NCBI GenBank assembly: GCA_016861265.1
Contig: BOLA01000001.1
Span: 523,569 to 587,568 of the forward strand
Origin: Patescibacteria group bacterium
GTDB taxonomy: Bacteria > Patescibacteriota > Dojkabacteria > J137
Length of the DNA stretch: 64,000 nucleotides
Reading direction: 5' to 3'
A model generated the notes under the pieces. The model did not search any database. It was given only the letters and a program-made list of their open reading frames with translations, and had not been told where the DNA came from. Positions 1 to 64,000 of this stretch are shown here, in pieces. The number at the start of each line of letters is the position of its first letter. The stretch's first letter is position 1. The position numbers were made by a program, and so were the translations under genes.

Positions 1-346
1 AGGCAATTGTATTTTGAGTTAATGTAAAGTTAGGATTATTCATTGAGATTCTCTCAAGAATTTGTTTACTCGTTAGTGTTGTTTTTGGAGTTTGTAAATA
101 AAAGATAGCAAAGGTTGCGACAGCAGTTACTGCAAGTAAGGAAACTCCTACTAGCGATAGTACTGCAATTTTTCTCTTCGTCATAAATTGCGATATAAAA
201 TTTAAATTACTATTATTAATACCTCGATTATTTTCTTTAGTAACAGATTTCTTTAAATTTTCCAAAGCCATAGTCTGCCATTGTGCAGGAGGCTCAATAT
301 TGGTTTTTTGAATTAAATTTTCTAAGTCAGAATCATTTATTCTCAT
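1..346 (-). CDS. partial membrane protein, putative anti-sigma factor (the window cuts off its C-terminal part, which lies upstream of coordinate 1)
   Basis: Minus-strand ORF starting near 346, translated as MRINDSDLENLIQKTNIEPPAQW..., with one hydrophobic transmembrane segment (AVLSLVGVSLLAVTAVATFAIFYL). Its start overlaps the stop of the upstream ECF sigma gene, the usual sigma/anti-sigma coupling. Confidence 0.4.
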   Translation of the reverse strand, partial: MRINDSDLENLIQKTNIEPPAQWQTMALENLKKSVTKENNRGINNSNLNFISQFMTKRKIAVLSLVGVSLLAVTAVATFAIFYLQTPKTTLTSKQILERISMNNPNFTLTQNTIA

Positions 347-842
347 TATTTATTAATTCCTTTAATTTACTAAAGGCTCGACTTAACGCCATTTTAGTTG
401 CATCGTAAGTTTTGCCGGTGATTAACGCAATTTCTTCAATTGCTAACTCATTATAAAATCTTAATATTAATAAGTCCTTATCTATTTCGGAAAGTAGAAT
501 AAGTCTTGAATATATATACTCCTTAAGTAGCTCTTCCGTAACAGTTTTTTCTAAATTATTATTATCTGCTGGTTCTTCTGGCAATTCAGTAGGGTATTTT
601 CTTTTTTTTGCGTAATCAAAACAAAGCGATCTGGCAATTGTTATGAGCCATGTCTTAAGACTTGATTTGTCTGAATTGTAAGTTTCCCTATACTTCCAGG
701 CTCTAATAAAGGTTTCTTGAGCCAAGTCTTCGGCAGTTTCTTTTGAGTAGAAAAACAAGTATATATAGGAATATATAAGTCTGTTGTACTTAATAAAGAT
801 TACTTCTAAATCGTTTTGTGATTTTAATTCTTCAGTTTCCAA
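333..842 (-). CDS. RNA polymerase sigma factor, sigma-70 ECF subfamily
   Basis: Region 2 motif DLAQETFIRAWKY and a region 4 helix-turn-helix (LSEIDKDLLILRFYNELAIEEIALITGKTYDATKMALSRA). Length 169 aa. Ends with TGA. Confidence 0.85.
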   Translation of the reverse strand: METEELKSQNDLEVIFIKYNRLIYSYIYLFFYSKETAEDLAQETFIRAWKYRETYNSDKSSLKTWLITIARSLCFDYAKKRKYPTELPEEPADNNNLEKTVTEELLKEYIYSRLILLSEIDKDLLILRFYNELAIEEIALITGKTYDATKMALSRAFSKLKELINNENK

Positions 843-885
843 ATGTAGAATATGTAATTTCTCACATATTCTACATAAAATTGGC

Positions 886-2010
886 TTATCTTGTAACTTG
901 AAAGCTTTTTACTTGCTCTAATATTGCTTTCGCATTAACATCATTTTCAAAATGATCTCTAACTGGTTGAAGTAATTTATTTAAGTAGATAATTACTGCA
1001 CCTTTTAAATCAATAGAGGATAGTTCTTTGTTTGCAAATGATTGTTCTAATTCTTCGTAAGAATTAAAAATAATATTTCCGCCCCATTTCTCAGGTCTCT
1101 CTACAATAAATCCATCTTTTAGTAAATCTTGTTGACCTTTAAGAAATTTGGCCTGGAATATTATATATTTGCAGTATTCTAGAATTGGATTGTCTTCTAT
1201 TACACCATCTGTACAGTATGCTTTAGTAATTTTTCTTTTTACATCTTCTTCTGTATCTGTCATGAATATTGCAGAGTCAGGAATTGATTTACTCATTTTC
1301 GCAGCAATTGCCCTTGTTGTAGCATCTTCATTACTATCAACAGGTGCCCCTAATCCTCTTAACATTCTATGGCTTACTACAACTGGTTTATTAAATCCTA
1401 ATTCTGGTCCGACTTCTCTTGCAAGCATGTTAACCTTTCTTTGATCCATTCCTAATTGTGTAACCTGGCATTTCATTACTCCAAAAATATCTGCAGTTTG
1501 CATGCAAGGGTAGAGTATTTGGGCGGCACTTAAATCGTCACTTTCTTTTCTTCCCATTATTTCTGTTGTTCTTAAAACTCTTTTTAATGTGGAAGCTTTT
1601 GCAACTTTCATTACTAATTCCCAGTATTCTCTTTTACCTACAAAGTCACTGGTCCATAAAAATTCAGTATTGTCCAAATCCATTCCGCTAGCTTTCCAGA
1701 TTTCAATAAAGTAACTTCCCACAGTTTTTATCTTTTCTAAATCTCCGCCCATTTTGTTGTTTAGGTAACCAAACCAGTCTGCGACCCACATTCTGAATGT
1801 AAAGCCGGCTGCAATCATTTTATTTGTATTAATCGCCCTAATAATTCCTTGTGCAATATGCATTTGACCGGAAGGTTCAAAACCATCGTAAGTGAAAAGT
1901 TCTTCTCCGGATTCTAGTATTGTCTTTAGTTCATCTTCTCCAACAATTTCGCCTCCATCGGCTGCAATTGATTTTATTAGGTCAATTCTTTCTTGAGTTG
2001 ATAGGTTCAT
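886..2010 (-). CDS. tyrS: tyrosyl-tRNA synthetase, archaeal/eukaryotic type (class I aaRS)
   Basis: GFEPSGQMHIAQG (HIGH-like) and KMSKS present. GFEPSG matches archaeal-type TyrRS. A TrpRS assignment is not fully excluded. Confidence 0.65.
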   Translation of the reverse strand: MNLSTQERIDLIKSIAADGGEIVGEDELKTILESGEELFTYDGFEPSGQMHIAQGIIRAINTNKMIAAGFTFRMWVADWFGYLNNKMGGDLEKIKTVGSYFIEIWKASGMDLDNTEFLWTSDFVGKREYWELVMKVAKASTLKRVLRTTEIMGRKESDDLSAAQILYPCMQTADIFGVMKCQVTQLGMDQRKVNMLAREVGPELGFNKPVVVSHRMLRGLGAPVDSNEDATTRAIAAKMSKSIPDSAIFMTDTEEDVKRKITKAYCTDGVIEDNPILEYCKYIIFQAKFLKGQQDLLKDGFIVERPEKWGGNIIFNSYEELEQSFANKELSSIDLKGAVIIYLNKLLQPVRDHFENDVNAKAILEQVKSFQVTR

Positions 2011-2051
2011 AGTTTAAATTCTTAAATATAATTTGATTATACAATAAAGAA

Positions 2052-2073
2052 AATCCCCGCTGTAGCGGGGATT
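2052..2073. promoter_or_regulatory. perfect inverted repeat (atccccgc tgta gcggggat) in the divergent tyrS / 2144 intergenic region
   Basis: 8-bp GC-rich stem flanked by A/T runs on both strands. Could be a bidirectional terminator-like hairpin or an operator. Confidence 0.3.
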
Positions 2074-2143
2074 AAAATTTATAGATATATAAATATTACC
2101 CGCTTCAATAAGGTAGGTAATAATAGTAATAGTTTTTAAAATT

Positions 2144-2821
2144 ATGTTTTTTAACCATTTGTTGAATTATATTACACAGCCTAATTACTTGCAATTTGTG
2201 TATAATGAAAAAAGTTACCAACGTTTTATGACTGATTTACCTACACCATCTATAGATACAATTGAAAAAAACGAGACAGGAGAATTTGCTTTAGTAGATG
2301 TTGAGGCAGAGGAGTCTAATTTTTCTGCTTTCTTGGAATTTATTAGAGGCAGACATTACGCATCGGAAATTATTGAATTTTTGAGAGATCAATATGGATT
2401 AACAGAGGAAGAGCTTCCACTTAACACATCTAATCCTCAAAGTTTACTACAATACTATTCTATTGAGTTTGATGAGGCTGCAGACGATGGACAAATTCTG
2501 TTCAATATATATTCTCCAGGCTCTAATTCCGATACATTTAAACGATCAGAATTAGAAAAGGTTTTTTCTGAACTCACACTATTCGGAGAAAGTAATAGTA
2601 AATTCAGCACAAGATTTTTAATAGTATCTTTTGATGATTTAAATGGAATAAGACCAATAAGCCTAGATGTTGCCAGACTTTCTACCGATGAAACTAGATC
2701 AGGAACTAGGGTGTTATCGATAAGCCATCAAGACTCTATTCGTAGAAAGATGGAAGCGATTGCCAATAAAGGAGCGTCTAAACTCTTAGTTATTAAATTA
2801 CAAAAACCAAAGCAAGCATGA
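2144..2821 (+). CDS. hypothetical protein
   Basis: 225-aa ORF with no recognisable motif. Its stop overlaps the next gene start (ATGA). Confidence 0.5.
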   Translation: MFFNHLLNYITQPNYLQFVYNEKSYQRFMTDLPTPSIDTIEKNETGEFALVDVEAEESNFSAFLEFIRGRHYASEIIEFLRDQYGLTEEELPLNTSNPQSLLQYYSIEFDEAADDGQILFNIYSPGSNSDTFKRSELEKVFSELTLFGESNSKFSTRFLIVSFDDLNGIRPISLDVARLSTDETRSGTRVLSISHQDSIRRKMEAIANKGASKLLVIKLQKPKQA

Positions 2822-3780
2822 CTATAACTGATATAGCCCTATACATTGCAGCGTTTTTACTAATCTGGCTGGGCTCAGGTTTCACAGTAAAATCCATTGA
2901 ATCAATTGCTCATCGATTAAAGATGAATACATTTATAGTTTCATTTGTTGTACTTGGACTATTTACATCTTTGCCCGAAATATTTCTTGCAATTAATTCA
3001 ACAGTTGAACAAAGACCCGAAGTTTCCGCAGGTAACTTAATAGGCGGAATTGTAGTTTTATTCTTGCTATTAATACCATTAATTGCCATATCGGGCAAAG
3101 GTGCAAAGATAATTAAAGATATAAGCAAATTAAGACTATTTATTTCGTTGAGCGTTGTGGCCTTACCTTCTATTATGCTTGTGGATTCTTACCTAGGTAT
3201 TATAGAAGGATTAATATTCCTGGGTGCTTATACTTCCTTAATATTTTTTATTGAAAGAAAGAAAACAGGTGCAAAAGCGGAAGAAAAATCAAAGAAAAGA
3301 TCTACAAAACATAAGAAAGGGTTTTCATGGTCAATTTCATTCGGAAAATTAGTGCTGGGAAGTGTATTAATATTTGTTTCTAGTAATATAATTCTAGATA
3401 ACACAATAAAACTCGCAGAAGTGCTGAATATATCGACATTTGTAGTAAGTCTATTTGTAATTTCTATTGGTACAAATTTACCGGAGTTTACAGTAGGAAT
3501 AAGGTCTATATTGCAACACGACAAAAATCTCGCTTTAGGAAACTATATAGGTTCCGCAGCTGCCAATACATTACTATTCGGATTCTTAATATTACTCAAT
3601 CCCAATGGTATTTTAATTAATGATTCGAAAATAATTCTTACGTTATCTCTATTAATAGTGTCGTTAATTCTGTTCTATATATTCACAGTATCAAAGAAAG
3701 TATTATCGGCTAGAGAAGGGGTAGTATTACTATCTTTGTATGTAATATTTTGCTTTATTGAAATTGCATTTCAACATTAA
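2818..3780 (+). CDS. Na+/Ca2+ exchanger (CaCA) family membrane protein
   Basis: Two alpha-repeat signatures (GNLIGGIVVLFLL and GNYIGSAAANTLL) and about 10 transmembrane segments. Confidence 0.7.
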   Translation: MTITDIALYIAAFLLIWLGSGFTVKSIESIAHRLKMNTFIVSFVVLGLFTSLPEIFLAINSTVEQRPEVSAGNLIGGIVVLFLLLIPLIAISGKGAKIIKDISKLRLFISLSVVALPSIMLVDSYLGIIEGLIFLGAYTSLIFFIERKKTGAKAEEKSKKRSTKHKKGFSWSISFGKLVLGSVLIFVSSNIILDNTIKLAEVLNISTFVVSLFVISIGTNLPEFTVGIRSILQHDKNLALGNYIGSAAANTLLFGFLILLNPNGILINDSKIILTLSLLIVSLILFYIFTVSKKVLSAREGVVLLSLYVIFCFIEIAFQH

Positions 3781-4221
3781 TCAGAAGTGAACATCTGAGG
3801 TCTGATTTTCAATCATTTTATCCAGGGTTTCGTTACTAATAATCTCTAATATCGATTTGCCTAATAAAGACTCCTTATTTTCTGAGTTAATTATGTATAA
3901 ACCAGTATGGTCCGTTCCAATTCCAATCTCATCTTGAGCCAGCAACATTGAATCTGATTCTAAATTTCTAAGCATCTTTTTTCCCAGTATTACTTTTTCG
4001 CCATGATTTAACAAGTAACCTGGTACTATATTACCTTCACCTAGATAGGGTACAAAATCCCCTGCGTTCATATTAGTAGCCCCTGTTATTACCACCTTTG
4101 CCTTTCCACCCATATCTATTACTACTAAATTTAGTTTATCTGCATAAGGGTGCTTTAGCACATTTAATACTTTTACAATTTTTATATTTTCGAGTAAATC
4201 CTTTAATTCTTCTTTGTTCAT
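3781..4221 (-). CDS. tRNA-binding domain protein (CsaA/EMAP-like)
   Basis: KHPYADKLNLVVIDMGG...VVITGATNM...SDSMLLAQDEIG matches the tRNA_bind OB-fold pattern. Confidence 0.65.
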   Translation of the reverse strand: MNKEELKDLLENIKIVKVLNVLKHPYADKLNLVVIDMGGKAKVVITGATNMNAGDFVPYLGEGNIVPGYLLNHGEKVILGKKMLRNLESDSMLLAQDEIGIGTDHTGLYIINSENKESLLGKSILEIISNETLDKMIENQTSDVHF

Positions 4222-4252
4222 ATTTTGTTGGTAATACTAGGGTATTTTAACA

Positions 4253-4804
4253 TTAATTCCATTCATATCTGGAAGGGTGTTTTCTAATAAGACTTATTTC
4301 CCGATATACATCTAAGAATAGTACTATCGAAAGAATAAAACTCGACAGGGTAGTGATTATCCCTATCCAGTCAAATCCTTTACCCATAAAAATATTTACC
4401 CATATTAAAAGATTACTTAAAATCATGAAGATCCACCAACCAGCAGTCATTCCGTAAACTGTATATGAATCTTTTATAAGATTGAGTAAATTGAACTTCG
4501 AAAGACTCAAAATAACCATTTCACTAGTGTGGGTATTGTGAAAGAATATTGCTCTAAAAACCGCAACAGAAAAGAAAAGTGCAGCCACAATATACATGAA
4601 TAAATCTGAGTAAGCAGTGACAGTAATAACATCTTCGGGCTTTAATACGGTGGTAACTGCAAATATAGAGCCAGTATAGTCTCTGAAAGACCAGGCTATG
4701 CCAAAAAATCGGGTGACTAGTAAAATACCTAGGAATTTAGACAGAATGGTTACTGCCGCGGGAAATATTGAATAATCGAGAATTTTTACTAAGGATTTTG
4801 ACAT
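4253..4804 (-). CDS. integral membrane protein, unknown function
   Basis: 183 aa with about 5 hydrophobic segments. Confidence 0.5.
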   Translation of the reverse strand: MSKSLVKILDYSIFPAAVTILSKFLGILLVTRFFGIAWSFRDYTGSIFAVTTVLKPEDVITVTAYSDLFMYIVAALFFSVAVFRAIFFHNTHTSEMVILSLSKFNLLNLIKDSYTVYGMTAGWWIFMILSNLLIWVNIFMGKGFDWIGIITTLSSFILSIVLFLDVYREISLIRKHPSRYEWN

Positions 4805-4841
4805 TAATACATTCTATAGCAAAAAATGACTCAAACCAAGA

Positions 4842-5102
4842 TTAAAGTGCTTTGATTAATCTTGCCAATTGAGACTTGTATCTTGCTGCTGTATTCTTGT
4901 GAATTACATTACCTTTTACCGCCTTATCAATAGATTTAAATGCAGTAGGTAATAGTTTTTCCGCATTTGCCTTATCTTTTGAAGCAATAGACTTCATTAC
5001 AGCTTTTCTATCTTCCTTGTACTTTCTATTAACTCTCAAGTTAATTATTCTCTTTCTTTCTGATACTCTAATTGCTTTTTTTGCTGAACTTGTGTTTGCC
5101 AT
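4842..5102 (-). CDS. rpsT: 30S ribosomal protein S20
   Basis: MANTSSAKKAIRVSERKRIINLRVNRKYK... is the typical bS20 N-terminus. 86 aa. Confidence 0.85.
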   Translation of the reverse strand: MANTSSAKKAIRVSERKRIINLRVNRKYKEDRKAVMKSIASKDKANAEKLLPTAFKSIDKAVKGNVIHKNTAARYKSQLARLIKAL

Positions 5103-5238
5103 ATATAAATTTATGTAATTAATTTCTTTTGCGTAGGAATTTTAGCAGAGAATTTGTCAAAATAAAAGGATTAAATCCAAATTAGATAAGCTTCTTAAGC
5201 CAAAATGGGGTAAAATACCGGTATATTCAACTCAAATT

Positions 5239-6087
5239 ATGCACATAAGTGATTTAATGCCTAAAAATGGTCTATATGACTCTCATTGCCATTTAATATT
5301 CAGAGAATATCCTATTCCCACAGAAGAGATAGTGCAACAGGCTAGGTTTAGTAAATTAACTACGCTATTAAATGTATCTACCGATTTAAAGACTTCTGAA
5401 CAGGTACAAAACCTAAGTGTGGAAAATGATGGATTTATAAAAAGCTTCATAGGAGTAGACCCTCAGGAAGTAATACCAAACCCGGAACATTTTATGGGAT
5501 TAGACTTAACAAGCAAAGATTTTAAGCAAATAAAGCAAAGTTTAAAAGACATTCTAGATAAGCAAAAGGATACTATTATTGGAATAGGTGAAACCGGTAT
5601 GGATTTTTATTGGATTAAAGAACTAGATTCCGAAACCCAAGCAAAGTCCAAATTTCTTCAAGAAAAACTCTTCATCTTGCACATTGAGATTGCAAATGAC
5701 AATGTTTTACCACTTACAATACATTCAAGAGGAGCCGAAAGCGAGTGTCTAGATCTAATGCTGAACAATGCAATTAACACTAGGGGAATATTTCACTCAT
5801 TTACGGGTAATTATCAACAGGCTAAGAATATTATTGAATCAGGTAATGGGTTGGGTGTAAATGGTATTTTTACATTTAAAAATGCTCAAAATTTAAGAGA
5901 GGTTTACAGGAAGCTGGTCGGGAAAGTGAGTAAGGACACAGACCCGGAATATTTCTATAAAAAAGGGATCTTTTTTGAAACAGATTCTCCATTTCTAGCA
6001 CCAGAAGGCAAGAGAGGAGAGATTAACTATCCTGCTAACGTTGCAGATATCTATAAGGCTTTTGTAAATTTTTTATCTAATAATTAA
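5239..6087 (+). CDS. TatD-family metal-dependent hydrolase
   Basis: N-terminal DSHCHL motif and later HSF/HSR and D motifs of the TatD amidohydrolase fold. Confidence 0.6.
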   Translation: MHISDLMPKNGLYDSHCHLIFREYPIPTEEIVQQARFSKLTTLLNVSTDLKTSEQVQNLSVENDGFIKSFIGVDPQEVIPNPEHFMGLDLTSKDFKQIKQSLKDILDKQKDTIIGIGETGMDFYWIKELDSETQAKSKFLQEKLFILHIEIANDNVLPLTIHSRGAESECLDLMLNNAINTRGIFHSFTGNYQQAKNIIESGNGLGVNGIFTFKNAQNLREVYRKLVGKVSKDTDPEYFYKKGIFFETDSPFLAPEGKRGEINYPANVADIYKAFVNFLSNN

Positions 6088-6147
6088 ATGGAAACAAACA
6101 AAGACAATAAAGGCATGCCAATAGAACCTAGCTAGGCATCAACCTTA

Positions 6148-6219
6148 ATGGCGGCTTTTGCCATAATCGGGGTTATTGTAGGTGCAATAATGCTTGGTGT
6201 TTTTATCTTTTTAAGCTAA
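6148..6219 (+). CDS. possible small hydrophobic peptide (23 aa, MAAFAIIGVIVGAIMLGVFIFLS)
   Basis: Short ORF in an intergenic gap, a single transmembrane-like helix. Not in the ORF track and no strong Shine-Dalgarno sequence seen. Confidence 0.15.
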   Translation: MAAFAIIGVIVGAIMLGVFIFLS

Positions 6220-6267
6220 AGCTGCTATCTAGTGCTTTAAGACACTAGTTAGTATAATTACACCAAT

Positions 6268-7497
6268 ATGGAAACACCCGATAAGAAAATCAAAGTAGGT
6301 TATGTTATTCAAAGGTTTCATCCTTTTAAAGGAGGAGCCGAACAAAATATGTACGCTCTTGCCACAAGAATGGATAAACAAGGTCATGAAGTAACAGTAG
6401 TAACAACTAATGTAAAATTTAGAAACGAAACCCTTCCATCCACCGAAATTCATAAGGGCATGAAAATTGTTAGAAATTGGTCCTTAAATGAGCAACTTTA
6501 TGCAGGTTTTTACCCAGGTTTGCTTCCTTACCTACTAAAAAATCAATTTGATGTAATACATGCCTCTGGTATTGGTTTCTTATGGAGAGAGTGGTGTTTA
6601 ATAATTAAGAAGATTTTCTCCAGGAAAACTAGATTTATAGTGACTCCTCATGGACCATTCATGGCAGTTAACAACACAGAAGGTTTTAGAGGATTTGCAA
6701 AGAAATTCTATACTTTTTTTCTTAGATTATTCATTCCGTGGCTCTACGACGTGGTAATTGCAGTTAATCCCAAACAAGTCGAGTGGATGACTAAAGAATA
6801 TGGAATTAATCCGAACAAAATTTTCATACTTCCTAATGGAATTGATGTAGATTATCTAGAGCAAGAATTGCATGAACACACACCTGAGGAGAAAACAATT
6901 ATTACATACTTGAATAGGCATGAATGGTATAAGGGTATTCACAATGTAATAGAGGCTATTCATAATATTGAGATGAACAAATTGACTGATAAAAAATTTG
7001 AATTCTGGATTATGGGAAGAGCTGGAAACTATACCCCAAAATTAACCGAATTGGTAGATGAGTACAATTTACAAGACTATATAAAGTTTGTATTCTCTCC
7101 ATCTGATGAGGAAAGAGATAGAATCTTCTACGAAGAATCGCAAATAAATATATTACCTAGTAACTGGGAGGCCACTGGTATTACTCTAGTAGAGGCAATG
7201 GCTAAAGGTAATATTTTAATTACTACTTATCAAAATGAAGCTGCCGAAATAATAATAAAACAAGGGGAGAATGGATATATATATAACTATACAGATATTG
7301 ATAAACTTACAGAAATTCTTACCGAATTAATTAATGATTACGAACTAAGACAACAGATAAGAAGAAATAATATAGAAGCTGCGAAAGACTTTACATGGGA
7401 AGCAATATTTCCAGAGTACCTATCTTTGGTAGAGAGTCTATCGAATAAAACCACTTCGAAAATAAGTAATACTTCAGAAACAAAAGAGAATGTCTAA
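6268..7497 (+). CDS. glycosyltransferase family 4 (GT-B fold)
   Basis: N-terminal GGAEQ motif and C-terminal E-x7-E-like region typical of GT4 (EAMAKGNILI...). Confidence 0.75.
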   Translation: METPDKKIKVGYVIQRFHPFKGGAEQNMYALATRMDKQGHEVTVVTTNVKFRNETLPSTEIHKGMKIVRNWSLNEQLYAGFYPGLLPYLLKNQFDVIHASGIGFLWREWCLIIKKIFSRKTRFIVTPHGPFMAVNNTEGFRGFAKKFYTFFLRLFIPWLYDVVIAVNPKQVEWMTKEYGINPNKIFILPNGIDVDYLEQELHEHTPEEKTIITYLNRHEWYKGIHNVIEAIHNIEMNKLTDKKFEFWIMGRAGNYTPKLTELVDEYNLQDYIKFVFSPSDEERDRIFYEESQINILPSNWEATGITLVEAMAKGNILITTYQNEAAEIIIKQGENGYIYNYTDIDKLTEILTELINDYELRQQIRRNNIEAAKDFTWEAIFPEYLSLVESLSNKTTSKISNTSETKENV

Positions 7498-8188
7498 ACT
7501 AATTTTGGTTGGTCTGCCATTAGGTAATGTAGAAGATATTACGCTTAGAGTGCTTTACTCTCTGTTTAATGCTCCATATATTGCCGCAGAAGATACTAGA
7601 AACTATCTAAAAATTAAATCAATTGTGAAGGAAAGATATTCTCATATATTTCCTGATATTAACTTTGAGAACAAACCTGAATTGATTAGCTATAGGGAAC
7701 AAAATCATCAAAATGCTTCAAAAAGAATAATTGAAGTTATAAAAAAGGGCTTTGACGTTTATCTAATGAGCGATGCAGGAATGCCTGCGATCTCTGATCC
7801 CGGTTTTAGGCTGGTAGAAGAGTGTATAAAAAATGATATTGAGATTGATGTTCTACCTTCCGCGACAGCAGTAGATACTGCCTTAGTTCTGTCGGGACTA
7901 CCTACAGATAAGTTCGCCTTCTTAGGTTTTTTACCTAGACAAGAATCAAAAATTCTAAAAGCGATAGAATCATCACAAGAATTTACAACCATATTTTACG
8001 AATCTCCGTACAGGATAAAAAAGACTCTAGAAATTATTGATAAGAAATATCCAGAAGCTCAATGTGCTTTATGTAATGATTTAACCAAAAAATTCCAAAA
8101 GGTTATTAGAGGAAAGATTTCCGATTGTATTAATGAGTTAGGCAAAAAGGAAATTAAAGGTGAATGGGTTGTAGTTGTGAAAATTTAG
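7490..8188 (+). CDS. rsmI: 16S rRNA (cytidine1402-2'-O)-methyltransferase RsmI (tetrapyrrole methylase fold)
   Basis: LILVGLPLGNVEDITLRVL and MSDAGMPAISDPG motifs. Confidence 0.8.
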   Translation: MSKLILVGLPLGNVEDITLRVLYSLFNAPYIAAEDTRNYLKIKSIVKERYSHIFPDINFENKPELISYREQNHQNASKRIIEVIKKGFDVYLMSDAGMPAISDPGFRLVEECIKNDIEIDVLPSATAVDTALVLSGLPTDKFAFLGFLPRQESKILKAIESSQEFTTIFYESPYRIKKTLEIIDKKYPEAQCALCNDLTKKFQKVIRGKISDCINELGKKEIKGEWVVVVKI

Positions 8189-8197
8189 ACACAATTT

Positions 8198-9703
8198 CTA
8201 ATTACTAAATCTGTAACTTAAGGCCTCAAGTAAGTGAGGTTCCTCAACACTACTGCTATCAGATAGGTCAGCAATTGTTCTAGCCACTTTTAATATTTTG
8301 AAATAACTTCGGGTAGATAAATTAAATTTTTCGTTTGCACGTCTTAATAAAACTTTACTACTCGTTGAAATACTAATGTACTTGTTAATATCTTGTGAAG
8401 GAATTTGCGAATTTAATGTATAACCTTTGCCCTTGTACCTTTGCTCCTGGATAGCCCTTGCTTTTATTACTCTTTGTTTTATAGATTGAGAAGATTCTTC
8501 AGTACGTAGCAAATCTATATTGGAGATATCTATTTTATCTACCCACACCTGTAAATCAAATCTATCCATTATGGGACCAGAAATTCGCTTTTTATATTCA
8601 TTCAATTGTTTTGCACTGCAGATACATTCTTTTGTTTTATCTCCAAAGTAGCCACACTTGCATGGATTCATTGCTGCAAGAACTAAAAAGTCTGCCGGGT
8701 ATTCTATTGTACCAGTCGATCTAGAAATAGAGATTACTTTATCTTCTAAAGGTTGTCTTAGTACTTCAATTGATCTAGCCTCAAATTCAGGAAATTCATC
8801 TAGGAATAAGACACCCTTATTGGCTAATGTAATTTCACCGGGTCTCAAATTAAGACCTCCTCCAACCAGTGCAATATGTGAGATTGTATGGTGCGGCGCT
8901 CGAAAGGGTCTAGTTACTAAATATGGATTGTTTTTATCTAATAGTCCTGCCACACTATAGATCTTAGTTACTTCCAAAGATTCTTCTATATTCATAGACG
9001 GCAATATGTTCTTAAAGGCTTTTGAGAGCATTGATTTACCTGAACCGGGAGTTCCATTAAGAATACAATTATGTCCACCAGTTGCCGAAATTTCTAAGGC
9101 TCTTTTAGCTGTGTGTTGACCTACAATTGAACTAAAATCTATGTGGTGTATGTCTTTAACTTCAATTTTCTGTTTATTCTTGTATTTAGGAATTGGTCCA
9201 CCTTGAAAGTGTTGAACAACTTCTATTAATGTTTTTGCTGGATAAATATCGATACCTGATACTAGATTTGCTTCCTTTGCATTCTCAGAAGGTATAAAAA
9301 ATTCTTTGAACCCTTTCTTTTTGGCTTCCATAACGATGGGAAGAACCCCATTGACTGGCTTTAACGTACCGTCCAGGGATAATTCTCCTAAGAAAAGTTT
9401 ACGTGAAGTATTGAATGCTAGTTGTTCAGAAGCTAGCAGATAACCCACAGATAGAGGAAGATCGAACCCTGAACCACTTTTAATTAACTGAGCCGGTGCT
9501 AGGTTTATTATTATTTGCATGGGAACAAACGAAAACCCCGAATTTTTTATTGCAGAGGGAATACGTTCCTTGGCTTCTTGAATTGATTTATCTGCAAGGC
9601 CGATAATTGCAAAAAAGTTGGTACCTTTTCTATAGTCAACTTCGACATCTATAATTTCTACATTAAGACCTCTTATTGATGCAGTGTATAATTTAGAAAG
9701 CAT
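8198..9703 (-). CDS. YifB/ComM family Mg-chelatase-like AAA+ ATPase
   Basis: Lon-like N-terminal domain, Walker A GTPGSGKS, Walker B VLFLDE and a C-terminal Mg-chelatase domain. 501 aa. Confidence 0.85.
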   Translation of the reverse strand: MLSKLYTASIRGLNVEIIDVEVDYRKGTNFFAIIGLADKSIQEAKERIPSAIKNSGFSFVPMQIIINLAPAQLIKSGSGFDLPLSVGYLLASEQLAFNTSRKLFLGELSLDGTLKPVNGVLPIVMEAKKKGFKEFFIPSENAKEANLVSGIDIYPAKTLIEVVQHFQGGPIPKYKNKQKIEVKDIHHIDFSSIVGQHTAKRALEISATGGHNCILNGTPGSGKSMLSKAFKNILPSMNIEESLEVTKIYSVAGLLDKNNPYLVTRPFRAPHHTISHIALVGGGLNLRPGEITLANKGVLFLDEFPEFEARSIEVLRQPLEDKVISISRSTGTIEYPADFLVLAAMNPCKCGYFGDKTKECICSAKQLNEYKKRISGPIMDRFDLQVWVDKIDISNIDLLRTEESSQSIKQRVIKARAIQEQRYKGKGYTLNSQIPSQDINKYISISTSSKVLLRRANEKFNLSTRSYFKILKVARTIADLSDSSSVEEPHLLEALSYRFSN

Positions 9704-9754
9704 ACTTTAATATTAAAATATGTCTCAATATACATAAGTAAACTTACAATTCCT

Positions 9755-10945
9755 TTACAAACTTAATGATGGCTCTCTGTCCAGAGAATCAAAATCTTGA
9801 GTAAATATTAAATTTTGTGGGTTATGTTTAAGATTTTCCAAACCTAACTGAGCTGTCTTTATATTTGCAACTAATCCAATCATTGCTGCATTATCACCAG
9901 TCAGTTTTTTTGTATAAGGGTAGAGTGTTTCTACATTAAATTCTTTTGCCACTTTTCTTAATTCACTTCTTAATCTTGCTGATGCAACTACACCTCCTCC
10001 TAGCCACAACTGCTTAACACTGTGTTCTTTTAAAGCCTTTCTTAACTTGACTTTTAATTGTTCAATTGCTGCGGCTTCAAAGAGTACACATAAATCAATA
10101 ATTTGATCCTTTGATAAATCCATATCTCCCTCAACCTCCTGGGAGTGACTTAAAGTATTGCCACTAATTGAAGTCACTAATTGCTTAAATGCAGTCTTTA
10201 GTCCTGAATAGCTCATATTTAGATTTCCCGAGTTAACCATTGCTACAGGCAATTCATAAGTGATATCTGTTTTTTTGTTAGTAGTTTGAACTTTAACAGA
10301 CAGATTATCTTTAACTAACTTAAATGAATAGTTTTTTCTATTTTCTTTGGAAAATTTTGTAATAATTGGACCAGCTGGGTAACCGAACCCCAGAATTCTT
10401 CCGCATTTATCGTAGGCTTCCCCACAGGAATCATCTACGGTTTCCCCTATTTTTTTATAGTTGCCAAATTCATTAACTAATACAATTTCAGTATGTCCTC
10501 CTGAAATTAAAAATCCCAATGCCGGAAACTGAGCATTAAATTGTTTTGGATTTTCAGAGTTAGGCATTGCCAAGGCAGATAGTAAATGACCTTCCATATG
10601 ATTAACTGCCAGAAGAGGTTTGTTAAACTCTATTGCTAACTGCTTGGCTTTACGTAAACCAACTTCTAAGGCAATTGCTAGCCCAGGACCATAAGTTACC
10701 GAGATTGTATTAATCTGCTCCATAGATACACCCGATTTTTTTAATGCTTGATTAACCACATTGTCAATTCGTTCAGAGTGAGCCAACTTCGCTAGAGATG
10801 GAACCACACCTCCAAATTTTTGATGATATTCCATTTGAGAAGGCATAATACTAGCCAGAATAGTTCTTCCTTTTACGACAGCAACTGAAGTCTCGTCACA
10901 AGAAGTATCAATTGCCAATGTTATTATTGAATCCAAATTTTGCAT
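9755..10945 (-). CDS. tsaD: tRNA N6-adenosine threonylcarbamoyltransferase TsaD (Kae1/YgjD family)
   Basis: LAIDTSCDETSVAV, metal-binding HMEGH and the GPG...G motifs of the ASKHA fold. 396 aa with an insertion. Confidence 0.85.
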   Translation of the reverse strand: MQNLDSIITLAIDTSCDETSVAVVKGRTILASIMPSQMEYHQKFGGVVPSLAKLAHSERIDNVVNQALKKSGVSMEQINTISVTYGPGLAIALEVGLRKAKQLAIEFNKPLLAVNHMEGHLLSALAMPNSENPKQFNAQFPALGFLISGGHTEIVLVNEFGNYKKIGETVDDSCGEAYDKCGRILGFGYPAGPIITKFSKENRKNYSFKLVKDNLSVKVQTTNKKTDITYELPVAMVNSGNLNMSYSGLKTAFKQLVTSISGNTLSHSQEVEGDMDLSKDQIIDLCVLFEAAAIEQLKVKLRKALKEHSVKQLWLGGGVVASARLRSELRKVAKEFNVETLYPYTKKLTGDNAAMIGLVANIKTAQLGLENLKHNPQNLIFTQDFDSLDREPSLSL

Positions 10946-10977
10946 AGCTGAATTATACCTTATAGTATACTCTTCGG

Positions 10978-11466
10978 CTATTACAAACCTAATTCTGTAA
11001 GAACATCTGTAGGATATTTATAGGAGTGATCGGTAGATTCCTTGGTTATTAACTTGTAGTTTAACCCACTTAAAAGTTCTCTTACTTGTTCTGCACTTCC
11101 GTGTGAATCTTGTGTATTTTGTATAACTGAGAAGTTTTGTATTTTTCCTAGATTGAAATAAACGTCTAATTCTTCTTTTGTTCAATCATTTATTGGAATA
11201 CCCATCAGTATTAATTTATCCGGAACATTCTGTAATAGCATTCCTGCAGCTATATAAGTACCTATCGATTTAGCAACAATAGAGAAGGGCTCTGTAATAT
11301 TTAATCTTATTAGTCTTAACTCTTCTTGAGGATTCCATTCAATATTTTCAATCCAATGTCTCCAATTATGAACATATACTTTTTCACCTTTAGCTGATAG
11401 AGCGGAGGCTATCGCCTCCGCTTCTTCTTTGTTTTTTATTGAGAATCCTGGTAAAACTAAAATCAT
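10978..11466 (-). pseudogene. alpha/beta-hydrolase-like gene interrupted by an in-frame TGA at 11182-11184
   Basis: The 94-aa ORF (11182-11466) is followed after the TGA by 67 more codons in the same frame (TKEELDVYFNLGKIQNFSVIQNTQDSHGSAEQVRELL...), ending at TAA 10978-10980. Confidence 0.4.
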
Positions 11467-12074
11467 ATTTCCTTTCGTAGAAAGTGTCTATTAACTTCGT
11501 CCCAATTTACTACATTCCAAAAAGCTTCAATATATTCTGGTCTTCTATTCTGATATTTTAAATAGTAGGCATGTTCCCAAACATCTAAACCAAGAATTGG
11601 TCGCTTTCCTTGCATAATTGGTGCATCTTGATTGGCGGAACTCCATACTTCAAGTTTGCCATCTTTATCTATTGTCAACCAAGCCCATCCGCTTCCGAAT
11701 CTCTTAGTTGCAGCTTCAGTAAACTGTTGTTTGAAAGTCTCGAAGTTACCAAAAATATCGTTGATTGCATCCTTTAGTTCATTGCTTGGTTCTTTGGCTC
11801 CATCTTTTCCAAGGGTATGCCAAAAGAATGTATGGTTATAGTGGCCACCAGCATTATTAATTACAGCCTGCCTAATATCTTCCGGCAGACTAGCAGTATT
11901 GGCTAATAACTCCTCTAAAGATTTTTCTTTAAATTCAGGGTGCTTTTCCAAGGCAGCATTCAAATTGTTTACATATGCTTGGTGGTGCTTGGAGTAGTGT
12001 ATTTCCATTGTCTGAGCATCTATAAATGGCTCAAGGGCATCGAATGAGTAAGGTAATTTTGGAAGTTCGTGCAT
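11463..12074 (-). CDS. sodA: Fe/Mn superoxide dismutase
   Basis: [20 protein letters not shown] and DVWEHAYYL motifs. Confidence 0.92.
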
Positions 12075-12167
12075 AAGTGCTTTTTAAAAGATAATGCTTT
12101 TAAAAGTATATCATAGTATATTTAGATAGAATTTGTTTTAAAGAGTTGTACAAAATATATAATCATA

Positions 12168-13052
12168 ATGAACACAATAATTAAACAGAAAGAATTCATG
12201 AATACTACAATAACCTTTAAGGTTATTCAAGATTCCGAGAAAACCGTAGATATATTAAATGCAATGGAAGAGGGTTTTGGTGAGTTCGATAGAATTGTTA
12301 AAACATACACCAGGTTTGAAGAAACTAGTGAACTATCGAATCTGAATAGACAACAGGGCAGATGGATAAATATTTCAGAAGAATTCTGCTACTTAATTGA
12401 CTACATGTTAACTCTAGCCGAAAGAACGAGCGGAGCGTTTGACCCAACTGTAATAGACTTCTTAGAAACATACGGCTACGATAAAAACTATGATTTCACT
12501 AAACTTGAGAAACCAGAATTAGATGCAATGGTGCAAAAACTTGTAAAGGAGAGGCCTTCCTTTCGGGAGATTGAACTCGATAAAGAAAATCTTAAGGTTA
12601 AACTCGTTAAGAACCAAAGGCTCGATTTAGGAGGAATTGGGAAAGGCTATGCAATAGATTGTGCTTACAATAAATTAAATATATTTGATAATTTTTTAAT
12701 TGATGGAGGAGGAGATATTAGGGTAAAAGGCAAGAACGATAAAAAAGAACTTTGGATTGTTGATTTACTTGGCTTTAAAAATGAGAAAAAGCAGATAGTA
12801 GGACAAGTACAACTTAACAACGAGTCGATTGCGGGTTCTGGATCATGGGCAAGAAAATTTAAACAATTTCACCATTTAATAAATCCGACAACTGGTAAAC
12901 CACAAAACACTTATTCAACCGTTTTTGTACAAGCACCTACCTCAATTGAATCTGATTCCTGGGCAACAGCATTATTTGTTGGGGGAAATCAAATTACAAA
13001 TCTAATGCCAGAAAGTTTTAAATATTTTTTGATTGAGAATACTCTAGACTAA
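12168..13052 (+). CDS. apbE: FAD:protein FMN transferase (ApbE family)
   Basis: AFDPTV, GGIGKGYAID and HHLINPTTG motifs. Confidence 0.75.
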   Translation: MNTIIKQKEFMNTTITFKVIQDSEKTVDILNAMEEGFGEFDRIVKTYTRFEETSELSNLNRQQGRWINISEEFCYLIDYMLTLAERTSGAFDPTVIDFLETYGYDKNYDFTKLEKPELDAMVQKLVKERPSFREIELDKENLKVKLVKNQRLDLGGIGKGYAIDCAYNKLNIFDNFLIDGGGDIRVKGKNDKKELWIVDLLGFKNEKKQIVGQVQLNNESIAGSGSWARKFKQFHHLINPTTGKPQNTYSTVFVQAPTSIESDSWATALFVGGNQITNLMPESFKYFLIENTLD

Positions 13053-13707
13053 CTCTAAATCCTGATTTAATAACTGTCTCTATTACGCCTTTGTCTTTGT
13101 AATTTCCTAGCTTTGATCTAAGTCTGCTTACTAATGTATCTACAGCACCCAAAGTAACAGAGTCATCTAGCACCTTAGATAAAACTTCCTCTCTGGAAAA
13201 TATTTTATCTTTATTACTAAATAATAAGTAAGCGAGGTTGAATTCATTATAGGTCAAGTATATTTCTTTGTTATTTTTAATGCACATTCTATGTTTGGGA
13301 TTAAGGTAAATATCGCCAATTTCCAAAAAATTCTCCTTGCTTTTTTGTTTTATTAAATTATTTATTTGAGCTTCTAAAATTTTGTAGTTAATTGGTTTAT
13401 TGTGAATTAAGTTTGCTCCCGATTTATATGTTTCAATCTCGTTTTCTTCTGAATGAGTATCGGTCATAATTATTACGGGACAATCCACAACCTTATCTCT
13501 AATTCTTCTTAATACAGTAATTCCATTAAATTTAGGCAGGAATAAATCAATAATCGCTAAATCAAAATCTTGCTTTCTTGTTAACCTAATTGCTTCTTCA
13601 CCATCCATACAGGAATGAACATCGTAGTTCTTATTCTCTAAGAAACGTCGAACAAAGTAATTAGAAGATTTATCGTCTTCAGCTACCAAGATACTAGACC
13701 TATCCAT
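13018..13707 (-). CDS. OmpR-family response regulator (receiver plus winged-helix DNA-binding domain)
   Basis: Receiver domain DLAIIDLFLPKFNG and a C-terminal wHTH (RVSLEY...). No histidine kinase lies adjacent. Confidence 0.75.
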   Translation of the reverse strand: MDRSSILVAEDDKSSNYFVRRFLENKNYDVHSCMDGEEAIRLTRKQDFDLAIIDLFLPKFNGITVLRRIRDKVVDCPVIIMTDTHSEENEIETYKSGANLIHNKPINYKILEAQINNLIKQKSKENFLEIGDIYLNPKHRMCIKNNKEIYLTYNEFNLAYLLFSNKDKIFSREEVLSKVLDDSVTLGAVDTLVSRLRSKLGNYKDKGVIETVIKSGFRVSLEYSQSKNI

Positions 13708-13780
13708 ATATTGATAATTAAAAATAATTGATGGAGTTTATTAATTTTGAAAGCAAAGTAACAATGTAATGGATTACAAT

Positions 13781-14326
13781 TTACTTTCTCGTAGAATTCG
13801 ATGCTGAAATTTTCTTGTTTAGCTCAACAACCTTTCCTACACCAATCTTAATGTGAGGTTTAATATAGTGAAAGAAGAGAATCTCGACAATAACTAGGAG
13901 TAAATCAATTAACAATATCGTCTGTAAATCTAAACCGTATAATTTTAAATATACGGTAAGTGAAATTGCGACACAAAACAAAATACCTCTTCGTACTGCA
14001 TCAAAAATTGAAGCCTTCTCGTAAAAGTTTTTAAAAAAGAATTTATCAATTATCAAATGTAGACCTATGAATATGCATAAAATTCCAGAAATAAATACTG
14101 CTGATGCAATTAATGCATTATTTGATAGATATTCTAGTATCTGATTCTTGTCTATTAAAATCTGAATTGTAGAATTCAGGACATCCCATTCACCAGGCTT
14201 TATATTATTAGCCTCTATAAGATGCTGTATTTGATTTAAGTTAAATGGAGAGAAGTTTACAAAAAAGTACCTTGCTAAAAATAGCAAAAAAACTCCTAAC
14301 GCCAGTAATATTACTACACGCTTCAT
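13781..14326 (-). CDS. membrane protein, unknown function
   Basis: 181 aa with 4 transmembrane segments. Confidence 0.5.
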   Translation of the reverse strand: MKRVVILLALGVFLLFLARYFFVNFSPFNLNQIQHLIEANNIKPGEWDVLNSTIQILIDKNQILEYLSNNALIASAVFISGILCIFIGLHLIIDKFFFKNFYEKASIFDAVRRGILFCVAISLTVYLKLYGLDLQTILLIDLLLVIVEILFFHYIKPHIKIGVGKVVELNKKISASNSTRK

Positions 14327-14373
14327 TTACAAAAATTCTGATATACTTTAAATAATTATTTAAATTTCTCTAT

Positions 14374-15240
14374 ATGGATAATAATACACTAAAAAAAAGA
14401 CCTTCAATTATGGAAGTTTTAAGCAGTGATCCAAAAGAGAATACTGGAAACAGTGTTGAGACAACGGAATCCGGGATATTTCCAAACAATAGTAAACGAG
14501 CAAAAAAAATGGAACCGATTGAATCACCTGTAAAAGAAGTTATAAAGGAGAGGGTTGTAGTTGAGTATAGAGATAAAGGTAGAGGTTGCTCCTCAGGCCC
14601 TGGATGCAGCTGTGGATGCAGAACTTTTACTTGTGGAGGTTGTCTCCTATTTGTACTTGCAATAATTGGAATTGCCTACGTGATAATAAATAAGCCTGCA
14701 TTTATATGGAGTGAAGTAGTAACTTTTCTAAACGATGATCAAAGAGCACCCACATACAAACAGCAGGATTTAGCCAATCTACAGGAATCAATCAATAGCC
14801 AGATTAGTAACATTGGCGAAGTGCAAATAAACCTAACTCAGGATCAATTAACCACATTGGTGAGAAACCAGGCTACACAATTAAACGACTTAACAATTGA
14901 AATAAATCCTCAACAACTTAATATATACTTTTTTCTCGATAAGAGCCTGCCTGCAAAACCTTTATATGGAATTGTTAATATTACACAATCATCGGACGGT
15001 AAACTTGAAATTTCAAGAATAGGAACTGGTTTAATTCCTTTGCCAGACTTTATAAATAAGACTGCAACTAACGGAGTCTATTCAATTCTAAATATTGATA
15101 ATTCTAGCCAAAATCAAAGTCCACTAAGCATTCTGAGTAGTATATTTAATTCGCAAAATCTTACAATTAAATCAGTAGAATTACAGGAAGGTACTGTTAA
15201 AATTACCGCAGATGTTAAAGTAAATTTATTTGAACAATGA
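14374..15240 (+). CDS. hypothetical membrane-anchored protein with a Cys-rich juxtamembrane segment
   Basis: GRGCSSGPGCSCGCRTFTCGGC immediately before a transmembrane helix, then an extracellular Q/N/S-rich region. Confidence 0.5.
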   Translation: MDNNTLKKRPSIMEVLSSDPKENTGNSVETTESGIFPNNSKRAKKMEPIESPVKEVIKERVVVEYRDKGRGCSSGPGCSCGCRTFTCGGCLLFVLAIIGIAYVIINKPAFIWSEVVTFLNDDQRAPTYKQQDLANLQESINSQISNIGEVQINLTQDQLTTLVRNQATQLNDLTIEINPQQLNIYFFLDKSLPAKPLYGIVNITQSSDGKLEISRIGTGLIPLPDFINKTATNGVYSILNIDNSSQNQSPLSILSSIFNSQNLTIKSVELQEGTVKITADVKVNLFEQ

Positions 15241-16160
15241 TATACCTATTTTGTGGAGAGGATTATTACGAAAGCTTTAATCGATGCACCATAACAGCAC
15301 AAAATTTAGCTGCTAAAACTAGTTCCAATATTAATATAGTAAATGCAGACGAGCTAACAGATATTAACTATATACTTCAATTATTGGATGGAGTAGATAT
15401 GTTCTCATCTACCGGAATTCTAGTCCTTAAAAGACTTATAAATAATAAAAAATTCATCGAATATTTTGCAGATAACTTTGATAGACTTTCTCATTTCGAC
15501 ATAATAATTTGGCAGGATAATAAGGTAGACTCAAAACTAAAGCTCGTAAAAAAAATTGCTGAGAAAAAACTTTTGTTTAATTCAGAATTGCCTAAAGAAG
15601 GAGAAATGAAAAACTGGATAATGACTAAAGCTAAAGAAAAAGGACTTTTGTTAAATATTAATCAAGCTAACTTTCTTTTTGAAAGATATCAATTTAATAA
15701 GTACAGCATTATAAGTGAACTTGAGAAATTGAATATGTATTTAAAAGTAAAAAATAAGAAGACATTAACTGAAGATGTAATGGAGGAAGTAATGGGCTTC
15801 AATATAAAAGGGGATATGTGGAAATTTTTAGACTACTTTAGCAATAAAAATAAATTAAAAGCTTTAGTTGAATTCGAGAAAATAACTAAGTACGAAGATA
15901 ACTCTCAGTTATTAATAAGTATGCTTAATAGAGAACTAAAGTTAATATCGCAATATAAATACGTAAAGGAAAGTGGAAGAGACTTATCAGAATTAAAACT
16001 GCCTCCTTTTATAATAAAAAAAACCGCGGATAAATCAAAGAATTTTACAGCCCAAGAAGTGAAGATGTTAATAAAAAGATTATTCGACTTGGACTTTGCA
16101 ATAAAAACAGGAAGTGTGGAAGAAAAGTCTGCATTGGTATTATTCTTAGCCACAATATAA
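15237..16160 (+). CDS. holA: DNA polymerase III delta subunit
   Basis: N-terminal IYLFCGEDYY and overall helical clamp-loader-like organisation. Size 307 aa. Start overlaps the upstream stop. Confidence 0.55.
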   Translation: MIYLFCGEDYYESFNRCTITAQNLAAKTSSNINIVNADELTDINYILQLLDGVDMFSSTGILVLKRLINNKKFIEYFADNFDRLSHFDIIIWQDNKVDSKLKLVKKIAEKKLLFNSELPKEGEMKNWIMTKAKEKGLLLNINQANFLFERYQFNKYSIISELEKLNMYLKVKNKKTLTEDVMEEVMGFNIKGDMWKFLDYFSNKNKLKALVEFEKITKYEDNSQLLISMLNRELKLISQYKYVKESGRDLSELKLPPFIIKKTADKSKNFTAQEVKMLIKRLFDLDFAIKTGSVEEKSALVLFLATI

Positions 16161-16204
16161 ATTTCAACCTGTTAGTAGGCAAATTAATAATGTAAAATAT
16201 TATT

Positions 16205-17398
16205 ATGCGAAAATTAGCATCTGTATTACTAACAATTACATTACTGTTTCCACTTAATGTTCAAGCCCTAGAAGTAAAAGGGGTAGAAACTTTGGGTCTC
16301 GACACATCTATTTTTAAGACCGTTTACGATGTGGGTCTTCCTTCAAAAGTAATAATTGCTCCAATATTTATGCCTACACAGGTACGATTAACCGAAGCTA
16401 GTTGGATAAAAGGTATATATTACTACACGGTAGAAAGATTGGGTTATCCAACACTGCCTTATCATTATCTAATTGACAGCGATGGAAATGTCTACGACAG
16501 TAAAAGTACAGATGACAGAGTAGTTAATATAAAAGATGTTAATGAGAATACAATTGTTATAGGTTATCTTACTCAAGCAAATGCCACTTCATTTAGCGAC
16601 GATACAAAATCAAATCTTGGAGAGCTAATACTTGATGTCGTAAATAGAAATGGAATTAAATTAGAAGATGTGAGTGTGAGTGGCCTTAGATTCACCAAGC
16701 AGACTAGCTCAAATAATGTATTTTTAGAAAAAACTGATATATTTGGTTTGTGGCAGAATTCACTAAATTCAATAATTGATACCATTAGATCAAATTATTC
16801 TCCTACATTAAGGGAATATAATATTGCCGTAAATTCTACCTCTATTATTGCAACCGATATTGTGGCTGGTGAAGAAACTGACGGAACAATAAAAATAACA
16901 AATAAAGGACCTACAAACATTTATATAGGCGACTCGACCTATCTAGTTGCAGAAAAAACAGACGGGAGTAATAGTAAGTTTTATTTAAATAATGTATGGG
17001 TTTCTCAATCTCAATTTCCAGCAGTAGATGAACCTCAGACTTTTAAGATTGACCAGACAATTGAGATCCCTTTTAAGATAAGAGCTCCTTTATACATAGG
17101 AGAACAAACTGAAGACTTTAAAATAAAACTTATTGGTAATGGAAACTTAAATTCAGATACATTCCAAGTAAAACTAAATGTCCAAAGAGGCGATAAGAAA
17201 ATTATTCAAATACAAGAAACTGAGACTAATTTTTTAAGAGTAAGAGGTGAACCATCTACTGCGGCCGAGGAAATAGGCAGAGTAGACTCGGGTGGAAGAT
17301 ATATAGTATTAGAGGAAAATGAAGACGGATTCTATAAAATTGACCTAGGTGGAGGCAGCTCCGGATGGGTAGCAGCTTGGTTAGTAGACGTTGTGTAA
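16205..17398 (+). CDS. secreted N-acetylmuramoyl-L-alanine amidase (Amidase_2/PGRP-like) with a C-terminal SH3b domain
   Basis: Signal peptide, HYLIDSDGNVYD motif and a C-terminal YKIDLGGGSSGWVAAWLV (SH3_3-like). Confidence 0.55.
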   Translation: MRKLASVLLTITLLFPLNVQALEVKGVETLGLDTSIFKTVYDVGLPSKVIIAPIFMPTQVRLTEASWIKGIYYYTVERLGYPTLPYHYLIDSDGNVYDSKSTDDRVVNIKDVNENTIVIGYLTQANATSFSDDTKSNLGELILDVVNRNGIKLEDVSVSGLRFTKQTSSNNVFLEKTDIFGLWQNSLNSIIDTIRSNYSPTLREYNIAVNSTSIIATDIVAGEETDGTIKITNKGPTNIYIGDSTYLVAEKTDGSNSKFYLNNVWVSQSQFPAVDEPQTFKIDQTIEIPFKIRAPLYIGEQTEDFKIKLIGNGNLNSDTFQVKLNVQRGDKKIIQIQETETNFLRVRGEPSTAAEEIGRVDSGGRYIVLEENEDGFYKIDLGGGSSGWVAAWLVDVV

Positions 17399-18289
17399 CT
17401 AGAATCTAAGTTTGTTTCTAATCTTATAAACTAACTTTATTAGACCATATAGTCTGGTATCTATAACAACATCAACGGTATCGGCAAATTCAATTAGTTC
17501 TCCTCCAAAACCTGCCTTAAATCTTGAATATCCATCGCTTAGATCTTGTTTAATTCCGAATAAATCAAGTATTTTATAACCATTCTGTTTTCCATATTTA
17601 ATCAGTTCCCACACCAATGCATATGGAGCCATTAAGTTTTTATGCTCTTCAGAAGATCCGCCATAAACATAAGTTAGTGTATTATCGTATGCTATAACAA
17701 ACCAGCTGGCTAGTGGTACTTCTTCGTAATAGGCCGTGGCAATAAATACCTTATCTCTGAAATGTTTCCAAACGGTTTTTAAATAGTTTTCACTTCTTCC
17801 TGCATATTTCTGTCTTTTTAGAGTTTTTAAGTACAAATCAACAAACAAGTCTAATTCTGAATCTTTGTTTGAAATAGACACCTTTACGCCTTTTTTTTGA
17901 GCTAGTTTTAAGTTGTATCGAGACTTCTGCTTCATGTTGGCCAACAATTCATCTTCTGATTTTTCTAAGTTAAGATAAACCGTATTTGGCAAGTGAATTG
18001 GTAAACCTTCCGCAATATTCGATACCTTTCCCTTTAAATATTGTCTGGAATCTATTTCTGTTTTCAAGTTTTCAGGATCAATAGTTATAAAAACACACTT
18101 TGCTTCCTTTGCTGACTTAACTAAACTTGTGTAATCAATTTTAGTTAAATCTACCCTAGGCATATAGCCAATATACTTATTTACAAGTGGTAATTTGGTT
18201 GTCTGAAAGAAGTAGTGACCAATAGGAAAACATTTATTTCCCAGATCGGTTTTTGTATCAAACCATTGCTGACTCTGTAAAAAATTCAT
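17399..18289 (-). CDS. FemAB-family peptidoglycan interpeptide-bridge aminoacyltransferase
   Basis: GNAT-like tandem fold, C-terminal FK.GFGG motif. Confidence 0.65.
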   Translation of the reverse strand: MNFLQSQQWFDTKTDLGNKCFPIGHYFFQTTKLPLVNKYIGYMPRVDLTKIDYTSLVKSAKEAKCVFITIDPENLKTEIDSRQYLKGKVSNIAEGLPIHLPNTVYLNLEKSEDELLANMKQKSRYNLKLAQKKGVKVSISNKDSELDLFVDLYLKTLKRQKYAGRSENYLKTVWKHFRDKVFIATAYYEEVPLASWFVIAYDNTLTYVYGGSSEEHKNLMAPYALVWELIKYGKQNGYKILDLFGIKQDLSDGYSRFKAGFGGELIEFADTVDVVIDTRLYGLIKLVYKIRNKLRF

Positions 18290-18290
18290 A

Positions 18291-19343
18291 TTAATATCTA
18301 TCCTTTCTATAAATATAAGCTTCCATTAGCCTTTGCAACTTATAATTTGCACTTGTAGGAATATCTAGACCTCCCACATAGTCAAATTCGCTACCTCCAA
18401 ATCTTTTTTTAAATTCACTAACCCCATTCATTCCATTGTTTACGCTCTTTCCTTCAGGAATTATTCCCCACATATTATAAGTTACAAAACCCTTTTGTTT
18501 TAAATCTTTTATAATTTCCCAGTGCAGTAAGTAAGACGCACCGTACTTTTGTATTTCTTTATTGTTTACCGAACCACCATGGGAATAGTAACCAATATTA
18601 TTATAAGTATTAATTAATGCTCCAGAAATATACTGACCGTTTAATTTTGCTAAATACAAATTAAACATCGAGTTTTTTAAATATTCAAATTGCTTAATAA
18701 AATAATCTTCGGAAAAACTTGCAAAATCATGTCTTTGAGTTGTGCTGCTAAGTATTTTGTAAAATTCCCTAACTTGTTCTAGAGTGTTAGTCTTTTCCAC
18801 TGTAATTCCAACTTTTACCGAATTTCGAATATTGTATCTTGCAACCTTTTTCATATCTGCCAGTAAATGCTCCTCATCTTTTTGAATATCAATTTGCCAA
18901 ACATATTTAGCCTGAGTCGGAGCCATAGACTTTATAAAACCTACCGATTCTAATATTTCCAAATTATTCACAGATACTAACGGGTCAATTCTAAAGCAAT
19001 TTAAATTTCTTTCTGCTGCAAATTTATACTCCCAATTTTTAATCTCGTTGAATACATCGGCAAATACATTTCCTTGTTCGTTAATCTTAGAAAAATTTAT
19101 TACTGGACCATAAGGAGAGTAAGCATATTTAGCAAGTTTTCTCCTAAAGATCTCAATATAAAAATTTCCAATAAATTCCTGATTATATTGAATTAAATAC
19201 ATTTCTATTTCTTTTCCTAAGGATTTTTGAAAATTAATCCAATCAATGGAAGTCAAAAAGGAAGAATTACTTGATTGATTAATAGATTCCCAAATTTCAG
19301 AATGAGAATCTTCGTATTTTATGAATGAAAGATTTAAAGACAT
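18291..19343 (-). CDS. FemAB-family peptidoglycan interpeptide-bridge aminoacyltransferase (paralog)
   Basis: C-terminal FKKRFGG plus a coiled-coil insert typical of FemA/FemX. Confidence 0.65.
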   Translation of the reverse strand: MSLNLSFIKYEDSHSEIWESINQSSNSSFLTSIDWINFQKSLGKEIEMYLIQYNQEFIGNFYIEIFRRKLAKYAYSPYGPVINFSKINEQGNVFADVFNEIKNWEYKFAAERNLNCFRIDPLVSVNNLEILESVGFIKSMAPTQAKYVWQIDIQKDEEHLLADMKKVARYNIRNSVKVGITVEKTNTLEQVREFYKILSSTTQRHDFASFSEDYFIKQFEYLKNSMFNLYLAKLNGQYISGALINTYNNIGYYSHGGSVNNKEIQKYGASYLLHWEIIKDLKQKGFVTYNMWGIIPEGKSVNNGMNGVSEFKKRFGGSEFDYVGGLDIPTSANYKLQRLMEAYIYRKDRY

Positions 19344-19365
19344 ATGTTTAGTTTAATTAAAAGTA

Positions 19366-19387
19366 AGGCAGGTAACAACCTGCCTTA
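19366..19387 (-). terminator. rho-independent terminator-like hairpin downstream of dnaN
   Basis: aaggcagg taacaa cctgcctt is a perfect 8-bp stem followed on the minus strand by a T-rich stretch. Confidence 0.5.
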
Positions 19388-19427
19388 AATATTATTTCTT
19401 TGATTCTATTTAATGATAAAAATAGTC

Positions 19428-20576
19428 TTATACGTCTCTTCTAAGTGGCATTAGTATATGAATATATTTACTGTCTGCTTTATCTTTAAAAATAGATGCA
19501 CTCAAAGGACCTTTTGTTTCAAATTTAAGTGTTTCGCCTTTAATATGGTTTACCAAGTCCTGCAGATATCTTAAGTTGTATGCAGAATTTAAATCACCTG
19601 AACCATCTACAGATGTTACTTCGATTACAGTTTCGTTTTCTCCAACTTCTGCAACAGAAGATCTTAATTTAATAGCATTACTTTCAATATCAAAATCGAA
19701 TAGTGTCTTACTCGATAAATTCGATCTTGCAAATGTATTTACAATCTTAATACCTTCTTCCAAATCACTTCTTTTAACTTCGAATGTATAGCTGAAAGAA
19801 TCAGGCATTATTCTCTTATAATCAGGATAAGGTCCTTCTATTAATCTTAAACTTATTTCAACATCATCAAATTTAAAGATAATCTGAGATTTATTTTCTG
19901 TAATATATACATTAACTGTATCTACATCGGAGTAGTCTTGTAATATTTTTACAACTTCTGCCATATATCTAGCTGGAACAATAATTTGTCCTGTTGCTAA
20001 ATCCTTCTTTAAATTTGTAATTTTTGCACTTCTTTTAGAAAGTCTAAAACCGTCTAATCCAATAAAAGAGATTTCTTCATCGTTTTCTCCTAATTCAAAT
20101 AAAACTCCCGTCTGTTGAATTTTGCCGGCACTGAAATCAGTTGAACAAGCAAATAAAACTTTATCCATCGAAATTATTAACTCCGAAGAAGATATTGTGA
20201 ATAATGGTTCTTCAGGTGTTGCAGGTAATGGAGGAAACTCGTTGCTTGGAATTGTTGAAAAATTTGCTTTTGATTTTGAGGTCTTTACTAATAAAGTACT
20301 GTCCTTAGATTCAATATCAACTTTATCAGAAGAAGATGCTACTACAAAATCAGCAATATACTTAGCAGATACTGTTGTACTGCCTTCTTCTTCTACTTTT
20401 CCAGGTATCCACATGTTAATACCCATATCCAGATTGGTTGCAGACAATTTAATATCTGTATTAGATACATCTAGTAAGACATTGGACAACACAGGAATAT
20501 TAGGTTTTGTACTAACTGCCCTAGAAGCATACTGTAAAGATTTAGCAAGCTTTGAATGATTTAAAGTGATCTTCAT
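19428..20576 (-). CDS. dnaN: DNA polymerase III beta sliding clamp
   Basis: MKITLNHSKLAKSLQYASRAVSTKPNIPVLSNVLL, with three-domain length of 382 aa. Confidence 0.88.
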   Translation of the reverse strand: MKITLNHSKLAKSLQYASRAVSTKPNIPVLSNVLLDVSNTDIKLSATNLDMGINMWIPGKVEEEGSTTVSAKYIADFVVASSSDKVDIESKDSTLLVKTSKSKANFSTIPSNEFPPLPATPEEPLFTISSSELIISMDKVLFACSTDFSAGKIQQTGVLFELGENDEEISFIGLDGFRLSKRSAKITNLKKDLATGQIIVPARYMAEVVKILQDYSDVDTVNVYITENKSQIIFKFDDVEISLRLIEGPYPDYKRIMPDSFSYTFEVKRSDLEEGIKIVNTFARSNLSSKTLFDFDIESNAIKLRSSVAEVGENETVIEVTSVDGSGDLNSAYNLRYLQDLVNHIKGETLKFETKGPLSASIFKDKADSKYIHILMPLRRDV

Positions 20577-21038
20577 AATCTATTTATTTTTTAATAAGTA
20601 GAAATTATTAGTATATAGGCAATGTCTATATGTGAATAACTTCGTGAGTCAATTGATTATATCAGCATATTTTTGATTTTGTATATGTGGATATTGTTGG
20701 TGGATGCAATTTGATTAATTTATGGTTGTATTCCCAATCCTTAAGGCTTTTACATTTTTTTTGGTGTGATTGAATACAAGTTCTACTTCAGAATAGTTTA
20801 AAAATTATCCTTATTGGACAATATTTGTAGCTATGTGTAAAACCACATAATGTTTTCACGAAATCATTTAAAATTTTATAAGTAATTCTATTTAAACCAA
20901 TTTTACCAATGTATATATTCAAAATACTTTCTGCAAGTAATATCTAGAATTCAAATACTCTTGGTAAAAGTTTGTAATACAAAAATATTGCCACTTTACC
21001 AAAACAAGTGTAATCTAAAAATACATTAAAAATGATAA
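20577..21038. promoter_or_regulatory. candidate oriC segment: AT-rich intergenic region with DnaA-box-like 9-mers
   Basis: TGTGAATAA (20631-20639), TGTGGATAT (20686-20694) and further degenerate boxes. 460 bp very AT-rich, sitting between dnaN and the cassette. Confidence 0.45.
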
Positions 21039-21866
21039 ATGGCTAAAATTAATCTAAAAATACAAAGTGAAGATAGTAAGTTAAATTTTGAGCAAGAGAT
21101 TTTATTAGCAGATGTAGGTTTTATAATTAGCTATCTATCAGGAAGTAAAAAACAAGAGATTGTTAAAGGACAGAACTTAATAATTAAACCACAAATTGCA
21201 ATAAATGATACAAAAGAATTAACTAATCTACTAGAAAGATATCAACCGAGAAGTAATGTTGAGAAGTTAGCTTTGTTTGCAACTTATCTTAATAAGAAAA
21301 ATAATGATCAGCCTTTTTCTGAAGACCAACTTAAAGATTTATTTGATTTATCTAATTTAAAAATGCCTGAAAACTTTAAAAGAGATTTGTCGATTGCAGT
21401 TGAAAGAGGAGTTTTATTTAAACTAAAAGATTCGAATACTTTTATTACAACAAATAAAACTAATAAAGAGTTAGAGAATATGCTTTTTAAACAAACTATA
21501 GATGAATCAACTATTTTCAAAAAGAAAAGGGTAAGAGGATTAACTGAAAGAGCAGAGTTAAACGACTCAATTAAATCAGTTCCAATAACAGGGAGTATAA
21601 AAGGGGTATCAATTAAATATAGAGAGCTTAAAAGTGGCTCTGAGCGAATTTTATGGGTGGTTTTATACCTTAAGACTCATGGAATTGGAAATGTTTCTAT
21701 TAAAGATGTTGAATTTTTGAGTGATAAATTAGGAAAAGTATTGCAGTCAAAGTATTTTGCAATGTATAACAAAACAAATATTGATGAAGGTAAAATTGCT
21801 AAGGTAGAAAATAAGTTTATTATTACTGAAGAAGGTGAGAATTATATTAGTTGTTTGAGTATTTAA
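21039..21866 (+). CDS. hypothetical protein
   Basis: 275-aa ORF, no recognisable motif. Confidence 0.5.
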   Translation: MAKINLKIQSEDSKLNFEQEILLADVGFIISYLSGSKKQEIVKGQNLIIKPQIAINDTKELTNLLERYQPRSNVEKLALFATYLNKKNNDQPFSEDQLKDLFDLSNLKMPENFKRDLSIAVERGVLFKLKDSNTFITTNKTNKELENMLFKQTIDESTIFKKKRVRGLTERAELNDSIKSVPITGSIKGVSIKYRELKSGSERILWVVLYLKTHGIGNVSIKDVEFLSDKLGKVLQSKYFAMYNKTNIDEGKIAKVENKFIITEEGENYISCLSI

Positions 21867-21901
21867 ATTTATAATATAATTAAAATAATTACCCGTTTAC
21901 T

Positions 21902-22690
21902 ATGAAAAATCCATTTAAACAAGAGAAAAACTGGAATAAAACAGTTCTTGCATCTGAACGTATTGCTGCAAAAAGAAAACTAGAAACACCAATCACATCC
22001 CTTCTTGGTAGATATGTACCAGGTCTAGAAAGACTTTCTCCGGAAATGTTTGACAGCAGAAGTAGATACCTAAGCAGACCAATTATAGGCAGAGATAGCA
22101 AAATTGATGGGGGTGTTTATTTAGGTGAAAGTGAGAGAGAGGCTTTAGTTGTTGATTGGGAGAGGTCTCCAAACATTCAGAAGCTTTACAACACAATATT
22201 AAATGGAGCATTAGATTGGGATGAATATAGACAATCAGGGAAGATGATATACAGAAAAAGCGATGAAGATGGTAAGAAAGGACTTATTTCTGTAGCTTAT
22301 GATGTAGTTACCTCTCATATGAATGGAAGAAATCCAGACATGACTGAAAGCTATATATACGAAAAAGGTTGGTTAATGGATAAGAAAGTTAACCTGGATC
22401 ATTTTGTTGAGGATAGAATTGGAGTTTGTAGACATAGAGCACTGGTATTAGGTGTAATTTTAGAAAGAATGATTAAGGAAGGTCTATTATCCGGTAAAGT
22501 TTCCGTTGATAGAAATACAGCTGAATATAGAAGGGGCTATGGCGGCCATGCCTGGGTAAGATATACTACGAGCTCAGGAAAAGTTATTATTTTAGATCCG
22601 ATGCATGGATACAAAGGGAGTCTTGAGAATGTTAAGAGAGAAAGAGCAAACGGTAATAGAGTTTGGGACTATCTAAGACCTAAAGACTAA
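21902..22690 (+). CDS. hypothetical protein with a transglutaminase-like Cys-His-Asp core
   Basis: GVCRHRALVLGVIL (Cys), GHAWVRY (His) and IILDP (Asp), in the order and spacing of the transglutaminase-like/papain-fold superfamily. Locally higher GC. Confidence 0.4.
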   Translation: MKNPFKQEKNWNKTVLASERIAAKRKLETPITSLLGRYVPGLERLSPEMFDSRSRYLSRPIIGRDSKIDGGVYLGESEREALVVDWERSPNIQKLYNTILNGALDWDEYRQSGKMIYRKSDEDGKKGLISVAYDVVTSHMNGRNPDMTESYIYEKGWLMDKKVNLDHFVEDRIGVCRHRALVLGVILERMIKEGLLSGKVSVDRNTAEYRRGYGGHAWVRYTTSSGKVIILDPMHGYKGSLENVKRERANGNRVWDYLRPKD

Positions 22691-22760
22691 CTTCTTCTTA
22701 TCAATTTGACACAACGAGGTATTCCTTTATTAATATTATTTATATTTCTTACCTTTTAAT

Positions 22761-23231
22761 ATGCCTACAAGCCAAGATCTTCAAAAAATTTTAAGAGAAT
22801 TTAATTTGATGGGTTACGCAGATACTTCTGCTAAATATATTGATAACGGCAAAAACGGAAAGATAATTACAAAGCAAATAGGGGAATATAAATACGAAGA
22901 TGAATTTTATGGTGGAGAACCATATTCCGGTAACGAAACAATCTGGTTTAACGGCAAAGACGTTTTTAGATGTGTATATTGGGGGAAAGTAGAAAAGGGT
23001 ATTAAGTTTGGCGATGTTTACGATTTTTTAAGAAAAGCTTTAATGCAGGGTCCAAATAATAATCTGGTTCACAGAGGTCCAGCAGAATTTATAGAAGGTA
23101 ACTTAAAGTACACAAATTCAATAGAAGGAACAATAGATGAGTTTAGACAAATAGAAAAAATATTTATTGATAACAAAGAAGTTTATATTGCTTACTTTTT
23201 TGGGGGTAGAGTAAATATACAGGAAGAATAA
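22761..23231 (+). CDS. hypothetical protein
   Basis: 156-aa ORF. Confidence 0.45.
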   Translation: MPTSQDLQKILREFNLMGYADTSAKYIDNGKNGKIITKQIGEYKYEDEFYGGEPYSGNETIWFNGKDVFRCVYWGKVEKGIKFGDVYDFLRKALMQGPNNNLVHRGPAEFIEGNLKYTNSIEGTIDEFRQIEKIFIDNKEVYIAYFFGGRVNIQEE

Positions 23232-23235
23232 ATTT

Positions 23236-23610
23236 ATGACTAGAGAATTTTTCGAGGGGAAAAGTGAACAGGAAATAATTACGTTTCTAAGAGATTTAAA
23301 AACACAATTAGATCAGGGGGTAGATATGGATCCGCAAAGATTCATTCAATATTTTTTAAACTTGTTAGGTTCTGGATTGGCAGAATCCAGAAACCTAGAA
23401 ATAAGAATGTTACTGTCATCATTGTGTTTTTCTTTCTTGCCTAGATTTCTGGGTGAATTTACTGACTCACAGATACTTGCGTTTGTTGATAATGAAAATG
23501 GACAAGCCGTATTAAACGAAATAATTGAAATAACAACAGTACAAGGTATTTCCTATAGAGATCATGTAGAGTTAACTATTAAGGCTGCAAAAGAAAGTAC
23601 CAAACTATAG
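23236..23610 (+). CDS. hypothetical protein
   Basis: 124-aa ORF, 4 nt after the previous gene. Confidence 0.45.
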   Translation: MTREFFEGKSEQEIITFLRDLKTQLDQGVDMDPQRFIQYFLNLLGSGLAESRNLEIRMLLSSLCFSFLPRFLGEFTDSQILAFVDNENGQAVLNEIIEITTVQGISYRDHVELTIKAAKESTKL

Positions 23611-25017
23611 TTATTCCAACTCATCATCAGGGCTGGCACTTTCGTTAATATTAGTAATTATTTGTGCAACCTGTCTGTTAAATCCATCTTGAAGCATCAT
23701 TTTGCTTTTAATTTTATCTATAGCGTGTAGTACAGTGGTGTGATCTTCTCGGTTTAAGAATTTGGCAACTTCTTCTAATTTGTAATTAAACTCTTCCCTT
23801 AAAATATACATTGCCACCTGCCTAGCTAATGCTAATTCTTTTGTTCTTCTTGGTCCTTTTAGATCTTTTACGGTTACTCCAAAGGATTTAGCAACTTCCT
23901 TCAATACTTTTGGCACCTTTACTTTTTCACGTTTACTTTGAGCATCTTTGCCAATTGTGTGAGCTACTTCTTCCATTGTTAAATCCCCATTAGGTTTCAT
24001 TTGATTGTATAAAGCAACTTTTTGTAAAGCCCCTTCTAATTCCCTAATATTATCGGTAACGGCTCTTGCAATATATTCAATAACTTGTGGCTTTAAAGAT
24101 ACTCCAGTTGTGTCAGCTTTTCTTTGTAATATCGCAAGTCTTGTTTCGTAATCAGGATTAGAAATATCGACAACCATTCCCCCCAACATTCTAGATTTTA
24201 ATCTTGATTCTAAACTTTGAATGTCTTCTGGTCTTCGGTCTGCAATAAATATTACTTGTTTACCTGCGTTATGAATTTCGTTGAATGTATTAAAGAATTC
24301 ATCTTGAGTTGCTACCCATTTACTAATTAACTGAACATCGTCAATTATTAATAAATCAACTTGTCTGTATTTCTGTCTAAAGGCCTCCATGCCACCACCT
24401 TTAATTCCCTTTACCATTTCATTTAAAAAACCTTCGGAAGAAATGTATTTAACTTTATACTTCGGATTTCTTTCAATCATTGATCTTCCAATAGATTGTG
24501 CTAAGTGAGTTTTGCCGACACCAGTTTTACCATGCATAAATAATGGGTTGTACAAAACACCGGGATTATCGATTACAGCAAGTGCTGCTGCATGGGCTAA
24601 CCTGTTAGAGTTTCCAACCACATAATTAGAAATTGAATACTTTGGATTTAAACCCGATTTATTTATTGTTTCAGAAACAATGCTCATCATTCCGTTTTCT
24701 AGGTTTAATAACGGAGCAGAATCCGGATCCTTTTCTTTTTGATCATCAGGTATTGTTTCGGAGTGGTAGACCTCAAAAATCGGATTTAAACTATCTCCGT
24801 AAACGTAACTTACAGTTTCCTTAATTAATCTTTCGTGTTTTGATTTTAACCACTCAAGAGAGTAAGGGTTTTGAACACCAATAAAGACATTTCCATTGTC
24901 AATTTTTAAGAGTTTAGTTCCTTGAAAAAAAGTCTTAAAAGTTGCAGGAGAATCGAGTTTTATTTCTATTTGAGCAAGCGTGGTTTTCCAAAGCTGGGCT
25001 GGATCTTTAATTTTCAT
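23611..25017 (-). CDS. dnaA: chromosomal replication initiator protein DnaA
   Basis: AAA+ Walker A GKTGVGKTHLAQSIG, Walker B LLIIDDVQ and a C-terminal DNA-binding helix-turn-helix. 468 aa. Confidence 0.92.
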   Translation of the reverse strand: MKIKDPAQLWKTTLAQIEIKLDSPATFKTFFQGTKLLKIDNGNVFIGVQNPYSLEWLKSKHERLIKETVSYVYGDSLNPIFEVYHSETIPDDQKEKDPDSAPLLNLENGMMSIVSETINKSGLNPKYSISNYVVGNSNRLAHAAALAVIDNPGVLYNPLFMHGKTGVGKTHLAQSIGRSMIERNPKYKVKYISSEGFLNEMVKGIKGGGMEAFRQKYRQVDLLIIDDVQLISKWVATQDEFFNTFNEIHNAGKQVIFIADRRPEDIQSLESRLKSRMLGGMVVDISNPDYETRLAILQRKADTTGVSLKPQVIEYIARAVTDNIRELEGALQKVALYNQMKPNGDLTMEEVAHTIGKDAQSKREKVKVPKVLKEVAKSFGVTVKDLKGPRRTKELALARQVAMYILREEFNYKLEEVAKFLNREDHTTVLHAIDKIKSKMMLQDGFNRQVAQIITNINESASPDDELE

Positions 25018-25086
25018 AGTATAATTGTTTATCTGTTGAATTTATTTTTTGTAATCTGAGTTACAAATCTATTATTGCACGAAAAT

Positions 25087-25102
25087 TTATCCACGTGGAT
25101 AA
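25087..25102. promoter_or_regulatory. palindromic pair of perfect DnaA boxes (TTATCCACGTGGATAA) in the dnaA / yidD divergent promoter region
   Basis: TTATCCAC consensus on both strands, 30 bp upstream of the dnaA start. Confidence 0.7.
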
Positions 25103-25147
25103 CCTATAATAGTAATTTGTAAAATTATTACTTGGTAATTAATTTTA

Positions 25148-25447
25148 ATGAAGAAGTTATTAAATTTTCTTTTAAATATTCCTAAATACCTAGGTTTAAT
25201 TTTGATAAGAATTTATCAAAAGCTTTTCTCGTTCGATCATTCATTTTGGGCAAAGTATGTGAATTATAGAGTTTGTATTTATCATCCTTCTTGTTCTGAA
25301 TACACATATCAGTCAATAAATAAATTTGGACTAATAAAAGGATCTATAATGGGTTTTTTTAGAGTACTGAGATGTAATCCAACTAGTGTGCCCGGAAACG
25401 ACCCTGTTCCAGATCACTTCAGTATTAAAAGAAATTACGTTGATTAA
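25148..25447 (+). CDS. yidD: membrane protein insertion efficiency factor YidD
   Basis: IRIYQKLFS...CIYHPSCSEYTYQSINKFG matches the YidD signature (RxYQ...C.Y.PSCS.Y). Confidence 0.75.
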   Translation: MKKLLNFLLNIPKYLGLILIRIYQKLFSFDHSFWAKYVNYRVCIYHPSCSEYTYQSINKFGLIKGSIMGFFRVLRCNPTSVPGNDPVPDHFSIKRNYVD

Positions 25448-26208
25448 GTATATACAATAATATCTGTGTGGTTTTCCTTCGCAAACTCCTTAAATTGATG
25501 AAGCCATTTTAGATGCTCCATTTCTATTGCTAGAATTCTTAAATCGTTTAAGTTGTTACCCTTGAGTAGAATTAATGAAGCATTAACTTCTTGGTCAATA
25601 TTTGCGAATTTGCCATAGCTCTTTTCATTCTTTTCGTGATTTGGAGCGAATATATATGCATACTTATTATGCAGTTTAAATTCTACTTCCTTATCGAAAT
25701 CGGTAAGATGGAATTTTGCCTTCCATGTTACTTTTCCGAAACATGCAGCAATATCCACATAGTTTAAGTAGTAATCTTCAATATTATTTGAATTTAGAAA
25801 ACTTATAATTTTTTGAATAATAAAAAATTTAAGTAGTGGAGAATCAAATTTAAAGTCATCTAGTTTTATTATTGTATGCTCCTCCTTGTTAAGCAGAAAA
25901 TATCCTTCCAGATTAAATTTATCTATATTTTTATTAAATGGATTAAATTCGGAATTTGTTGCCAGAAAGTACTTAATGCTTGTTTCAAAAAACTCAATAA
26001 AATTAGGACTAACAACAACTGGGAATTTTTTACCGGCGTTATTCAATTTATGAGCAGAGCTGTTTGAATACTTAGGGCTAAGATCACTTCTAAGTACAGA
26101 AATTAAATCAGCAATTGCATCTGCCAATTCAGAATCTATATTTTTTACAAATTCCAACTTTAATTCGTGGCTTAAAAAAGGAAAATGATAGGTGTGAACA
26201 TTACTCAT
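25444..26208 (-). CDS. hypothetical protein
   Basis: 254-aa ORF. Confidence 0.5.
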   Translation of the reverse strand: MSNVHTYHFPFLSHELKLEFVKNIDSELADAIADLISVLRSDLSPKYSNSSAHKLNNAGKKFPVVVSPNFIEFFETSIKYFLATNSEFNPFNKNIDKFNLEGYFLLNKEEHTIIKLDDFKFDSPLLKFFIIQKIISFLNSNNIEDYYLNYVDIAACFGKVTWKAKFHLTDFDKEVEFKLHNKYAYIFAPNHEKNEKSYGKFANIDQEVNASLILLKGNNLNDLRILAIEMEHLKWLHQFKEFAKENHTDIIVYT

Positions 26209-26246
26209 AACTCAAGTTTAAATCTATTCTAATATAGTTTAATATA

Positions 26247-26846
26247 GTGGTAGGAAAAAACAAACATAAGTTACAAATGGAACAGAATAGAATTTTCAAT
26301 TTACTAAAACCCGTACAACCACCTCCTACATTCTGGGATAAAACCTACGACTGGGTGTTAGGCAAAGCAAGAGTGGTTATACTAGTTACTGAACTTCTTA
26401 TTGTATTTGCATTTGTAGCAAAGGTAATTGTAGATACACAAGCTAGAGCTAAGGATGAGGAAATTGCAACCCTTAAAAGTGAATTAGGTTTTTATGCAAC
26501 GCAAAGAGAGCCTTTATTCAGAGATATTCAAAGAAGAGACAGTGCATATCAACGACTTTGGAAGAATGGAGCGCATTACAAAGAAGTCCTAGACGAAATA
26601 TATTCATATATTCAAAATCCTGGAATTCAATTAACAGTTACAGCTGAGAAAAATAGAGTAAGTATTTTAGGCTACGATGACTTAAGTGCTGTTCAGAACT
26701 TAGAAACTCAATTAAAGGCATCGCCTAGTTTTTCTTCTGTATTTGTAGACACTTTATCTTTGGAACAAAAGGAAATATTGCAATCTACTGGTCAGTACGT
26801 TTTGGTCGCAACATTAGCTGATTATAAAAGAGAGGACTTAAATTAA
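26247..26846 (+). CDS. single-pass membrane protein with a coiled coil (possible PilN-like pilus assembly protein)
   Basis: N-terminal cytoplasmic segment, one transmembrane helix (VVILVTELLIVFAFVAKVIV), periplasmic coiled coil. Confidence 0.3.
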   Translation: MVGKNKHKLQMEQNRIFNLLKPVQPPPTFWDKTYDWVLGKARVVILVTELLIVFAFVAKVIVDTQARAKDEEIATLKSELGFYATQREPLFRDIQRRDSAYQRLWKNGAHYKEVLDEIYSYIQNPGIQLTVTAEKNRVSILGYDDLSAVQNLETQLKASPSFSSVFVDTLSLEQKEILQSTGQYVLVATLADYKREDLN

Positions 26847-26847
26847 T

Positions 26848-27498
26848 ATGCCGCCTGGATACAGAAATGTAAATAAAAGGTTAAACGACCTACTTTCAAC
26901 TTCACAGAGTAAGAGTTACTTTGTTGGAGCTGTAACGGTTGTATTTATAGTAATAATGGCAATGGTAGGTATTTTACCTGCATATAGTGCTTTTACTTTT
27001 CAAAACGAAGAGAATGCCAAACGAGATGAGGTAATTGCAAAACTCACAACTAAATTACAAATCTCGCAAACCCTATCAAAAGAATACGATTCTAAAATAG
27101 ATGTTGTAAATTACTTTAAGGAAATATTTCCTGATAATCCGGATCAAAATGGAATAATTACTTTATTAAATGATATTGCACTTTCAAATAGCTCATTCCT
27201 TTCAAAACTATCGTTTAATAAAAATCCTAGCGTCTTGTTTGCACAATCAGGTTACGAGGAACAAATAAAGTCTCAGCAGGTGAGTATTACAGTAGAAGGT
27301 TCCCAGAGTGCATTACAAAATATTGTTAACGATATAGAAAGTTCTAGAAGAATGTTAAATATTCTAAATTTTACTTTGGATAGAAAAACGGCGGAAGATA
27401 TTGCAACACAGGATGGAATTTCGCACGGAGAATATGTTTTGAATGTTCAAATGGAATATTATTACTATACTAATTTAACAAGTACAGATACGTTATGA
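26848..27498 (+). CDS. single-pass membrane protein with a coiled coil (possible PilO-like)
   Basis: Transmembrane helix VGAVTVVFIVIMAMVGILPAY then a coiled coil. Adjacent to the previous gene. Confidence 0.3.
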   Translation: MPPGYRNVNKRLNDLLSTSQSKSYFVGAVTVVFIVIMAMVGILPAYSAFTFQNEENAKRDEVIAKLTTKLQISQTLSKEYDSKIDVVNYFKEIFPDNPDQNGIITLLNDIALSNSSFLSKLSFNKNPSVLFAQSGYEEQIKSQQVSITVEGSQSALQNIVNDIESSRRMLNILNFTLDRKTAEDIATQDGISHGEYVLNVQMEYYYYTNLTSTDTL

Positions 27499-27755
27499 AT
27501 AAATCCTGGATTCTTTTAATAATTACAGGGGTATTGTTTTTAGCTGGTGCAATAGCCTGGGAAGCCTATCAGAATTTTTCAGGGGCAAGAAGTAATATAG
27601 ATACAACATTAGTAGAGTATCAAAGAGAAACCTTATTCAGTAAGAAACTAGAGGACCATATTACCTCGGATCCTAGATACATAAATCAATTATCCAATAA
27701 TGACTCCACAGAAGATAGTTCTGGATTCTTTCCGAGTGTAACTGTAGACAATTAA
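27495..27755 (+). CDS. small membrane-anchored protein
   Basis: 86 aa with an N-terminal transmembrane helix. Overlaps the previous stop. Confidence 0.35.
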   Translation: MNKSWILLIITGVLFLAGAIAWEAYQNFSGARSNIDTTLVEYQRETLFSKKLEDHITSDPRYINQLSNNDSTEDSSGFFPSVTVDN

Positions 27756-27793
27756 AAGTCTGATTATAAGTTGGCTTACTTCCTTACTTACTC

Positions 27794-30016
27794 TTATTCA
27801 CCCCTTAGACTTTGAATAAATGCATCTGCATCGGAGATTAAGACTTCTCTCGGCTTTGAACCATTTGCAGGTCCCACAACGCCCAACTCTTCAAGTTCTT
27901 CTAGTAAACTTGCAGCCCTATTAAAGCCAATTCGTAATCTTCTTTGTAAAAAGGAGGAAGATCCTTTTTGGCTGGCTACAACAATTCGTATTGCCTGTTC
28001 TAACATGTCGCCGGAATTTCCAAATTCACTTTCATCCATTCCGCCTTGTCCTTCTTCATTTTCCGGAGCCTGGTTGGCAATAATTTCGTTAACGTATTCT
28101 ACTTCTGGAGCTTGTGATTTTAGGAAGTCCACAATGTGAATAACTTCTTGTTGATCAATAAATGAACTTTGCAATCTGCTTGATTTTGGCTTGTCTGGAG
28201 CTTTATACAGCAAGTCTCCATAACCTAATAAGCTTTCAGCACCAATTCTATCTAGAATAACTCTAGAATCAGTAGAACTAGTTACGCTCATACCAATTCG
28301 ACCAGGAATATTAGCTTTAATAATACCTGTAATAACATTTACAGAAGGTCTTTGTGTTGCAAGAATTAAATGAATACCTACAGCTCTTGCTTTTTGGGCA
28401 AGTCTTACAATTGCCGTTTCAGCATCGACTTTGTTTGCAGTCATCATCATGTCCGCCATTTCGTCAATTACTATTACAATGTAAGGCATTGCTGCAAAAC
28501 CTTTCTTTTGGTTGTAACCTTGAATATTTCTAACTTGTTCTCTTGCTAAGTTCGAGTATCTAATTTCCATCTCCTTAACCGCCCACTGTAAAGCATTAAC
28601 AACTTGCTTCATGTCTGTAATTACGGGGGTTAGTAGGTGAGGAATGCCATTGTAATCCGAAAGTTCAACTTGTTTTGGGTCAACCAGAATGAATTTTACT
28701 TCGTCGGGGGTTTTCTTCATTAAAATAGATGCAATAAAGGAGTTTGTTAATACGGACTTACCTGAGCCTGTTGCTCCGGCAATTAACAAGTGAGGCATTT
28801 TCTGAATATCTGCAACAATTGAGCTTCCATCAATATTCTTTCCAATTGGAACGGGTAGAGCAAACTCATTCGTTTCCATTTCGTCAGATTCCATAATTTC
28901 CTTAAATCTAACCATATCTCTTTTTGATCTAGGCATTTCAATTCCTAAATATGTAGTTTCTGGAATAGACTCAATTCTAACTGCCTTTGAATCAACTCCT
29001 AGAGCTAGTGCAATGTTTTCACTTAATGTCGCAACTTTTGCAACTTTAATTCCTAATGGAATATTTAAAGCATATTGAATAACTGACGGACCAATAAATG
29101 AGTCTTCAACTTTTGCTTCTATTCCAAAACTTGCTAATATTTGTTCAATTATTCTTGCGTTTTGATCTATTGCCGGTTCATGAGCTTTTGCTTTCTTATA
29201 AGGAATTAATAGACTCAATGGTGGAAGTTTCCAACCAGGATATTTTAGATCATCTTGTTTTAATCCATCTTCGCCAAGTTCTCCTTCTTTTATTTCAACA
29301 TTACTATCACTTTGAACTCTTTTAACGGGTAGAGGTCTAATTGGCTCATCGTCGTCATCATCGTCTTTTCTTTTTTCAGGTAATGTTTTTTTGTGTCTAA
29401 TTAAATCGTTAAAATCACCAAGCCTTGCTGCTTTCTCCGGAACAACAGGTTCTTTTATATCTTCATCAGACTTTTCTCTGTTAAATAGAAAGTTATAGGC
29501 CTTTGCGATCCAACCTAGGAATGTCGCAATCTTATCTATTATTTCGCTTACGCTCATCGATATTGCAATTGGTGCGACTATTAGAACTGCGAGTAATAGA
29601 ATTATTCTTGTTCCTGAATCTACAGGAAATGAACTACCGAAAATGTTCTGCACTATAAATCTCCCGACAATTCCGCCCAACCCCTGTTCTCCACGATTAA
29701 GTTCTCTTTCACTTGTTGCAAAAGCCGTAAGTAGTGCAGGAATTAAAAAAACTAGAATACCTTGTGCTACAAGACTTTTAGTAGAAGTGAACGGTAGTTT
29801 ACTTCCTAGAAAGTGAATTCCTAACGAGAATAAAAATATTACAGTTATAACCGTCGAAAATCCAAAAAATCCTCGTGCTTGTGTAAATAAGTTGTTTTGA
29901 TTATCTGTTAAAGAGAATAAAGTTATTAAAAAGAATATTCCCAGTAATAAACTTATTAAACCAATAACAGTAGAGGTTTCCCTACTATCGTAAGTTACGT
30001 GCTTTTTTCTGGCCAT
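27794..30016 (-). CDS. ftsK: DNA translocase FtsK/SpoIIIE
   Basis: N-terminal transmembrane segments, acidic linker, Walker A GATGSGKS and the gamma-domain winged helix at the C-terminus. Confidence 0.88.
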   Translation of the reverse strand: MARKKHVTYDSRETSTVIGLISLLLGIFFLITLFSLTDNQNNLFTQARGFFGFSTVITVIFLFSLGIHFLGSKLPFTSTKSLVAQGILVFLIPALLTAFATSERELNRGEQGLGGIVGRFIVQNIFGSSFPVDSGTRIILLLAVLIVAPIAISMSVSEIIDKIATFLGWIAKAYNFLFNREKSDEDIKEPVVPEKAARLGDFNDLIRHKKTLPEKRKDDDDDDEPIRPLPVKRVQSDSNVEIKEGELGEDGLKQDDLKYPGWKLPPLSLLIPYKKAKAHEPAIDQNARIIEQILASFGIEAKVEDSFIGPSVIQYALNIPLGIKVAKVATLSENIALALGVDSKAVRIESIPETTYLGIEMPRSKRDMVRFKEIMESDEMETNEFALPVPIGKNIDGSSIVADIQKMPHLLIAGATGSGKSVLTNSFIASILMKKTPDEVKFILVDPKQVELSDYNGIPHLLTPVITDMKQVVNALQWAVKEMEIRYSNLAREQVRNIQGYNQKKGFAAMPYIVIVIDEMADMMMTANKVDAETAIVRLAQKARAVGIHLILATQRPSVNVITGIIKANIPGRIGMSVTSSTDSRVILDRIGAESLLGYGDLLYKAPDKPKSSRLQSSFIDQQEVIHIVDFLKSQAPEVEYVNEIIANQAPENEEGQGGMDESEFGNSGDMLEQAIRIVVASQKGSSSFLQRRLRIGFNRAASLLEELEELGVVGPANGSKPREVLISDADAFIQSLRGE

Positions 30017-30120
30017 GTATAATGAAATAACGTCTTTAAGTCCATTCTATCATAGATTACAAGCAAAAAAACAAGTGCATTTATAAAACTGAATTCAAAA
30101 TAAATGCTAATATTTACTAT

Positions 30121-30915
30121 ATGAAAGTAATGGATAAAGAAACAAAATTTGCTCATCTAGGAAAACCGGGAAGTGTATTTTCAATGGGTTTTGCAAGAAG
30201 ACTGGATTTAATTGAATCAAGAATTGATTTACATAATAAAGTATTTTTGGATATGGGCTGTGGTGAAGGAGTATGGTTAAGGGAATTTGCAAAGTTAAGT
30301 ACTCCGGGTAACGTTTACGGAAGTGAGTACGATAATGAACAAGTTCTATCAATACACAAAAGACTATCACAGGCATCCGAAGAGGAACGAAAATCAGATA
30401 AATTCTTACAAATTCCCTTAAATAACATTAGAAATTGTCCTGGAGAAAGTCTGGATTTCAAAGATGACTTCTTTGATATAGTTTTTCACAACGAAGTATT
30501 AGAACATGTGCAAGATGATGTAGAAACATTAAGAGAATGTTTTCGTGTATTAGACAAGGATGGTTACATGGTATTTTTTACTCCAAACAGAGGATGGCCC
30601 TTTGAAACACACGGTATGTTTTTAAAAGGGAAGTATTACTGGGGAAATATTCCATTTTTACCATGGATGCCAAATTTCATATACAAAAAATTTGCACCTC
30701 ATGTAAGAAATTATTCGAATGGAGATATTAAGAGATTAATAAAGCAGTCAGGAGGAGAGATTGTTTACCATTCGCATGTGTTTTCCGGATTTGATGGTTT
30801 GGTAAATAGATTTGGTTTCTTTGGAAGACTTGTACAAGGATTTTTTCACGCTATAGAAAAAACTCCTCTAAACTTTTTTGGAATAAGTCACTTTGTAATT
30901 GCTAAAAAAGTTTAA
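30121..30915 (+). CDS. class I SAM-dependent methyltransferase
   Basis: Motif I LDMGCGEG and a later post-I acidic motif (DIVFHNEVLEH). Confidence 0.7.
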   Translation: MKVMDKETKFAHLGKPGSVFSMGFARRLDLIESRIDLHNKVFLDMGCGEGVWLREFAKLSTPGNVYGSEYDNEQVLSIHKRLSQASEEERKSDKFLQIPLNNIRNCPGESLDFKDDFFDIVFHNEVLEHVQDDVETLRECFRVLDKDGYMVFFTPNRGWPFETHGMFLKGKYYWGNIPFLPWMPNFIYKKFAPHVRNYSNGDIKRLIKQSGGEIVYHSHVFSGFDGLVNRFGFFGRLVQGFFHAIEKTPLNFFGISHFVIAKKV

Positions 30916-31643
30916 TTGTCCTTTTTCCAATTACCCCATTCCCCGTAATATTTCTGTGCATGTTTTTCAAGGTGTTTTTTAAATATGACACCTGCGCTGC
31001 CAAGAACCATCATTCCTAAAAACCCTCCAATTAGCATTTTTACAATTCCGTTGTTCAGATATCGGCGCTCAGAATGACTAAACGTAGTCTTCAATACTCC
31101 AAATTTCAGTTTCAATTTTTTTGCCTTACGAATAATTTCTTGATCTTCGGTAATTCTCATTTGTTCGTTGAATCCTCCTATTTTTATAAATGCTTCTCGT
31201 GTAAAAAATAATGTTGCACCAGTAGCCATCGCAATTGGAGTTTTTTCTCTAATCTTAAAGGAGGTATTGGTAGCAATATTATGTACATTCTGCGAAACCA
31301 GTTTTGAATCAATTGCAAACATCGAACATGCTAGATCTAATTTTCTTTTATTAAATTCCTTTAGTGATTTTTCTAAAAATTCAGAATTAAAGGTGATGTC
31401 CGCATCTAGAAAAAGTAAGTAATCTCCTTTGGATTCCTTAAAGCCATTATTTCTTCCCACACTCTGAATCCCACCTCTTACTACTCTTGCTCCCCATAGT
31501 CTGGCAAGTTCTGCAGTGCTATCTGTAGAATTCGCATCGGCAACAATTACTTCAAAATCTTTATATGTCTGAATTCTCAACGCATCTAACAGTTGAGGAA
31601 GAAAAGCTTCCTCGTTTAGAGCAGGGATTATTATTGAAATCAT
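30912..31643 (-). CDS. glycosyltransferase family 2
   Basis: MISIIIPALNEE...FLDAD (DxD) in the GT-A fold. Confidence 0.75.
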   Translation of the reverse strand: MISIIIPALNEEAFLPQLLDALRIQTYKDFEVIVADANSTDSTAELARLWGARVVRGGIQSVGRNNGFKESKGDYLLFLDADITFNSEFLEKSLKEFNKRKLDLACSMFAIDSKLVSQNVHNIATNTSFKIREKTPIAMATGATLFFTREAFIKIGGFNEQMRITEDQEIIRKAKKLKLKFGVLKTTFSHSERRYLNNGIVKMLIGGFLGMMVLGSAGVIFKKHLEKHAQKYYGEWGNWKKDN

Positions 31644-31754
31644 TTTCTATAGTTTACTTTTATGGATAATATCACATTCAACTTTTTATTTTCCCTTTTT
31701 AAATTAATTTAATAAAGACCAAAAATGTTAAGATTTTAGGATTAGAAATTTTAT

Positions 31755-32864
31755 ATGAAAAAGAAAAAAATATTAATTGTGCTTGCTGATGTTGGCAATG
31801 GTCATAGATCCGCAGCAAACGCACTAACTAAGGCTTTTGAAAAGATTGACCACCAGGAATATGAGTTAAAGACTATAGATTTATTTGCCCTAGCAGATGT
31901 TCAACCCTTTAATTCATCTGATGATACATATTCCCTTGTGTCCAAGAACCAGGTATTTGAGGAAGTAAATAATTTCTTTTTTAGATTTTTTAATACTCAT
32001 TTCGGATTTTCCTTGTTTACATCTTATACATTAAGCTTTATGCAGAAGGAGTGTACTAAGATTATAGAAGAAGAAGATCCTGATATAGTTGTTTCGGTAC
32101 ATCCTATTGTAAGTATAATTATTTCCTCTATACATAGAATTGACGAAAGTAAATTTAAATACATTAATGTGATTACAGATTTGGTAACTTTATTTAAAGG
32201 TTGGGCAGATAAATATGCTGACTTAACATTCTCACCTACAGAGGAAGCCTACAACCTTTTGTTAGAATTAGGACTAGATAAGAAAAAGATAATAAGTCCT
32301 TTGTTCCCTATTAACCCTGATATGGAACGAGTACGACAAGAAGATATAATTTTAAAAGAGTTAAATTTTGAAACTTCCAACCCCATAATAACCCTTACAG
32401 GTGGGGGAGTAGGTACTGAGTCTTTAAGAAAAGCAATTAGTAAGATTGTAGATAGAAAGGACTTTAACTTAATTGTGATTTGTGGAAAATCAGAATCATT
32501 AAAAGAGGAACTCACCCAAAGATACATACATAATAAAAGCGTTAAAGTACTTGGCTATGTTAACAATATACAAGACTATTTTTCAGTATCTGACATAATA
32601 ATAACTAAGCCGGGTCCTGCCACAATACTCGAAATTCAGCTCTTCAAGAAAAAGGCAATCCTTACAAAGCCAATTGGAGAACAGGAAAAAGGTAATATAG
32701 GTTTCGCGTTGCAAGATCCAAATTTTAAGTATATTGGTAAAAATTGGGATTTATTAAACGAAAGTATTGATCATTTAAAAGAAATTCATATTACTTCGGG
32801 TAATACGAGTAGAAGCTTTAACGAGGCAGAGACAATAATGAAGAAAATCTTAGGTTTGGATTAA
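31755..32864 (+). CDS. MGDG-synthase-like glycosyltransferase (GT28/UgtP-like)
   Basis: N-terminal ILIVLADVGNGHRSAANAL motif of MGDG_synth / processive diacylglycerol glycosyltransferases. Confidence 0.6.
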   Translation: MKKKKILIVLADVGNGHRSAANALTKAFEKIDHQEYELKTIDLFALADVQPFNSSDDTYSLVSKNQVFEEVNNFFFRFFNTHFGFSLFTSYTLSFMQKECTKIIEEEDPDIVVSVHPIVSIIISSIHRIDESKFKYINVITDLVTLFKGWADKYADLTFSPTEEAYNLLLELGLDKKKIISPLFPINPDMERVRQEDIILKELNFETSNPIITLTGGGVGTESLRKAISKIVDRKDFNLIVICGKSESLKEELTQRYIHNKSVKVLGYVNNIQDYFSVSDIIITKPGPATILEIQLFKKKAILTKPIGEQEKGNIGFALQDPNFKYIGKNWDLLNESIDHLKEIHITSGNTSRSFNEAETIMKKILGLD

Positions 32865-32922
32865 GAAATTTATAGGTATAGGCTATAATTATATACCGTA
32901 AAGTAAATGGAGGGTTGCGAAA

Positions 32923-33273
32923 ATGGTTCCCGTGCTGGTAGTCGGTATGCCGAACGAATGGAGAACTAAGCCAGATAGGAGACGTTCACCTGGTTTCTTG
33001 CTTGAAAGAGCCGGAGGAACTTATCTTGGTAGTGTTACCTGCGGGGATGAGAAATCCCAAGTAGAGTACACAATGCTAATTTCTCCTCAATCAGATATAC
33101 TGCTGTTCGCCTCGAATATCGACAACGGTGGAGGATTTGCCAACGAAGAAGATATATGTAGGCATTACAAAACAGCAAAGCAAGTTTGGGATAACGCATG
33201 TAATACAATCCCCATGCCACCTATCGACGATTGTCGATATCACTGGCAGGGCTGGGTTACCAATAATCTGTAG
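32923..33273 (+). CDS. compositionally atypical (GC-rich) 116-aa ORF that may instead be a structured ncRNA
   Basis: Promoter-like TATAAT at 32884-32889, Shine-Dalgarno GGAGG 9 nt before the ATG, terminator hairpin at 33286-33308. GC is far above the flanking sequence and codon usage is unlike neighbouring genes. Confidence 0.3.
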   Translation: MVPVLVVGMPNEWRTKPDRRRSPGFLLERAGGTYLGSVTCGDEKSQVEYTMLISPQSDILLFASNIDNGGGFANEEDICRHYKTAKQVWDNACNTIPMPPIDDCRYHWQGWVTNNL

Positions 33274-33285
33274 ACTCAGTCGAAA

Positions 33286-33308
33286 GGAGCAGTAAAGCTG
33301 CTCCTTTT
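33286..33308 (+). terminator. rho-independent terminator (ggagcag taaa gctgctcc TTTT)
   Basis: 7-8 bp GC-rich stem followed by a T-run. Confidence 0.6.
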
Positions 33309-33367
33309 GATTAACTTTTTACTTTATCACTTCACTAACTAGACTGCTAGCTGATATAATTTTAACT

Positions 33368-34462
33368 ATGTCAAAAAGAGATTATTACGAAGTACTTGGG
33401 GTATCAAAAAGTGCATCCAAGGAAGAATTAAAAAAAACATATAGAGCCTTGGTAAAAAAGTATCATCCTGATAGGAATAAAGAGGCAGATGCTGAAGCAA
33501 AATTCAAGGAAGTTCAGGAAGCCTACGAAATTCTTAGTGACGACCAAAAAAGAAAAGCATACGATCAATATGGTTTTGCAGGTACACAGGCTTTTGGAGG
33601 AACTCAAGGTGGTTTTGGTAATTTCCAGGGATTCGAAGGCTTTCAAGGCGGTCTAGGGGGTGGCTTTGAGGATCTATTAGGCAGCTTTTTTGGATCATCT
33701 TTTGGAGGTTTTGGTGGTAATGGCCAAAATGAGCAACGTGATAATCGAGGTGCTGATCTGGAATTCACAGTCCAAGTTGAATTCAGTGAAGCTATTTTTG
33801 GAACAAATAAATCTGTAAATTATCAACGAAATGTTAGGTGTGAAGTTTGTAAAGGAAGTGGTGCTAAAAATGGAAAAAAGAAGAAATGTACAACGTGTGA
33901 AGGAAAAGGAAAAGTTGTACAGGTTCAAAATACTTTATTGGGGCGAATGCAGATTGTAAATACATGTCCAACCTGTCACGGAAGCGGTGAAATGATTGAA
34001 GAAAAATGTCCTAATTGTAAAGGTGATGGGTTAATTAATAAAAAGGAAGAATTTAGTCTGAAGATTCCTGCTGGAATTCCGGATGGAGTAACCCTAAGAT
34101 TTACTGGACAGGGAAACTATGGAAAGAATGGAGGAGAACCAGGTGATCTATTTGTTACAGTCGAAGTAAAATCACATAAAGTCCTAGAAAGACGAGGAGA
34201 TGATATTTACATGGATAAAGAAATAGATGTTGTTACTGCAGTACTTGGGGGAGAGGTGGAGGTCCCAACCGTCCATGGCGATGTTTTTGTTAGTGTACCC
34301 GCAGGAACGCAAAGTGAACAAGTTCTTAGACTAAAGTCAAAAGGTGGCCCAAAGTTCAGAGGAAGTGGCAATGGTGACCAATTTGTTAAGATAATTGTCA
34401 AAGTTCCACAGAAGTTAAGCTCTAAACAGAAAAAAATCTGGGAAGAACTTAAGAATAGTTGA
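33368..34462 (+). CDS. dnaJ: chaperone DnaJ
   Basis: J domain (HPD in YHPDRNK), G/F-rich linker, four CxxCxGxG zinc-finger repeats and a C-terminal substrate-binding domain. Confidence 0.92.
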
Positions 34463-34591
34463 GTTTTGTGAACACCCATACAGTATGGCGTTTCACGATT
34501 CGTTTGACAAAAAAGAATTTAGCTAAATATAATGGATTTATCACAAATTTTTAGAGATTAAAAATTTTCAATAGCCATTAAGTAGTTAAAT

Positions 34592-35362
34592 ATGATTGAC
34601 CTAAACGATGTTTGTGGTCTTCCAATTCAATTCGATAACGATAATTCTACATTTGTTTTATCGCAAGATTTAGACTGCGAAGGCGAGTATAAGGTTAGAC
34701 TTTCCGAGATTGTTCCAGTACTTCTGAATAAATATCTTAAATATCCAGAAATTGTTTATACCCATAGAAAAAATATTACAATTCGCGGTGTAGATTATGA
34801 AGGAGTTAGCTATGATTTAATACACATACCATTCGGACTTTTAGGAATAGAATACATGAAAACCCATGTATATTATTCGGACGAAGTTCCAGGCAAGTAC
34901 GACTGTATAGTGGAGGTACTACAAGGCGAACTAACTGCAATAATGCAAAAAAATCAAGACAAGGAAGATGAGTGGCAATTTGACACAGGAGTGGAGGATT
35001 TATCTATTATTGTTTTAAGAAAGGGCCACAAGCTTGCCATTCCTACAGGGTATTTCTACACTTTTGTAAATACTGGTTCGGTTCCATTGATTATATCCAA
35101 GGTTTCTGCAATTAATAAAAAATCAACCATTGATTACAATATCCTTAAAAGGGAAAAGGGGTTAGCTTGCTATATAATTTCAAAGAATGCAAAAATTGAG
35201 ACAGTCGCAAATCCCAAGTACAAAGTATCTACAAAGCTGAAAGCAACAGGGATAGGTACTTTTATTGATAAAAAATCTCAGGATGAATCTCAAAAACAAA
35301 TTTTCAAAACTAAGGATCCACTTGCTAAAATGTTGAGTAAAGTTCGATCTTTTGTTCTGTAA
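34592..35362 (+). CDS. hypothetical protein
   Basis: 256-aa ORF. Confidence 0.5.
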   Translation: MIDLNDVCGLPIQFDNDNSTFVLSQDLDCEGEYKVRLSEIVPVLLNKYLKYPEIVYTHRKNITIRGVDYEGVSYDLIHIPFGLLGIEYMKTHVYYSDEVPGKYDCIVEVLQGELTAIMQKNQDKEDEWQFDTGVEDLSIIVLRKGHKLAIPTGYFYTFVNTGSVPLIISKVSAINKKSTIDYNILKREKGLACYIISKNAKIETVANPKYKVSTKLKATGIGTFIDKKSQDESQKQIFKTKDPLAKMLSKVRSFVL

Positions 35363-36092
35363 TTTAAAATTTGTGAATATAGAAATCAAAATACAATTCA
35401 GCGCTTTAAATCTCCTTATACTCCTCAATCTTGTTATATTTGTAATTGCATTTTTATTAAATAGTTCAGTAGGTTTTGATAATAATCTTTTCTATTTAAT
35501 GGGAGGACAGGTCACTTCAAGAATTACTGCAGGGAGTTTGTGGCTTTTAGTTACTGCAAATTTTTTTCATATTGAATTACTACATTTTGTTTTCAATATT
35601 ATTTCTTTATACAGAATTGGTCAGCTAGTTGAATATTATTACGACAGTAAAAAACTATTTACGGTATATGTGTTGGGTGGAGTTGGTGGTGTATTGCTAT
35701 CTTACTTAACATCTCTTATTTTCCATCAAAATGTATTTTCTTTGGGAGCATCTGCAAGTATTTTTGCTTTAGTGGGAATGCTATTAGGCGGAACATTCAG
35801 GAGAAATAGATTCGGAAGGGATTTACCATTCAGTACAACTGATTTGTTACCATTTGTCTTGATAGCATTCGTTTTTGGATTCATGCCGGGGTTGAACATT
35901 AATAATTGGGCACATTTGGGAGGTTTATTAACAGGGATTATTCTAGGTTTAGTAATTCCCAACTCCTTAACCCGATCTACAAACAATTTCGAAAATTACA
36001 CAATTAAATTCCTATTTTGGATTTCCATGATAATATTTATATTATCTTACGGAGCATTAATATTTAATGCCTATAACCTTCTTATTAAATAA
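35352..36092 (+). CDS. rhomboid-family intramembrane serine protease
   Basis: GASASIFALVGM (GxSG catalytic Ser) and AHLGG (catalytic His). 6 transmembrane segments. Confidence 0.7.
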   Translation: MFCNLKFVNIEIKIQFSALNLLILLNLVIFVIAFLLNSSVGFDNNLFYLMGGQVTSRITAGSLWLLVTANFFHIELLHFVFNIISLYRIGQLVEYYYDSKKLFTVYVLGGVGGVLLSYLTSLIFHQNVFSLGASASIFALVGMLLGGTFRRNRFGRDLPFSTTDLLPFVLIAFVFGFMPGLNINNWAHLGGLLTGIILGLVIPNSLTRSTNNFENYTIKFLFWISMIIFILSYGALIFNAYNLLIK

Positions 36093-36094
36093 GT

Positions 36095-37447
36095 ATGAAA
36101 GGATTTTTAGAAATTTATTTTAAAAGACCTATTAAGAGGTTCTTTCATGTTGTTCAGTCACAGACTGAATCGGTAAAACTTAAAAGTCCTTCAAGAAATT
36201 TAAAGTTAATTGCAGTTACAGGTACATCGGGAAAATCAACGACCTCAAGTATGATTTTTCATATTTTAAAAAATAGCGGATACAAAACTGGACTTATATC
36301 AACTGTAGAAGCAGTAGCCGGAGATAAAAAAATTGATACCGGATTGCACGTAACAACCCCCGATGCTAAGCAATTACAACAATTGTTAAGAATAATGGTG
36401 GACGAAGGTATGGAGTATGTTGTTATTGAAACATCTTCACATGCACTGGCACAAGGTAGATTAGGTCTGTTACAACTAGACTTTGCAGTATTTACCAATA
36501 TTAAAAGAGATCATTTAGATTGGCATGGAACTTGGGAAAATTATGCCAAGGCAAAGGCTGGTTTAATTAATAAATTAAAGTCGACAGGAAAAATTGTTTT
36601 AAATAAAGACGATAAACAATCTTATGATTATTTAAGGCACTATTACTATTCCTTGGCAAAAAGCCCAGCTAATTTTATTGAATATACAAAGAATTCAGAA
36701 GTGAGCAATATTAAAAGCAGTATAGAAGGACTTAATTTTGATTATCAAGATGTTAAGTTTAGCGTTCCAATTATTGGTGAATATAATATTGAAAATTTAA
36801 TTGCTGCTGTAAAAACAGCAGAGTTAATAGGAATTTCGGCAGAAACTGCAGCTAAAGCATTGAATTCTTTTAAAGGGGTTAAAGGTAGAATGGAAGTTCT
36901 ACAAACAAAACCCTTTGGTGTAATTGTAGATTTTGCACACAATACCGACTCGCTAGAAAAGTCTCTTCAATCTGTTCGAAGCATGAATGGAGTGAAAAAT
37001 ATAATTTCTGTTTTTGGTTCTGCGGGCTTAAGAGATAAGGAAAAAAGATTTACTATGGGAGAAGCTGCAGCAAAACTCAGCAATATAGTTGTGGCCACGA
37101 GTGAAGATCCTAGAACAGAAAGTCTTTTTGAAATTAATACTAAAATAATAGAGGGTGCAACTCAATCAGGTGCAAAACTTGTAAAACGTTTTTCAAATCA
37201 CCAGGATTACCTGGAGTATATTAAAGATACTAAAAACTTAGAACTATCTGAGGATAAATTGGTATTCGCATTTGACCAGGAAACCGTAGACTCAAGATTC
37301 GATGCCATAGATTTTGCCTTAAGAATAGCAAAGGAAGGCGATATTGTAATTACACAGGGTAAAGGACACGAACAATCGCTCTGTTTTGGAACTACTGAAT
37401 ATCCATTTACTGATCAAGAAGCTGTTGGTAGAGCATTAGCTAAATAA
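36095..37447 (+). CDS. Mur ligase family protein (MurE/MurT-like)
   Basis: ATP-binding IAVTGTSGKSTTS and the Mur ligase middle and C-terminal domains. Confidence 0.6.
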   Translation: MKGFLEIYFKRPIKRFFHVVQSQTESVKLKSPSRNLKLIAVTGTSGKSTTSSMIFHILKNSGYKTGLISTVEAVAGDKKIDTGLHVTTPDAKQLQQLLRIMVDEGMEYVVIETSSHALAQGRLGLLQLDFAVFTNIKRDHLDWHGTWENYAKAKAGLINKLKSTGKIVLNKDDKQSYDYLRHYYYSLAKSPANFIEYTKNSEVSNIKSSIEGLNFDYQDVKFSVPIIGEYNIENLIAAVKTAELIGISAETAAKALNSFKGVKGRMEVLQTKPFGVIVDFAHNTDSLEKSLQSVRSMNGVKNIISVFGSAGLRDKEKRFTMGEAAAKLSNIVVATSEDPRTESLFEINTKIIEGATQSGAKLVKRFSNHQDYLEYIKDTKNLELSEDKLVFAFDQETVDSRFDAIDFALRIAKEGDIVITQGKGHEQSLCFGTTEYPFTDQEAVGRALAK

Positions 37448-37490
37448 TCAGTACACTTCGTTGTCGGCTTATTAATTCCAGTGTACACTA

Positions 37491-38426
37491 TTGTCATACT
37501 CGTTATTTTCAAATATGAAATCTCTAAACTCCCAAATTCAAAAATACAAACGTCTAGTACTAGTCCTTGTGATTATTGTAATTATAATGGCAGGATTATT
37601 AATAACAGTTAACAACAGAAGATCGGCTAAAGCAGACCTAACTGTGGAAACAGTAAAACTCCGAGATGTTGAAAAGAAAGTTTCTGCAGATGGCTTTGTT
37701 GAAGGTGCAGATAAAAGAGTTGTATTTTTTACTCCAAATTTAAAGGTTACCGAAGTTAGATTCAAAGTAGGTGATCAAGTAAATCAAGATGATGTCTTAG
37801 CAGTATTAACAACAAACGATGGTCGAAATATTAATACAGAAGTTAAAGCACCCATTGCAGGTATTATTACTGAATACAACTACAAACAAAATGATATTGT
37901 GAGTTCAGTTAATTCTGCCGGAGTTTCAATTGTGGATAAATCTTCTTACAAGATTGAACTACTTGTTAATGAAAACGATATTGTAGACTTAAAGCAAGGT
38001 CAAAAAGCAAAGATTCTTTACTCGGCAATTTCGGTTGAAGACGAATTTGACGGTGAGGTAGAAACAGTTTATCCCGATGCGACATCTGAAAGTGCTGCCG
38101 TAAGTTACAAGGTAATTATAAAGCCTACTGCTGTACCTGAATTCTTAAAGTTAGGTATGTCTGCCAGCGTGGTAATAACTACTGCAACTGCAGAAAATGT
38201 TTTATCTGTACCTGAAAGCTATATTGTTGAAAAGGAAGATAAAAAATTCCTTAAATTCTTAACATGGAATGATTCTGAAAAAACGACTTACCAGATTAAC
38301 GAAAAAGAAGTTACAACAGGATTGTCTACGGATGAATATGTAGAAATTAAATCAGGTGTAAACGAAGGAGATGAAATTGTCGAGCCTAATTTTGAACCGA
38401 CAAGAATTAGTATTTTCGGAAGATGA
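37491..38426 (+). CDS. efflux transporter periplasmic adaptor subunit (HlyD/MacA-like)
   Basis: N-terminal transmembrane helix, then biotinyl/lipoyl-like and beta-barrel segments. Upstream of ABC ATPase and permease genes. Confidence 0.6.
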   Translation: MSYSLFSNMKSLNSQIQKYKRLVLVLVIIVIIMAGLLITVNNRRSAKADLTVETVKLRDVEKKVSADGFVEGADKRVVFFTPNLKVTEVRFKVGDQVNQDDVLAVLTTNDGRNINTEVKAPIAGIITEYNYKQNDIVSSVNSAGVSIVDKSSYKIELLVNENDIVDLKQGQKAKILYSAISVEDEFDGEVETVYPDATSESAAVSYKVIIKPTAVPEFLKLGMSASVVITTATAENVLSVPESYIVEKEDKKFLKFLTWNDSEKTTYQINEKEVTTGLSTDEYVEIKSGVNEGDEIVEPNFEPTRISIFGR

Positions 38427-39115
38427 AATTTAAACAAACAGAAACAACAACTCAACACTTAATAGAACTTAAAAATATTTCTAAATCCTATAACTTGAAT
38501 AAGGATAATGAATTTAGAGCTCTTAAAGGTGTTGATTTAATAATCGATAGAGGAGAGTTCGTAGCAATAATGGGACCATCGGGAAGTGGTAAATCCACAT
38601 TAATGAATATATTAGGCGCTCTGGACACTCCTGATCGTGGAACATACACAATTAATGGTGTAGATATTAGTAAGTACACAGATGATCAATTAGCCTCTTT
38701 TAGAAACAAAGATGTGGGTTTTGTATTCCAGCAATTTAACCTACTTCCCAGAATTAATGTTAGAGATAATGTACTATTACCGACGCTGTATGGTTATGTA
38801 GAAAATAAAGATGAGAAACTGAAGGAAGTTTTAACTAAGGTAGGTCTTTTAGACAAAATAAATAATAAATCTAACCAATTATCAGGCGGTCAGATTCAAA
38901 GGGTCGCAATTGCTAGAGCATTAATAATGAACCCTTCAATAATTATGGCAGATGAACCCACTGGAAATCTTGATACAAAAACCTCTCAGGAAATTATGAA
39001 TATCTTTAAAAATCTTAATGAGGAGGGTAATACAATTATTCTTGTAACCCATGAGGAGGATATTGCTGCCTACGCTAATAGAAAAATAAGACTTAAGGAT
39101 GGTCAAATAATATAA
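38423..39115 (+). CDS. ABC transporter ATP-binding protein (MacB/LolD-like)
   Basis: Walker A GPSGSGKST, signature LSGGQIQRVAIARA and Walker B IIMADEPT. Confidence 0.9.
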   Translation: MKFKQTETTTQHLIELKNISKSYNLNKDNEFRALKGVDLIIDRGEFVAIMGPSGSGKSTLMNILGALDTPDRGTYTINGVDISKYTDDQLASFRNKDVGFVFQQFNLLPRINVRDNVLLPTLYGYVENKDEKLKEVLTKVGLLDKINNKSNQLSGGQIQRVAIARALIMNPSIIMADEPTGNLDTKTSQEIMNIFKNLNEEGNTIILVTHEEDIAAYANRKIRLKDGQII

Positions 39116-39117
39116 TT

Positions 39118-40335
39118 ATGTTAAAAGATACATTTAAAATAGCAATAGATTCAATGCGGGCCAATAAAGGCAGAGCATTATTAACTATGCTTGGAATAAT
39201 AATTGGAATCTCTTCAGTAATTGCAGCACTATCAATTGGTCAGGCGGCGCAGTCAGTAATACTAGAGCAGGTACAAGGATTGGGTTCAAATACAATTACT
39301 ATTACTTCTGGAAACTTTACGAATGCATTTAGGTCCAGGGCAACAGCATTATCGACACTAAATTCAAAACTAGATTATAAGGTTGTTAACGTATTAGACA
39401 ATAGTATTAAATTCCCGGAGATTGAAGAAGTATCTCCAGAGTCTACTTCAGGTCAGGATATTTTCTACAAGTCAAAAACAGAAAGTGTAAGCGTTTATGG
39501 CATTACACCTACTGTATTCAGTGTAAGGCAGCTTTCGTTATCGAAAGGTAGATTAATAACAGAAGATGATCAGTTAAAAGTGAAAAGAAATATAGTCCTT
39601 GGTTCTGGTGTTGTTAGTTCGTTATTTGGTGAAAGCGATCCACTTGGTAAAGATGTGAAAATAAAGGGTCTAACATTTAAAGTAGTGGGAGTATTGGAAG
39701 AAAAGGGAAATGCAAATTTTGATGAAGCGGTATATGTTCCATTAAGCACACTATCAGCCTCCATAACTGGTTCAAAGAATTTAAACCAAATTGTTGTTAA
39801 AGTAAAGGACGAGGATCAGATCGATACATTAACAGGCAAAATTCAGCAATCACTATTAAAATATTATAAAGTAAGAGATCTAGATAAAGCGCCGTTTACA
39901 GTTATTAGTTCTAAAGACATATTAAGTTTAACCGAAAGCATTACAAGTATTTTTACCGTATTACTTGCAAGCATTGCTGGGATTTCACTAATTGTAGGGG
40001 GAATAGGAATTATGAATATTATGCTGGTTTCTGTAAGTGAAAGAACTAGAGAAATTGGTTTGCGAAAAGCAATTGGAGCCAGACAAAATGCAATCTTGAT
40101 GCAGTTCCTAATAGAAGCAGTGGTATTAACTTTGAGTGGAGGTCTTATTGGGATGGTTCTAGGAATTATACTAGGCATGATTATTGGTGTAGTAGGTGGC
40201 TTCAGTGTTGGAATTTCCATAAGTGCTATTGTATTATCTGTATCCGTTTCGGTAAGTATTGGTGTTATATTCGGCTTCTATCCCGCATATCGAGCTGCGA
40301 AACTAAACCCTATTGATGCATTAAAGTATGAATAA
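39118..40335 (+). CDS. ABC transporter permease, FtsX/MacB-like
   Basis: MacB periplasmic domain plus four C-terminal transmembrane helices of FtsX type. Confidence 0.85.
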   Translation: MLKDTFKIAIDSMRANKGRALLTMLGIIIGISSVIAALSIGQAAQSVILEQVQGLGSNTITITSGNFTNAFRSRATALSTLNSKLDYKVVNVLDNSIKFPEIEEVSPESTSGQDIFYKSKTESVSVYGITPTVFSVRQLSLSKGRLITEDDQLKVKRNIVLGSGVVSSLFGESDPLGKDVKIKGLTFKVVGVLEEKGNANFDEAVYVPLSTLSASITGSKNLNQIVVKVKDEDQIDTLTGKIQQSLLKYYKVRDLDKAPFTVISSKDILSLTESITSIFTVLLASIAGISLIVGGIGIMNIMLVSVSERTREIGLRKAIGARQNAILMQFLIEAVVLTLSGGLIGMVLGIILGMIIGVVGGFSVGISISAIVLSVSVSVSIGVIFGFYPAYRAAKLNPIDALKYE

Positions 40336-40903
40336 TTTAGTACTCAAATTAACAGGAATTCTTGCAGTTTTACTGCCTGTACTAGGAATCTTGTTTTCTA
40401 TGTCACTTAAGACCGATTTTGTAATTGGTAAAAATGTATTGAGTGATTTAGGAGCTGATAGTAGAACTGAGAATCTATTTAACTATTCCTTAATTTTAGG
40501 AGGAATTCTATCAATAATATATTTCCTGAATGAAAAATCCTTATTCGGAGATTCAAGGATATCTAAAAGATTTTTTCTAGTAGGGAGTCTCGGATTGGCA
40601 ATGCTAGGGCTTTTCCCAGTTTATGACGCATCATACTGGTATTTTCAAAGAGTAATGCATTGGTTTGGTGGATTACTTTTCTTTGTGGGGTTTCCACTAG
40701 GAATGTTTACTTTAGGAATAAGTCTGAAACCAACAAGGTTTAGAAAATTCTCTTTTTATTATGCAATTCTAACTCTTTTAGTACCTGCTGTACTTATATT
40801 TAATAATAATATGAGTGTGCTCCAATTTTCGGTAGTAGCCTTAATTATTAATTGGTTCTTTTTATTTGTAGTTAGAGTTTTCAGGCATAAAAGTATTGTA
40901 TAA
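40328..40903 (+). CDS. membrane protein, unknown function
   Basis: 191 aa with about 5 transmembrane segments. Confidence 0.5.
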   Translation: MNNLVLKLTGILAVLLPVLGILFSMSLKTDFVIGKNVLSDLGADSRTENLFNYSLILGGILSIIYFLNEKSLFGDSRISKRFFLVGSLGLAMLGLFPVYDASYWYFQRVMHWFGGLLFFVGFPLGMFTLGISLKPTRFRKFSFYYAILTLLVPAVLIFNNNMSVLQFSVVALIINWFFLFVVRVFRHKSIV

Positions 40904-40906
40904 TCA

Positions 40907-42679
40907 GTGCATATGAACGTAAAAGACAATATTAGACAAAAACTAGACGAGTTTATGCAATCTCAAGGAATTGACATCACTTACGATGTATCTGTTCCAA
41001 AAGATCCCACTCATGGAGGATTCACCACAAATTTTGCTCTTGTTGCAGCTAAACTACTAAAACAATCGCCAATAGCTACTGCTACTATTATAAGTGAATT
41101 ATTTAAAAACGAGGACTACTTAAGTAAGACTGAGATTGCTGGCCCGGGTTTCTTGAACTTCTATATTAATCAAAACTTAACTAAGGCATTAGTTAATAAT
41201 ATTATAAGTAATCCCAATTACGGTGAAAGTAAAGCAATTAATCAAAAATGGCTAATAGAGCATACTTCTCCCAATCCAAATAAGTCAATGCATCTAGGTC
41301 ATCTACGAAACAATGTTACTGGAGTTGCAATTGCAAACATTGCAAGAGCTGCAGGTGCGAACGTAACAATAGATGCAATAGATAACAATAGAGGAATTGC
41401 TATTGCAAAACTAATGTGGGGTTATTTGAAATTTGCAAACAAAGATCAAAATAAACAAACCGAAGATATAAGATATTGGTTTGAACACAAGTCTGAATGG
41501 ATGACGCCTGAAGATGCAGGGTTAAGCTCAGATAAATTTATGGATGGAATGTATGTTAAAGGCAGCGAAGACTTTAAGAATCCGGAAGTAGAACAGAAAG
41601 TAAGGCAACTAGTTGTTGATTGGGAAGCAGAAGATAATCTGACTTGGGAACTTTGGAAGACAGTATTAAATTATGTATACCAAGGACAGGCCAAAACACT
41701 AAGTAGATTAGGGAGTAATTGGGATCATGTCTGGCATGAACACGAACATTACAAAGAAGGGAAAGAGATTGTAGAACAAGGGTTATCTAAAGGTATCTTT
41801 ATAAAATTACCAGACGGAGCAATAGTTACAAATTTAAAAGAATACAAAATACCAGATACAATTGTAATAAAAAAAGATGGAACCTCCTTGTATATTACAC
41901 AGGATTTAGCGCTTACAAAAAAGAAAATTGATAGATTTAATCCCGATAAGATCTTTTGGGTAATCGGTCCCGAGCAGTCACTCGCAATGAAGCAGGTTTT
42001 TGCAGTGTCGAATCAGCTAGGTTTTGGTCCACTTGAAAAATTTAATCACATTGCCTACGGATTTATTAGCATTAAGGGACAAGGAAAGATGAGTTCAAGA
42101 GCCGGAAATGTAATCTATATTGACGATCTACTGGACGAGGCAAGAGATAGTGTAATGGAGAAAATAAAAAATGATGAATTAACTGAAGACCAAAAAAGAG
42201 AGGTTGCGGAGAAAGTTGGAATTGCCGCTGTTAAATACAGTATTTTGAAAGTTGGTAGAACAACTGACACTGCATTCGACTTTGATACTTCACTGTCGTT
42301 TGAGGGGGACTCAGGTCCATATTTAATGTATTCCTATGCAAGGTGTGCTTCCATTTTAAGACAGTACGAAAAACCGGTTGAAGAAGTTCAAAATTTTGAA
42401 AATATATACAATACTGCAGAAGAGGTTGAATTGCTTAGAATACTTAATAATTTCCCCGAGGTAGTAAAGGAGTCTGCTAATAACTACGCACCAAATTTAG
42501 TATGTAGCTACTTATTTGAGTTAGCACAAAGTTTTAACAAATTCTATAACCAACACTCAGTCTTAAAAGCTGAAAACGAAGAACTGGTAAGAAGTAGGGT
42601 AATCCTAACTAAAGCCATTTCCATTGTAATTAAGAAGGGGTTATCGCTTCTTGGAATTGATACTGTTGAAGCCATGTAA
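40907..42679 (+). CDS. argS: arginyl-tRNA synthetase
   Basis: HIGH-class motif SMHLGHLRN and KMSKS variant GKMSSRAGN. Add-1-like N-terminus and DALR C-terminal domain. Confidence 0.85.
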   Translation: MHMNVKDNIRQKLDEFMQSQGIDITYDVSVPKDPTHGGFTTNFALVAAKLLKQSPIATATIISELFKNEDYLSKTEIAGPGFLNFYINQNLTKALVNNIISNPNYGESKAINQKWLIEHTSPNPNKSMHLGHLRNNVTGVAIANIARAAGANVTIDAIDNNRGIAIAKLMWGYLKFANKDQNKQTEDIRYWFEHKSEWMTPEDAGLSSDKFMDGMYVKGSEDFKNPEVEQKVRQLVVDWEAEDNLTWELWKTVLNYVYQGQAKTLSRLGSNWDHVWHEHEHYKEGKEIVEQGLSKGIFIKLPDGAIVTNLKEYKIPDTIVIKKDGTSLYITQDLALTKKKIDRFNPDKIFWVIGPEQSLAMKQVFAVSNQLGFGPLEKFNHIAYGFISIKGQGKMSSRAGNVIYIDDLLDEARDSVMEKIKNDELTEDQKREVAEKVGIAAVKYSILKVGRTTDTAFDFDTSLSFEGDSGPYLMYSYARCASILRQYEKPVEEVQNFENIYNTAEEVELLRILNNFPEVVKESANNYAPNLVCSYLFELAQSFNKFYNQHSVLKAENEELVRSRVILTKAISIVIKKGLSLLGIDTVEAM

Positions 42680-43939
42680 TGCCTTCTGGCTTAGTGCAAG
42701 AGCTACGCTAAAGAAGATTAAAAAGTCCATCAGATTTACAATACCGTTTTCGTGTATTACACTTCGTAACATCCAGGCAAATACCGCAATAAAAGTAAAA
42801 TCCAATATTCTATGTTTATTGTTATTAAATATTCTTTTAAATAATTTTCCGACTAGGGTCAGAAAAATTGCCAATACTACAAATCCATTTTGAATAATTA
42901 TATCTAGTATAAAGTTATGGGCTCTATCTACAAGTAGCCCCTTAATTAATCCGTAATCTCTAAATACTTCACCCAAAGTATCGAATCCAAATCCAAATAA
43001 AATTATTCTGAACTGGTTCATGTTGAATGGTTGTGTAATTATTGTAAGGACTGAATTTAAGATATCTATACGAAGATTGTATTCAGTGTTTGTTCTTAGA
43101 AAAGTGTAGGCACCTATTGCGGCTGCGACAACTCCAAATGTTAAAAAATACATAAAAATCTTCTTGGGTAAGATTTCGTATAGAACTATTAACGCAATCG
43201 CAGCCGCTGCGGAAACCATACCCCATCCAGATTGCGTTAGCCCCAAAACTGCTATGAATAAAAATATTAACAATCCAAAGTATAATTTGAATATTAAACG
43301 AAGCGTTAAATTTCTATGCAATCTTAGACCTAGATAGTATGCAGAAAATATTATTGCTAAAAGTAATCTTCCGGCAAACCAATTCGCCTGACCAAAAGTA
43401 CCATTTACCCAAATTCCTTCTAATATAGAACTAGGATTAATCCTTACCAGTTCTGTAAACTGATTATATGCCGTAGCACACTGAATAACTGTAGAAAATA
43501 TTAAGCCCAACGATAGCAAATGCCAATTGGTGACAGATATATTACTATATACACCATAGGCTGCCCATATCATTAATAGATAGGTAATGACACCCTGTAA
43601 CCTAAATGAATTACCCCAGATTGCAATGTCTATGTGAGTGGAAAGCAGTGTAGATATAATGAATAGCAATGTGATTATTAGTACTACGTATAGTGACTTG
43701 GGCAATCTAAACTTATTTGAATTTCGTTGTTTTAGTACTCCTGTAACAAACGCTAATATTAGAATTACAGCACATGTTATTTGATAGAAGAAAACTTTTG
43801 GAAGCTCATATCCCTTAGGTAGAGTATTATAATCAACTATAAATGGAGATACACAAATACCTACTGCAGCAATAAAGATAATGCTTTGCTGTAGTACAAG
43901 TAACAAGTTGTTTTTAATATATTCAATTAGTTTGCTCAT
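42641..43939 (-). CDS. polytopic membrane protein, possibly O-antigen ligase/polymerase-like
   Basis: 432 aa with at least 10 transmembrane segments and a large loop. Family assignment is weak. Confidence 0.35.
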   Translation of the reverse strand: MSKLIEYIKNNLLLVLQQSIIFIAAVGICVSPFIVDYNTLPKGYELPKVFFYQITCAVILILAFVTGVLKQRNSNKFRLPKSLYVVLIITLLFIISTLLSTHIDIAIWGNSFRLQGVITYLLMIWAAYGVYSNISVTNWHLLSLGLIFSTVIQCATAYNQFTELVRINPSSILEGIWVNGTFGQANWFAGRLLLAIIFSAYYLGLRLHRNLTLRLIFKLYFGLLIFLFIAVLGLTQSGWGMVSAAAAIALIVLYEILPKKIFMYFLTFGVVAAAIGAYTFLRTNTEYNLRIDILNSVLTIITQPFNMNQFRIILFGFGFDTLGEVFRDYGLIKGLLVDRAHNFILDIIIQNGFVVLAIFLTLVGKLFKRIFNNNKHRILDFTFIAVFAWMLRSVIHENGIVNLMDFLIFFSVALALSQKALHGFNSINSKKR

Positions 43940-43992
43940 AAGTGCTTTGCACTTAAAGATATTAACAGATAAACTGTGTTCTATAAAATACT

Positions 43993-45012
43993 ATGAAGAA
44001 TCATAATATCTCTATAAAGTTTTTAATAATAATATTAACATCCATAATTGGTATAACCATTGTTGTATCAAGCTTTCCTGATATTGTTAAATCGACTAAA
44101 ATCGATAATCCTCCCATCTCATTTACTCAGAAAGAATATGAACAGCCAATCAAAGAAACTAGTTCATTTAGCATGCTTTTTGTGGGGGATGTAATGCTTG
44201 CCAGATCAATTGGCTATGCAATTCAATCGGGAGATAATCCGTTTAGAAATGTAAAGTCAACTTTTGACGAGTATGATTTAGTAATCGCGAATCTTGAGAC
44301 TGTTGCTTCAGAAGATCAGTATGCCTTTCAAAACCCTAATAAGTTATTCACTTTTAATGCACCAGTAACTACTTTAAATACACTAACTCAAAATGGGATT
44401 GATGCAGTAAGTCTTGCTAACAACCATACAATGGATTTTGGGTCCCAAGCTCTTTTAAACACAATTCAGAATTTAAAAGATAGAGGTGTGTTGTATGCAG
44501 GAGCTGGAAATAATATTAAAGAAGCTTTTGAGCCAAAATATATTTTCCATAATAAAACTACTATTGCACTATTAGCATTTAATGATATTGAAAATTGGGT
44601 TGCGGATGCCACAGAAAATTCACCTGGTTCAGCAAATTTTGATAAACAAAGAATTAGAGAATCTTTAGAAAAAGCTAATGTTAATGCGGATATTGTAGTA
44701 GTTTTCCCGCACTGGGGAATAGAATACTCTTTAACTAATTCGGATAGGCAATCGGAATACGCAAGATACTTTATTGATAACGGTGCAGACATAGTAATTG
44801 GAGCACATCCACATGTATTGCAAAATAGTGAAGAATACAATGCAAAAATGATTTATTACTCATTGGGTAACTTTGTGTTCGATGATATGTGTACAATTCC
44901 CAATGCATGTAGTGCCGGAATGGTCGAGATTCTTGTGGAGGATAGTGAAATTAAAAGCTCGCGATTAATTAATATTAGGCTAGCCGACAATGGTTTTCCA
45001 GAGCTAGAATAA
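43993..45012 (+). CDS. CapA/PgsA-family metallophosphatase (poly-gamma-glutamate/capsule biosynthesis-like)
   Basis: FVGDVM, NLE, ANNH and GAHPHVLQ metallophosphoesterase motifs in CapA order. Confidence 0.65.
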   Translation: MKNHNISIKFLIIILTSIIGITIVVSSFPDIVKSTKIDNPPISFTQKEYEQPIKETSSFSMLFVGDVMLARSIGYAIQSGDNPFRNVKSTFDEYDLVIANLETVASEDQYAFQNPNKLFTFNAPVTTLNTLTQNGIDAVSLANNHTMDFGSQALLNTIQNLKDRGVLYAGAGNNIKEAFEPKYIFHNKTTIALLAFNDIENWVADATENSPGSANFDKQRIRESLEKANVNADIVVVFPHWGIEYSLTNSDRQSEYARYFIDNGADIVIGAHPHVLQNSEEYNAKMIYYSLGNFVFDDMCTIPNACSAGMVEILVEDSEIKSSRLINIRLADNGFPELE

Positions 45013-45453
45013 TTATTTCTTATTCCTTAATAGGTCTCTAATTTCAGTTAATAACTCTTCTTGTTTGCTCATTGCCTGTTTTGTTTGCTGTACCTCTTCC
45101 TTTTTCTGCTTTTTTTCTTGAGCCTTCTTTAGGGTGTTAATTCCTTTTACCATAAGGAAAATACAAAGCGCTACAATTAAAAAGTCAAAGGTATTCTGTA
45201 AAAAGTTACCATAGTTTAAGGTTGCGGCGGGTACAATATTTCCTGTTGAATCAATATATTCAGGCTTTAATACAAGTTTTAAACTTGTGAAATTAACTCC
45301 ACCCACAATTAATCCTATTAGTGGGGTAAATATATCTGCAACAAGTGAAGATACAATCTTACCGAAAGCGGCTCCAATAATAACTCCGACGGCCAAGTCG
45401 ATTACATTGCCCTTCATGGCAAACTCTTTAAACTCGTTTAAGATTTTGTTCAT
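45013..45453 (-). CDS. mscL: large-conductance mechanosensitive channel MscL
   Basis: [34 protein letters not shown] is the canonical MscL N-terminus and TM1. Confidence 0.88.
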
Positions 45454-45534
45454 AACTAGAATTATTATAAGTAATTTATTTTACTAAACTAATTGAAATG
45501 GCGGGACACACAGGTCTGGAACCAATGAATACTT

Positions 45535-45614
45535 TGGTGAAGGGACTCGAACCCTCACAGATTTGCATCTAATTGTTTGGAAAACAATCGTGTCTACCAT
45601 TGCACCACACCTGG
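45535..45614 (-). tRNA. tRNA-like gene, anticodon loop UU-UCC-AA (Gly-type), with a long variable hairpin and an imperfect acceptor stem
   Basis: Reverse complement shows a D-arm GTGC/AATGGTAGA/(A)CAC, an anticodon stem ATTGT/ACAAT with loop TTTCCAA, a variable hairpin AGAT-GCAA-ATCT and a T-arm GAGGG-TTCGAGT-CCCTT. Only 4 of 7 acceptor pairs form (CCAGGTG versus CACCAAA), so it may be a damaged or atypical tRNA. Confidence 0.4.
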
Positions 45615-45689
45615 AATTCATCCACCAAAATATTCAATTTAATTATAACAAATGAGACATTTGAGACACCTAAAAAAGGAGTCTCAAAA

Positions 45690-46703
45690 TTATTCTAAAA
45701 TCTTTGTAAAAACCCTCCTCATGTCAATACAGCAGTAAATGTAAACTTCTCTAAAGTAATCGCTGGATAAAGATTTGTTATAGAAATTTTTCTTAATCCT
45801 ATCTAGCGTACGCGGCGTAAACAAGGGATCATCAATCCATAATATCAACATTCCTTTTCCGTACTTATTCAATGCATTTTTATACGAGTTTTTGTTTAAC
45901 TTTCTCTCGACTCCTTCAACTGTAGAATATGAAATAGCTTTATCTGGTTCGAAGATTACTCCCGGAGGATGTTTATAAATTACATCGCCTCCAAATGCCC
46001 AAGAATAGGCCTCTTTTGCTTCTTCTTCATTTCTAAATACATCCGTGATTTCTACCCAAACTTGTTCTCCGGAATTAGCTTTTAATATTGCATCTGGTGG
46101 ATCTGGAGTTTCTATAACTGAATAACTAGATGTAGGCTTACTAATAAATTTCGCAAAATCCTTGGCTACAGCCAACTCGTGTGCCCGCTTAAGTTCTTGT
46201 ATATTTCTAAAATTTTGCATTAAGAGATTTGAGACTGGAATATCGGCATGGTTTCCCACTGGCAATATTACAAAATATGCATATTTATAATTCAGATCAA
46301 TTTGATATGCCCTCAATTTTCTCTTATCTTCAAAGACTGCGTCACTTCCAGTATTGTTTGATTTCTTTGCTTCAATCACTAAAAAGTTGGAATCGGAAGC
46401 TGAGCCTCGTTTATGGATTATTATGTCAGGATAGACGGTAACAGCTTCAGTATTATTACTTTCAATTTCAGCAATGGTTGTGATTAATTTCTTAGGTAAT
46501 TCTCCATCTCGATTGTATTCACAATCTACTGAGAATCCGTCAAGCTTAGGAAAGAAATTCTTTAGTTCTTGTTCAAGATATACAGCTAGCCTATGAGTTA
46601 GGCTCCTCTCGTTAATATTAACTTGTAGGATATGACGATCTTCTGTAATAAGCCTACTTAACGATTTCTCAATTAATTGTTTAACCTTTTCATTTTCTTC
46701 CAT
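45690..46703 (-). CDS. PD-(D/E)xK nuclease-fold protein (restriction-endonuclease-like)
   Basis: VYPDIIIHKRG...FLVIEAKK gives a PD...(E)xK core motif. 337 aa. Confidence 0.5.
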   Translation of the reverse strand: MEENEKVKQLIEKSLSRLITEDRHILQVNINERSLTHRLAVYLEQELKNFFPKLDGFSVDCEYNRDGELPKKLITTIAEIESNNTEAVTVYPDIIIHKRGSASDSNFLVIEAKKSNNTGSDAVFEDKRKLRAYQIDLNYKYAYFVILPVGNHADIPVSNLLMQNFRNIQELKRAHELAVAKDFAKFISKPTSSYSVIETPDPPDAILKANSGEQVWVEITDVFRNEEEAKEAYSWAFGGDVIYKHPPGVIFEPDKAISYSTVEGVERKLNKNSYKNALNKYGKGMLILWIDDPLFTPRTLDRIKKNFYNKSLSSDYFREVYIYCCIDMRRVFTKILE

Positions 46704-46710
46704 GAATTCA

Positions 46711-48336
46711 TTATATCAACATCTCAACTCCATCATTATCAACAAACTTCCACTTCTTATTACTACTTGAAGTCTTTTCATGCTTCTTAAAGAATTTTTT
46801 ATTATCCTCAGCCATGTAAACCGTAAAGTAAGTTTTACCATTCGAATCTTTTAATTCTCGCCCAATTAATTCACCATTTCGGTTCATTTTACTAACTGTA
46901 GCAGAATGTAATCCAAATTCACTTTTAAATTGCCAACTCGCAATCCATAGATCATGATTCTTAATAATCTCAGCTGGTACTATCCCTTCTTTTACATTTC
47001 TTCTACAATCAGCACATTGAATACCATCTAGATTCCACCAAGACTCACTACCTTTAAGACCTCTAGAACAAAGATTACATGAATAACCAGATTCTCGGTC
47101 CTCTAAGAAGAAACCTTCGGGTTCTTTTTCCAATCTTTTCTTTCTTAGTCTCTCTGTTATTTCCATCTCTGCTAGTAGTCTTGCTATTTCTGCTGAGTTT
47201 GAATACTTTAAAAGTTTCTCGGGATCTATTTCTGTTTTAGGTTCTTCTTTCTTTTTACCAAACAATTCATGTAAATCTTCATCACGTTCATATCCTTTTA
47301 ATTGTCCCGAAATATACCCTAATCTATAGGAAGTACCATCTGGTGTAAGTCTCCAGTTTGTTATCTCTAAAGCTTCTTTAATTATTTTTTCTAATTCTTT
47401 AGTACTATCTTTACTGCTTCTATTTGTATCATTATCTTGAACTGAGAATGGAACTATAACAAATCGAGTAATTTCAGGTTTATCAAAGGCTAAATTTTTA
47501 AACTTATATTTAACTAGCTTTTTATTAAGTACCTTTTCAAGTTCAACGATGGTTAATCTTTTTATATTAAAGGTTCTTTCATAAACAGGATCTTGATATT
47601 TTTGAAGCTCATATTCGTATATTTCATTCATAAACTTTAGCTGTTCAAATCCATCTAGTAACTCATCGCCTTTTTCTTTTGACAAACAAAATTCTGATCT
47701 GTATTTTTCTAATAATGATTTCTCCTTTTGTTCTTTCTGTAATCTTTCCTCATCATTCTTTTTATAATCATCAATTTCAATATTCTTATAATCACATGAA
47801 GTACATTTTGTGGTAGTAGTAACTATGTCATCTTTTCGTTTAAACTTATATTTAACCTCTGATTTACATTTTGGGCAAAGATCTGGTTCATGGATCCATT
47901 CCTTTCCATCTTCCCAAACATGTTTACGCTTCTTACATGAGGGGCATTCGAAGAAAAATAACATTTTCTGTGGTTTAGCATCATGCCAATCAAGTGATTT
48001 CATTGTTACATCCATTAACTTATTGCAAGTTGAACACTTAATTGCTGGAGCTGGAGTATTATCATATTTATATTGCTTGAGTTCATCTTCTTCTATCCAT
48101 TCTTTAATTTCAGTTTCTCGATTCTTATATCTGTATAATTTGGTATTTAGAAGCTGTTCATGAAGAACTTGGTTCCAGCCATTATTGATTTCTTCTATTG
48201 GAGTATTTTGGATGTCATGAGATTTGAGTGAATCTTTAGCAACTTTGCTTATAAATTCAATTTTATCAAGACATAGTTCAATAGTTAGTAAATCATACCG
48301 ATCTTCATAGTATTGTTGATCTTGAAGATATTGCAT
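46711..48336 (-). CDS. hypothetical protein with multiple CxxC zinc-ribbon pairs
   Basis: CSTCNK, CPSCKK, CPKCKS, CTSCDY, CNLCSR and CADCRR pairs. 541 aa. 7 nt upstream of the PD-(D/E)xK gene. Confidence 0.5.
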   Translation of the reverse strand: MQYLQDQQYYEDRYDLLTIELCLDKIEFISKVAKDSLKSHDIQNTPIEEINNGWNQVLHEQLLNTKLYRYKNRETEIKEWIEEDELKQYKYDNTPAPAIKCSTCNKLMDVTMKSLDWHDAKPQKMLFFFECPSCKKRKHVWEDGKEWIHEPDLCPKCKSEVKYKFKRKDDIVTTTTKCTSCDYKNIEIDDYKKNDEERLQKEQKEKSLLEKYRSEFCLSKEKGDELLDGFEQLKFMNEIYEYELQKYQDPVYERTFNIKRLTIVELEKVLNKKLVKYKFKNLAFDKPEITRFVIVPFSVQDNDTNRSSKDSTKELEKIIKEALEITNWRLTPDGTSYRLGYISGQLKGYERDEDLHELFGKKKEEPKTEIDPEKLLKYSNSAEIARLLAEMEITERLRKKRLEKEPEGFFLEDRESGYSCNLCSRGLKGSESWWNLDGIQCADCRRNVKEGIVPAEIIKNHDLWIASWQFKSEFGLHSATVSKMNRNGELIGRELKDSNGKTYFTVYMAEDNKKFFKKHEKTSSSNKKWKFVDNDGVEMLI

Positions 48337-48383
48337 AAATAATTATATATTTTTTTGCTTTAAAGTTATAATTTCTGCATATT

Positions 48384-49835
48384 TTGATTGTTAATAATAT
48401 GCTCACAAAGTCTGATTTCCTAATTTATCTTGATGCCCCAAGGCATTTGTGGGCAGTTAAGCACGGCAAGGTTGTAGAAAATGAACTAAATGCGTATGTT
48501 AAACATTTATTTGAGCAAGGATATGAAGTAGAAAAATTAGCAGAGGAATACATTCAAGAATGTTTAATTCCCCAATATAAGGCTCATCAATCTGATGTAT
48601 TAATCCAACCTACATATATTGACGGTGATTTCGAAGCTAGAACTGATGTACTTATAAAAAATCCTTTCACAGAAAAATGGGATATGTTCGAAATCAAAAG
48701 TTCTACGAGTGTAAAGAAAACTCATCAATATGATGCTACATTTCAGGCTCTTATATTTCAGAAAAAGTACGACTTGGGACAAATACACATACTCCATTTA
48801 AATGGAAAATATATACGAGAAGGCGAAATAAACTTATCTAATTTATTTGTTGAAACTAATATTACTGAAAAGGTTGGATCACTTAAAGATGAGGTTAACC
48901 TATTACGTTGTAAAGCACTTGAAGATATAAAGGAAGATAGCTGTACTCATGTACTTGGATGTATCAAACCAAAAGAATGTATATGTTCAGATATATGCCA
49001 TCTAAATCTTCCTGAATATTCAATTTATGATATTAATTATTTAACAGGGAATGAAAAGAAAATAAGGGAGCTAGAAGAAAGAAGTATTATTAATATATTT
49101 GATATCCCTGAGGATTTTAAACTTTCAGAGAAACAACGATTTCAAGTCTCTGTTGCACAAAGTAAACAAGTGGTTATAGATATTGATTCAATTAAATTAG
49201 ACCTTAAAGGAATAGAATATCCACTTCACTTTATAGATTATGAATCTTTTAATCCAGCAGTACCTATATACAATGGATATAAACCATATGACCAAATGTC
49301 TTTTCAGTGGTCTCTACATGTTCAAAAAGAACCTAATGGTGATTTAGAGCATTATGAATTTATCGAACTAGAGAAATGTGATCCAATTCAAAATTTCCTT
49401 TCTGAGTTATCTAAAAAAATTAATCGAAGTGGTTCAATTATTGTTTGGAATAAAACATTTGAAGGTACGCAAAATAAACGTATGGGACAGATCCATCCAG
49501 AATTTGCCTCTTTTTGTGAAGACATGAATACCAGAATGTATGATCTAATGGATATCTTTAAGAATCAATGGTATGCAGATCCTAAATTCAAAGGAAGTTT
49601 TTCTATTAAAAAAGTACTTCCAGTGCTAGTACCAGAGTTAAGTTATGAGGGAATGAGTATCGCAGAGGGGGCTACAGCCATGGCAAGTTGGAATGAAATA
49701 ATATATGGAGAAAGTATTGAAGATGATAAAAAATTAGATACTAAAAACAATTTGCTTAAGTACTGTGAACTTGATACTTTGGCAATGATAAAGATATTCG
49801 CAGTCATTCAGAAAGTTCTAAATTATAACTATTAA
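48384..49835 (+). CDS. DUF2779-like protein with an N-terminal Cas4/RecB-like PD-(D/E)xK nuclease motif
   Basis: N-terminal LTKSDFLIYLDAPRHLW then D-VLIKNP...FEIKSS (D...ExK). The C-terminal half carries the HFIDYESF segment. Confidence 0.45.
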   Translation: MIVNNMLTKSDFLIYLDAPRHLWAVKHGKVVENELNAYVKHLFEQGYEVEKLAEEYIQECLIPQYKAHQSDVLIQPTYIDGDFEARTDVLIKNPFTEKWDMFEIKSSTSVKKTHQYDATFQALIFQKKYDLGQIHILHLNGKYIREGEINLSNLFVETNITEKVGSLKDEVNLLRCKALEDIKEDSCTHVLGCIKPKECICSDICHLNLPEYSIYDINYLTGNEKKIRELEERSIINIFDIPEDFKLSEKQRFQVSVAQSKQVVIDIDSIKLDLKGIEYPLHFIDYESFNPAVPIYNGYKPYDQMSFQWSLHVQKEPNGDLEHYEFIELEKCDPIQNFLSELSKKINRSGSIIVWNKTFEGTQNKRMGQIHPEFASFCEDMNTRMYDLMDIFKNQWYADPKFKGSFSIKKVLPVLVPELSYEGMSIAEGATAMASWNEIIYGESIEDDKKLDTKNNLLKYCELDTLAMIKIFAVIQKVLNYNY

Positions 49836-52800
49836 TCAATCTTCTATCCACTCAGAAGAAGTTCGTTTACCTGAGGAGATGTGTCCAACTACCCTACCAT
49901 TACTTAGTTGAAATATAAGTCCTACCTGTCGAACTCTTAACCCAAGAAGTGATCTAACCTCAAGACATATAGCAAGCTTCTGATCATCTGGAGATAGGAT
50001 AGAACTTTCAATTTTAGAATTTCGATTACTATATTCTTTGGGTAATTGATTCAGTATCGTAGACCATTGTTCAGATTTATCCGTACTACGATTAATTCCG
50101 TCAAGAAGCTGGGTAAGTGGTTCAAGAAAGATTTGCTCTCCAGATGTAAGATATTCAAAATAAATTTGTAAACCTGTTAACTCACAAATTTTCAAATCTT
50201 CAGGATGGCATTTTCTCCCACTCCATGCACATGGTTTAGCTTCAAGAGGTGAACAATAATTCCCTGTTACAGACTTTATAGCTTCTTTCTCCATTAACCT
50301 TGCTCCAGAAAGGCTGCTTGAGACAAAGAATTTCTTAAGGGCCTTTTCCCCTGAAAATACAGATTTCTCAAGTTCATCAGTCAATACTTTTTTGCCAGTA
50401 ATAGAACATTGTTCTAAAATCCCAGGTAGAACTATTTTATTAGTAATTTCACATTTTTCTCCTTCAGAAGGTAGTAATGGTTGTTTTGTTACTGCACAAA
50501 AAATGAATTCGTCTTTATGCCCAGTTTTTCCAGAGAAAATAGAACGTAATTGTTGATCTTTCCTATAAGTTTTTTTTGAAACTTCACTAATAGCCAACTC
50601 GTCTTTTAGAACTTCATCTCCCGTAAATTCACATTTACCAAAAAAACTTTGTTCGGCTTTCTTTCCACTTAATTGAGAAACTTTTAGCAGTGATCTCATA
50701 ACAGGTTTACCTGTAATTTGAGAATAATCAATTTCATCTATTAAGACACGTTTACCAGTAAGTGAACATATTATAGTATTATCAATTGTGGCTTTTCTGG
50801 AACTTATTTCTGATTGAATTAAAAGGTTACGCAATACTTTATTTCCAGTTATTGCATCTGACTCGAGGCAGTCTACAGGTACCTCTTTATTGGTTTTGGT
50901 ACATTTTTCTATTACTGGAACATTTAGAAATTTATTCTGAGATGGAGATAGAGTTATTTCACTAGTATAATTTTCACCACCATCAATATGGTAGTTTACA
51001 AGTATTTTTAATTCTCTGTGAACTGTCCCCTCAACACCTACCATATTGACATTAAGTCTAGGTGTAAAGTCATCATTTAGTCTCTTTCTTTTAATAAGAT
51101 CATCACCTGCACTTTGAATTTCTATTGATTTTCGTTCATTGTAAAATCTACAAAATTCAGATATCCCTTCATCGGCATTTATATTATTAATAATCTTATC
51201 TATTATAATTCCAATCGAACTAGGATCTTCTATAGTATTTGGTATTTTATCTAAGCCGTTTTTAATTTTATTATTATGTTCTATAGAAGAACAATCACTT
51301 TCGATAAGTCGCTCATAGCTATCGCAAGCTACTGTTGAGCGAACCCTAATGAGTGTTTTTCCATCAAAACATCTATATACATCTTTGATATTATAATTTT
51401 TAAAATCACCATTAAAACTATTGACCCATTTTCTTGATATCTCGTCAATCTTTTGTAATATACCATCATCTACATCTGAAACGTTGTGTAATGGGCTACT
51501 AGTTATCTTACCTACAAGACTCTCAAATGAACTTGTTCCTGGAGCATACAAATCACTGTCGGGAGATTTCAAATCTTCATTAAATTGTATTATTTTTATA
51601 TCGCCATCAAGATTACAGCTATATGAATCTATATCAATTTGTGAGATTTTACCCCCCAAGGATTCTAGTCCTAGTAGAGAAACCTCTTTCGCACTCAAAG
51701 ACTTAATTTGTTTAGGTAAATTAGGACATAATGGTCCCATATCTGAACTATCCATTGCACCGAGAAGTGTATTAATAACTTTTTGTTGAGCTTCTAATTC
51801 AACTTTTGCATTAGATATACTTTCCTCGGTCATTCGAGTTGCTTCTTCTATATCTTTTCCTGCTAGCGATGCGATAACAAGTTTACGGATCTGTTCTTCA
51901 AATCCATCTGAGACTTCGTCTTCATTTTCACTTAAACCAGAACCTTCTAATAACGATTCGATATCTCCAATGGCGTGAGCAGCCATCTGTAATTTTTCCA
52001 TTAATCGACCTACAATTTTTTCTTCAAAGGTATCTTTCAAGACTATATTAAAAATGCTTACATTCTTGTGCTCAGAGGCTAATCTTTGAATACGACCTAT
52101 TCGTTGCTCAACAATCATAGGATTCCACGGCAGATCATAATTAATTAGTACATTTGCCGATTGTAAATTTACCCCTTCTGAACCTGCTTCTGTAGATATA
52201 ATCACGTTAATTTCTGGATTGGACTTCTTAAATCTGGCTATCGTATCTTGGTTTCTTTGTCCTGAATCGCCGTTTATGAGTCCACATTTTATACCTAGTT
52301 TTTCTAGAAAGATTTGAATTGAGGTCTGTGTTTCTCTACGTCCTGTAAATATGACCAATCTCCATGCATCAGGTTTCTCGGAACGCAATCTCTCTACCAA
52401 GATATTTAACCCATTTAACTTTGCCGTCACCCCAACCCGTTTAACTACTTCTTGAACATCTATGGCTAGTGATTCAGGAATTGTCTGCCTTCTTGCCATG
52501 TTATTAAGTTGTGCAGATAATGCTTCGGGGCTACTTATAAGAGCTTGGAGAATAGATATTTGAGCTAATGGGTTGAGTTTTTGAATTGGTTCTGCAATTG
52601 TATTAATTAATTCTAGCTCCTCTTTAGATGGAATAACTCGATGGAGTTGCACTATCCTTTCTGGAAAATCAAGTTTTGCATCGATTCTCCTTACACGAGA
52701 CATATACCCATAAACAATTGAACGAAATTCCTCAGCTTTTTCTGGTTTTAAGTGACGAGCATCTGAACGATTATCAGCAATAAAATTTCTTGCGAATAAT

Positions 52801-53528
52801 CCTTCACTTCCAAGAGGATTTTCATGACCTCTAGCCACTGTTAACAAGTCAATGAGTGAGTATAAATCCCAAAGTCTATTGTGAATTGGAGTTGCGGTAA
52901 GCATCAATACATATTTAAATACTCTGTCCGATAAGGCTTGATGAAAACGTTTGGCAACTTGAGGGGTTTTCTCTACACCATATAGATTACGCAATTTGTG
53001 AGCTTCATCTAAAATCAACATTTCAAAACCTAATGTTGATAAGATGTCGAAATATATACGTGCGGATTGATATGTTGTAATTACTGCAACGGAAGAGTCA
53101 TCTGGAAAATTTAATTCTGTTAATTTCTTACCAATTGCTTCAATAGCTGTTATCTTAAATTTTAAATCTAGTTCTTCACGCCACTGAGGCATTAATATTT
53201 TGGGACAAACAATCAGTATCTTTGACACCCGATTACGGGATATAAGTTCGCTTATTATTAATCCGGCACTTATAGTTTTTCCTAACCCAACGTCATCAGC
53301 TAACAATGTAACAGGTAATCTCCTACAAAATGTGATTAAATTGGATACTTGATGTTGATATGGTTCAACATGATCTTTCCATTTATATTCTGACTTTATA
53401 TCACTTCTATCTTTTATTATAATTGGATCAATTAAATCCCATTCGAGTGCAGATTTATACAGATCATATTCTTCTTTATCTTTGGATTTTGAAAGTGCTT
53501 TAGTTTGAATGATAGAAGATGTATCCAT
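49836..53528 (-). CDS. SNF2-family (SWI2/SNF2) helicase/translocase with a roughly 650-aa C-terminal extension carrying tandem C-x2-TG-x2-VL repeats
   Basis: SNF2_N LADDVGLGKTISAG, DEAH box LILDEAHKLRN, helicase-C motifs (ISTEAGSEGVNLQ, QRIGRIQR). C-terminal repeats such as CSLTGKRVLIDEI, CEFTGDEVLKDEL, CEITNKIVLPGIL, CSITGKKVLTDEL. 1230 aa. Confidence 0.85.
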   Translation of the reverse strand: MDTSSIIQTKALSKSKDKEEYDLYKSALEWDLIDPIIIKDRSDIKSEYKWKDHVEPYQHQVSNLITFCRRLPVTLLADDVGLGKTISAGLIISELISRNRVSKILIVCPKILMPQWREELDLKFKITAIEAIGKKLTELNFPDDSSVAVITTYQSARIYFDILSTLGFEMLILDEAHKLRNLYGVEKTPQVAKRFHQALSDRVFKYVLMLTATPIHNRLWDLYSLIDLLTVARGHENPLGSEGLFARNFIADNRSDARHLKPEKAEEFRSIVYGYMSRVRRIDAKLDFPERIVQLHRVIPSKEELELINTIAEPIQKLNPLAQISILQALISSPEALSAQLNNMARRQTIPESLAIDVQEVVKRVGVTAKLNGLNILVERLRSEKPDAWRLVIFTGRRETQTSIQIFLEKLGIKCGLINGDSGQRNQDTIARFKKSNPEINVIISTEAGSEGVNLQSANVLINYDLPWNPMIVEQRIGRIQRLASEHKNVSIFNIVLKDTFEEKIVGRLMEKLQMAAHAIGDIESLLEGSGLSENEDEVSDGFEEQIRKLVIASLAGKDIEEATRMTEESISNAKVELEAQQKVINTLLGAMDSSDMGPLCPNLPKQIKSLSAKEVSLLGLESLGGKISQIDIDSYSCNLDGDIKIIQFNEDLKSPDSDLYAPGTSSFESLVGKITSSPLHNVSDVDDGILQKIDEISRKWVNSFNGDFKNYNIKDVYRCFDGKTLIRVRSTVACDSYERLIESDCSSIEHNNKIKNGLDKIPNTIEDPSSIGIIIDKIINNINADEGISEFCRFYNERKSIEIQSAGDDLIKRKRLNDDFTPRLNVNMVGVEGTVHRELKILVNYHIDGGENYTSEITLSPSQNKFLNVPVIEKCTKTNKEVPVDCLESDAITGNKVLRNLLIQSEISSRKATIDNTIICSLTGKRVLIDEIDYSQITGKPVMRSLLKVSQLSGKKAEQSFFGKCEFTGDEVLKDELAISEVSKKTYRKDQQLRSIFSGKTGHKDEFIFCAVTKQPLLPSEGEKCEITNKIVLPGILEQCSITGKKVLTDELEKSVFSGEKALKKFFVSSSLSGARLMEKEAIKSVTGNYCSPLEAKPCAWSGRKCHPEDLKICELTGLQIYFEYLTSGEQIFLEPLTQLLDGINRSTDKSEQWSTILNQLPKEYSNRNSKIESSILSPDDQKLAICLEVRSLLGLRVRQVGLIFQLSNGRVVGHISSGKRTSSEWIED

Positions 53529-53566
53529 ACTTTATTTTGATTTTATGGTTATCATTGGTAATTAAG

Positions 53567-54559
53567 TTAATGTGTACGCTGCATAATTAATTCTTCTTTC
53601 ACTTTTTGATGAGCTGTTGTTAGCATTTCTTTGACACCATTTTTAAACTTCGTATTTTCAAGTATCTGAGGTACCTTTACATTTCTTACAGTATCAGGAA
53701 GAGACAAATTTGCAAAGGCATTGGTTGGTCTATACTTGAAGTCTTTAAGATTAAAAACAGTCATTATCTTTCCATATTGAGCCTCAAAATCATTTATTAA
53801 TTCTTGAAGTTTTGATCTGAATAAATCTGGATGTAATTTTATGTATCTTTTATTTGTAAATCCAACCACTGAAGCTATATTAATCATATCATCCGCGGAT
53901 AATGTCGTGCCTTCTAGGATTCTTAGAGCTAATGCTTCGTCAATCTCCTCTTCTAATATAAATGGAGCTCTTTTTATTATATCGACTCTTTTTCTAGCAA
54001 TACTTGCGATAATTAAGGACCTTATTGCATATGAACGAAAAGATGCTTTTGAATGGTATTGTAGAAGTCGAATAATTTCATCCACAGCTTTATCATAATC
54101 TCCAACAAGTAAGTGTCTTTCTAATCCATAAAAATATAAAAATACATAGCTTAAATTAGTTTCTTGAGTGACATCTCTCAACCAGTTTAGATATTGATAG
54201 CGAGTCTCAGGATAAAATTTACTATAAGAAGGGTAATACATAGGATCTTTATATAAATCATTATTTGGTTTGATTGGAAGCTTTGTCCAAATCAAACTTG
54301 GTTCAGCGTAAAATCCATTTTCATTTTCCTTAAGTTCGGGACCGTTCTCAGTAAGAGTTATCGTTATGCTCATAGAGCCAGCAATTTCTATCTTAGATGT
54401 ATCTTCATCAGTTATCCATAATAAAGAAAGGGTGGGTTCAGGTATTCTTAATGAATCTCTAATATTATTATTTGTAGATCTACTGACACTAATAATCTTA
54501 TTATCAATATTTGGATTATTATTAGTTTTCTTAAATAGAGATCCAAGTAAATTGAACAT
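53567..54559 (-). CDS. hypothetical protein co-transcribed with the SNF2 helicase (possibly TerB-N-like, unverified)
   Basis: 330-aa ORF ending 38 nt upstream of the SNF2 start. Contains a conserved-looking YQYLNWLRDV...YFYGLERHLL segment. Confidence 0.45.
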   Translation of the reverse strand: MFNLLGSLFKKTNNNPNIDNKIISVSRSTNNNIRDSLRIPEPTLSLLWITDEDTSKIEIAGSMSITITLTENGPELKENENGFYAEPSLIWTKLPIKPNNDLYKDPMYYPSYSKFYPETRYQYLNWLRDVTQETNLSYVFLYFYGLERHLLVGDYDKAVDEIIRLLQYHSKASFRSYAIRSLIIASIARKRVDIIKRAPFILEEEIDEALALRILEGTTLSADDMINIASVVGFTNKRYIKLHPDLFRSKLQELINDFEAQYGKIMTVFNLKDFKYRPTNAFANLSLPDTVRNVKVPQILENTKFKNGVKEMLTTAHQKVKEELIMQRTH

Positions 54560-54677
54560 AATATTCTTAAATGATTAACTTTTTAATTTAATAATATAGA
54601 GATTTTACTACTTTTCTCTTGCATTTTATATTGAGATATACTTAGCCTTCCTCACAAATTTGTATTATAATCATGGC

Positions 54678-54848
54678 ATAAGAGACCTAACCTCATATGG
54701 ATTTTTCTATGTGAGCATGGTTTCTAAACAAAATCGTACGACACGTAAAAACGGCTTCTCAGCCGGTATCGTGTCGTACGTCTACAAGGGGGAACTCTTG
54801 TAGGGCAGCCCGAAAGGGTGTAGCCACTGGTCTGAGAAGTCGTTTTTT
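54678..54848 (+). ncRNA. candidate structured RNA or regulatory element (GC-rich, nested hairpins, pseudoknot-capable)
   Basis: -10 TATAAT at 54666-54671; perfect 11-bp inverted repeat CGTACGACACG (54735-54745) / CGTGTCGTACG (54770-54780) enclosing the hairpin CGGCTTCTCAGCCGG; GNRA-capped hairpin GGCAGCCC-GAAA-GGGUGUAGCC (54804-54825); segment ACTGGTCTGAGAAG (54826-54840) complementary to CTTCTCAGCCGGT; then a T6 run. Confidence 0.35.
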
Positions 54849-54965
54849 GCTATTAAGCCTCAAACACTTTCCAAATCAGCACGTAAATTAATTTTTAATA
54901 CTAATTGCCTATGACAATAAGCTTATAAGTACAGCTAGCTTACTTTTATTTTTTATTATTTTTAT

Positions 54966-55478
54966 ATGGCTCAAGATCAAAATAGTACTATAGGAACAGC
55001 AAAAAAATCCTTTATTAAAGGAATTAGTGGAACTGTAGGAATAATAGGAGGATTGTTGCTTTGTTGCTTAGTTGTTGCTGTAATGGTTGCTATGTCACAA
55101 GGTAGTAAGACACCAACTAATGACTCGTCCAGCAATAGTTCAAACACTAGCTCTAATACACCCAAACATGATCCAGTAAATTTAACTTTTACAGGAAAGG
55201 GTAATAAAGATACAGATAGTTTTACTTTGTATGATGGAACTGCAAAAATGACAGTTACTACATCAGGTGGATCTGTGGGTACATACTCATCAGTAACTTT
55301 GCAAAAAGAAGGCGAGAATATGTTCTTAAATGGACTAACTGGCGAAGATTTAAATATCTCAACTAAGGGTTCAGAAGATGGTCATGGAGATACAACAGTT
55401 AGAGGAATAAAAGAAGGTAAATATTACATTTCTGTTATTTCAGGTGTTGACTGGAGTGTGACTATAACTCAAGAGTAA
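54966..55478 (+). CDS. membrane-anchored Ser/Thr-rich secreted protein, unknown function
   Basis: N-terminal transmembrane helix GIIGGLLLCCLVVAVMVAM, S/N-rich linker, beta-rich C-terminal domain. Confidence 0.5.
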   Translation: MAQDQNSTIGTAKKSFIKGISGTVGIIGGLLLCCLVVAVMVAMSQGSKTPTNDSSSNSSNTSSNTPKHDPVNLTFTGKGNKDTDSFTLYDGTAKMTVTTSGGSVGTYSSVTLQKEGENMFLNGLTGEDLNISTKGSEDGHGDTTVRGIKEGKYYISVISGVDWSVTITQE

Positions 55479-55498
55479 TAATCAAACCACTAAACCTA

Positions 55499-55522
55499 AG
55501 AGACCTCGTGATGAGGTCTCTT
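55499..55522 (+). terminator. rho-independent terminator-like hairpin (agagacctc gtgatg gaggtctct)
   Basis: 9-bp stem followed by a T-rich stretch, immediately after the 54966-55478 CDS. Confidence 0.55.
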
Positions 55523-55533
55523 TCTATATCAAG

Positions 55534-56223
55534 ATGTATAATCTAACTATGACTATTGAAGAACTTAATAAACATATAGAATCACTAACTCTTCCGCATA
55601 AGAAACTTTTAGAAATTTTTCAAAATGTATATAAACCATTTGAAGAGCTATCTGAAATTTTAGGACATCAGGTATATGTAGATCCTACAACATTTGAAAC
55701 ATTAGTTTCTATTTTTCCTACTGAAAAAAGTCTAAAAGTTTCAATCGAAGAGATAACGGCAAATCCAGATATTTACTTTATCTACACAAACCATGTAAAA
55801 CTTCCTCGATATAGAGACTCACACATTATTGTAGATAAACAAACTGCATTTTTAATAAATAAGCTTGATATGACATTTAGACGAAAATTTTACTTAGGAA
55901 TAAAAAAAGTTCCATTCAATAAAAATACTTCAGTACTTAGAATTGAAGACTACACCTTTGAAATAGATAAAGACTCTGACACATATAACCTATGTCTTAT
56001 GCTATTTGGTTCTAAACAATATATTAATCGAATATGGAAATGGAATGATATCTTAGATAAAGTAATGGGACATAGCGATGAAAGAAAAGATGATGTGAAT
56101 GCTTTTAAACTTAAAGTCTATAGATTAAATCTAAGACTATATAAAACTGGGTATAAGAATATAATTTTGTATAAAAATAAAACAGTGCGTGTAAATCCTG
56201 AGTATATCTTCCTCTTCAAATAG
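55534..56223 (+). CDS. hypothetical protein
   Basis: 229-aa ORF. Confidence 0.45.
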   Translation: MYNLTMTIEELNKHIESLTLPHKKLLEIFQNVYKPFEELSEILGHQVYVDPTTFETLVSIFPTEKSLKVSIEEITANPDIYFIYTNHVKLPRYRDSHIIVDKQTAFLINKLDMTFRRKFYLGIKKVPFNKNTSVLRIEDYTFEIDKDSDTYNLCLMLFGSKQYINRIWKWNDILDKVMGHSDERKDDVNAFKLKVYRLNLRLYKTGYKNIILYKNKTVRVNPEYIFLFK

Positions 56224-56287
56224 ACACCGAACCTGACCGAAACCCACTTCATGATGTAATTAGATAATAATTTTTATCTAATTATAT

Positions 56288-57616
56288 ATGGAAGAAAAAC
56301 TTCAAACTGTCTATGTAAATATAGACGATCTTACCAAAGCTGACTACAACCCAAGGAAATGGGATGAAAAAGCACTTTCAGATTTAAAAGAAAGCATAAA
56401 GCGATTCGGCATAGTAGATCCAGCTATAGTAAATTCAGCTGAAAGTAGAAAAAACATAGTGATTGGTGGACATATGCGTATTGAAGCAGCTAAAGCTTTA
56501 GGTCTTAAAGAAATGCCGGTAATTTATCTGGATATTTCAGATATCGAAAAAGAAAAAGAGCTTAATTTAAGACTTAATAAAAATCAAGGTGAGTTTGATT
56601 TCACTCTACTTGCAAATTTCGCAGAAGATCTATTACAAGATGTGGGTTTTAACTCTGAAGAATTAGACTCAATCTTTGATTGGGATGATGACAATCCAGA
56701 AGTTTTTGATTTAAAGAAAGAACTTGAAAAATTAAATATTAAAGAGATTGAAATACAAAAAGGCGATGTTTGGCAACTAGGTGAAAGTAAATTAATGTGT
56801 GGTGATTCTACAATCGAAGAAAATGTTTTGAAACTTATGAATGGTGAAAAAGCAGACATGTGTTTTACTGATCCTCCGTATATTCTGGATTATCTTCATG
56901 GTAAAAAGAAAAATGGCAAACCAGTTGAGGGCTTTGGAGCTAAGAGAAATAGAAAGTATTTAGAAACAGATGAACTTCCTGATAACTTTACAGAATTATG
57001 GATGGGGAACGTATCTAAAATTTCAAAAGATAATTTTCACATCATTGTTTATGAAAATTGGAAAAATATACGAACTATTTGGAATGAAATTGAAAAATAT
57101 TGGAAAGTTAAAAACATGTTAGTTTGGCATCTTCCAAATAGAAATCAGGGATTTGCAGCTAAATATAAGTTCTTTTCAAAGCATGACATTGCAATGGTAG
57201 GTTCAACTGAAAGATCGGAAACTTTTAATTTAAATCCTGAAGATGAGCTTTTACAAAATGAATATGAAACTGCACTTTATGCAATAGCTGGCAAACCTCA
57301 TTGGGAAGGTTATGAAAAAGGTAAAAAAATCCAGCCAACAGATTTTATTGAATATAAAGCTTCAGATGAAAAAAGTTCTGGGCAAGGAATTATATTTGGA
57401 ACAAAACCACTAGAGATTTTAATCCCATATATCAAAGTTTTAACAAAGAGAGATGATTTGATAATTGAACCATTTGGAGGAAGTGGTTCAACTCTTATTG
57501 CTTCAACAAAGATGAAAAGACGATGCTACTTAATGGAAAAGTCACCAGTCTATGCAGAAGTTATTAAAAACAGATGGGAAAAGTTAACTGGTGAGAAAGG
57601 AGTAAAAATATCATGA
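56288..57616 (+). CDS. ParB-like nuclease domain fused to a DNA N6-adenine/N4-cytosine methyltransferase (beta-class)
   Basis: ParBc GGHMRIEAAKALG; methyltransferase motif IV CFTDPPY before motif I EPFGGSGST (beta permutation). A phage-typical fusion. Confidence 0.8.
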   Translation: MEEKLQTVYVNIDDLTKADYNPRKWDEKALSDLKESIKRFGIVDPAIVNSAESRKNIVIGGHMRIEAAKALGLKEMPVIYLDISDIEKEKELNLRLNKNQGEFDFTLLANFAEDLLQDVGFNSEELDSIFDWDDDNPEVFDLKKELEKLNIKEIEIQKGDVWQLGESKLMCGDSTIEENVLKLMNGEKADMCFTDPPYILDYLHGKKKNGKPVEGFGAKRNRKYLETDELPDNFTELWMGNVSKISKDNFHIIVYENWKNIRTIWNEIEKYWKVKNMLVWHLPNRNQGFAAKYKFFSKHDIAMVGSTERSETFNLNPEDELLQNEYETALYAIAGKPHWEGYEKGKKIQPTDFIEYKASDEKSSGQGIIFGTKPLEILIPYIKVLTKRDDLIIEPFGGSGSTLIASTKMKRRCYLMEKSPVYAEVIKNRWEKLTGEKGVKIS

Positions 57617-58014
57617 AGAATAAAAAGAAAGAATTAGTTGAACAACTAAGAAAAACTCCTGTTATTGAAGTTGCCTGTAAAAAGATTGGAATTGGTAGAG
57701 CGACATTCTACAGATGGAAGAAACGAGATCAGAAGTTTGCTGAGGAAGCGGAATTTGCCTTGAATGAAGGTTCTCAGTTAGTTAATGATATGGCTGAAAG
57801 CCAATTAATAACTTCAATTAAAAATGGAAATATGACAGGAATTATATTTTGGCTTAAAAATCACCATAAGCAATATTCTCCAAAACTTGAGGTCACGACA
57901 AAAAGTGCTGATCTTCCGCTAACTGAAGAACAAAAAGAAACGATTAGAAGATCGTTGAGCATGGCATTTAATTTAAATATTAATAATGATGAAAATGAAG
58001 AAGCTACAAATTGA
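57613..58014 (+). CDS. putative terminase small subunit (N-terminal helix-turn-helix)
   Basis: HTH IGIGRATFYRWKK. Small basic protein immediately upstream of and overlapping the terminase large subunit. Confidence 0.45.
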   Translation: MKNKKKELVEQLRKTPVIEVACKKIGIGRATFYRWKKRDQKFAEEAEFALNEGSQLVNDMAESQLITSIKNGNMTGIIFWLKNHHKQYSPKLEVTTKSADLPLTEEQKETIRRSLSMAFNLNINNDENEEATN

Positions 58015-59458
58015 TCAAGACTACTCATTGCCCATGGAAGTTATTGATGAAATACTAAATGATAAGCAAGTTCGTAAGGAATTAATAAGAGAAAGTCATT
58101 ATTGGTTCTTTCATTTGTATTTCAGTGAATATGTGAAGTATTCAACGGCAGATTTTCAAAAGGAAATGTTCAAGATTACTGAAGATGATAAAGTCAAAAT
58201 GGCAGTGATTATTGCATTTAGAGGCTCGGCTAAATCAACAATTATGACTATGTCCTATCCTCTTTGGGCGATAATTGGAAAACAAAAAAGGAAGTGTGTA
58301 GTAATAATATCTCAAACTCAACAACAGGTCAGAACTCACTTTGCAAATTTAAAGCGTGAATTAGAAAGCAATGAAATTTTAAGAAACGATTTAGGTGCAT
58401 TAGAAGAAGAATCTGATGAATGGGGATCATATTCATTAGTCTTACCTAAATTTAATGCAAGACTTATTGCAGCATCAAGTGAGCAAAGTATCAGAGGAAT
58501 AAGGCATGGTGCAAATAGACCTGATCTAATAATTTGTGATGATGTTGAAGATATAAGTTCAGTGAAGACAAAAGAGGGTCGAGATAAAGCATATAACTGG
58601 CTATCAGGCGAAGTTATTCCCCTTGGTGATCAAAATACAAAAGTAATAATGATAGGAAATCTTCTACATGAAGACTCTTTGTTAATGAGATTAAAGAAGA
58701 AAATTACTGAAGAAAATATGAATGCAATATTCAAGGAGTATCCTATTGTTGATTCTGAAAATAATATTCTTTGGGAAAGTAAATTTAAGAACCTTGAGGA
58801 CATTGAGAATTTTAAAAAGATTATAGGAGATGATAAGGCTTGGCAAAGAGAATATATGTTAAAGATTATTCCGGAAGACGACCAACTAGTGTATAGAGAA
58901 TGGATTCAATATTATGATGAATTACCACAAAATACCAGTAGTTATAAATACACTATAATTGGTATTGATTTGGCAATTTCAACAAGTACATCTGCAGATT
59001 ACACAGCTATGATAACAGCGCATGTTTTTGGTTATCTAGAAAATCTTAAAGTATATATATTACCAAATATATTTAATAAGAGAATTGAATTCCCTGAAAT
59101 AGTCGATACCGTAAAACAAAAAGGTAGAGAAAAGTACTACAGCAGAAGACCAGAGATTTATATTGAAGATGTTGGATATCAAGCATCTGTAATACAAGCA
59201 CTGAAGAATCAGAGCTTAAATGTTAAAGGATTCAAAGTTCATGGTCAAGATAAACGAGCAAGGTTAAATTCCGTAACTCCATATATAAGATTTGGACAGG
59301 TCCTTTTTCCTAAGCAAGGAGCAGAAGAATTAATTCAACAGCTAGTCTATTTTGGTGTAGAGAAGCATGATGACCTAGTTGATGCATTTTCGATGCTAAT
59401 GATAAGAGTTTCAGAAAAAGATAGACCTGGTGTGCAAATTTTACCCTATTATTTCTAA
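57986..59458 (+). CDS. phage terminase large subunit (ATPase plus RNase-H-like nuclease)
   Basis: Walker A AFRGSAKST, Walker B PDLIICDDVED, C-terminal nuclease acidic residues (GIDLA...D...D). Confidence 0.6.
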   Translation: MMKMKKLQIDQDYSLPMEVIDEILNDKQVRKELIRESHYWFFHLYFSEYVKYSTADFQKEMFKITEDDKVKMAVIIAFRGSAKSTIMTMSYPLWAIIGKQKRKCVVIISQTQQQVRTHFANLKRELESNEILRNDLGALEEESDEWGSYSLVLPKFNARLIAASSEQSIRGIRHGANRPDLIICDDVEDISSVKTKEGRDKAYNWLSGEVIPLGDQNTKVIMIGNLLHEDSLLMRLKKKITEENMNAIFKEYPIVDSENNILWESKFKNLEDIENFKKIIGDDKAWQREYMLKIIPEDDQLVYREWIQYYDELPQNTSSYKYTIIGIDLAISTSTSADYTAMITAHVFGYLENLKVYILPNIFNKRIEFPEIVDTVKQKGREKYYSRRPEIYIEDVGYQASVIQALKNQSLNVKGFKVHGQDKRARLNSVTPYIRFGQVLFPKQGAEELIQQLVYFGVEKHDDLVDAFSMLMIRVSEKDRPGVQILPYYF

Positions 59459-59502
59459 TAAATAGCTGGACTTCATTTGATTGTAGCGGTACTGTCCTTG
59501 GT

Positions 59503-60831
59503 ATGAAAACAATTAACCAAGAACAAATCCGCTACTGCTTATATGCAAGAAAATCATCAGAATCAGATGAGAAACAAGCAATGAGTATTGATGGGCAACT
59601 TATGGAGATGAAGGCTCTAGCAAAACGAGAAAAGATTGAGATTATTGAAGTTATAACAGAAAGCCATTCAGCAAAAGAAACTGGTCAAAGACCTCAATTT
59701 AATTACTTGTTAGAGAATATTCAAAAGGGAAAATATAACGCCATAATTACTTGGGCACCAGATAGAATTTCTAGAAATGCAGGTGATCTTGGTCGAGTTG
59801 TTGATCTAATGGATCAAGGAAAGCTTCTATTTATCAAAACTCATTCTCAAACTTTCAGCAATAATCCAAATGAAAAGTTCTTATTGATGATTCTATGCTC
59901 TCAGGCAAAACTAGAGAATGATAATCGAGGTATTAATGTCAAAAGAGGTCTAAGGAATAAATGTAGCGTAGGAATTAGACCAGGTATGGCTCCGATTGGA
60001 TACTTGAATACAATGAAAGGAAATAGAATTGCATCTGTAGACTTAGACCCAGAACGAGCACCTATAATTAAAGAGATGTTTTATAAAGTTGCTAATCAAG
60101 GATATTCCGGTAGGATGGTTAAAAAATGGTTAGACAAACAAAACTTTCAAACAAAAAAAGGTTATAAATTAAGCTTAGGAAGAATTTATGTTGCTCTCAG
60201 TAATCCTTTTTATTATGGAGAATTTCAATATGGTAAGAAATGGTATAAGGGAATACATGAGCCTTTAATCTCCAAATATATTTTTGATAAAGTTCAAATT
60301 CAGCTGGAAGTTGTTCCAAGACAATGGAATAAGCAAGTCTTTCCATTTAAAAAGATTTGTAAGTGCGGTGGCTGTGGTGGAAGTGTTACAGCAGAAGTTA
60401 AATACAGAAGAACAAAGAAAGGAGTTATTAATACTCATATCTATTATCACTGCAATAGAGTTAGAGATTATGACTGTGACGAGCCATACATCACTGAGGA
60501 AGAGTTAATAAAACAACTAGTTACTTATTTACCGGAAATAAATTTAGACTCTAACTATTTATGGAGTGAATTAAATGATGAAATTAGAAGGTTAGATAAT
60601 TTAAAAGAAATTATTATAAAAAATAATGAAGCTCCTATTCAGTTAACTCTACCTAGAACTAAAGGAGAGATATTAATTTGTGAACAAAAATCAAATGAAT
60701 ATATACTACAAGAATATTTAGTTCACATACTTCAGTTTGGTACACCAGATGAAAGAATTAAAATCTTAAATGGAATAAAATCCCAGTTTAAATTAACAGA
60801 AAGAAAGCTAATTGTTAATAACAACATCTGA
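59503..60831 (+). CDS. large serine recombinase (resolvase/invertase N-terminal domain, recombinase domain, zinc ribbon)
   Basis: Catalytic-Ser motif YARKSSESDEKQ, DRISRN and a CKCGGCGG...YYHCNR zinc ribbon. Confidence 0.8.
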   Translation: MKTINQEQIRYCLYARKSSESDEKQAMSIDGQLMEMKALAKREKIEIIEVITESHSAKETGQRPQFNYLLENIQKGKYNAIITWAPDRISRNAGDLGRVVDLMDQGKLLFIKTHSQTFSNNPNEKFLLMILCSQAKLENDNRGINVKRGLRNKCSVGIRPGMAPIGYLNTMKGNRIASVDLDPERAPIIKEMFYKVANQGYSGRMVKKWLDKQNFQTKKGYKLSLGRIYVALSNPFYYGEFQYGKKWYKGIHEPLISKYIFDKVQIQLEVVPRQWNKQVFPFKKICKCGGCGGSVTAEVKYRRTKKGVINTHIYYHCNRVRDYDCDEPYITEEELIKQLVTYLPEINLDSNYLWSELNDEIRRLDNLKEIIIKNNEAPIQLTLPRTKGEILICEQKSNEYILQEYLVHILQFGTPDERIKILNGIKSQFKLTERKLIVNNNI

Positions 60832-60875
60832 TCTTATCAGAATCTTTTACAAAATAGAAAATATTAATTTTAAAA

Positions 60876-60892
60876 ACTCTTAGTATAAGAGT
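60876..60892. promoter_or_regulatory. 17-bp palindrome ACTCTTA-gta-TAAGAGT overlapping the -10 of the BlaI-like repressor gene (putative autoregulatory operator)
   Basis: Perfect inverted repeat immediately followed by TATAAT (60893-60898), 26 nt before the repressor ATG. Confidence 0.45.
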
Positions 60893-60923
60893 ATAATTCA
60901 TATTTAAATATCTAATATAAATT

Positions 60924-61298
60924 ATGCTTAAACTTACTGGAGATTTGGAACAAGAAATAATGAATATATTATGGGTTGATAGTGAACCTCTTATACCTTC
61001 TGTAATCCAATCCAGATTATCAAAAAAACTAGCCTATACCACTGTGAAGACAATATTAGAAAGACTTCATGATAAAGGCTTATTAAATAGACAGAAAAAA
61101 TCGGGTGTGTATTATTATAGTCCTAAAGTCTCAAAGGAAAGTTATGGTTCAAAAAGTTTAAGATCAGTTTTTAAAAACATTCTTGGATCTTATGGTAATT
61201 TAGCGATCTCTCAATTTATTGAATCTATAAAAGAAGAGCCTGAGAGTCTTGATCTATTAAAAAAATATTTAGAAGATGAGGAAAATAAATCAATATAA
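60924..61298 (+). CDS. BlaI/MecI/CopY-family transcriptional repressor
   Basis: Winged helix with LEQEIMNILW...TVKTILERLHDKGLL. Confidence 0.7.
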   Translation: MLKLTGDLEQEIMNILWVDSEPLIPSVIQSRLSKKLAYTTVKTILERLHDKGLLNRQKKSGVYYYSPKVSKESYGSKSLRSVFKNILGSYGNLAISQFIESIKEEPESLDLLKKYLEDEENKSI

Positions 61299-62259
61299 TC
61301 AACAAAAGAATATATCATTTTTTCTGTTACTGCTTTTAGGAACAACATATACAATTCTGATTGGAATTATTGTTACAAAAATACTACCTGGGTTTATTAT
61401 GCAACTGTTATATATTATAGATACAGTAAAACACGAGACTTACTTATTAGATCTGTTGACCTCTAAGGACTTTTACATATATTTAATAGGAGGTTTGGTT
61501 ATTTGTTACCTTCTAATTAGATATATTAAAGCAACAATTAGAATGGCTATTTCTATTGTGACTTCAAAAATATATACTGATTCCTTTACTTGGGTTCATA
61601 ATAACGAATATGTATTAATTGATTCAAGCGAATCACTTGCTTTTACTTCTGGGTTATTATTCCCCAAAATCTATATGTCGAATTCTCTAATAGATAAACT
61701 AAGCAAAGATGAACTAGAAAGTGTTCTCTTGCATGAAAAGCTGCATCAAAGTAACTACGATCCTTTAAGAAAATTAATCCAGGATTTCTTGTCAGACTTA
61801 ATACCTTTTATGCCTGATAAGAGCTTCATATTTCATAATTATAGTCTTCTTTCAGAGTTAAGTGCTGATTATAATTATATTAATATGAGAGGTAATAAGA
61901 AAAACCTTTTAAGTGCATTAGATAAAATGTTAAAACCAACAAAAGTGGTTATTAGGTTAAATATTAGTAATTTTTCGTTCAACCATGACAGAGTTAAGAT
62001 TCTATTAGAGAATGATAAGTTCAGAACTAAAAGATATTTTTCTTCGATTACATTTAATATATCATCTGTACTTATATTTTCTTTTATTCTTTTAAATTCA
62101 TCAATATTTATAGTTTGCAATAATATTGAAGAGTGTATCAATGCAGTAGTCTATACAACATATGATCCAGATCCAATGCCTTGTCTACAGTCATCATCAC
62201 AGTTTCACTGCAGTGTCTTTACTAAAAATCATCAAAAAAATTCGTCCACCTCTATATAA
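61276..62259 (+). CDS. BlaR1-like M56 peptidase-domain membrane protein (signal transducer/antirepressor), lacking a penicillin-binding sensor domain
   Basis: Transmembrane helices plus HEKLHQSNYD (HExxH...D zincin motif in the BlaR1 arrangement). C-terminus is a transmembrane segment plus a Cys-rich tail instead of a PBP domain. Confidence 0.6.
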   Translation: MRKINQYNQQKNISFFLLLLLGTTYTILIGIIVTKILPGFIMQLLYIIDTVKHETYLLDLLTSKDFYIYLIGGLVICYLLIRYIKATIRMAISIVTSKIYTDSFTWVHNNEYVLIDSSESLAFTSGLLFPKIYMSNSLIDKLSKDELESVLLHEKLHQSNYDPLRKLIQDFLSDLIPFMPDKSFIFHNYSLLSELSADYNYINMRGNKKNLLSALDKMLKPTKVVIRLNISNFSFNHDRVKILLENDKFRTKRYFSSITFNISSVLIFSFILLNSSIFIVCNNIEECINAVVYTTYDPDPMPCLQSSSQFHCSVFTKNHQKNSSTSI

Positions 62260-62322
62260 TCAATCTTTTCTTTCTGCTACAACTGTAGTAATATAAGTAA
62301 GTAATTTATTATTCACCTACTT

Positions 62323-63162
62323 ATGGCTCAAACTTCAAAAGATATTAAGGAGGAGATTATTACATTAAATATAACTCCATTCTTGACACCTATATCTTTA
62401 ATTTTCTCAGCTTTAATTATTTCTACAGGACTTTTCTTTGGTCTTAGTAATATTGCCAACAATCTTAAAGGCTTTAATGGAGTACAAGGTACTGCTAATA
62501 CACCACAAGCAGTCCAACCAAATCCTACTCAAACAAAGGTAGATATATCTCAAATAAAATCTCTTTTCAATAATAAGAACATTACCTTTGGAGATGAGAA
62601 TAGAAAATTACTTTTTGTTGAAGTTGCAGACCCAAGCTGTCCTTACTGTCATATTGCAGGTGGTAAAAATCCTGAATTAAATAAAAGTGTAGGAACTCAA
62701 TTTGTATTGCAACAAGATGGTGGTAGTTATATAGCGCCTATTCCTGAAATGAGAAAACTAGTTGATGAAGGAAAAGCCTCATTTGTATATATTTATACTA
62801 ATGGACATGGTAATGGCGAAATGGCAACACAAGCTCTTTACTGTGCTTATGAAAAAGGAAGGTTCTGGGAAGCTCATGATTTATTAATGTCATCATCGGG
62901 GTATTCGTTAATAAATGACAATGTAAAAAATGACAAATCAAAATCACAGGAATTAGCTAATTTCCTAAGTTCAGCAGTTAATACTAATGATATGAAATCA
63001 TGTTTAGATAGTGGAAAATATGCTAATAGAATTCAAGAAGATCAAGCTGTAGCCCAAAGCTTAGGTGTAACAGGAACTCCAGGATTCTTTATTAATGAAA
63101 CAAATTTTGCGGGAGCATATAGCTGGAAAGATATGGAAAGCATAGTTCAGTCATCATTATAA
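62323..63162 (+). CDS. DsbA-like thioredoxin-fold thiol:disulfide oxidoreductase, membrane-anchored
   Basis: CPYCH active site and an N-terminal transmembrane helix. Confidence 0.7.
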   Translation: MAQTSKDIKEEIITLNITPFLTPISLIFSALIISTGLFFGLSNIANNLKGFNGVQGTANTPQAVQPNPTQTKVDISQIKSLFNNKNITFGDENRKLLFVEVADPSCPYCHIAGGKNPELNKSVGTQFVLQQDGGSYIAPIPEMRKLVDEGKASFVYIYTNGHGNGEMATQALYCAYEKGRFWEAHDLLMSSSGYSLINDNVKNDKSKSQELANFLSSAVNTNDMKSCLDSGKYANRIQEDQAVAQSLGVTGTPGFFINETNFAGAYSWKDMESIVQSSL

Positions 63163-63175
63163 GAACTCTCTAAAT

Positions 63176-64000
63176 ATGAAGATTTTCGGGAATAACAATA
63201 GTTTAAGTAAAGGTTTTGAATATTTAGATAGCCAGAAATATTTCTATTTTGATTCTGCATGTCAAACCTTACGACCTCAGGAAGTAATAGATGCCGAAGT
63301 GGAATATTATAAAAAATTTAACGCCTGCGGTCACAGAGTTAAATATAAATGGGGTGAGATTGTAGATAAAAAAGTCCAAGAAACAAGAGACTCTATTCTT
63401 AAAATTGTCGGTAAGAATTCTAAAGAATATTCTGTTGGGTTTACATTAAATACTACATTTGGAATTAATACAGTTCTACATCAGATTAAGCCTAATAAAT
63501 TTAATCAAGTAGTTACATCTGAGATTGAACATAATTCTGTTTTTTTGCCATCAATAACTTACGCAAAGAAAAACAACTTAAAAGGGCTAATACTACCAAG
63601 AGATTTTCATGGAAATTTAGAATATTCTATTGAACAGATTAAAAATTCAATTGTTTTAGTAAATACTACTAGTAATATTGATGGAAGAAACCTCCTGAAT
63701 ATAAAAGAATTATGTAAGGATATTAAAAAGAATGGAAGTTTATTGCTTTTAGATGCATCTCAAACTTTTGGTCATAATATTCAGCTTTTAAAAGATGTTG
63801 ATTTTGATGCTTCATTTGGTTCAGGTCATAAAATGTATGGACCTAGTATTGGTTTTATTATTATAAGAAAAGAACTGTTAAAAGATCTTGATTACTTTTT
63901 TATTGGAGGTAGTACTGTGCAAGATGTACGTAAGTCAGACTTTGATCTTATTTCTGATGATTCAGAACTTTATGCACGAATTGAACCTGGTCTTCAAAAC
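63176..64000 (+). CDS. aminotransferase class V / cysteine desulfurase-like protein (3' end truncated by the window)
   Basis: PLP-lysine motif SGHKMYGP and EHNSV. The ORF runs off the window end. Confidence 0.7.
   Translation, partial: MKIFGNNNSLSKGFEYLDSQKYFYFDSACQTLRPQEVIDAEVEYYKKFNACGHRVKYKWGEIVDKKVQETRDSILKIVGKNSKEYSVGFTLNTTFGINTVLHQIKPNKFNQVVTSEIEHNSVFLPSITYAKKNNLKGLILPRDFHGNLEYSIEQIKNSIVLVNTTSNIDGRNLLNIKELCKDIKKNGSLLLLDASQTFGHNIQLLKDVDFDASFGSGHKMYGPSIGFIIIRKELLKDLDYFFIGGSTVQDVRKSDFDLISDDSELYARIEPGLQN

Follow-up and report, generated by a model that had tools for sequence, protein, structure and literature searches.

In bipartite replication origins of the Firmicutes type (incAB-dnaA-incC-dnaN in Bacillus subtilis, oriC1/oriC2 in Clostridioides difficile), DnaA boxes are found on either side of dnaA, and a one-orientation box cluster directly upstream of dnaN is followed by a GC cluster, CTA-type triplets and AT-rich DNA; the locus studied here is similar in both respects. 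The B. subtilis unwinding region separates dnaA from dnaN, and in this species a distal box remained functional at 462 bp, the longest spacing tried (PMC6669920). Unwinding in C. difficile is also located in the dnaA-dnaN region (PMC7561715). Criteria for the basal unwinding system (BUS) of such origins include a box or boxes with at most two mismatches, often in tandem, that face the trios across no more than 16 bp, and at least three consecutive DnaA-trios (3'-[G/A]A[T/A]-5') after a GC cluster. Another similar arrangement is oriC1-dnaA-oriC2 of Helicobacter pylori, which has two DnaA-box regions separated by coding DNA, with presumed looping (background cited in PMC7561715 and PMC8287927).

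We analyzed a 64-kb stretch of DNA (the window) on a MAG contig of a tiny, uncultured bacterium of the Dojkabacteria (CPR). In this window, dnaA (Pfam Bac_DnaA, 1.8e-57) and dnaN are both on the minus strand and are kept apart by an AT-rich spacer on the dnaN side and four plus-strand genes at 21039-23610 (Table 1), exactly as the original prediction had placed them. The femAB pair downstream of dnaN keeps its synteny in relatives. In contrast to the Firmicutes-type origins, dnaA is separated from the dnaN-side box cluster by 2.5 kb of genes on the opposite strand; in contrast to H. pylori, where only dnaA lies between the two halves, variable accessory genes add distance here, and this distance is polymorphic within a population. 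We consider it probable that the interval is a small, slot-structured accessory islet, located between the dnaA stop codon and a conserved dnaN-side box/promoter module that most likely holds the unwinding site. It is an unusual site for a gene-swapping hot spot, though made of known kinds of parts.

Table 1. Features of the dnaA-dnaN interval and its flanks, in window coordinates
Feature	Position	Strand	Description
dnaN	19428-20576	-	DNA polymerase III beta clamp, 382 aa; all three Pfam beta-clamp domains matched
Spacer	20577-21038		462 bp, 24.0% GC (64-kb window, 32.6%)
Conserved dnaN-proximal module	20577-20740	-	About 170 bp; tandem DnaA boxes, extended -10, third box; 12-genome alignment
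Third DnaA box	20631-20639		TTATTCACA; within the module
Extended -10	20656-20661 (hexamer)		TGaTATAAT; between the boxes of the module
Tandem DnaA boxes	20699-20707 and 20686-20694		GCATCCACC and ATATCCACA; within the module
ORF1-proximal spacer half	20741-21038	+	Inverted repeat TTGGTAAA (20961-20968) / TTTACCAA (20995-21002) around putative ORF1 promoter
ORF1	21039-21866	+	275 aa, tandem winged-helix protein; stable gap resident in the clade
Variable slot 2	21867-22705	+	Here ORF2; sibling homology stops at 21866 and restarts at 22706
ORF2	21902-22690	+	262 aa, transglutaminase/papain-like Cys-His-Asp protein; occupies slot 2
TTGACA promoter of ORF3	22706-22711	+	Block conserved at the slot 2 junction
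ORF3	22761-23231	+	156 aa, DUF5680; block 22706-23231 includes the promoter
Variable slot 4	23238-23610	+	Here ORF4
ORF4	23236-23610	+	124-aa orphan in slot 4; stop codon abuts the dnaA stop codon
dnaA	23611-25017	-	468 aa; Pfam Bac_DnaA, Bac_DnaA_C, DnaA_N
Palindromic DnaA-box pair	25087-25102	.	TTATCCACGTGGATAA; followed by a TGn-AATAAT -10-like element

ORF1-ORF4 are all real genes under purifying selection, because their dN/dS values compared to a sibling strain are 0.04-0.26. The split itself is real: the L089 contig, which comes from an independent run, is 100% identical to the window across 19000-25500. It should be noted that the source is a MAG and that metagenome assemblies can contain chimeric joins, such that an assembly or binning error might have put foreign genes between dnaA and dnaN. 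This explanation is effectively refuted and has a negligible probability: several sequencing runs independently assemble the same arrangement (L089 over 6.5 kb, and variants in other samples), the junctions fall at gene ends, and all of the genes are under purifying selection.

The split had been described as uncommon. This holds across bacteria, where the dnaA-dnaN gap was 93-264 bp at 54 of 62 control loci, but not within Dojkabacteria, where a split or rearranged interval is the rule (13 of 16 genomes): the gap is 0.9-5.3 kb in ten genomes, dnaN has moved to the other side in three, and the arrangement is canonical in three. The largest gaps are about 6.8 kb, in an allele of the islet that carries a restriction-modification (R-M) gene, and 5.3 kb in another species. 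In independent Dojkabacteria lineages, nearly all gap genes run opposite to dnaA, and the occupants in other Dojkabacteria include ordinary metabolic genes (enolase, adenosine deaminase).

The dnaN-proximal module was aligned in 12 Dojkabacteria, including three with relocated dnaN. The distances of its boxes to the dnaN ATG are fixed in all 12 (from -131/-118 to -126/-113 for the tandem pair and from -63 to -57 for the third box), and its position and geometry are unchanged in the genomes with adjacent dnaA and dnaN (the L007, L015 and L018 regions). All boxes of the window module are within 131 bp of the dnaN start; TTATTCACA and ATATCCACA have at most one mismatch each, and GCATCCACC has three. 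The box count is only modestly unusual for the window (P ~0.004, uncorrected); elsewhere in the 64 kb, three 200-bp windows equal it and none exceeds it; the dnaN-side boxes are credible because they are conserved across genomes, not because of their count. The name DnaA-box region given to the spacer overstates two boxes with at most one mismatch and one with three. In a promoter scan, the -10 of the module was among the two best matches (10 of 12) and was the sole one to carry a TG extension. The -35 region of this promoter coincides in part with the tandem boxes, and the third box falls at about +10 to +18.

The module lies between dnaA and dnaN and adjoins dnaN, i.e., it has the location of BUS/incC. 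After the third box (at -63) come a degenerate box and a GC cluster (TGCC), with the first CTA 12 nt after the box, and CTA-containing, T-phased triplets continue up to the dnaN ATG. Strict DnaA-trio runs of exactly three units (e.g., TTT-CTA-CTT) were found in 9 of the 12 genomes; the GC cluster does not adjoin them, and 18% of random 70-mers with the same base composition contain such a run. The best-conserved tandem pair is 45-70 bp farther upstream than the third box, with the promoter in between. Compared to the seven boxes of B. subtilis incC, there are three or four here; compared to BUS, the array of trios is short and not in register, and the box cluster contains an extended -10 promoter. 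It should be noted that a module with only three or four boxes bracketing a good extended -10 could be purely a DnaA-regulated dnaN promoter.

If that were its sole function, the true oriC would be elsewhere (at the palindrome upstream of dnaA, or distant, as in Escherichia coli), and the cassette would be an ordinary intergenic insertion unrelated to the origin. We regard this as unlikely. Once uncoupled from dnaA, dnaN needs its own promoter, and the TGnTATAAT element with boxes over its -35 and downstream of its start is well placed for this role; the small number of good boxes, their weak enrichment in the window, the frequency of trio runs in random sequences and a GC skew that gives no localization are all consistent with such a promoter. 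Conversely, the module is identical in position and geometry where dnaA and dnaN are adjacent and a separate promoter is less needed, its order of elements mimics the unwinding regions of B. subtilis and C. difficile, the gap genes of independent lineages point away from it, and no 200-bp window of the 64 kb holds more boxes. Promoter and origin roles are also not mutually exclusive: the module is probably an origin unwinding half and/or a DnaA-regulated dnaN promoter, and it is likely to be the unwinding half of a bipartite origin.

In this bipartite-origin reading, DnaA would bind the palindromic pair upstream of dnaA, at least for autoregulation, and also the fixed-geometry boxes upstream of dnaN, with opening next to dnaN, as in the Bacillus- and Clostridioides-type origins. 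Distal boxes would loop to this site and, as in those origins, would tolerate a variable distance; therefore, DNA could enter between dnaA and the module harmlessly. The islet genes, being opposite to the dnaA strand, would be co-directional with the fork leaving the module. The suggestion that the cassette may redefine oriC is not borne out: the cassette is outside the dnaN-proximal origin module, between the dnaA stop codon and the module, which keeps its distance to the dnaN ATG. The GC-skew analysis proposed along with it was performed on the 64-kb window and was uninformative, as the skew there is a coding-strand effect (coefficient 0.13, compared to at most 0.017 for the replichore term). 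The perfect palindromic box pair upstream of dnaA was found as predicted; it is present in 11 of the 12 genomes, and it is the sole conserved element of the dnaA-upstream spacer. We predict that it is a dnaA autoregulatory operator, and it is possibly the distal half of the bipartite origin.

There are chromosomal integration hot spots and defence islands that are maintained through homologous recombination at the conserved core genes flanking them, and the oriC-proximal SCC/rlmH region of Staphylococcus aureus is a loose analogue of the islet. Similar to these, the islet shows presence/absence and replacement at fixed positions, one R-M allele and mosaic flank identity. Slot 2 is occupied in sibling strains by an unrelated gene of ~145 aa or by nothing; in the empty slot of L002, the stop codon of ORF1 lies inside the TTGACA of ORF3. 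The alternatives at slot 4 are a 4.1-kb segment with a 1,279-aa type IIG R-M gene (an N6_Mtase/Eco57I/Methylase_S fusion), RIO1-kinase and DUF1801 genes, a 288-bp allele, or a bare terminator hairpin of ~25 bp (GGGAGC..GCTCCC in L094 and L001). All slot breakpoints are gene ends. The content differs among strains in which ORF1 and ORF2 are ~100% identical or DnaA is 93-98% identical, and slot-2 alleles are common to deep branches: ORF2 accompanies ORF1 at 100% and 68% identity, and the ~145-aa gene accompanies ORF1 at 94% and 63% identity, and DnaA at 98%. The islet is thus a slot-wise variable set of accessory genes; the suspicion that the cassette was acquired is supported, and it is not a lineage core of four conserved genes with the skew minimum elsewhere.

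Two simple descriptions of the islet were rejected. It is not a fixed lineage-specific operon, as slots 2 and 4 vary between siblings, and it is not a classical mobile element: neither the window nor any sibling has an integrase or recombinase between dnaN and dnaA, no shared repeat or att site was found at the slot junctions, and the 64-kb window has a single tRNA, at 45.5 kb. The GC content of the slots (0.33-0.36, compared to 0.326 for the window; 0.29 for the R-M allele) is not the compositional anomaly expected of islands. Compared to typical hot spots, the islet is tiny, at 0-4 kb per slot, lacks recombinase, att site and tRNA, lies inside the dnaA-oriC-dnaN unit, and has several occupants without defence annotation. 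Integron cassettes are also single-gene units in one orientation exchanged at fixed positions; however, the islet has no intI, attI or attC-like repeat, and its junctions are promoter or terminator sequences, not recombination sites. The comparison to L085 reveals a mosaic, with 100% identity at 19.9-22.6 kb, 86-90% in the 5' half of ORF3 and ~92% in mid-dnaA; dS is 0 for ORF1 and ORF2, and 0.36 for ORF3. We infer that slots are exchanged by short-tract homologous recombination, with dnaN/ORF1, ORF3 and dnaA as arms and with no need for an integrase or att site. ORF1 and ORF3 are the stable residents, each followed by alternative genes.

We found 14 close homologs of ORF1 and, by profile search, 248 cluster representatives. 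The AF2 model of ORF1 is of moderate quality (pLDDT 70, pTM 0.40), with two alpha-alpha-alpha-beta-beta units, and its Foldseek matches are generic wHTH proteins. The protein is constrained (dN/dS 0.26 vs. the sibling), and homologs with as little as 36% identity still occupy the gap in divergent orientation to dnaN. The ORF1-proximal half of the spacer is kept in every genome where ORF1 is full-length, even one whose protein has 36% identity, and the TTGGTAAA/TTTACCAA repeat is a candidate operator at which ORF1 probably autoregulates. These observations might indicate that the gap genes, and ORF1 especially, are lineage-specific replication or origin factors, ORF1 being an origin-binding regulator beside its site and the cassette being tied to initiation. 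Tandem winged-helix domains are indeed the architecture of many initiators and origin binders, the conserved repeats lie in the shared spacer, and ORF1 has a weak match to Replication initiator protein A. This match (E 0.08) is, however, far below threshold, ORF1 is missing in most Dojkabacteria, including genomes with expanded gaps, ORF2 and ORF4 are dispensable between sibling strains, and no dnaA or dnaN was found near the distant relatives of ORF1, which are in defence and mobile islands. A replication role is thus very improbable.

Ymh is a HEPN predicted RNase, and in predicted defence proteins, HEPN and wHTH domains are known to be accompanied by transglutaminase-like peptidase domains (PMC3710099). 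Distant full-length homologs of ORF1 (E 1e-20 to 1e-27 in profile search) invariably lead a tight gene pair, in which the second gene is Ymh (PF09509; six loci), LPD3 (one locus) or an unannotated 238-aa protein (one locus). Their neighbors include large serine recombinases, type I R-M with OLD nuclease, GmrSD and a MORC-like ATPase. ORF1 is homologous to the wHTH component of these modules and, judging from sequence relationships, would descend from such a DNA-binding partner; that its family is otherwise found in defence and mobile islands is supported. The distant homologs thus resemble, as upstream partners, the Ymh modules in R-M/Abi contexts (Anantharaman et al. 2013, PMC3710099); the parts of that paper available to us contain no description of the wHTH-Ymh pairing. 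In contrast to those modules, ORF1 of the window has no Ymh partner, as ORF2, ORF3 and ORF4 do not match PF09509 in Pfam. The wHTH partner family of Ymh is in neither Pfam nor PADLOC; the PADLOC v2 defence models did not match ORF1-ORF4 and gave one stray wHTH match among the distant relatives.

As predicted, ORF2 has the Cys-His-Asp arrangement of transglutaminase-like proteins: the motifs GVCRH, GGHAW and ILDP are present, and C176, H216 and D232 are invariant in 52 homologs. In its model (pLDDT 87), helix 176-192 begins at C176, H216 is in strand 212-223 and D232 ends strand 228-232, i.e., the order and secondary structure are those of the transglutaminase/papain-like superfamily (Transglut_core, DUF553, EDR1/CTR1/ARMC3 peptidase-like, vasohibins, Streptococcus pyogenes TglA), with which ORF2 also has G-x-C-R-H, G-H-A-W and L-D-P in common. 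Foldseek matches (TglA, vasohibins, USPs, Josephins, GtgE) are weak and cover the core only (best E 7e-3, TM 0.34), and a profile search of PDB returned nothing relevant. No curated clan family is significant in Pfam (best Gln_amidase, E 0.094, below the cut-off); the sub-threshold Pfam matches of family members (EDR1_CTR1_ARMC3_pept in 21 of 52, DUF553, Transglut_core, NAT) fall exclusively in families of the papain/transglutaminase clan, as do the best structural matches. The N-terminal region (RPIIGRD...GGVYLG...REA-VVD) is family-specific. The modelled fold is probably transglutaminase/papain-like, and ORF2 is a putative cytoplasmic Cys-His-Asp peptidase or amidase of a CPR-wide family, found in CPR/Patescibacteria only, among the matches seen. 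The elevated GC content ascribed to ORF2 (36.6%) is within the range of many ordinary genes of the window (34-38%).

It is possible, if doubtful, that ORF1 works together with the slot-2 gene as a conflict module of two genes (toxin-antitoxin or abortive-infection type), in which ORF1 is the DNA-binding regulator, antitoxin or sensor and the swappable gene is the effector (in distant relatives, a HEPN/Ymh RNase; here, the ORF2 peptidase or the ~145-aa protein). The pairing and neighborhoods of the distant homologs, the association of transglutaminase-like peptidases with HEPN and wHTH domains (PMC3710099) and the slot-2 alleles common to deep branches are consistent with this possibility, and the gene right after ORF1 is the exact variable position in the window clade. 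However, ORF1 has no partner gene in L002, L003 and L101, genes of the ORF2 family are solo among housekeeping genes elsewhere in CPR, with no ORF1 nearby, 35 nt separate ORF1 and ORF2 instead of an overlap, and PADLOC gave no match. A toxin/effector role of ORF2 is conjectured from gene position; elsewhere in CPR its family is solitary. Returning to the accessory islet, it is best read as a small hot spot of the conflict type because of the ancestry of ORF1, the ORF2 family and the type IIG R-M allele of slot 4. Its conflict-type flavor comes from the relatives of ORF1 and that one R-M allele, because the ORF2 family is solo elsewhere, metabolic genes occur in the gaps and PADLOC gave no match.

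The remaining two genes are also constrained. ORF4 (dN/dS 0.13) has one homolog cluster only. ORF3 (dN/dS 0.04-0.09) belongs to DUF5680 (Pfam, 2.8e-23; 82.7 bits compared to a cut-off of 25), with the whole model covered.

Few gene orders of bacteria are as conserved as the adjacency of dnaA and dnaN, which in many lineages flanks the origin of replication. In the window, which comes from a MAG of a Dojkabacteria (CPR/Patescibacteria), the original prediction placed a cassette of four opposite-strand genes between the two, and the coordinates of dnaN, the four plus-strand ORFs and dnaA agree exactly with the ORF map, the identities of dnaA and dnaN being supported by Pfam. Our results are best read as follows: this cassette (ORF1-ORF4, numbered from the dnaN side) is an accessory islet, maintained by recombination and partly of conflict type, within a probable bipartite origin. 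All components are of known kinds; what is new is the combination and the location, not the mechanism. A contig from a separate sequencing run is 100% identical to the window over 19000-25500; thus, the split is no assembly artefact. Compared to a sibling strain, dN/dS is 0.26 for ORF1, 0.04 for ORF3 and 0.13 for ORF4, and ORF2 is kept across a large protein family (alignment of 52 members), so that all four are real genes. Searches of NCBIfam, PHROGs and PADLOC with ORF1-ORF4 gave no significant match. The spacer between dnaN and ORF1 is 462 bp long, with a GC content of 24.0% versus 32.6% for the window.

Positions of the features discussed, in nucleotides of the window
Feature	Position	Strand or sense	Evidence
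dnaN	19428-20576	-	Pfam, all three clamp domains
DnaA-box-like GTATCCACA inside dnaN	20405-20413
Conserved DnaA-box module	20577-20740
Third DnaA box	20631-20639	dnaN sense	12-genome alignment
-10 hexamer of extended -10	20656-20661	dnaN sense	promoter in module
Tandem DnaA boxes	20699-20707 and 20686-20694	dnaN sense	12-genome alignment
Blocks TATGTGTAAAACCACATAATGTTTTCACGAA and TTGGTGTGATTGAAT	20835-20865 and 20755-20780
Inverted repeat TTGGTAAA / TTTACCAA	20961-20968 / 20995-21002
ORF1, 275 aa	21039-21866	+	no significant Pfam family
Slot 2 (after ORF1)	21867-22705
ORF2, 262 aa	21902-22690	+	no significant Pfam family
ORF3, 156 aa	22761-23231	+	Pfam DUF5680, 2.8e-23
ORF4, 124 aa	23236-23610	+	no significant Pfam family
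Slot 4 (after ORF3)	23238-23610
dnaA	23611-25017	-	Pfam Bac_DnaA 1.8e-57, Bac_DnaA_C, DnaA_N
Palindromic DnaA-box pair TTATCCACGTGGATAA	25087-25102
yidD	25148-25447	+	ORF map
116-aa ORF	32923-33273	+
tRNA-Gly(TCC)	45531-45615	-	ARAGORN, Rfam
LOOT RNA	54684-54825	+	Rfam RF03000, 55 bits

Relatives were collected via DnaA homology and then gene-mapped, giving 16 Dojkabacteria genomes with both dnaA and dnaN. The canonical order with gaps of 230-310 bp was found in three of the 16, the usual order with a gap of 0.9-5.3 kb in ten, and dnaN together with its upstream region on the opposite side of dnaA in three, whereas in control loci of other phyla dnaN lies 93-264 bp past dnaA in 54/62. The split thus belongs to the lineage and is not an oddity of one genome: it had been called uncommon, which holds relative to other phyla, but within Dojkabacteria it is characteristic. 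The gap is filled by small orphans as well as by ordinary metabolic genes (adenosine deaminase, nucleotidyltransferase, CDP-alcohol phosphatidyltransferase, HAD phosphatase and enolase in L008), and nearly all fillers are opposite to dnaA, across independent lineages. For genes between dnaA and dnaN, a literature search turned up no directly applicable precedent.

Within the window's own clade the interval is organized in slots. ORF1 and ORF3 are the stable residents, and breaks in DNA homology around slots 2 and 4 coincide exactly with gene ends. The cassette had been suspected to be acquired, and it is indeed acquired and variable, the contents of these slots differing between sibling strains.

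Occupancy of the islet in the window and its relatives, from the dnaN side toward dnaA
Locus	Similarity to window	Order
Window, L089	identical	ORF1, ORF2, ORF3, ORF4
L085	ORF1, ORF2 about 100%	ORF1, ORF2, ORF3, 1,279-aa N6_Mtase/Eco57I/Methylase_S enzyme
L090, L091	ORF1 94%	ORF1, 142-144 aa, ORF3, ORF4
L001	DnaA 98%	..., 147 aa, ORF3, empty
L094	ORF1 63%	ORF1, 145 aa, ORF3, empty
L002	DnaA 93%	ORF1, empty, ORF3, 288 bp
L081-L083	ORF1 68%, ORF2 66%	ORF1, ORF2, RIO1-like kinase, DUF1801
L003	DnaA 87%	truncated ORF1 only
L101	ORF1 36%	ORF1-like only

Where slot 2 is empty (L002), the ORF1 stop codon lies within the conserved TTGACA -35 element of ORF3. Where slot 4 is empty, a bidirectional hairpin, GGGAGC..GCTCCC, stands between the ORF3 and dnaA stops (L094, 9800-9825; L001, 2615-2639). 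In the window, the ORF4 stop abuts the dnaA stop (23610/23611), and these convergent genes have no terminator between them. The islet junctions of the window and its siblings contain no shared repeats and no integrase, and a search for tRNA and Rfam families near the cassette found none; without junction repeats, integrase and tRNA, the classical genomic island and the integron were ruled out. Over 17.5-27 kb, the comparison with the sibling L085 gives a mosaic, in which blocks of a few hundred bp with ~100% identity stand next to others with 85-93%; ORF1 and ORF2 have dS = 0, as opposed to 0.36 in the adjoining ORF3. The mosaic and this dS contrast make short-tract homologous recombination the simplest exchange route, with slot contents presumably passed between strains using conserved neighbours as arms. 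It should be noted that the alternation of identity also reaches femA (18.7-19.1 kb) and dnaA, which indicates frequent short-tract recombination in the population generally.

ORF2 had been described as transglutaminase-like, and sequence and model agree with this assignment. Residues G174, C176, R177, H178, H216, A217, W218, R220 and D232 are invariant in the 52-member alignment, as are residues of an N-terminal block, RPIIGRD..GGVYLG..REA-VVD. Pfam matches of the family are all sub-threshold and all belong to the papain/transglutaminase clan (EDR1/CTR1/ARMC3 peptidase-like in 21/52, DUF553, Gln_amidase, Transglut_core, NAT). The AlphaFold2 model (pLDDT 87, pTM 0.86) places C176 at a helix N-terminus and H216 and D232 on the following strands; its Foldseek matches in the PDB are weak (best E 7e-3, TM 0.34), and the best of them (S. 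pyogenes TglA, vasohibins, USPs, Josephins, GtgE) are all papain- or transglutaminase-like cysteine peptidases. A sequence search of solved structures with the family profile gave nothing relevant, and a literature search on TglA nothing directly applicable. We conclude that ORF2 has a predicted transglutaminase/papain-like catalytic core, and that its family is a distinct, uncharacterised CPR family assigned to no curated one. The 171 homologs from a word-indexed search are essentially all from CPR/Patescibacteria and lack Pfam annotation. In three other CPR genomes the gene stands solo among housekeeping genes (fpg/recF-like; dnaJ/nusA; efp), so the location at the origin is specific to the window's clade. 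The elevated GC content attributed to ORF2 was not borne out; at 0.366 it is inside the range of the window's ordinary genes, and ORF2 was dismissed as a compositional anomaly.

For ORF1, a word-indexed search gave 16 matches, all with at least 61% identity, which suggested an orphan; this reading was overturned when 1.8 billion representatives were searched exhaustively with a profile, yielding 248 relatives, 91 of them at E <=1e-10 and most full-length (270-290 aa). In the model (pLDDT 70), a small beta-beta-alpha unit forms the N-terminus, and after it come two winged-helix units (73-137 and 200-262) with a K/R-rich linker between them; the structural matches are generic wHTH proteins. A weak Pfam match to Replication initiator protein A (E 0.08) was taken as noise. 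Elsewhere in Dojkabacteria, a homolog with 36% identity fills a dnaA-dnaN gap alone, and homologs with 23-25% identity reside in quite different genomic places, with no dnaA or dnaN nearby. Of the metagenome scans, one with a 5-sequence alignment succeeded and one with a single protein found nothing; tblastn of plasmids with two distant family members gave no matches. In six loci the homolog is directly followed by a Hypoth_Ymh gene (PF09509), overlapping or at most 9 bp apart; four loci have a large serine recombinase adjacent. Among the other neighbours are a type I R-M operon that includes an OLD-family nuclease, GmrSD together with a D12 methylase, a MORC-like ATPase and a T5orf172 protein. 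Ymh is classed as a predicted RNase of the HEPN superfamily and is typically found in R-M and Abi contexts (PMC3710099). From these neighbourhoods, ORF1 most likely derives from the DNA-binding partner in a wHTH-HEPN two-gene module of defence and mobile islands. In the window's clade the HEPN partner is lost, and the position directly following ORF1 is the variable one. An inverted repeat 35-80 bp upstream of ORF1 is kept in all genomes with full-length ORF1 and overlaps a plausible -35 element; we infer that it is a candidate ORF1 operator.

The pair of a tandem winged-helix protein and Ymh is recurrent and uncatalogued (L102, L104, L107, L113, L114, L115/L116; also L103 and L100), often beside large serine recombinases or R-M, GmrSD, OLD or MORC-like genes; neither Pfam nor PADLOC contains the family of the wHTH partner. 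In L100, the partner of the distant ORF1 homolog is a 238-aa protein (1072-1788, plus strand) with no Pfam match, in which HDRFIID...GNSLN resembles, by eye only, a PLD/HKD nuclease motif. The ORF1-proximal half of the spacer carries the blocks TATGTGTAAAACCACATAATGTTTTCACGAA, which holds a palindrome, and TTGGTGTGATTGAAT, common to relatives carrying ORF1.

To our knowledge, the DUF5680 domain of ORF3 has no known function, and a literature search on it gave nothing directly applicable. No phage record carries it, whereas seven Bacillus cereus-group megaplasmid records do; in the one examined, its neighbour is an IS3-family transposase and an SMI1/KNR4 gene is close by. ORF4 has a single cluster of relatives, 94% identical, among 5.8 billion proteins; it is a true orphan, yet under purifying selection. 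Sequence searches of solved structures with ORF3 and ORF4 gave no matches.

The sequence upstream of dnaN had been described as a DnaA-box region. Two boxes with at most one mismatch and one with three do lie within 131 bp of the dnaN start, but in this one sequence such a count stands out only modestly: its uncorrected P is about 0.004, and it is matched by three other 200-bp windows of the 64 kb. Box counting in the window alone was set aside as too weak, and cross-genome conservation was used instead. Alignment of dnaN-upstream regions of 12 genomes, three rearranged ones included, revealed a conserved module of ~170 bp. In the dnaN sense it consists of two tandem DnaA boxes 4 bp apart, an extended -10 element CTGnTATAAT, a third box TTATwCACA overlapped by a degenerate one, a GC cluster of 3-4 bp, CTA-containing T-phased triplets, an A/T-rich stretch and the ATG. 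Counted from the ATG, the tandem pair lies at -131/-118 to -126/-113 in every one of the 12 genomes; for the third box the range is -63 to -57. Checked against the published rules for DnaA-trios of the basal unwinding system (BUS), strict runs reach only 3 units, do not directly adjoin the GC cluster and are expected in 18% of random 70-mers of the same composition, so that the module is only suggestive of a BUS-type unwinding region. It may be merely a DnaA-regulated dnaN promoter, as its extended -10 element would allow, a role compatible with an origin function.

In three species (L004, L005, L011), dnaN and the box module lie beyond dnaA in divergent orientation, with yidD between in L004 and L005; the module thus moves with dnaN, not with dnaA. 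The cassette itself is no part of the module; it sits between the module and the stop of dnaA. The conserved module is not displaced by it, and the idea that the cassette redefines oriC is not supported. A DnaA-box-like GTATCCACA also occurs about 165-170 nt into dnaN, at the same relative position in L002-L009 and nearly all Dojkabacteria; it overlaps Met-Trp-Ile-Pro codons, so that its conservation may stem from coding constraint and not from a function as a box.

The predicted perfect palindromic box pair, TTATCCACGTGGATAA, is present upstream of dnaA. It is the sole conserved element there (11/12 genomes) and is followed by a TGn -10-like element; judged by its motifs, this is a classic autoregulated dnaA promoter. 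The proposed GC-skew check gave a cumulative minimum at 20-21 kb, which is a gene-orientation effect: in regression, the coding-strand coefficient is 0.13 and the best replichore term 0.017, with no breakpoint preference. Since the minimum vanishes once coding strand is modelled, skew at this scale was rejected as origin evidence, for or against. In the bipartite origins of Bacillus and Clostridioides, unwinding occurs between dnaA and dnaN, beside boxes facing DnaA-trios, and distal boxes act by looping, still functional at 462 bp, the largest distance tested in B. subtilis (PMC6669920; PMC8287927; PMC7561715). The Dojkabacteria layout, with boxes on both sides of dnaA and the module at dnaN, parallels theirs, and by this analogy the origin is probably bipartite, its unwinding half travelling with dnaN. 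Genes opposite to dnaA in the gap would then be co-directional with the fork leaving the module, from which the strand bias of the fillers would follow.

A more far-reaching joint reading, which we regard as improbable, would make ORF1 a domesticated wHTH-HEPN partner at the origin that binds TTGGTAAA/TTTACCAA in the spacer shared with the DnaA-box module and couples an effector slot with exchangeable content (transglutaminase-like peptidase, ~145-aa protein, others) to origin or dnaN-promoter activity. The islet would be an origin-resident, replication-coupled defence or initiation-control device, polymorphic by balancing selection, and in parallel a natural experiment in which the halves of a bipartite origin work 3-8 kb apart. 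Returning to the accessory islet, this CPR lineage appears to use the dnaA-dnaN interval as a recombination-driven slot, while the module stays attached to dnaN. Origin predictors relying on dnaA-dnaN adjacency or GC skew are misleading for these genomes. The main value lies in naturally occurring variants whose origin halves differ in spacing by kilobases within one population and which make the DnaA-looping model directly testable, and in pointing to two uncharacterised families, a predicted CPR-wide Cys-His-Asp enzyme and the tandem-wHTH partner of HEPN/Ymh toxins.

Elsewhere in the window, a 116-aa ORF just upstream of dnaJ has a GC content of 45.9% versus 32.6% for the genome, and it matches nothing in Pfam and nothing convincingly in Rfam; it may be a gene, an RNA or a recent acquisition. 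The 64 kb contain a single tRNA, tRNA-Gly(TCC), 85 nt long by ARAGORN versus 76 nt aligned by Rfam, a difference that may lie in its ends or in an insertion. A LOOT RNA, scoring above the gathering score, occupies a 407-bp spacer (54560-54965).

Follow-up and report, generated by a model that had tools for sequence, protein, structure and literature searches.

A GC-rich unit upstream of dnaJ in a Patescibacteria genome is very probably an independent, accessory small-protein gene

Directly upstream of dnaJ, in the 64,000-nucleotide stretch of a Patescibacteria genome analyzed here (the window), lies a unit of about 400 bases whose GC content sets it apart from its surroundings. A preliminary description of the sequence left two identities standing, a Cys-containing ORF of 116 codons or a structured RNA, and raised the prospect of a cis-regulatory role for dnaJ. 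It also stated beforehand that homologs with a conserved protein and variation at synonymous sites would make the unit simply a horizontally acquired small protein gene. Which of these is it? Such homologs were found, and we consider it very likely that the unit is an accessory gene that codes for a protein and stands on its own, rather than a structured RNA or a regulator of dnaJ.

The 116-codon frame and its predicted signals

The TATAAT motif, Shine-Dalgarno sequence, ORF, and terminator described previously are all present, on the + strand of the window. A consensus scan placed a predicted sigma-70-type promoter at 32861-32889 (-35 TTAAGA at 32861, a 17-nt spacer, and -10 TATAAT at 32884-32889) with 10 of 12 consensus matches. 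The predicted 5' UTR is short (32896-32922, its start set by the position of the -10) and, as read from the sequence, carries the Shine-Dalgarno sequence GGAGGG (32909-32914) 9 nt before the ATG at 32923. The ORF then runs uninterrupted for 116 codons (32923-33273). It is followed by a predicted intrinsic terminator (33283-33308), with the hairpin AAAGGAGCAG-TAAAG-CTGCTCCTTT and a T tract; within it, GGAGCAG-TAAAG-CTGCTCC and the following TTTT span 33286-33308. In the terminator scan this was the sole terminator-like site between 32700 and 33500, where shuffled sequences yield 0.3.

These signals recur in the homologs. Every one has a TATAAT-type -10 upstream of the ORF at an equivalent distance, and all have a Shine-Dalgarno sequence (GGAG, AGGAGG, or AGGAG) in the same place. 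The terminator stem is almost unchanged at four loci (L003, L011, L001, and L006), while L007 to L010 have different hairpins at that position. As predicted from these signals, the 400-base GC-rich unit upstream of dnaJ is a self-contained single-gene cassette with its own promoter, Shine-Dalgarno sequence, ORF, and terminator.

We take the ORF reading as right because the frame is kept in homologs, the substitutions are mainly synonymous, and the predicted fold is confident. The frame is uninterrupted in seven protein clusters, with lengths of 116 to 127 aa and identities down to 23%. Compared with its 96%-identical homolog (L003/4/5), the window ORF has 19 nt differences, 14 of them synonymous and 5 non-synonymous. 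Against the 56%-identical homolog at L001, the differences are spread 34/34/71 over the three codon positions, with a dN of 0.36 and a saturated dS. AlphaFold2 with a shallow alignment of eight sequences (A2) gave a pLDDT of 91.1 and a pTM of 0.85, all five models reaching at least 88; with only three sequences the pLDDT was 55. On this substitution pattern and predicted fold, the ORF at 32923-33273 is protein-coding. The product is a soluble, mildly acidic protein of 116 aa (13.1 kDa, pI 5.2); according to the model it is small and of alpha/beta type, and its family is very rare and unnamed.

Composition and folding of the transcript

The compositional foreignness noted earlier is borne out and is extreme. 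The ORF has a GC content of 0.459, compared with 0.326 for the whole window, a value reached by only 0.02% of 351-nt windows. Its GC3 is 0.427 while the 46 window ORFs of at least 200 aa average 0.242±0.032. Among about 63 genes in the window it is both the most GC-rich and the highest in GC3, the GC3 runner-up being at 0.33. Every homolog in the low-GC clade has a GC3 of 0.36-0.60, compared with 0.17-0.28 in nearly all flanking genes, and this GC3 stays raised even though the flanking dnaJ has a dS of about 1.7.

A legacy of foreign origin with incomplete amelioration is the best reading of the high GC and atypical codon usage, to which selection for an mRNA that is compact and stable may contribute. 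A simple foreign origin accounts for the persistent GC3 excess only if the donor was very GC-rich, and gives no account at all of the excess mRNA folding stability described below.

A GC-rich unit in an AT-rich genome is also what many structured RNAs look like, and the full unit folds with z = -4.6 relative to dinucleotide shuffles. Both would suit a non-coding structured RNA (such as a divergent form of RNase P RNA, tmRNA, or 6S RNA, or some new large RNA) in which the ORF is fortuitous. Part of that z-score, however, is due to the included terminator; the CDS alone gives z = -2.3. No gathering-score match to Rfam 15 (RNase P RNA, tmRNA, 6S, riboswitches, sRNAs) was found in 32000-34500, and at E≤10 cmscan returned for the same interval only terminator look-alikes of 22-23 bits, compared with gathering scores of 48-56. 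The Rfam check proposed earlier thus gave no RNA identity, and ARAGORN found no tmRNA. RNAalifold on the codon alignment of eight sequences gave an SCI of 0.009 and a column-shuffle z of -0.4. When the energy of the consensus structure was compared with independently synonymous-shuffled codon alignments, in which the protein is kept, the z-scores were -1.3, -0.85, -0.14, and +0.43. By these measures the family has no consensus structure. Together with the 3-base periodicity of the mostly synonymous changes, the frame and length kept at distant identities, and the confident protein fold, these results effectively refute the structured-RNA reading, so that the ORF stands from the original pair of identities.

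Two small hairpins singled out in the preliminary description, GGGAT-GAGAA-ATCCC (33044-33058) and ATCGAC-GATT-GTCGAT (33224-33239), are both present. Stems of 5-6 bp are expected at about chance level in 400 nt, and neither hairpin is conserved in the homologs. RNAalifold on the four closest transcripts (A3) paired 92% of cells with 16 double-sided changes. We rejected the A3 consensus as a conserved RNA, the structure having been fitted to the same four sequences and the signal being gone relative to independently synonymous-shuffled sequences.

The intuition that structure is prominent here holds for the individual mRNAs of the family, which are more structured than expected, but not for conservation of the structures. 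For all seven independent homolog CDSs the fold is more stable than in dinucleotide shuffles, with z between -2.2 and -4.7; 18 neighboring gene segments gave -0.28±0.55. The seven CDSs also exceed their own synonymous-codon shuffles in stability, by a mean z of -2.65 (from -1.3 to -4.2); low-GC control genes gave -0.40±0.72 in this comparison. The homologs differ from the controls with Mann-Whitney p values of 8e-5 (dinucleotide) and 2.5e-4 (synonymous). The folding effect is moderate, given that z varies widely, from -2.3 to +1.3, among seven control genes matched for GC.

This excess could mean that the mRNA is dual-purpose, coding for the protein while its secondary structure is itself selected for a long half-life, as a translation throttle, or for thermosensitive occlusion of the Shine-Dalgarno sequence, which would explain the GC3 excess. 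Besides the folding of all seven CDSs, the raised GC3 at saturated synonymous sites fits such selection, as does the predicted pairing of the Shine-Dalgarno sequence and start codon, which are mostly paired in the transcripts examined (P = 0.6-0.85). However, the pairing probability of the Shine-Dalgarno sequence is near the transcript-wide mean of 0.62-0.66, and its pairing partners vary between homologs. The structures are not positionally conserved under the coding-aware null, the spread of the GC-matched controls is wide, and the covariation in A3 comes from a structure fitted to its own four sequences. We therefore regard a dual-purpose mRNA as unlikely, and Shine-Dalgarno occlusion or a thermometer, going by the predicted pairing, as a low-probability rival. 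The excess structure of the family mRNAs is generic and has no defined element.

Known dual-function RNAs and thermometers (RNAIII/hld, SgrS/SgrT, ROSE, fourU) resemble the cassette in having a structured transcript for a small protein, a heat-shock neighborhood, and a Shine-Dalgarno sequence predicted to be paired. Unlike them, the window ORF fills about 85% of its transcript, with no conserved structure or motif and no Rfam match.

dnaJ and its own control region

The downstream gene (33368-34462, + strand) encodes a type I DnaJ with a J domain, G/F region, CXXCXGXG zinc finger, and C-terminal domain. The Pfam domains were taken from the 99%-identical copies in L003/L004 and the identical protein P0011. 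As described before, dnaJ stands alone, with no hrcA, grpE, or dnaK adjoining it. The accompanying claim that there is no CIRCE element holds for the canonical consensus, TTAGCACTC-N9-GAGTGCTAA, which has no match at the dnaJ promoter with up to three mismatches. It does not extend to a CIRCE-like imperfect inverted repeat at 33324-33350, TTATCACTT-N9-GACTGCTAG, that shares 14 of 18 positions with canonical CIRCE. A search pattern drawn up afterward to fit this repeat occurs nowhere else in the window, with 0.01 matches expected. The repeat overlaps the -35 of dnaJ (TTCACT) and is kept in all relatives, including the ORF-less L012, L013, and L015, despite the dS of the adjoining gene.

Promoter scan, repeat search, and conservation in relatives together place a predicted control region of dnaJ at 33324-33367 (+ strand), outside the ORF cassette. 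Its extended -10 (TG-TATAAT) ends at 33360 and the ATG at 33368 follows after only 7 nt, so the dnaJ mRNA is probably leaderless. As predicted from these signals, the ORF and dnaJ are separate transcription units.

A cis-regulatory role of the cassette for dnaJ is unlikely because dnaJ's own conserved promoter and CIRCE-like repeat lie downstream of the cassette terminator. Close relatives without the ORF carry the same dnaJ promoter. The terminator itself is conserved, and the cis role proposed in the preliminary description is not supported. We propose instead that the cassette was inserted, within one sub-clade, into the spacer that precedes the dnaJ promoter, being of foreign origin and incompletely ameliorated, and that it would be transcribed and terminated independently of dnaJ without acting on it in cis.

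The adjacency to dnaJ could still have a reason if the protein were an accessory factor, specific to this lineage, in the chaperone or heat-shock system. Lineage-restricted small modulators of this kind exist. In Thermus thermophilus, DafA is a DnaK-DnaJ assembly factor. In Chlamydia, the small protein HagF, restricted to that lineage, binds HrcA (PMC12154930). Like these, the window ORF encodes a small lineage-restricted protein beside a chaperone gene with a putative HrcA/CIRCE-type operator nearby, and it lies directly upstream of dnaJ at every low-GC-clade locus with downstream sequence. The likeness to DafA and HagF is one of gene adjacency only, no sequence relationship being expected, and the window ORF differs from both in being a separate transcription unit that is absent from close relatives. 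Its promoter has no CIRCE-like element, and related genomes with an 82-89% identical DnaJ do without it. The adjacency is limited to a narrow clade in which the whole neighborhood is syntenic, and P0007, the family's most divergent member, is encoded away from dnaJ. The ORF also evolves about six times faster than dnaJ. By analogy with DafA and HagF, then, a chaperone-system factor is conceivable but improbable.

The family, its distribution, and possible roles

Relatives of the ORF are few. A profile word search gave seven clusters among 5.8 billion. The homologs are P0001-P0005, P0007, and P0008. An exhaustive HMMER search yielded five true representatives along with three spurious repeat proteins. 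A genome scan for more members added one MAG, and two metagenome scans were both empty. There are no paralogs of the ORF in the window. The protein matches no curated family in Pfam, NCBIfam, PHROG, or PADLOC. Neither sequence profiles of the PDB nor Foldseek against PDB and BFVD gave a significant match.

Positions invariant across the family hold hydrophobic residues, Gly, or Pro, and none of them is polar. This lack suggests that the protein may function through partner binding and not as an enzyme. The Cys content pointed out in the preliminary description is not a family feature; members have 0 to 4 Cys, none of them invariant, and we ruled out Cys as a functional clue. A dsRBD-like domain, a lead from the predicted alpha-beta-beta-beta-alpha topology of residues 23-92, was also rejected as it has no profile or fold support. 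The ORF protein has no Pfam dsrm match, dsRBD is absent from the Foldseek matches, and hhalign of A2 with two approximate dsRBD queries gave a probability of 0.1%.

We examined where the cassette is present. The ORF is found in the window and at L003-5, L011, L001/2, L006, L007 and L010, and L008. The corresponding slot, in the spacer immediately before the dnaJ promoter, is empty, in an otherwise identical flanking gene order, at L012 (DnaJ 87% identical), L013/14 (83%), and L015-17 (74%; 24 contigs read). Among loci that have the ORF and a complete or nearly complete dnaJ (the window, L003, L011, and L010), DnaJ is at least 90% identical, while it is 82-89% in ORF-less lineages. A related MAG carries the label Candidatus Saccharibacteria. 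From this distribution in the sequences, the cassette is an accessory one, apparently inserted in one sub-lineage of these low-GC, tiny-genome CPR/Patescibacteria with sister lineages lacking it. The lone member outside the clade, P0007, is on a 45%-GC CPR contig, where its gene adjoins DUF5667 and NrdR genes downstream.

The ORF diverges rapidly. Between the window and L011, amino-acid identity is 55% for the ORF product, compared with 91.5% for DnaJ and 90% for GPI. The non-synonymous divergence of 0.36 given above contrasts with 0.056 for dnaJ. Two members, P0004 and P0008, are tandem paralogs in one genome and are 37% identical. The cassette thus has the presence/absence polymorphism and the deviating composition of a horizontally acquired or accessory element but not the hallmarks of mobility. 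No direct repeats flank it at occupied or empty junctions, there are no integrase or att-like sites, and its inverted repeats amount to the terminator only. A phage or plasmid origin was set aside as a lead, tblastn against phage and plasmid collections having found no relatives of the ORF.

Patchy presence, fast divergence, tandem divergent paralogs, and atypical composition are typical hallmarks of immunity-gene cassettes. The ORF may accordingly encode an orphan immunity- or antitoxin-type binding protein, horizontally acquired, that neutralizes an effector of neighboring cells or of a mobile element. A small, acidic, cytoplasmic protein with no invariant polar residue fits this proposal, as do the variable presence among close relatives, the rapid divergence, the divergent tandem paralogs, and the atypical composition. 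No toxin or other partner gene is visible near the ORF, however, and there is no match to an immunity or antitoxin family in PADLOC, Pfam, or PHROG or, by Foldseek, to solved immunity proteins. The resemblance being circumstantial, we give an orphan immunity function a low probability. Orphan immunity genes of polymorphic-toxin systems (SUKH/SMI1-KNR4-type) are similar in size, acidity, patchiness, atypical GC, tandem divergent paralogs, and the lack of a catalytic motif. The window ORF differs from them in having no HMM match, Foldseek match, or toxin neighbor. A SUKH/immunity lead, a motif resemblance, was dropped for lack of HMM or Foldseek support. Of the candidate roles, that of an 'orphan immunity' or modulator-type protein appears most likely from these features, and a protein that evolves fast and acts in binding or in an immunity-like way is our best guess; most of the probability nevertheless lies outside both immunity-like and chaperone roles.

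The ORF also resembles other 'ORFan' accessory genes of CPR/Patescibacteria in being short, stand-alone, taxonomically narrow, patchy, fast-evolving, and without a Pfam or NCBIfam family. It differs in that its family is unusually rare at seven clusters yet confidently modeled by AlphaFold, and in being the compositional extreme of its genome, with unusually stable mRNA folding. A more far-reaching possibility is that the fold and family are undescribed, that the gene is kept GC-rich for a heavily structured mRNA, long-lived or temperature-gated, and that the protein modulates the DnaJ/HrcA circuit of an ultra-small CPR bacterium. We consider this combination very improbable; if true, it would add a new layer of heat-shock control peculiar to this lineage, along the lines of HagF or DafA.

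For this locus, a candidate 'mystery RNA' very probably turns into an ordinary gene for a small protein, expressed on its own, and there is no further need to suppose that it controls dnaJ. The ORF is less informative about how this lineage controls heat shock than are the conserved CIRCE-like repeat, a putative operator, and the probably leaderless start of dnaJ. The GC3 and folding excess at saturated synonymous sites offers a small natural test, in a reduced and AT-rich genome, of incomplete amelioration against selection on mRNA structure. As a rare but confidently foldable family without a Foldseek neighbor in the PDB, the protein is a cheap target for structural and functional work on CPR accessory genes.

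Coding capacity and layout of the unit upstream of dnaJ

The unit upstream of dnaJ has the TATAAT box, Shine-Dalgarno site, 116-codon ORF and terminator reported in the preliminary description. A consensus scan gave a sigma-70-like promoter, TTAAGA-17-TATAAT, ending at 32889 (+), and the Shine-Dalgarno sequence GGAGGG (32909-32914, +) is 9 nt 5' of the ATG at 32923. The ORF is uninterrupted through 116 codons (32923-33273, +; TAG at 33271-33273) and is followed by a strong hairpin with a T tract at 33283-33308 (+), the only terminator-like site found by a terminator scan of 32700-33500. In the sequences around the homologues, a -10 box, a Shine-Dalgarno site and a terminator hairpin were likewise found in every case.

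The preliminary description left a choice between an ORF and a structured RNA. At E≤10, cmscan of 32000-34500 returned only terminator look-alikes, all sub-threshold. No Rfam gathering score was reached at the unit and ARAGORN saw no tmRNA there. The two short hairpins cited earlier exist but occur at about chance frequency and are not conserved in homologues. Proteins 96% (P0001) and 56% (P0002, query coverage 99%) identical to the ORF translation were found. Compared to the first, 14 of the 19 nucleotide differences are synonymous (13 at third positions and one CTG to TTG), the conserved protein with synonymous-site variation anticipated for a protein gene. Compared to the second, the differences per codon position are 34/34/71 with a dN of 0.36 and saturated dS. 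This substitution pattern settles the RNA-or-protein question. AlphaFold2 on an 8-sequence alignment predicted a fold with a pLDDT of 91.1 and a pTM of 0.85 (all five models at least 88; with 3 sequences the pLDDT was only 55), the elements being in order β(4-7), α(11-14), α(23-29), β(33-41), β(46-53), β(59-65), α(75-92), and α(108-115). Given the homologues, the substitution pattern and the confident model, the unit is a protein-coding gene and the structured-RNA reading is rejected.

Searching 1.84 billion representatives exhaustively with HMMER yielded only five genuine relatives (P0003-5, P0007, and P0008) of 117-127 aa; three further matches were repeat proteins and spurious. Among 5.8 billion clusters, a profile search recovered seven in total for the family. 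No family member matched Pfam, NCBIfam, PHROGs or PADLOC and no match was found in sequence-profile searches of the PDB. The best Foldseek E values were 0.29 against the PDB (TM ≤0.33) and 0.055 against BFVD. Residues 23-92 could be read as a dsRBD-like α-β-β-β-α arrangement, but testing led to rejection of this lead. The members of the family are soluble, most with a mildly acidic pI (4.6-6.3; one exception at 8.4), and have zero to four cysteines, none invariant. The invariant residues (L27, G31, L35, V47, L61, F62, A63, A85, W89, and P99) are all hydrophobic, Gly or Pro, a pattern that would suit a binding scaffold better than an enzyme.

Base composition and mRNA folding

The foreign composition noted earlier was borne out. 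The GC content of the ORF is 0.459 versus 0.326 for the whole window, a value reached by 0.02% of 351-nt windows. Its third-codon-position GC (GC3) is 0.427 versus 0.242±0.032 for the 46 long ORFs of the window, and ranks top of about 63 window genes with the second-highest at 0.33. Every low-GC-clade homologue has a GC3 of 0.36-0.60 versus 0.17-0.28 in nearly all flanking genes. The raised GC3 could reflect a gene that came from a very GC-rich donor and is not yet fully ameliorated; as a rough inference, a donor GC3 near 0.9 could leave about 0.45 after about 0.85 substitutions per synonymous site per lineage.

A second candidate, selection for an mRNA that is generically compact and stable, could account for both the raised GC3 and the folding of the coding sequence, which in each homologue is more stable than expected. 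Against dinucleotide shuffles, folding energies gave z values of -2.2 to -4.7 in seven independent homologues (-1.9 in the near-identical L003 copy) compared to -0.28±0.55 in eighteen neighbouring gene segments (Mann-Whitney p = 8e-5). With shuffles permuting synonymous codons, the mean z was -2.65 versus -0.40±0.72 in controls (p = 2.5e-4). As seven GC-matched control segments spread more widely (z -2.3 to +1.3), the effect is moderate. No conserved structure was detected over all sequences (structure conservation index 0.009), a coding-aware null for a consensus structure gave z values of -1.3 or weaker, and the partners of the predicted Shine-Dalgarno pairing vary among homologues. The nine loci are compatible with either explanation of the raised GC3, and the folding excess favours some contribution from mRNA selection. 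Overall, it is fairly unlikely that the mRNA has a further trait under selection.

The dnaJ control region

A nearly invariant block, TTATCACTT-N9-(G/A)(A/C)CTGCTA(A/G)-CTGATATAAT, is found 3' of the terminator. The block is kept despite saturated synonymous sites in dnaJ (dS about 1.7) and occurs in all relatives, at loci with and without the ORF, the latter including some whose DnaJ is only 74% identical. In the window, the control region (33324-33367) comprises a CIRCE-like repeat, TTATCACTT-N9-GACTGCTAG, overlapping the -35, and then an extended -10, TGATATAAT. The earlier statement that CIRCE is absent applies to the canonical element, not found at ≤3 mismatches, but not to this imperfect inverted repeat, which matches 14 of the 18 canonical positions. 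The degenerate form occurs only once in the window. The ATG of dnaJ is 7 nt past the -10 with no Shine-Dalgarno site, suggesting the mRNA is probably leaderless.

As the conserved block follows the terminator and is found with or without the ORF, dnaJ appears to be under its own regulation, with the ORF cassette a separate insertion just upstream. The proposed cis-regulation of dnaJ by the unit is unsupported and was rejected; each has its own promoter, the unit ends in a terminator, and the block is kept without the ORF.

Gene order, spread and surroundings of the cassette

The host is called a low-GC CPR/Patescibacteria bacterium. A MAG labelled "uncultured Candidatus Saccharibacteria" (L011) comes closest among genome records, while the named DnaJ homologues that are nearest (55-64% identity) carry the label Candidatus Dojkabacteria. 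The ORF is immediately 5' of dnaJ at every ORF-bearing locus of the clade with downstream sequence available, often with a diverging FMN-reductase gene 5' of the ORF. The FMN-reductase gene is in L011 and the ORF-less L012 and L013 and is missing from the window. One genome encodes tandem paralogues, P0004, then P0008, then dnaJ (L007 895-1563, L010 33-410); the two are 37% identical. In L010, dnaJ starts 215 nt past the ORF, with a long leader after the conserved CIRCE-like/-10 block.

The slot is empty in three outgroup lineages whose genes are otherwise arranged alike (methyltransferase, GT2, MGDG synthase, optionally FMN_red, dnaJ, GPI, rhomboid, Mur ligase): L012, L013/14, and L015-17 (24 contigs read), with DnaJ 87%, 83%, and 74% identical, respectively. 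The spacer between dnaJ and the gene 5' of it is only 69-84 nt long in all three. Among ORF-bearing loci where dnaJ is complete or nearly so (the window, L003, L011, and L010), DnaJ is at least 90% identical, versus 82-89% for ORF-less loci. A single gain of the ORF in that sub-clade would be the most parsimonious history, the alternative being loss in the other lineages. One distant family member, P0007, is encoded on a 45%-GC CPR contig where dnaJ is not adjacent. No flanking repeats or mobility genes were found at the cassette and no relatives on phages or plasmids.

Comparison of 30912-32864 of the window with L011 (241-3399) shows that conservation changes sharply at the ORF. The downstream dnaJ, GPI and rhomboid genes are 80-92% identical and the upstream glycosyltransferases (GT2 and an MGDG-synthase-like gene) only 44-46%. 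Here a variable region for envelope biosynthesis meets a block of conserved housekeeping genes. When 1104-2722 of the JGI contig L001 is compared with 3992-5535 of L011, the two ORFs differ by one residue, and the dnaJ downstream in L001 is strongly divergent (389 aa, 41% identical, GC 0.43). L001 is likely an assembly chimera with its junction at the conserved start of the J domain, the alternative being genuine recombination.

Elsewhere in the window, a LOOT RNA (Rfam RF03000; 54684-54825, +) was matched with 55.3 bits against a gathering score of 46.4; a TerB_N-domain gene (53567-54559, -) and an ORF of 170 aa that lacks annotation flank it. Just downstream, 56288-60831 (+) has the appearance of a mobile element that integrated or of what is left of a prophage, coding for a ParB_N and N6/N4 DNA methylase protein (56288-57616, +), an HTH small-terminase-like protein (57613-58014, +), a large terminase (Terminase_6C; 57986-59458, +) and a large serine recombinase (59503-60831, +). 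A possible defence-type cluster at 46711-53528 encodes a 1230-aa SNF2/ResIII helicase (49836-53528, -) and a DUF2779 protein (48384-49835, +), together with a protein of 541 aa that lacks annotation (46711-48336, -).

The ORF product evolves rapidly within the clade. It is 55% identical to its L011 counterpart, versus 91.5% for DnaJ and 90% for GPI. The dN values are 0.36 for the ORF and 0.056 for dnaJ. As for function, it is doubtful though conceivable that the family consists of binding or immunity-like proteins, and a modulator of the chaperone circuit is improbable. The unit is a real feature and a true compositional outlier, yet an ordinary kind of object: to judge from its sequence, a horizontally patchy, fast-evolving small-protein gene of a very rare uncharacterised family, predicted to be independently expressed.

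What the first reader, a model, noticed from the sequence alone, without database searches (positions are those of the whole stretch)
45690..54559. Candidate novel defence island: giant SNF2 translocase, three nuclease or zinc-ribbon partners and a conserved hypothetical
Five genes form two minus-strand operon pairs around a convergent plus-strand gene.

- 53567-54559 hypothetical, followed 38 nt later by the 1230-aa SNF2 ATPase 49836-53528.
- 48384-49835 DUF2779-like protein with a Cas4/RecB-like PD-(D/E)xK motif.
- 46711-48336 protein with at least six CxxC zinc ribbons, followed 7 nt later by the PD-(D/E)xK nuclease 45690-46703.

Combinations of an SNF2 ATPase with nuclease(s) and zinc-ribbon proteins, placed next to a phage-derived methyltransferase/terminase/integrase module and a tRNA-like locus, are the pattern of anti-phage systems such as DISARM, Shango (TerB plus helicase), Hna and Zorya-ZorD. 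This exact gene set and the repeat-bearing SNF2 C-terminus match none of those that I can recognise from sequence.
Basis: partly seen in the sequence, partly recalled or inferred. Interest (0 to 1): 0.85.

Follow-up and report, generated by a model that had tools for sequence, protein, structure and literature searches.

The report
Swappable helicase-nuclease defence cassette in mobile element
The five genes are real, but they are not one system: three of them (a TerB_N protein, a large SNF2 motor and a two-headed nuclease) form a swappable, uncharacterised candidate anti-phage cassette in the defence-gene slot of a small terminase-carrying mobile element.

Summary
They are a TerB_N protein, a 1230-aa SNF2 ATPase with seventeen 15-residue C-terminal repeats, a DUF2779 protein (Cas4-like plus DEDDy nucleases), a protein with three zinc ribbons, and a PD-(D/E)xK protein.

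They are not one five-gene system. A sister element about 88% identical in DNA keeps the zinc-ribbon gene and the LOOT/ParB-methylase/TerS/TerL/serine-recombinase backbone. It replaces 48350-54638 (DUF2779, SNF2, TerB_N) with methyltransferase genes. Other relatives carry type I R-M plus an OLD nuclease in that slot, or nothing.

The SNF2 family spans many phyla. DUF2779 lies directly beside it in 18-22 of 80 genomes. The trio of TerB_N, DUF2779 and a large helicase recurs with three unrelated helicases.

- **Best reading:** a Shango-like but distinct helicase-nuclease defence cassette that matches no PADLOC or NCBIfam system.
- **Zinc-ribbon gene:** a backbone gene flanking the hotspot.
- **Fifth gene:** a separate fusion resembling PD-λ-3 subunit A.

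Defence function is inferred, not shown.

The parts
48350..54638 (.). Variable cargo cassette (DUF2779 + SNF2 + TerB_N), bounded by the breakpoints of DNA homology with sister element L175
   Evidence: blastn aligns window 46720-48349 and 54639-59861 to L175 at 88.5% and 87.5% identity. The 6.3 kb between them has no match. In L175 it is replaced by 4.8 kb encoding proteins of 187, 397 and 273 aa plus two type II methyltransferases.
53567..54559 (-). TerB_N-domain protein (330 aa), first gene of the minus-strand pair
   Evidence: Pfam TerB_N 1.6e-19 and PADLOC SngA 3e-17. The family has 324 hits at 50-65% identity, mostly in Patescibacteria. It recurs next to DUF2779, to the zinc-ribbon gene and to large SF1/SF2 helicases.
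49836..53528 (-). SNF2-family ATPase (1230 aa) with a family-specific 710-aa C-terminal region
   Evidence: SNF2-rel_dom plus Helicase_C. Walker A (GLGKT, aa 81-85), DEAH (aa 174-177) and motif VI are invariant in alignment A1. The family has 764 hits of about 1230 aa at 45-54% identity over the C-terminal region and 320 genome loci across many phyla. The C-terminal model has pLDDT 84.5 and shows a weakly RapA-like linker, NTF2-like domains and a 17 x 15-aa solenoid.
48384..49835 (+). DUF2779 protein: a Cas4-like PD-(D/E)xK nuclease fused to a DEDDy 3'-5' exonuclease, convergent on SNF2
   Evidence: Pfam DUF2779 8e-38. D88/E103/K105 and D285/E287/E360/Y460/D464 are conserved among 25 homologues and intact here. 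The domain reading follows PMC13621843 and PMC3985635. It is adjacent to and co-directional with the SNF2 family in 18-22 of 80 loci.
46711..48336 (-). Zinc-ribbon protein (541 aa); conserved backbone gene flanking the hotspot, function unknown
   Evidence: It is kept at 88.5% DNA identity in L175 while the cassette differs. The family has 666 hits of about 545 aa across Patescibacteria. It borders the cargo slot opposite g229/ParB-MTase in L167, L085/86/102, L175 and L178=L274. The model has pLDDT 86.7 with no informative fold match.
45690..46703 (-). Fusion protein: PD-Lambda-3_A-like PD-(D/E)xK domain (aa 1-155) plus a second small domain (aa 166-335); separate variable gene
   Evidence: PADLOC PD-Lambda-3_A 1.2e-33 and phrog_23471 for the C-terminal half. 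In 1.84 billion representatives the two halves hit separate proteins of about 160 aa and 175 aa, and no listed hit spans both halves; the fusion is seen only here. In L175 this position holds a CapP-like M78 peptidase. In L121 a 139-aa homologue of the N-terminal domain follows the zinc-ribbon gene.
45531..45615 (-). tRNA-like gene at the edge of the element (possible integration site)
   Evidence: ARAGORN calls tRNA-Gly(tcc) of 85 nt. Rfam tRNA scores 38.7 bits. The fold shows a long extra arm.
54684..54825 (+). LOOT RNA (RF03000), part of the conserved backbone next to the cassette
   Evidence: Rfam 55.3 bits against a gathering score of 46.4. It is also found at the equivalent place in L175, and in L121 and L010.
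54966..60831 (+). Element backbone: g170, g229, ParB_N-N6/N4 methyltransferase, TerS-like HTH, TerL, large serine recombinase
   Evidence: Pfam and PHROG hits, including TerL phrog_38 at 1.8e-84 and integrase phrog_95 at 1.9e-60. The same gene order is seen in L175, L178, L003, L121 and L122.

Best explanation
The region is the cargo end of a roughly 15-kb integrative element. The host is probably a Patescibacteria genome (inferred: a 1.1-Mb contig, 32% GC, nearest homologues from CPR MAGs).

The element's backbone is: zinc-ribbon protein | cargo slot | LOOT RNA, g170, g229, ParB-methyltransferase, TerS, TerL, serine recombinase. It has no capsid or tail genes, so it looks like a phage-satellite-like derivative of a phage lineage that has the same ParB-MTase/TerS/TerL block.

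Shown: the slot between the zinc-ribbon gene and g229 is a hotspot whose content differs between relatives. It is empty in some, and holds TerB_N alone, type II methyltransferases, or type I R-M plus an OLD nuclease in others.

In this window the slot holds one three-gene cassette: TerB_N, SNF2 and DUF2779.

Inferred mechanism: the SNF2 motor translocates on double-stranded DNA. Its large C-terminal region (NTF2-like modules plus a 17-repeat beta-solenoid) recognises a target or partner. DUF2779 is the effector and degrades DNA ends with its Cas4-like and DEDDy exonuclease domains. TerB_N acts as sensor or regulator, as proposed for SngA in Shango.

The 337-aa PD-lambda-3_A-like fusion is a separate candidate defence gene, possibly abortive-infection-type, in a second variable position. 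It may be paired with the zinc-ribbon gene.
For: 1. **Cassette boundaries.** The sister element L175 shares 46720-48349 and 54639-59861 at about 88% identity but has unrelated genes in between.
2. **Hotspot series.** L167 and L273 are empty. L085/86/102 hold TerB_N only. L175 holds two type II MTases plus three unknown genes. L178=L274 holds HsdM-HsdS-HsdR-Old.
3. **SNF2-DUF2779 link.** DUF2779 lies within 300 bp and co-directional in 18 of 80 loci, and within 700 bp in 22 of 80. Both gene orders occur, across Patescibacteria, Acidobacteriota, Ignavibacteria and Proteobacteria. 22 of the 25 DUF2779 copies in these loci are immediately adjacent.
4. **The trio recurs with unrelated helicases.** L100 has TerB_N, DUF2779 and a 1088-aa SNF2. 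L084/94/95 have an SF1 AAA_11/12-MTES_1575 helicase, DUF2779 and TerB_N in a tight operon. DUF2779 is the commonest Pfam family among 74 non-redundant TerB_N neighbours.
5. **Defence company elsewhere.** SNF2 neighbours include tyrosine integrases (14 loci), OLD/AAA_15 nucleases, methylases and UvrD. DUF2779 sits beside type I R-M plus Shedu (L272/L276) and a Gabija-like OLD+UvrD pair (L275).
6. **Intact catalytic residues.** All are present in SNF2 and in both nuclease domains.
7. **Not a phage gene.** 2.9 million viral contigs give only helicase-core matches at 23-40% identity.
8. **Established knowledge.** Satellites and prophages carry swappable defence hotspots between core genes. Shango is a TerB, ATPase and helicase system with proven anti-phage activity (10.1101/2022.11.11.516204).
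Against: - No experiment exists; defence is guilt by association.
- TerB_N was found next to this SNF2 family only in this window (and its identical copy L001): 0 of 80 other loci. The TerB_N-SNF2 link therefore rests on the 38-nt spacing, on co-swapping as a block, and on analogy with other helicases.
- 55 of 80 SNF2 loci have no DUF2779, and TerB_N often sits beside housekeeping genes. Each gene may therefore work alone.
- Here DUF2779 is convergent on SNF2 rather than co-directional as it is elsewhere.
- A DUF2779 homologue is quasi-essential in JCVI-syn3.0 (PMC13621843), which points to a possible housekeeping DNA-metabolism role.
- No mechanism for telling self from non-self is evident.
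- Only one close sister element defines the exact breakpoints.
Confidence: 0.55

Rival explanations
1. All five genes form one novel five-component defence system.
For: Tight spacing (38 nt, 7 nt, abutting stop codons). The zinc-ribbon gene recurs near TerB_N (7 of 85 loci) and near DUF2779 (L003, L272, L275, L276). A PD-Lambda-3_A-like gene follows the zinc-ribbon gene in L121.
Against: No other locus holds all five genes. L175 keeps the zinc-ribbon gene at 88% DNA identity with none of the other four. The 337-aa fusion is seen nowhere else. The zinc-ribbon gene borders slots that hold R-M systems or nothing.
Confidence: 0.05
2. The SNF2 protein, with or without DUF2779, is a DNA-repair/recombination or RapA-like transcription factor carried around by mobile elements. 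It is not an immune system.
For: RapA is the best solved-structure match to the post-helicase region. RapA is also among the NCBIfam hits (121 bits). A DUF2779 homologue is quasi-essential in a minimal Mycoplasma, and its exonuclease domain resembles the repair nuclease MrfB. The family has very uniform length and 55-61% identity across phyla. RmuC and SbcD are among the neighbours.
Against: It scores far below the RapA cut-off (576 bits). Its distribution is patchy and HGT-like, with variable neighbours rich in integrases, OLD nucleases and methylases. Here it occupies a slot that otherwise holds R-M systems. DUF2779 sits in Shedu, Gabija and R-M islands.
Confidence: 0.2
3. Three (or five) independent single-gene functions that are neighbours only because they landed in the same hotspot.
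For: Each gene is found alone elsewhere. SNF2 lacks DUF2779 in 55 of 80 loci. TerB_N often has unrelated or housekeeping neighbours. DUF2779 occurs alone beside R-M or Gabija. DUF2779 is on the opposite strand here.
Against: 22 of 25 DUF2779 copies in SNF2 loci are immediately adjacent and co-directional. The TerB_N, DUF2779 and helicase trio recurs in tight operons with three different helicase families. The three genes were exchanged as one block relative to L175.
Confidence: 0.2
4. The cluster is the element's own replication/recombination module, or its module for interfering with a helper phage.
For: It lies inside a terminase- and recombinase-bearing element. Helicase-nuclease pairs are common in phage replication modules.
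Against: It is absent from sister and related elements that keep the backbone. The SNF2 family is not found in IMG/VR beyond core-level similarity. Most SNF2 loci are chromosomal islands in unrelated phyla without this backbone.
Confidence: 0.08

Closest known systems
Shango (SngA TerB-like protein, SngB ATPase, SngC DEAD/DEAH helicase)
   Same: A TerB-type protein is encoded directly upstream of a large SF2 helicase in a defence hotspot. The TerB_N protein hits the PADLOC SngA model (3e-17).
   Different: There is no SngB ATPase. The helicase is an SNF2 with a unique C-terminal region and does not hit SngC among its top PADLOC matches. A dual nuclease (DUF2779) is present. The SngA match is partial (61 bits).
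DISARM DrmD / BREX BrxH / Dpd DpdE / Zorya ZorD SNF2 helicases
   Same: The SNF2 core is most similar to these defence helicases (PADLOC E about 1e-53 to 1e-36).
   Different: The matches cover the helicase core only and score far below NCBIfam cut-offs (195 vs 610, 170 vs 500, 70 vs 1500). None of the partner genes (DrmABC, BrxABCXZ, Dpd, ZorABC) is present.
RapA (RNA polymerase-associated SNF2 ATPase)
   Different: It scores 121 bits against a 576-bit cut-off. The C-terminal NTF2-like modules, the 17 x 15-aa solenoid and the terminal beta domain have no RapA counterpart. The context is a mobile element, not the core genome.
PD-lambda-3 (E. coli abortive-infection system)
   Same: Residues 10-155 of the 337-aa protein match subunit A (1.2e-33) and carry a PD-(D/E)xK motif.
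   Different: Here the domain is fused to a second domain of about 170 aa from a family that normally occurs as a standalone protein. No subunit B homologue was detected.
Defence hotspots of phage satellites and prophages (P4-like, PICI)
   Same: Conserved flanking core genes enclose a slot where unrelated defence systems replace each other between close relatives.
   Different: The backbone is different (ParB-MTase, TerS, TerL, large serine recombinase, LOOT RNA, zinc-ribbon protein), and the host is a CPR bacterium. Satellite status is inferred only from the lack of structural genes.
Helicase-exonuclease repair pairs such as MrfA/MrfB
   Same: A helicase is paired with a DEDDh/y exonuclease.
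   Different: The helicase family differs. DUF2779 adds a Cas4-like domain. The genomic context is mobile and defence-rich.

Membership tests
Shango | SngA: TerB-domain protein | tested here: inconclusive
   PADLOC SngA 3.1e-17 at 61 bits, aligned to model positions 33-215 of 528. Pfam TerB_N is met, but no TerB or TerB_C domain was detected.
Shango | SngB ATPase gene in the operon | tested here: not met
   No ATPase ORF lies in 48350-54638, and none of the five proteins hits SngB in PADLOC.
Shango | SngC DEAD/DEAH helicase | tested here: not met
   The top 25 PADLOC hits of the SNF2 (down to 3e-22) are DrmD, BrxH, HmaA, ZorD, DpdE and similar families, not SngC.
DISARM | DrmD equivalog score, plus the DrmA/DrmB/DrmC/methylase partners | tested here: not met
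   NF038317 scores 195 bits against a cut-off of 610, and NF038318 scores 171 against 950. No DUF1998 or PLD partner lies in the cluster.
Zorya (ZorD) | ZorD equivalog score and ZorABC neighbours | tested here: not met
   NF041790 scores 69.7 bits against a cut-off of 1500. There are no ZorABC genes.
Dpd (DpdE) | DpdE equivalog score | tested here: not met
   NF041062 scores 169.7 bits against a cut-off of 500.
RapA | RapA equivalog score | tested here: not met
   NF003426 scores 120.8 bits against a cut-off of 576. Structural similarity is weak.
PD-lambda-3 | Subunit A homologue | tested here: met
   PDLC03986 at 1.2e-33, covering model positions 19-153 of 159.
PD-lambda-3 | Subunit B homologue adjacent | tested here: not met
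   None of the five proteins hits subunit B in PADLOC. The fused C-terminal domain matches only phrog_23471.
DUF2779 (PF11074) | Pfam gathering score and the catalytic residues of both nuclease domains | tested here: met
   130 bits against a cut-off of 23.3. D88/E103/K105 and D285/E287/E360/Y460/D464 are conserved.
TerB_N (PF13208) | Pfam gathering score | tested here: met
   71 bits against a cut-off of 25.
Hna (single-gene helicase-nuclease Abi) | Helicase and nuclease in one polypeptide | tested here: not met
   No nuclease domain was detected in the SNF2 protein by Pfam or by fold search of aa 521-1230. No Hna model was seen among the PADLOC hits. Sequence membership was not tested directly.

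The most novel reading that the evidence does not exclude
TerB_N, a large helicase and DUF2779 may form a widespread, modular and so far unnamed class of anti-phage system. In this class the Cas4-like/DEDDy dual nuclease is the common effector and the helicase is interchangeable (RapA-like SNF2 with a new 15-residue-repeat sensor solenoid, another SNF2, or an SF1-REase helicase). Its carrier would be a previously undescribed family of terminase-only, serine-recombinase satellites of Patescibacteria, with a defence hotspot bounded by a zinc-ribbon protein and marked by the LOOT RNA.
Probability: 0.35. Interest if true: 0.75.

Novelty: new variant of a known kind. Interest (0 to 1): 0.6.

Why it matters
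- **New testable candidates.** If the cassette protects against phages, it would give a function to three large uncharacterised families. These are an SNF2 family present in hundreds of species across phyla, DUF2779 (including a quasi-essential gene of the minimal cell JCVI-syn3.0), and the CPR TerB_N proteins.
- **A new fold to study.** It would add a C-terminal repeat architecture with no structural precedent to the set of defence sensors.
- **CPR biology.** CPR bacteria have few recognised defences and no genetic tools. A conserved satellite-like element with a swappable defence slot would be a practical guide for mining their immune repertoire. It would also tie the orphan LOOT RNA to a specific mobile element.

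Tried and rejected
- Five-gene co-occurrence was tested by tblastn, phmmer and clustering over 80 SNF2 loci and 85 TerB_N loci. It was rejected.
- A DNA-level tandem repeat in the SNF2 3' end was sought and none found.
- The promoter/terminator scan gave counts no higher than shuffled sequence, so it is uninformative.
- The fold search of the zinc-ribbon protein returned only generic alpha/beta domains, so no function can be assigned.
- The PDB sequence search for the 337-aa protein found nothing.
- Literature searches for TerB-N plus SNF2, and for the LOOT motif, found nothing useful.
- The SNF2 family was sought in IMG/VR and only helicase-core hits came back.
- The exact-sequence look-up to name the organism returned no names.
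- Element ends (att sites) could not be defined. Large serine recombinases leave no long repeats, and the sister contig ends too early.


Full report
**Observation.** The five ORFs are exactly as listed: 45690-46703(-), 46711-48336(-), 48384-49835(+), 49836-53528(-) and 53567-54559(-). The gaps are 7 nt and 38 nt, and the stop codons of the convergent DUF2779 and SNF2 genes abut. Composition (about 32% GC) matches the rest of the window.

Pfam, PADLOC and NCBIfam give the following:
- The 330-aa protein is TerB_N (1.6e-19; PADLOC SngA 3e-17).
- The 1230-aa protein has SNF2-rel_dom plus Helicase_C in aa 55-520 and no hit beyond.
- The 483-aa protein has DUF2779 (8e-38).
- The 541-aa protein has no family, but six invariant CxxC pairs make three zinc ribbons.
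- The 337-aa protein matches PD-Lambda-3_A (1.2e-33) in aa 10-155 and carries a PD...ExK motif.

The flanks are housekeeping genes and a tRNA-like gene on the left (ArgRS, PGA_cap, MscL). On the right lie a LOOT RNA, two small unknown genes, a ParB_N-N6/N4 methyltransferase, a TerS-like HTH, TerL and a large serine recombinase.

**The SNF2 protein belongs to a tight, widespread family.** A search with only the C-terminal 724 residues found 764 proteins. Nearly all full-length hits are 1210-1250 aa (shorter ones lie on short contigs) and share 45-54% identity over that whole region. Twenty-one full-length members share 55-61% identity, with all helicase motifs invariant.

In one genome per GTDB species, 320 loci encode a relative. 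The best 80 span Patescibacteria, Acidobacteriota, Nitrospirota, Alpha-, Beta- and Gammaproteobacteria, Elusimicrobia and Planctomycetota. In 2.9 million viral contigs only the helicase core matches, at 23-40% identity. This is therefore not a phage gene.

The C-terminal region models confidently (pLDDT 84.5). It has a helical linker, two helix-plus-curved-sheet modules, 17 tandem 15-residue repeats (aa 876-1129, consensus [CS]x[ILF][TS]GKxVLxDELxx) that form a beta-solenoid, and a terminal beta domain.
- Foldseek finds only RapA, weakly (E 3e-3 over about 290 columns).
- Nothing matches the solenoid.

**Neighbourhood census of the SNF2 family.**
- DUF2779 is the only recurrent partner. It is co-directional within 300 bp in 18 of 80 loci and within 700 bp in 22 of 80. 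It occurs on either side of the SNF2 gene.
- 22 of the 25 DUF2779 copies in these loci are immediately adjacent.
- TerB_N and the 337-aa protein occur in none of the 80. The zinc-ribbon protein occurs in one (L003).
- Other neighbours vary. They include tyrosine integrases (14 loci), OLD/AAA_15 nucleases, DUF2130, methylases, UvrD, SbcD and RmuC.

**DUF2779.** Published analyses describe it as a Cas4-like PD-(D/E)xK nuclease fused to a DEDD 3'-5' exonuclease of unknown role. One homologue is quasi-essential in JCVI-syn3.0 (PMC13621843, PMC3985635). In an alignment of 25 homologues the triad D88/E103/K105 and the DEDDy set D285/E287/E360/Y460/D464 are conserved and intact in the window protein.

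**TerB_N.** The family has 324 hits at 50-65% identity, mostly from CPR MAGs. Contexts come, from a scan of 80 metagenome loci, and from Pfam on neighbours.
- DUF2779 is the commonest annotated neighbour.
- The trio recurs with other helicases. L100 has TerB_N, DUF2779 and a 1088-aa SNF2. L084/94/95 have an SF1 AAA_11/12-MTES_1575 helicase, DUF2779 and TerB_N in a tight operon.
- L092/93 have the same SF1 helicase, then DUF2130, then TerB_N. L082 has TerB_N followed by a UvrD-PD-(D/E)xK fusion. L088/89 have TerB_N followed by a PIN protein.
- Many other TerB_N genes sit beside unrelated or housekeeping genes.

**The decisive comparison.** A sister element (L175) aligns to the window at 46720-48349 (the zinc-ribbon gene, 88.5%). 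It also aligns at 54639-59861 (LOOT RNA, g170, g229, ParB-MTase, TerS, TerL and the start of the recombinase; 87.5%). Window 48350-54638 has no counterpart. L175 carries three unknown genes plus two type II methyltransferases there. It also has a CapP-like M78 peptidase where the 337-aa gene sits.

More distant relatives show the same slot between the zinc-ribbon gene and g229/ParB-MTase:
- It is empty in L167 and L273.
- It holds TerB_N alone in L085/86/102.
- It holds HsdM-HsdS-HsdR plus an OLD/GajA-like nuclease in L178=L274.

Phage contigs with a 37-38% identical TerL (L181/L182) continue from ParB-MTase, a small (TerS-position) gene and TerL into a run of further genes sized like portal and capsid genes (sizes only, not annotated). 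The element here ends with the recombinase. It is therefore a derivative without structural genes and resembles a satellite.

DUF2779 also lies next to the zinc-ribbon gene in two other settings. In L272/L276 it sits beside type I R-M and Shedu. In L275 it sits beside a MmeI-like R-M and a Gabija-like OLD+UvrD pair.

**The 337-aa protein.** Against 1.84 billion representatives its two halves hit separate families of about 160 aa and about 175 aa, and the fusion is seen only here. Plasmid homologues of the N-terminal half are 160-aa proteins near BREX and restriction genes. PD-lambda-3 is described as an abortive-infection system (PMC13190303). In L121 a 139-aa homologue directly follows the zinc-ribbon gene, so a zinc-ribbon/PD-(D/E)xK pairing cannot be excluded.

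**Interpretation.** Three things are shown. The five genes are not a conserved unit. The middle three were exchanged as one block in a hotspot that holds bona fide defence systems in relatives. SNF2-DUF2779 and TerB_N-DUF2779-helicase associations recur far beyond chance.

Two things are inferred. The cassette is an anti-phage helicase-nuclease system with a TerB_N sensor or regulator. It works like Shango or other SNF2-based defences, but it fails the membership tests for Shango, DISARM, Zorya, Dpd and RapA.

The main rivals are a repair or transcription role for SNF2 and DUF2779, and three independent neighbours in one hotspot. The zinc-ribbon protein is best read as a backbone gene flanking the hotspot. 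Its function is unknown, since its model (pLDDT 86.7) has no informative fold match.

**Verdict.** This is a new variant of a known kind (helicase-nuclease defence with a TerB-type partner), carried by an interesting and apparently undescribed element family. Interest is 0.6.

Noticed in passing
window 54684-54825 (+); L175 5035-5176; L121 3745-3863; L010 8981-9100: The orphan LOOT RNA (RF03000) recurs in this family of ParB-MTase/TerS/TerL/serine-recombinase elements. It lies at the same backbone position in the sister element and next to the recombinase in two others. This suggests it is an element-specific RNA.
   Followed up: partly
window 45531-45615 (-): The tRNA-like gene at the element edge is odd. 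ARAGORN calls an 85-nt tRNA-Gly(UCC). The fold shows a long extra arm and a 6-bp anticodon stem, and Rfam gives only 38.7 bits. It could be an unusual tRNA or a degraded integration target.
   Followed up: partly
window 54966-60831; L175, L178/L274, L003, L121, L122, L167, L085: This appears to be a family of integrative elements without structural genes. The backbone is g229, ParB-MTase, TerS, TerL and a large serine recombinase, with a zinc-ribbon gene across a variable slot. Related true phages (L181/L182) share the ParB-MTase and TerL genes, with a small gene in the TerS position. The elements look like an undescribed phage-satellite type in Patescibacteria.
   Followed up: partly
window 49836-53528, protein aa 876-1129: Seventeen perfect-period 15-residue repeats alternate Cys and Ser at position 1. 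Several of the cysteines are invariant across phyla, forming a cysteine ladder along a predicted solenoid. No match was found in the PDB.
   Followed up: partly
L092/L093 2848-9341; L006 upstream of the SNF2 gene: DUF2130 takes the place of DUF2779 between an SF1 helicase and TerB_N. It also sits directly upstream of the SNF2 family in L006. It may be an alternative effector module.
   Followed up: no
L032, L039: The SNF2 homologue appears fragmented into many short ORFs under translation table 11 in a Gracilibacteria MAG and one other Patescibacteria MAG. This fits an alternative genetic code rather than pseudogenes.
   Followed up: no
L027 7337-7673: A group I intron (RF00028, 89 bits) lies near the serine recombinase of another element that carries SNF2 and DUF2779.
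   Followed up: no
window 60924-62259 (+): A BlaI-like repressor and a BlaR1/M56-M48 peptidase pair lie immediately after the serine recombinase. Whether they belong to the element or to the host was not determined.
   Followed up: no
L172 448-2079: A standalone homologue of the C-terminal half of the 337-aa protein directly abuts (stop to start, no gap) a 366-aa Vpar_1526-family (PF28206) gene. This suggests that the small domain is a modular partner of different proteins.
   Followed up: no
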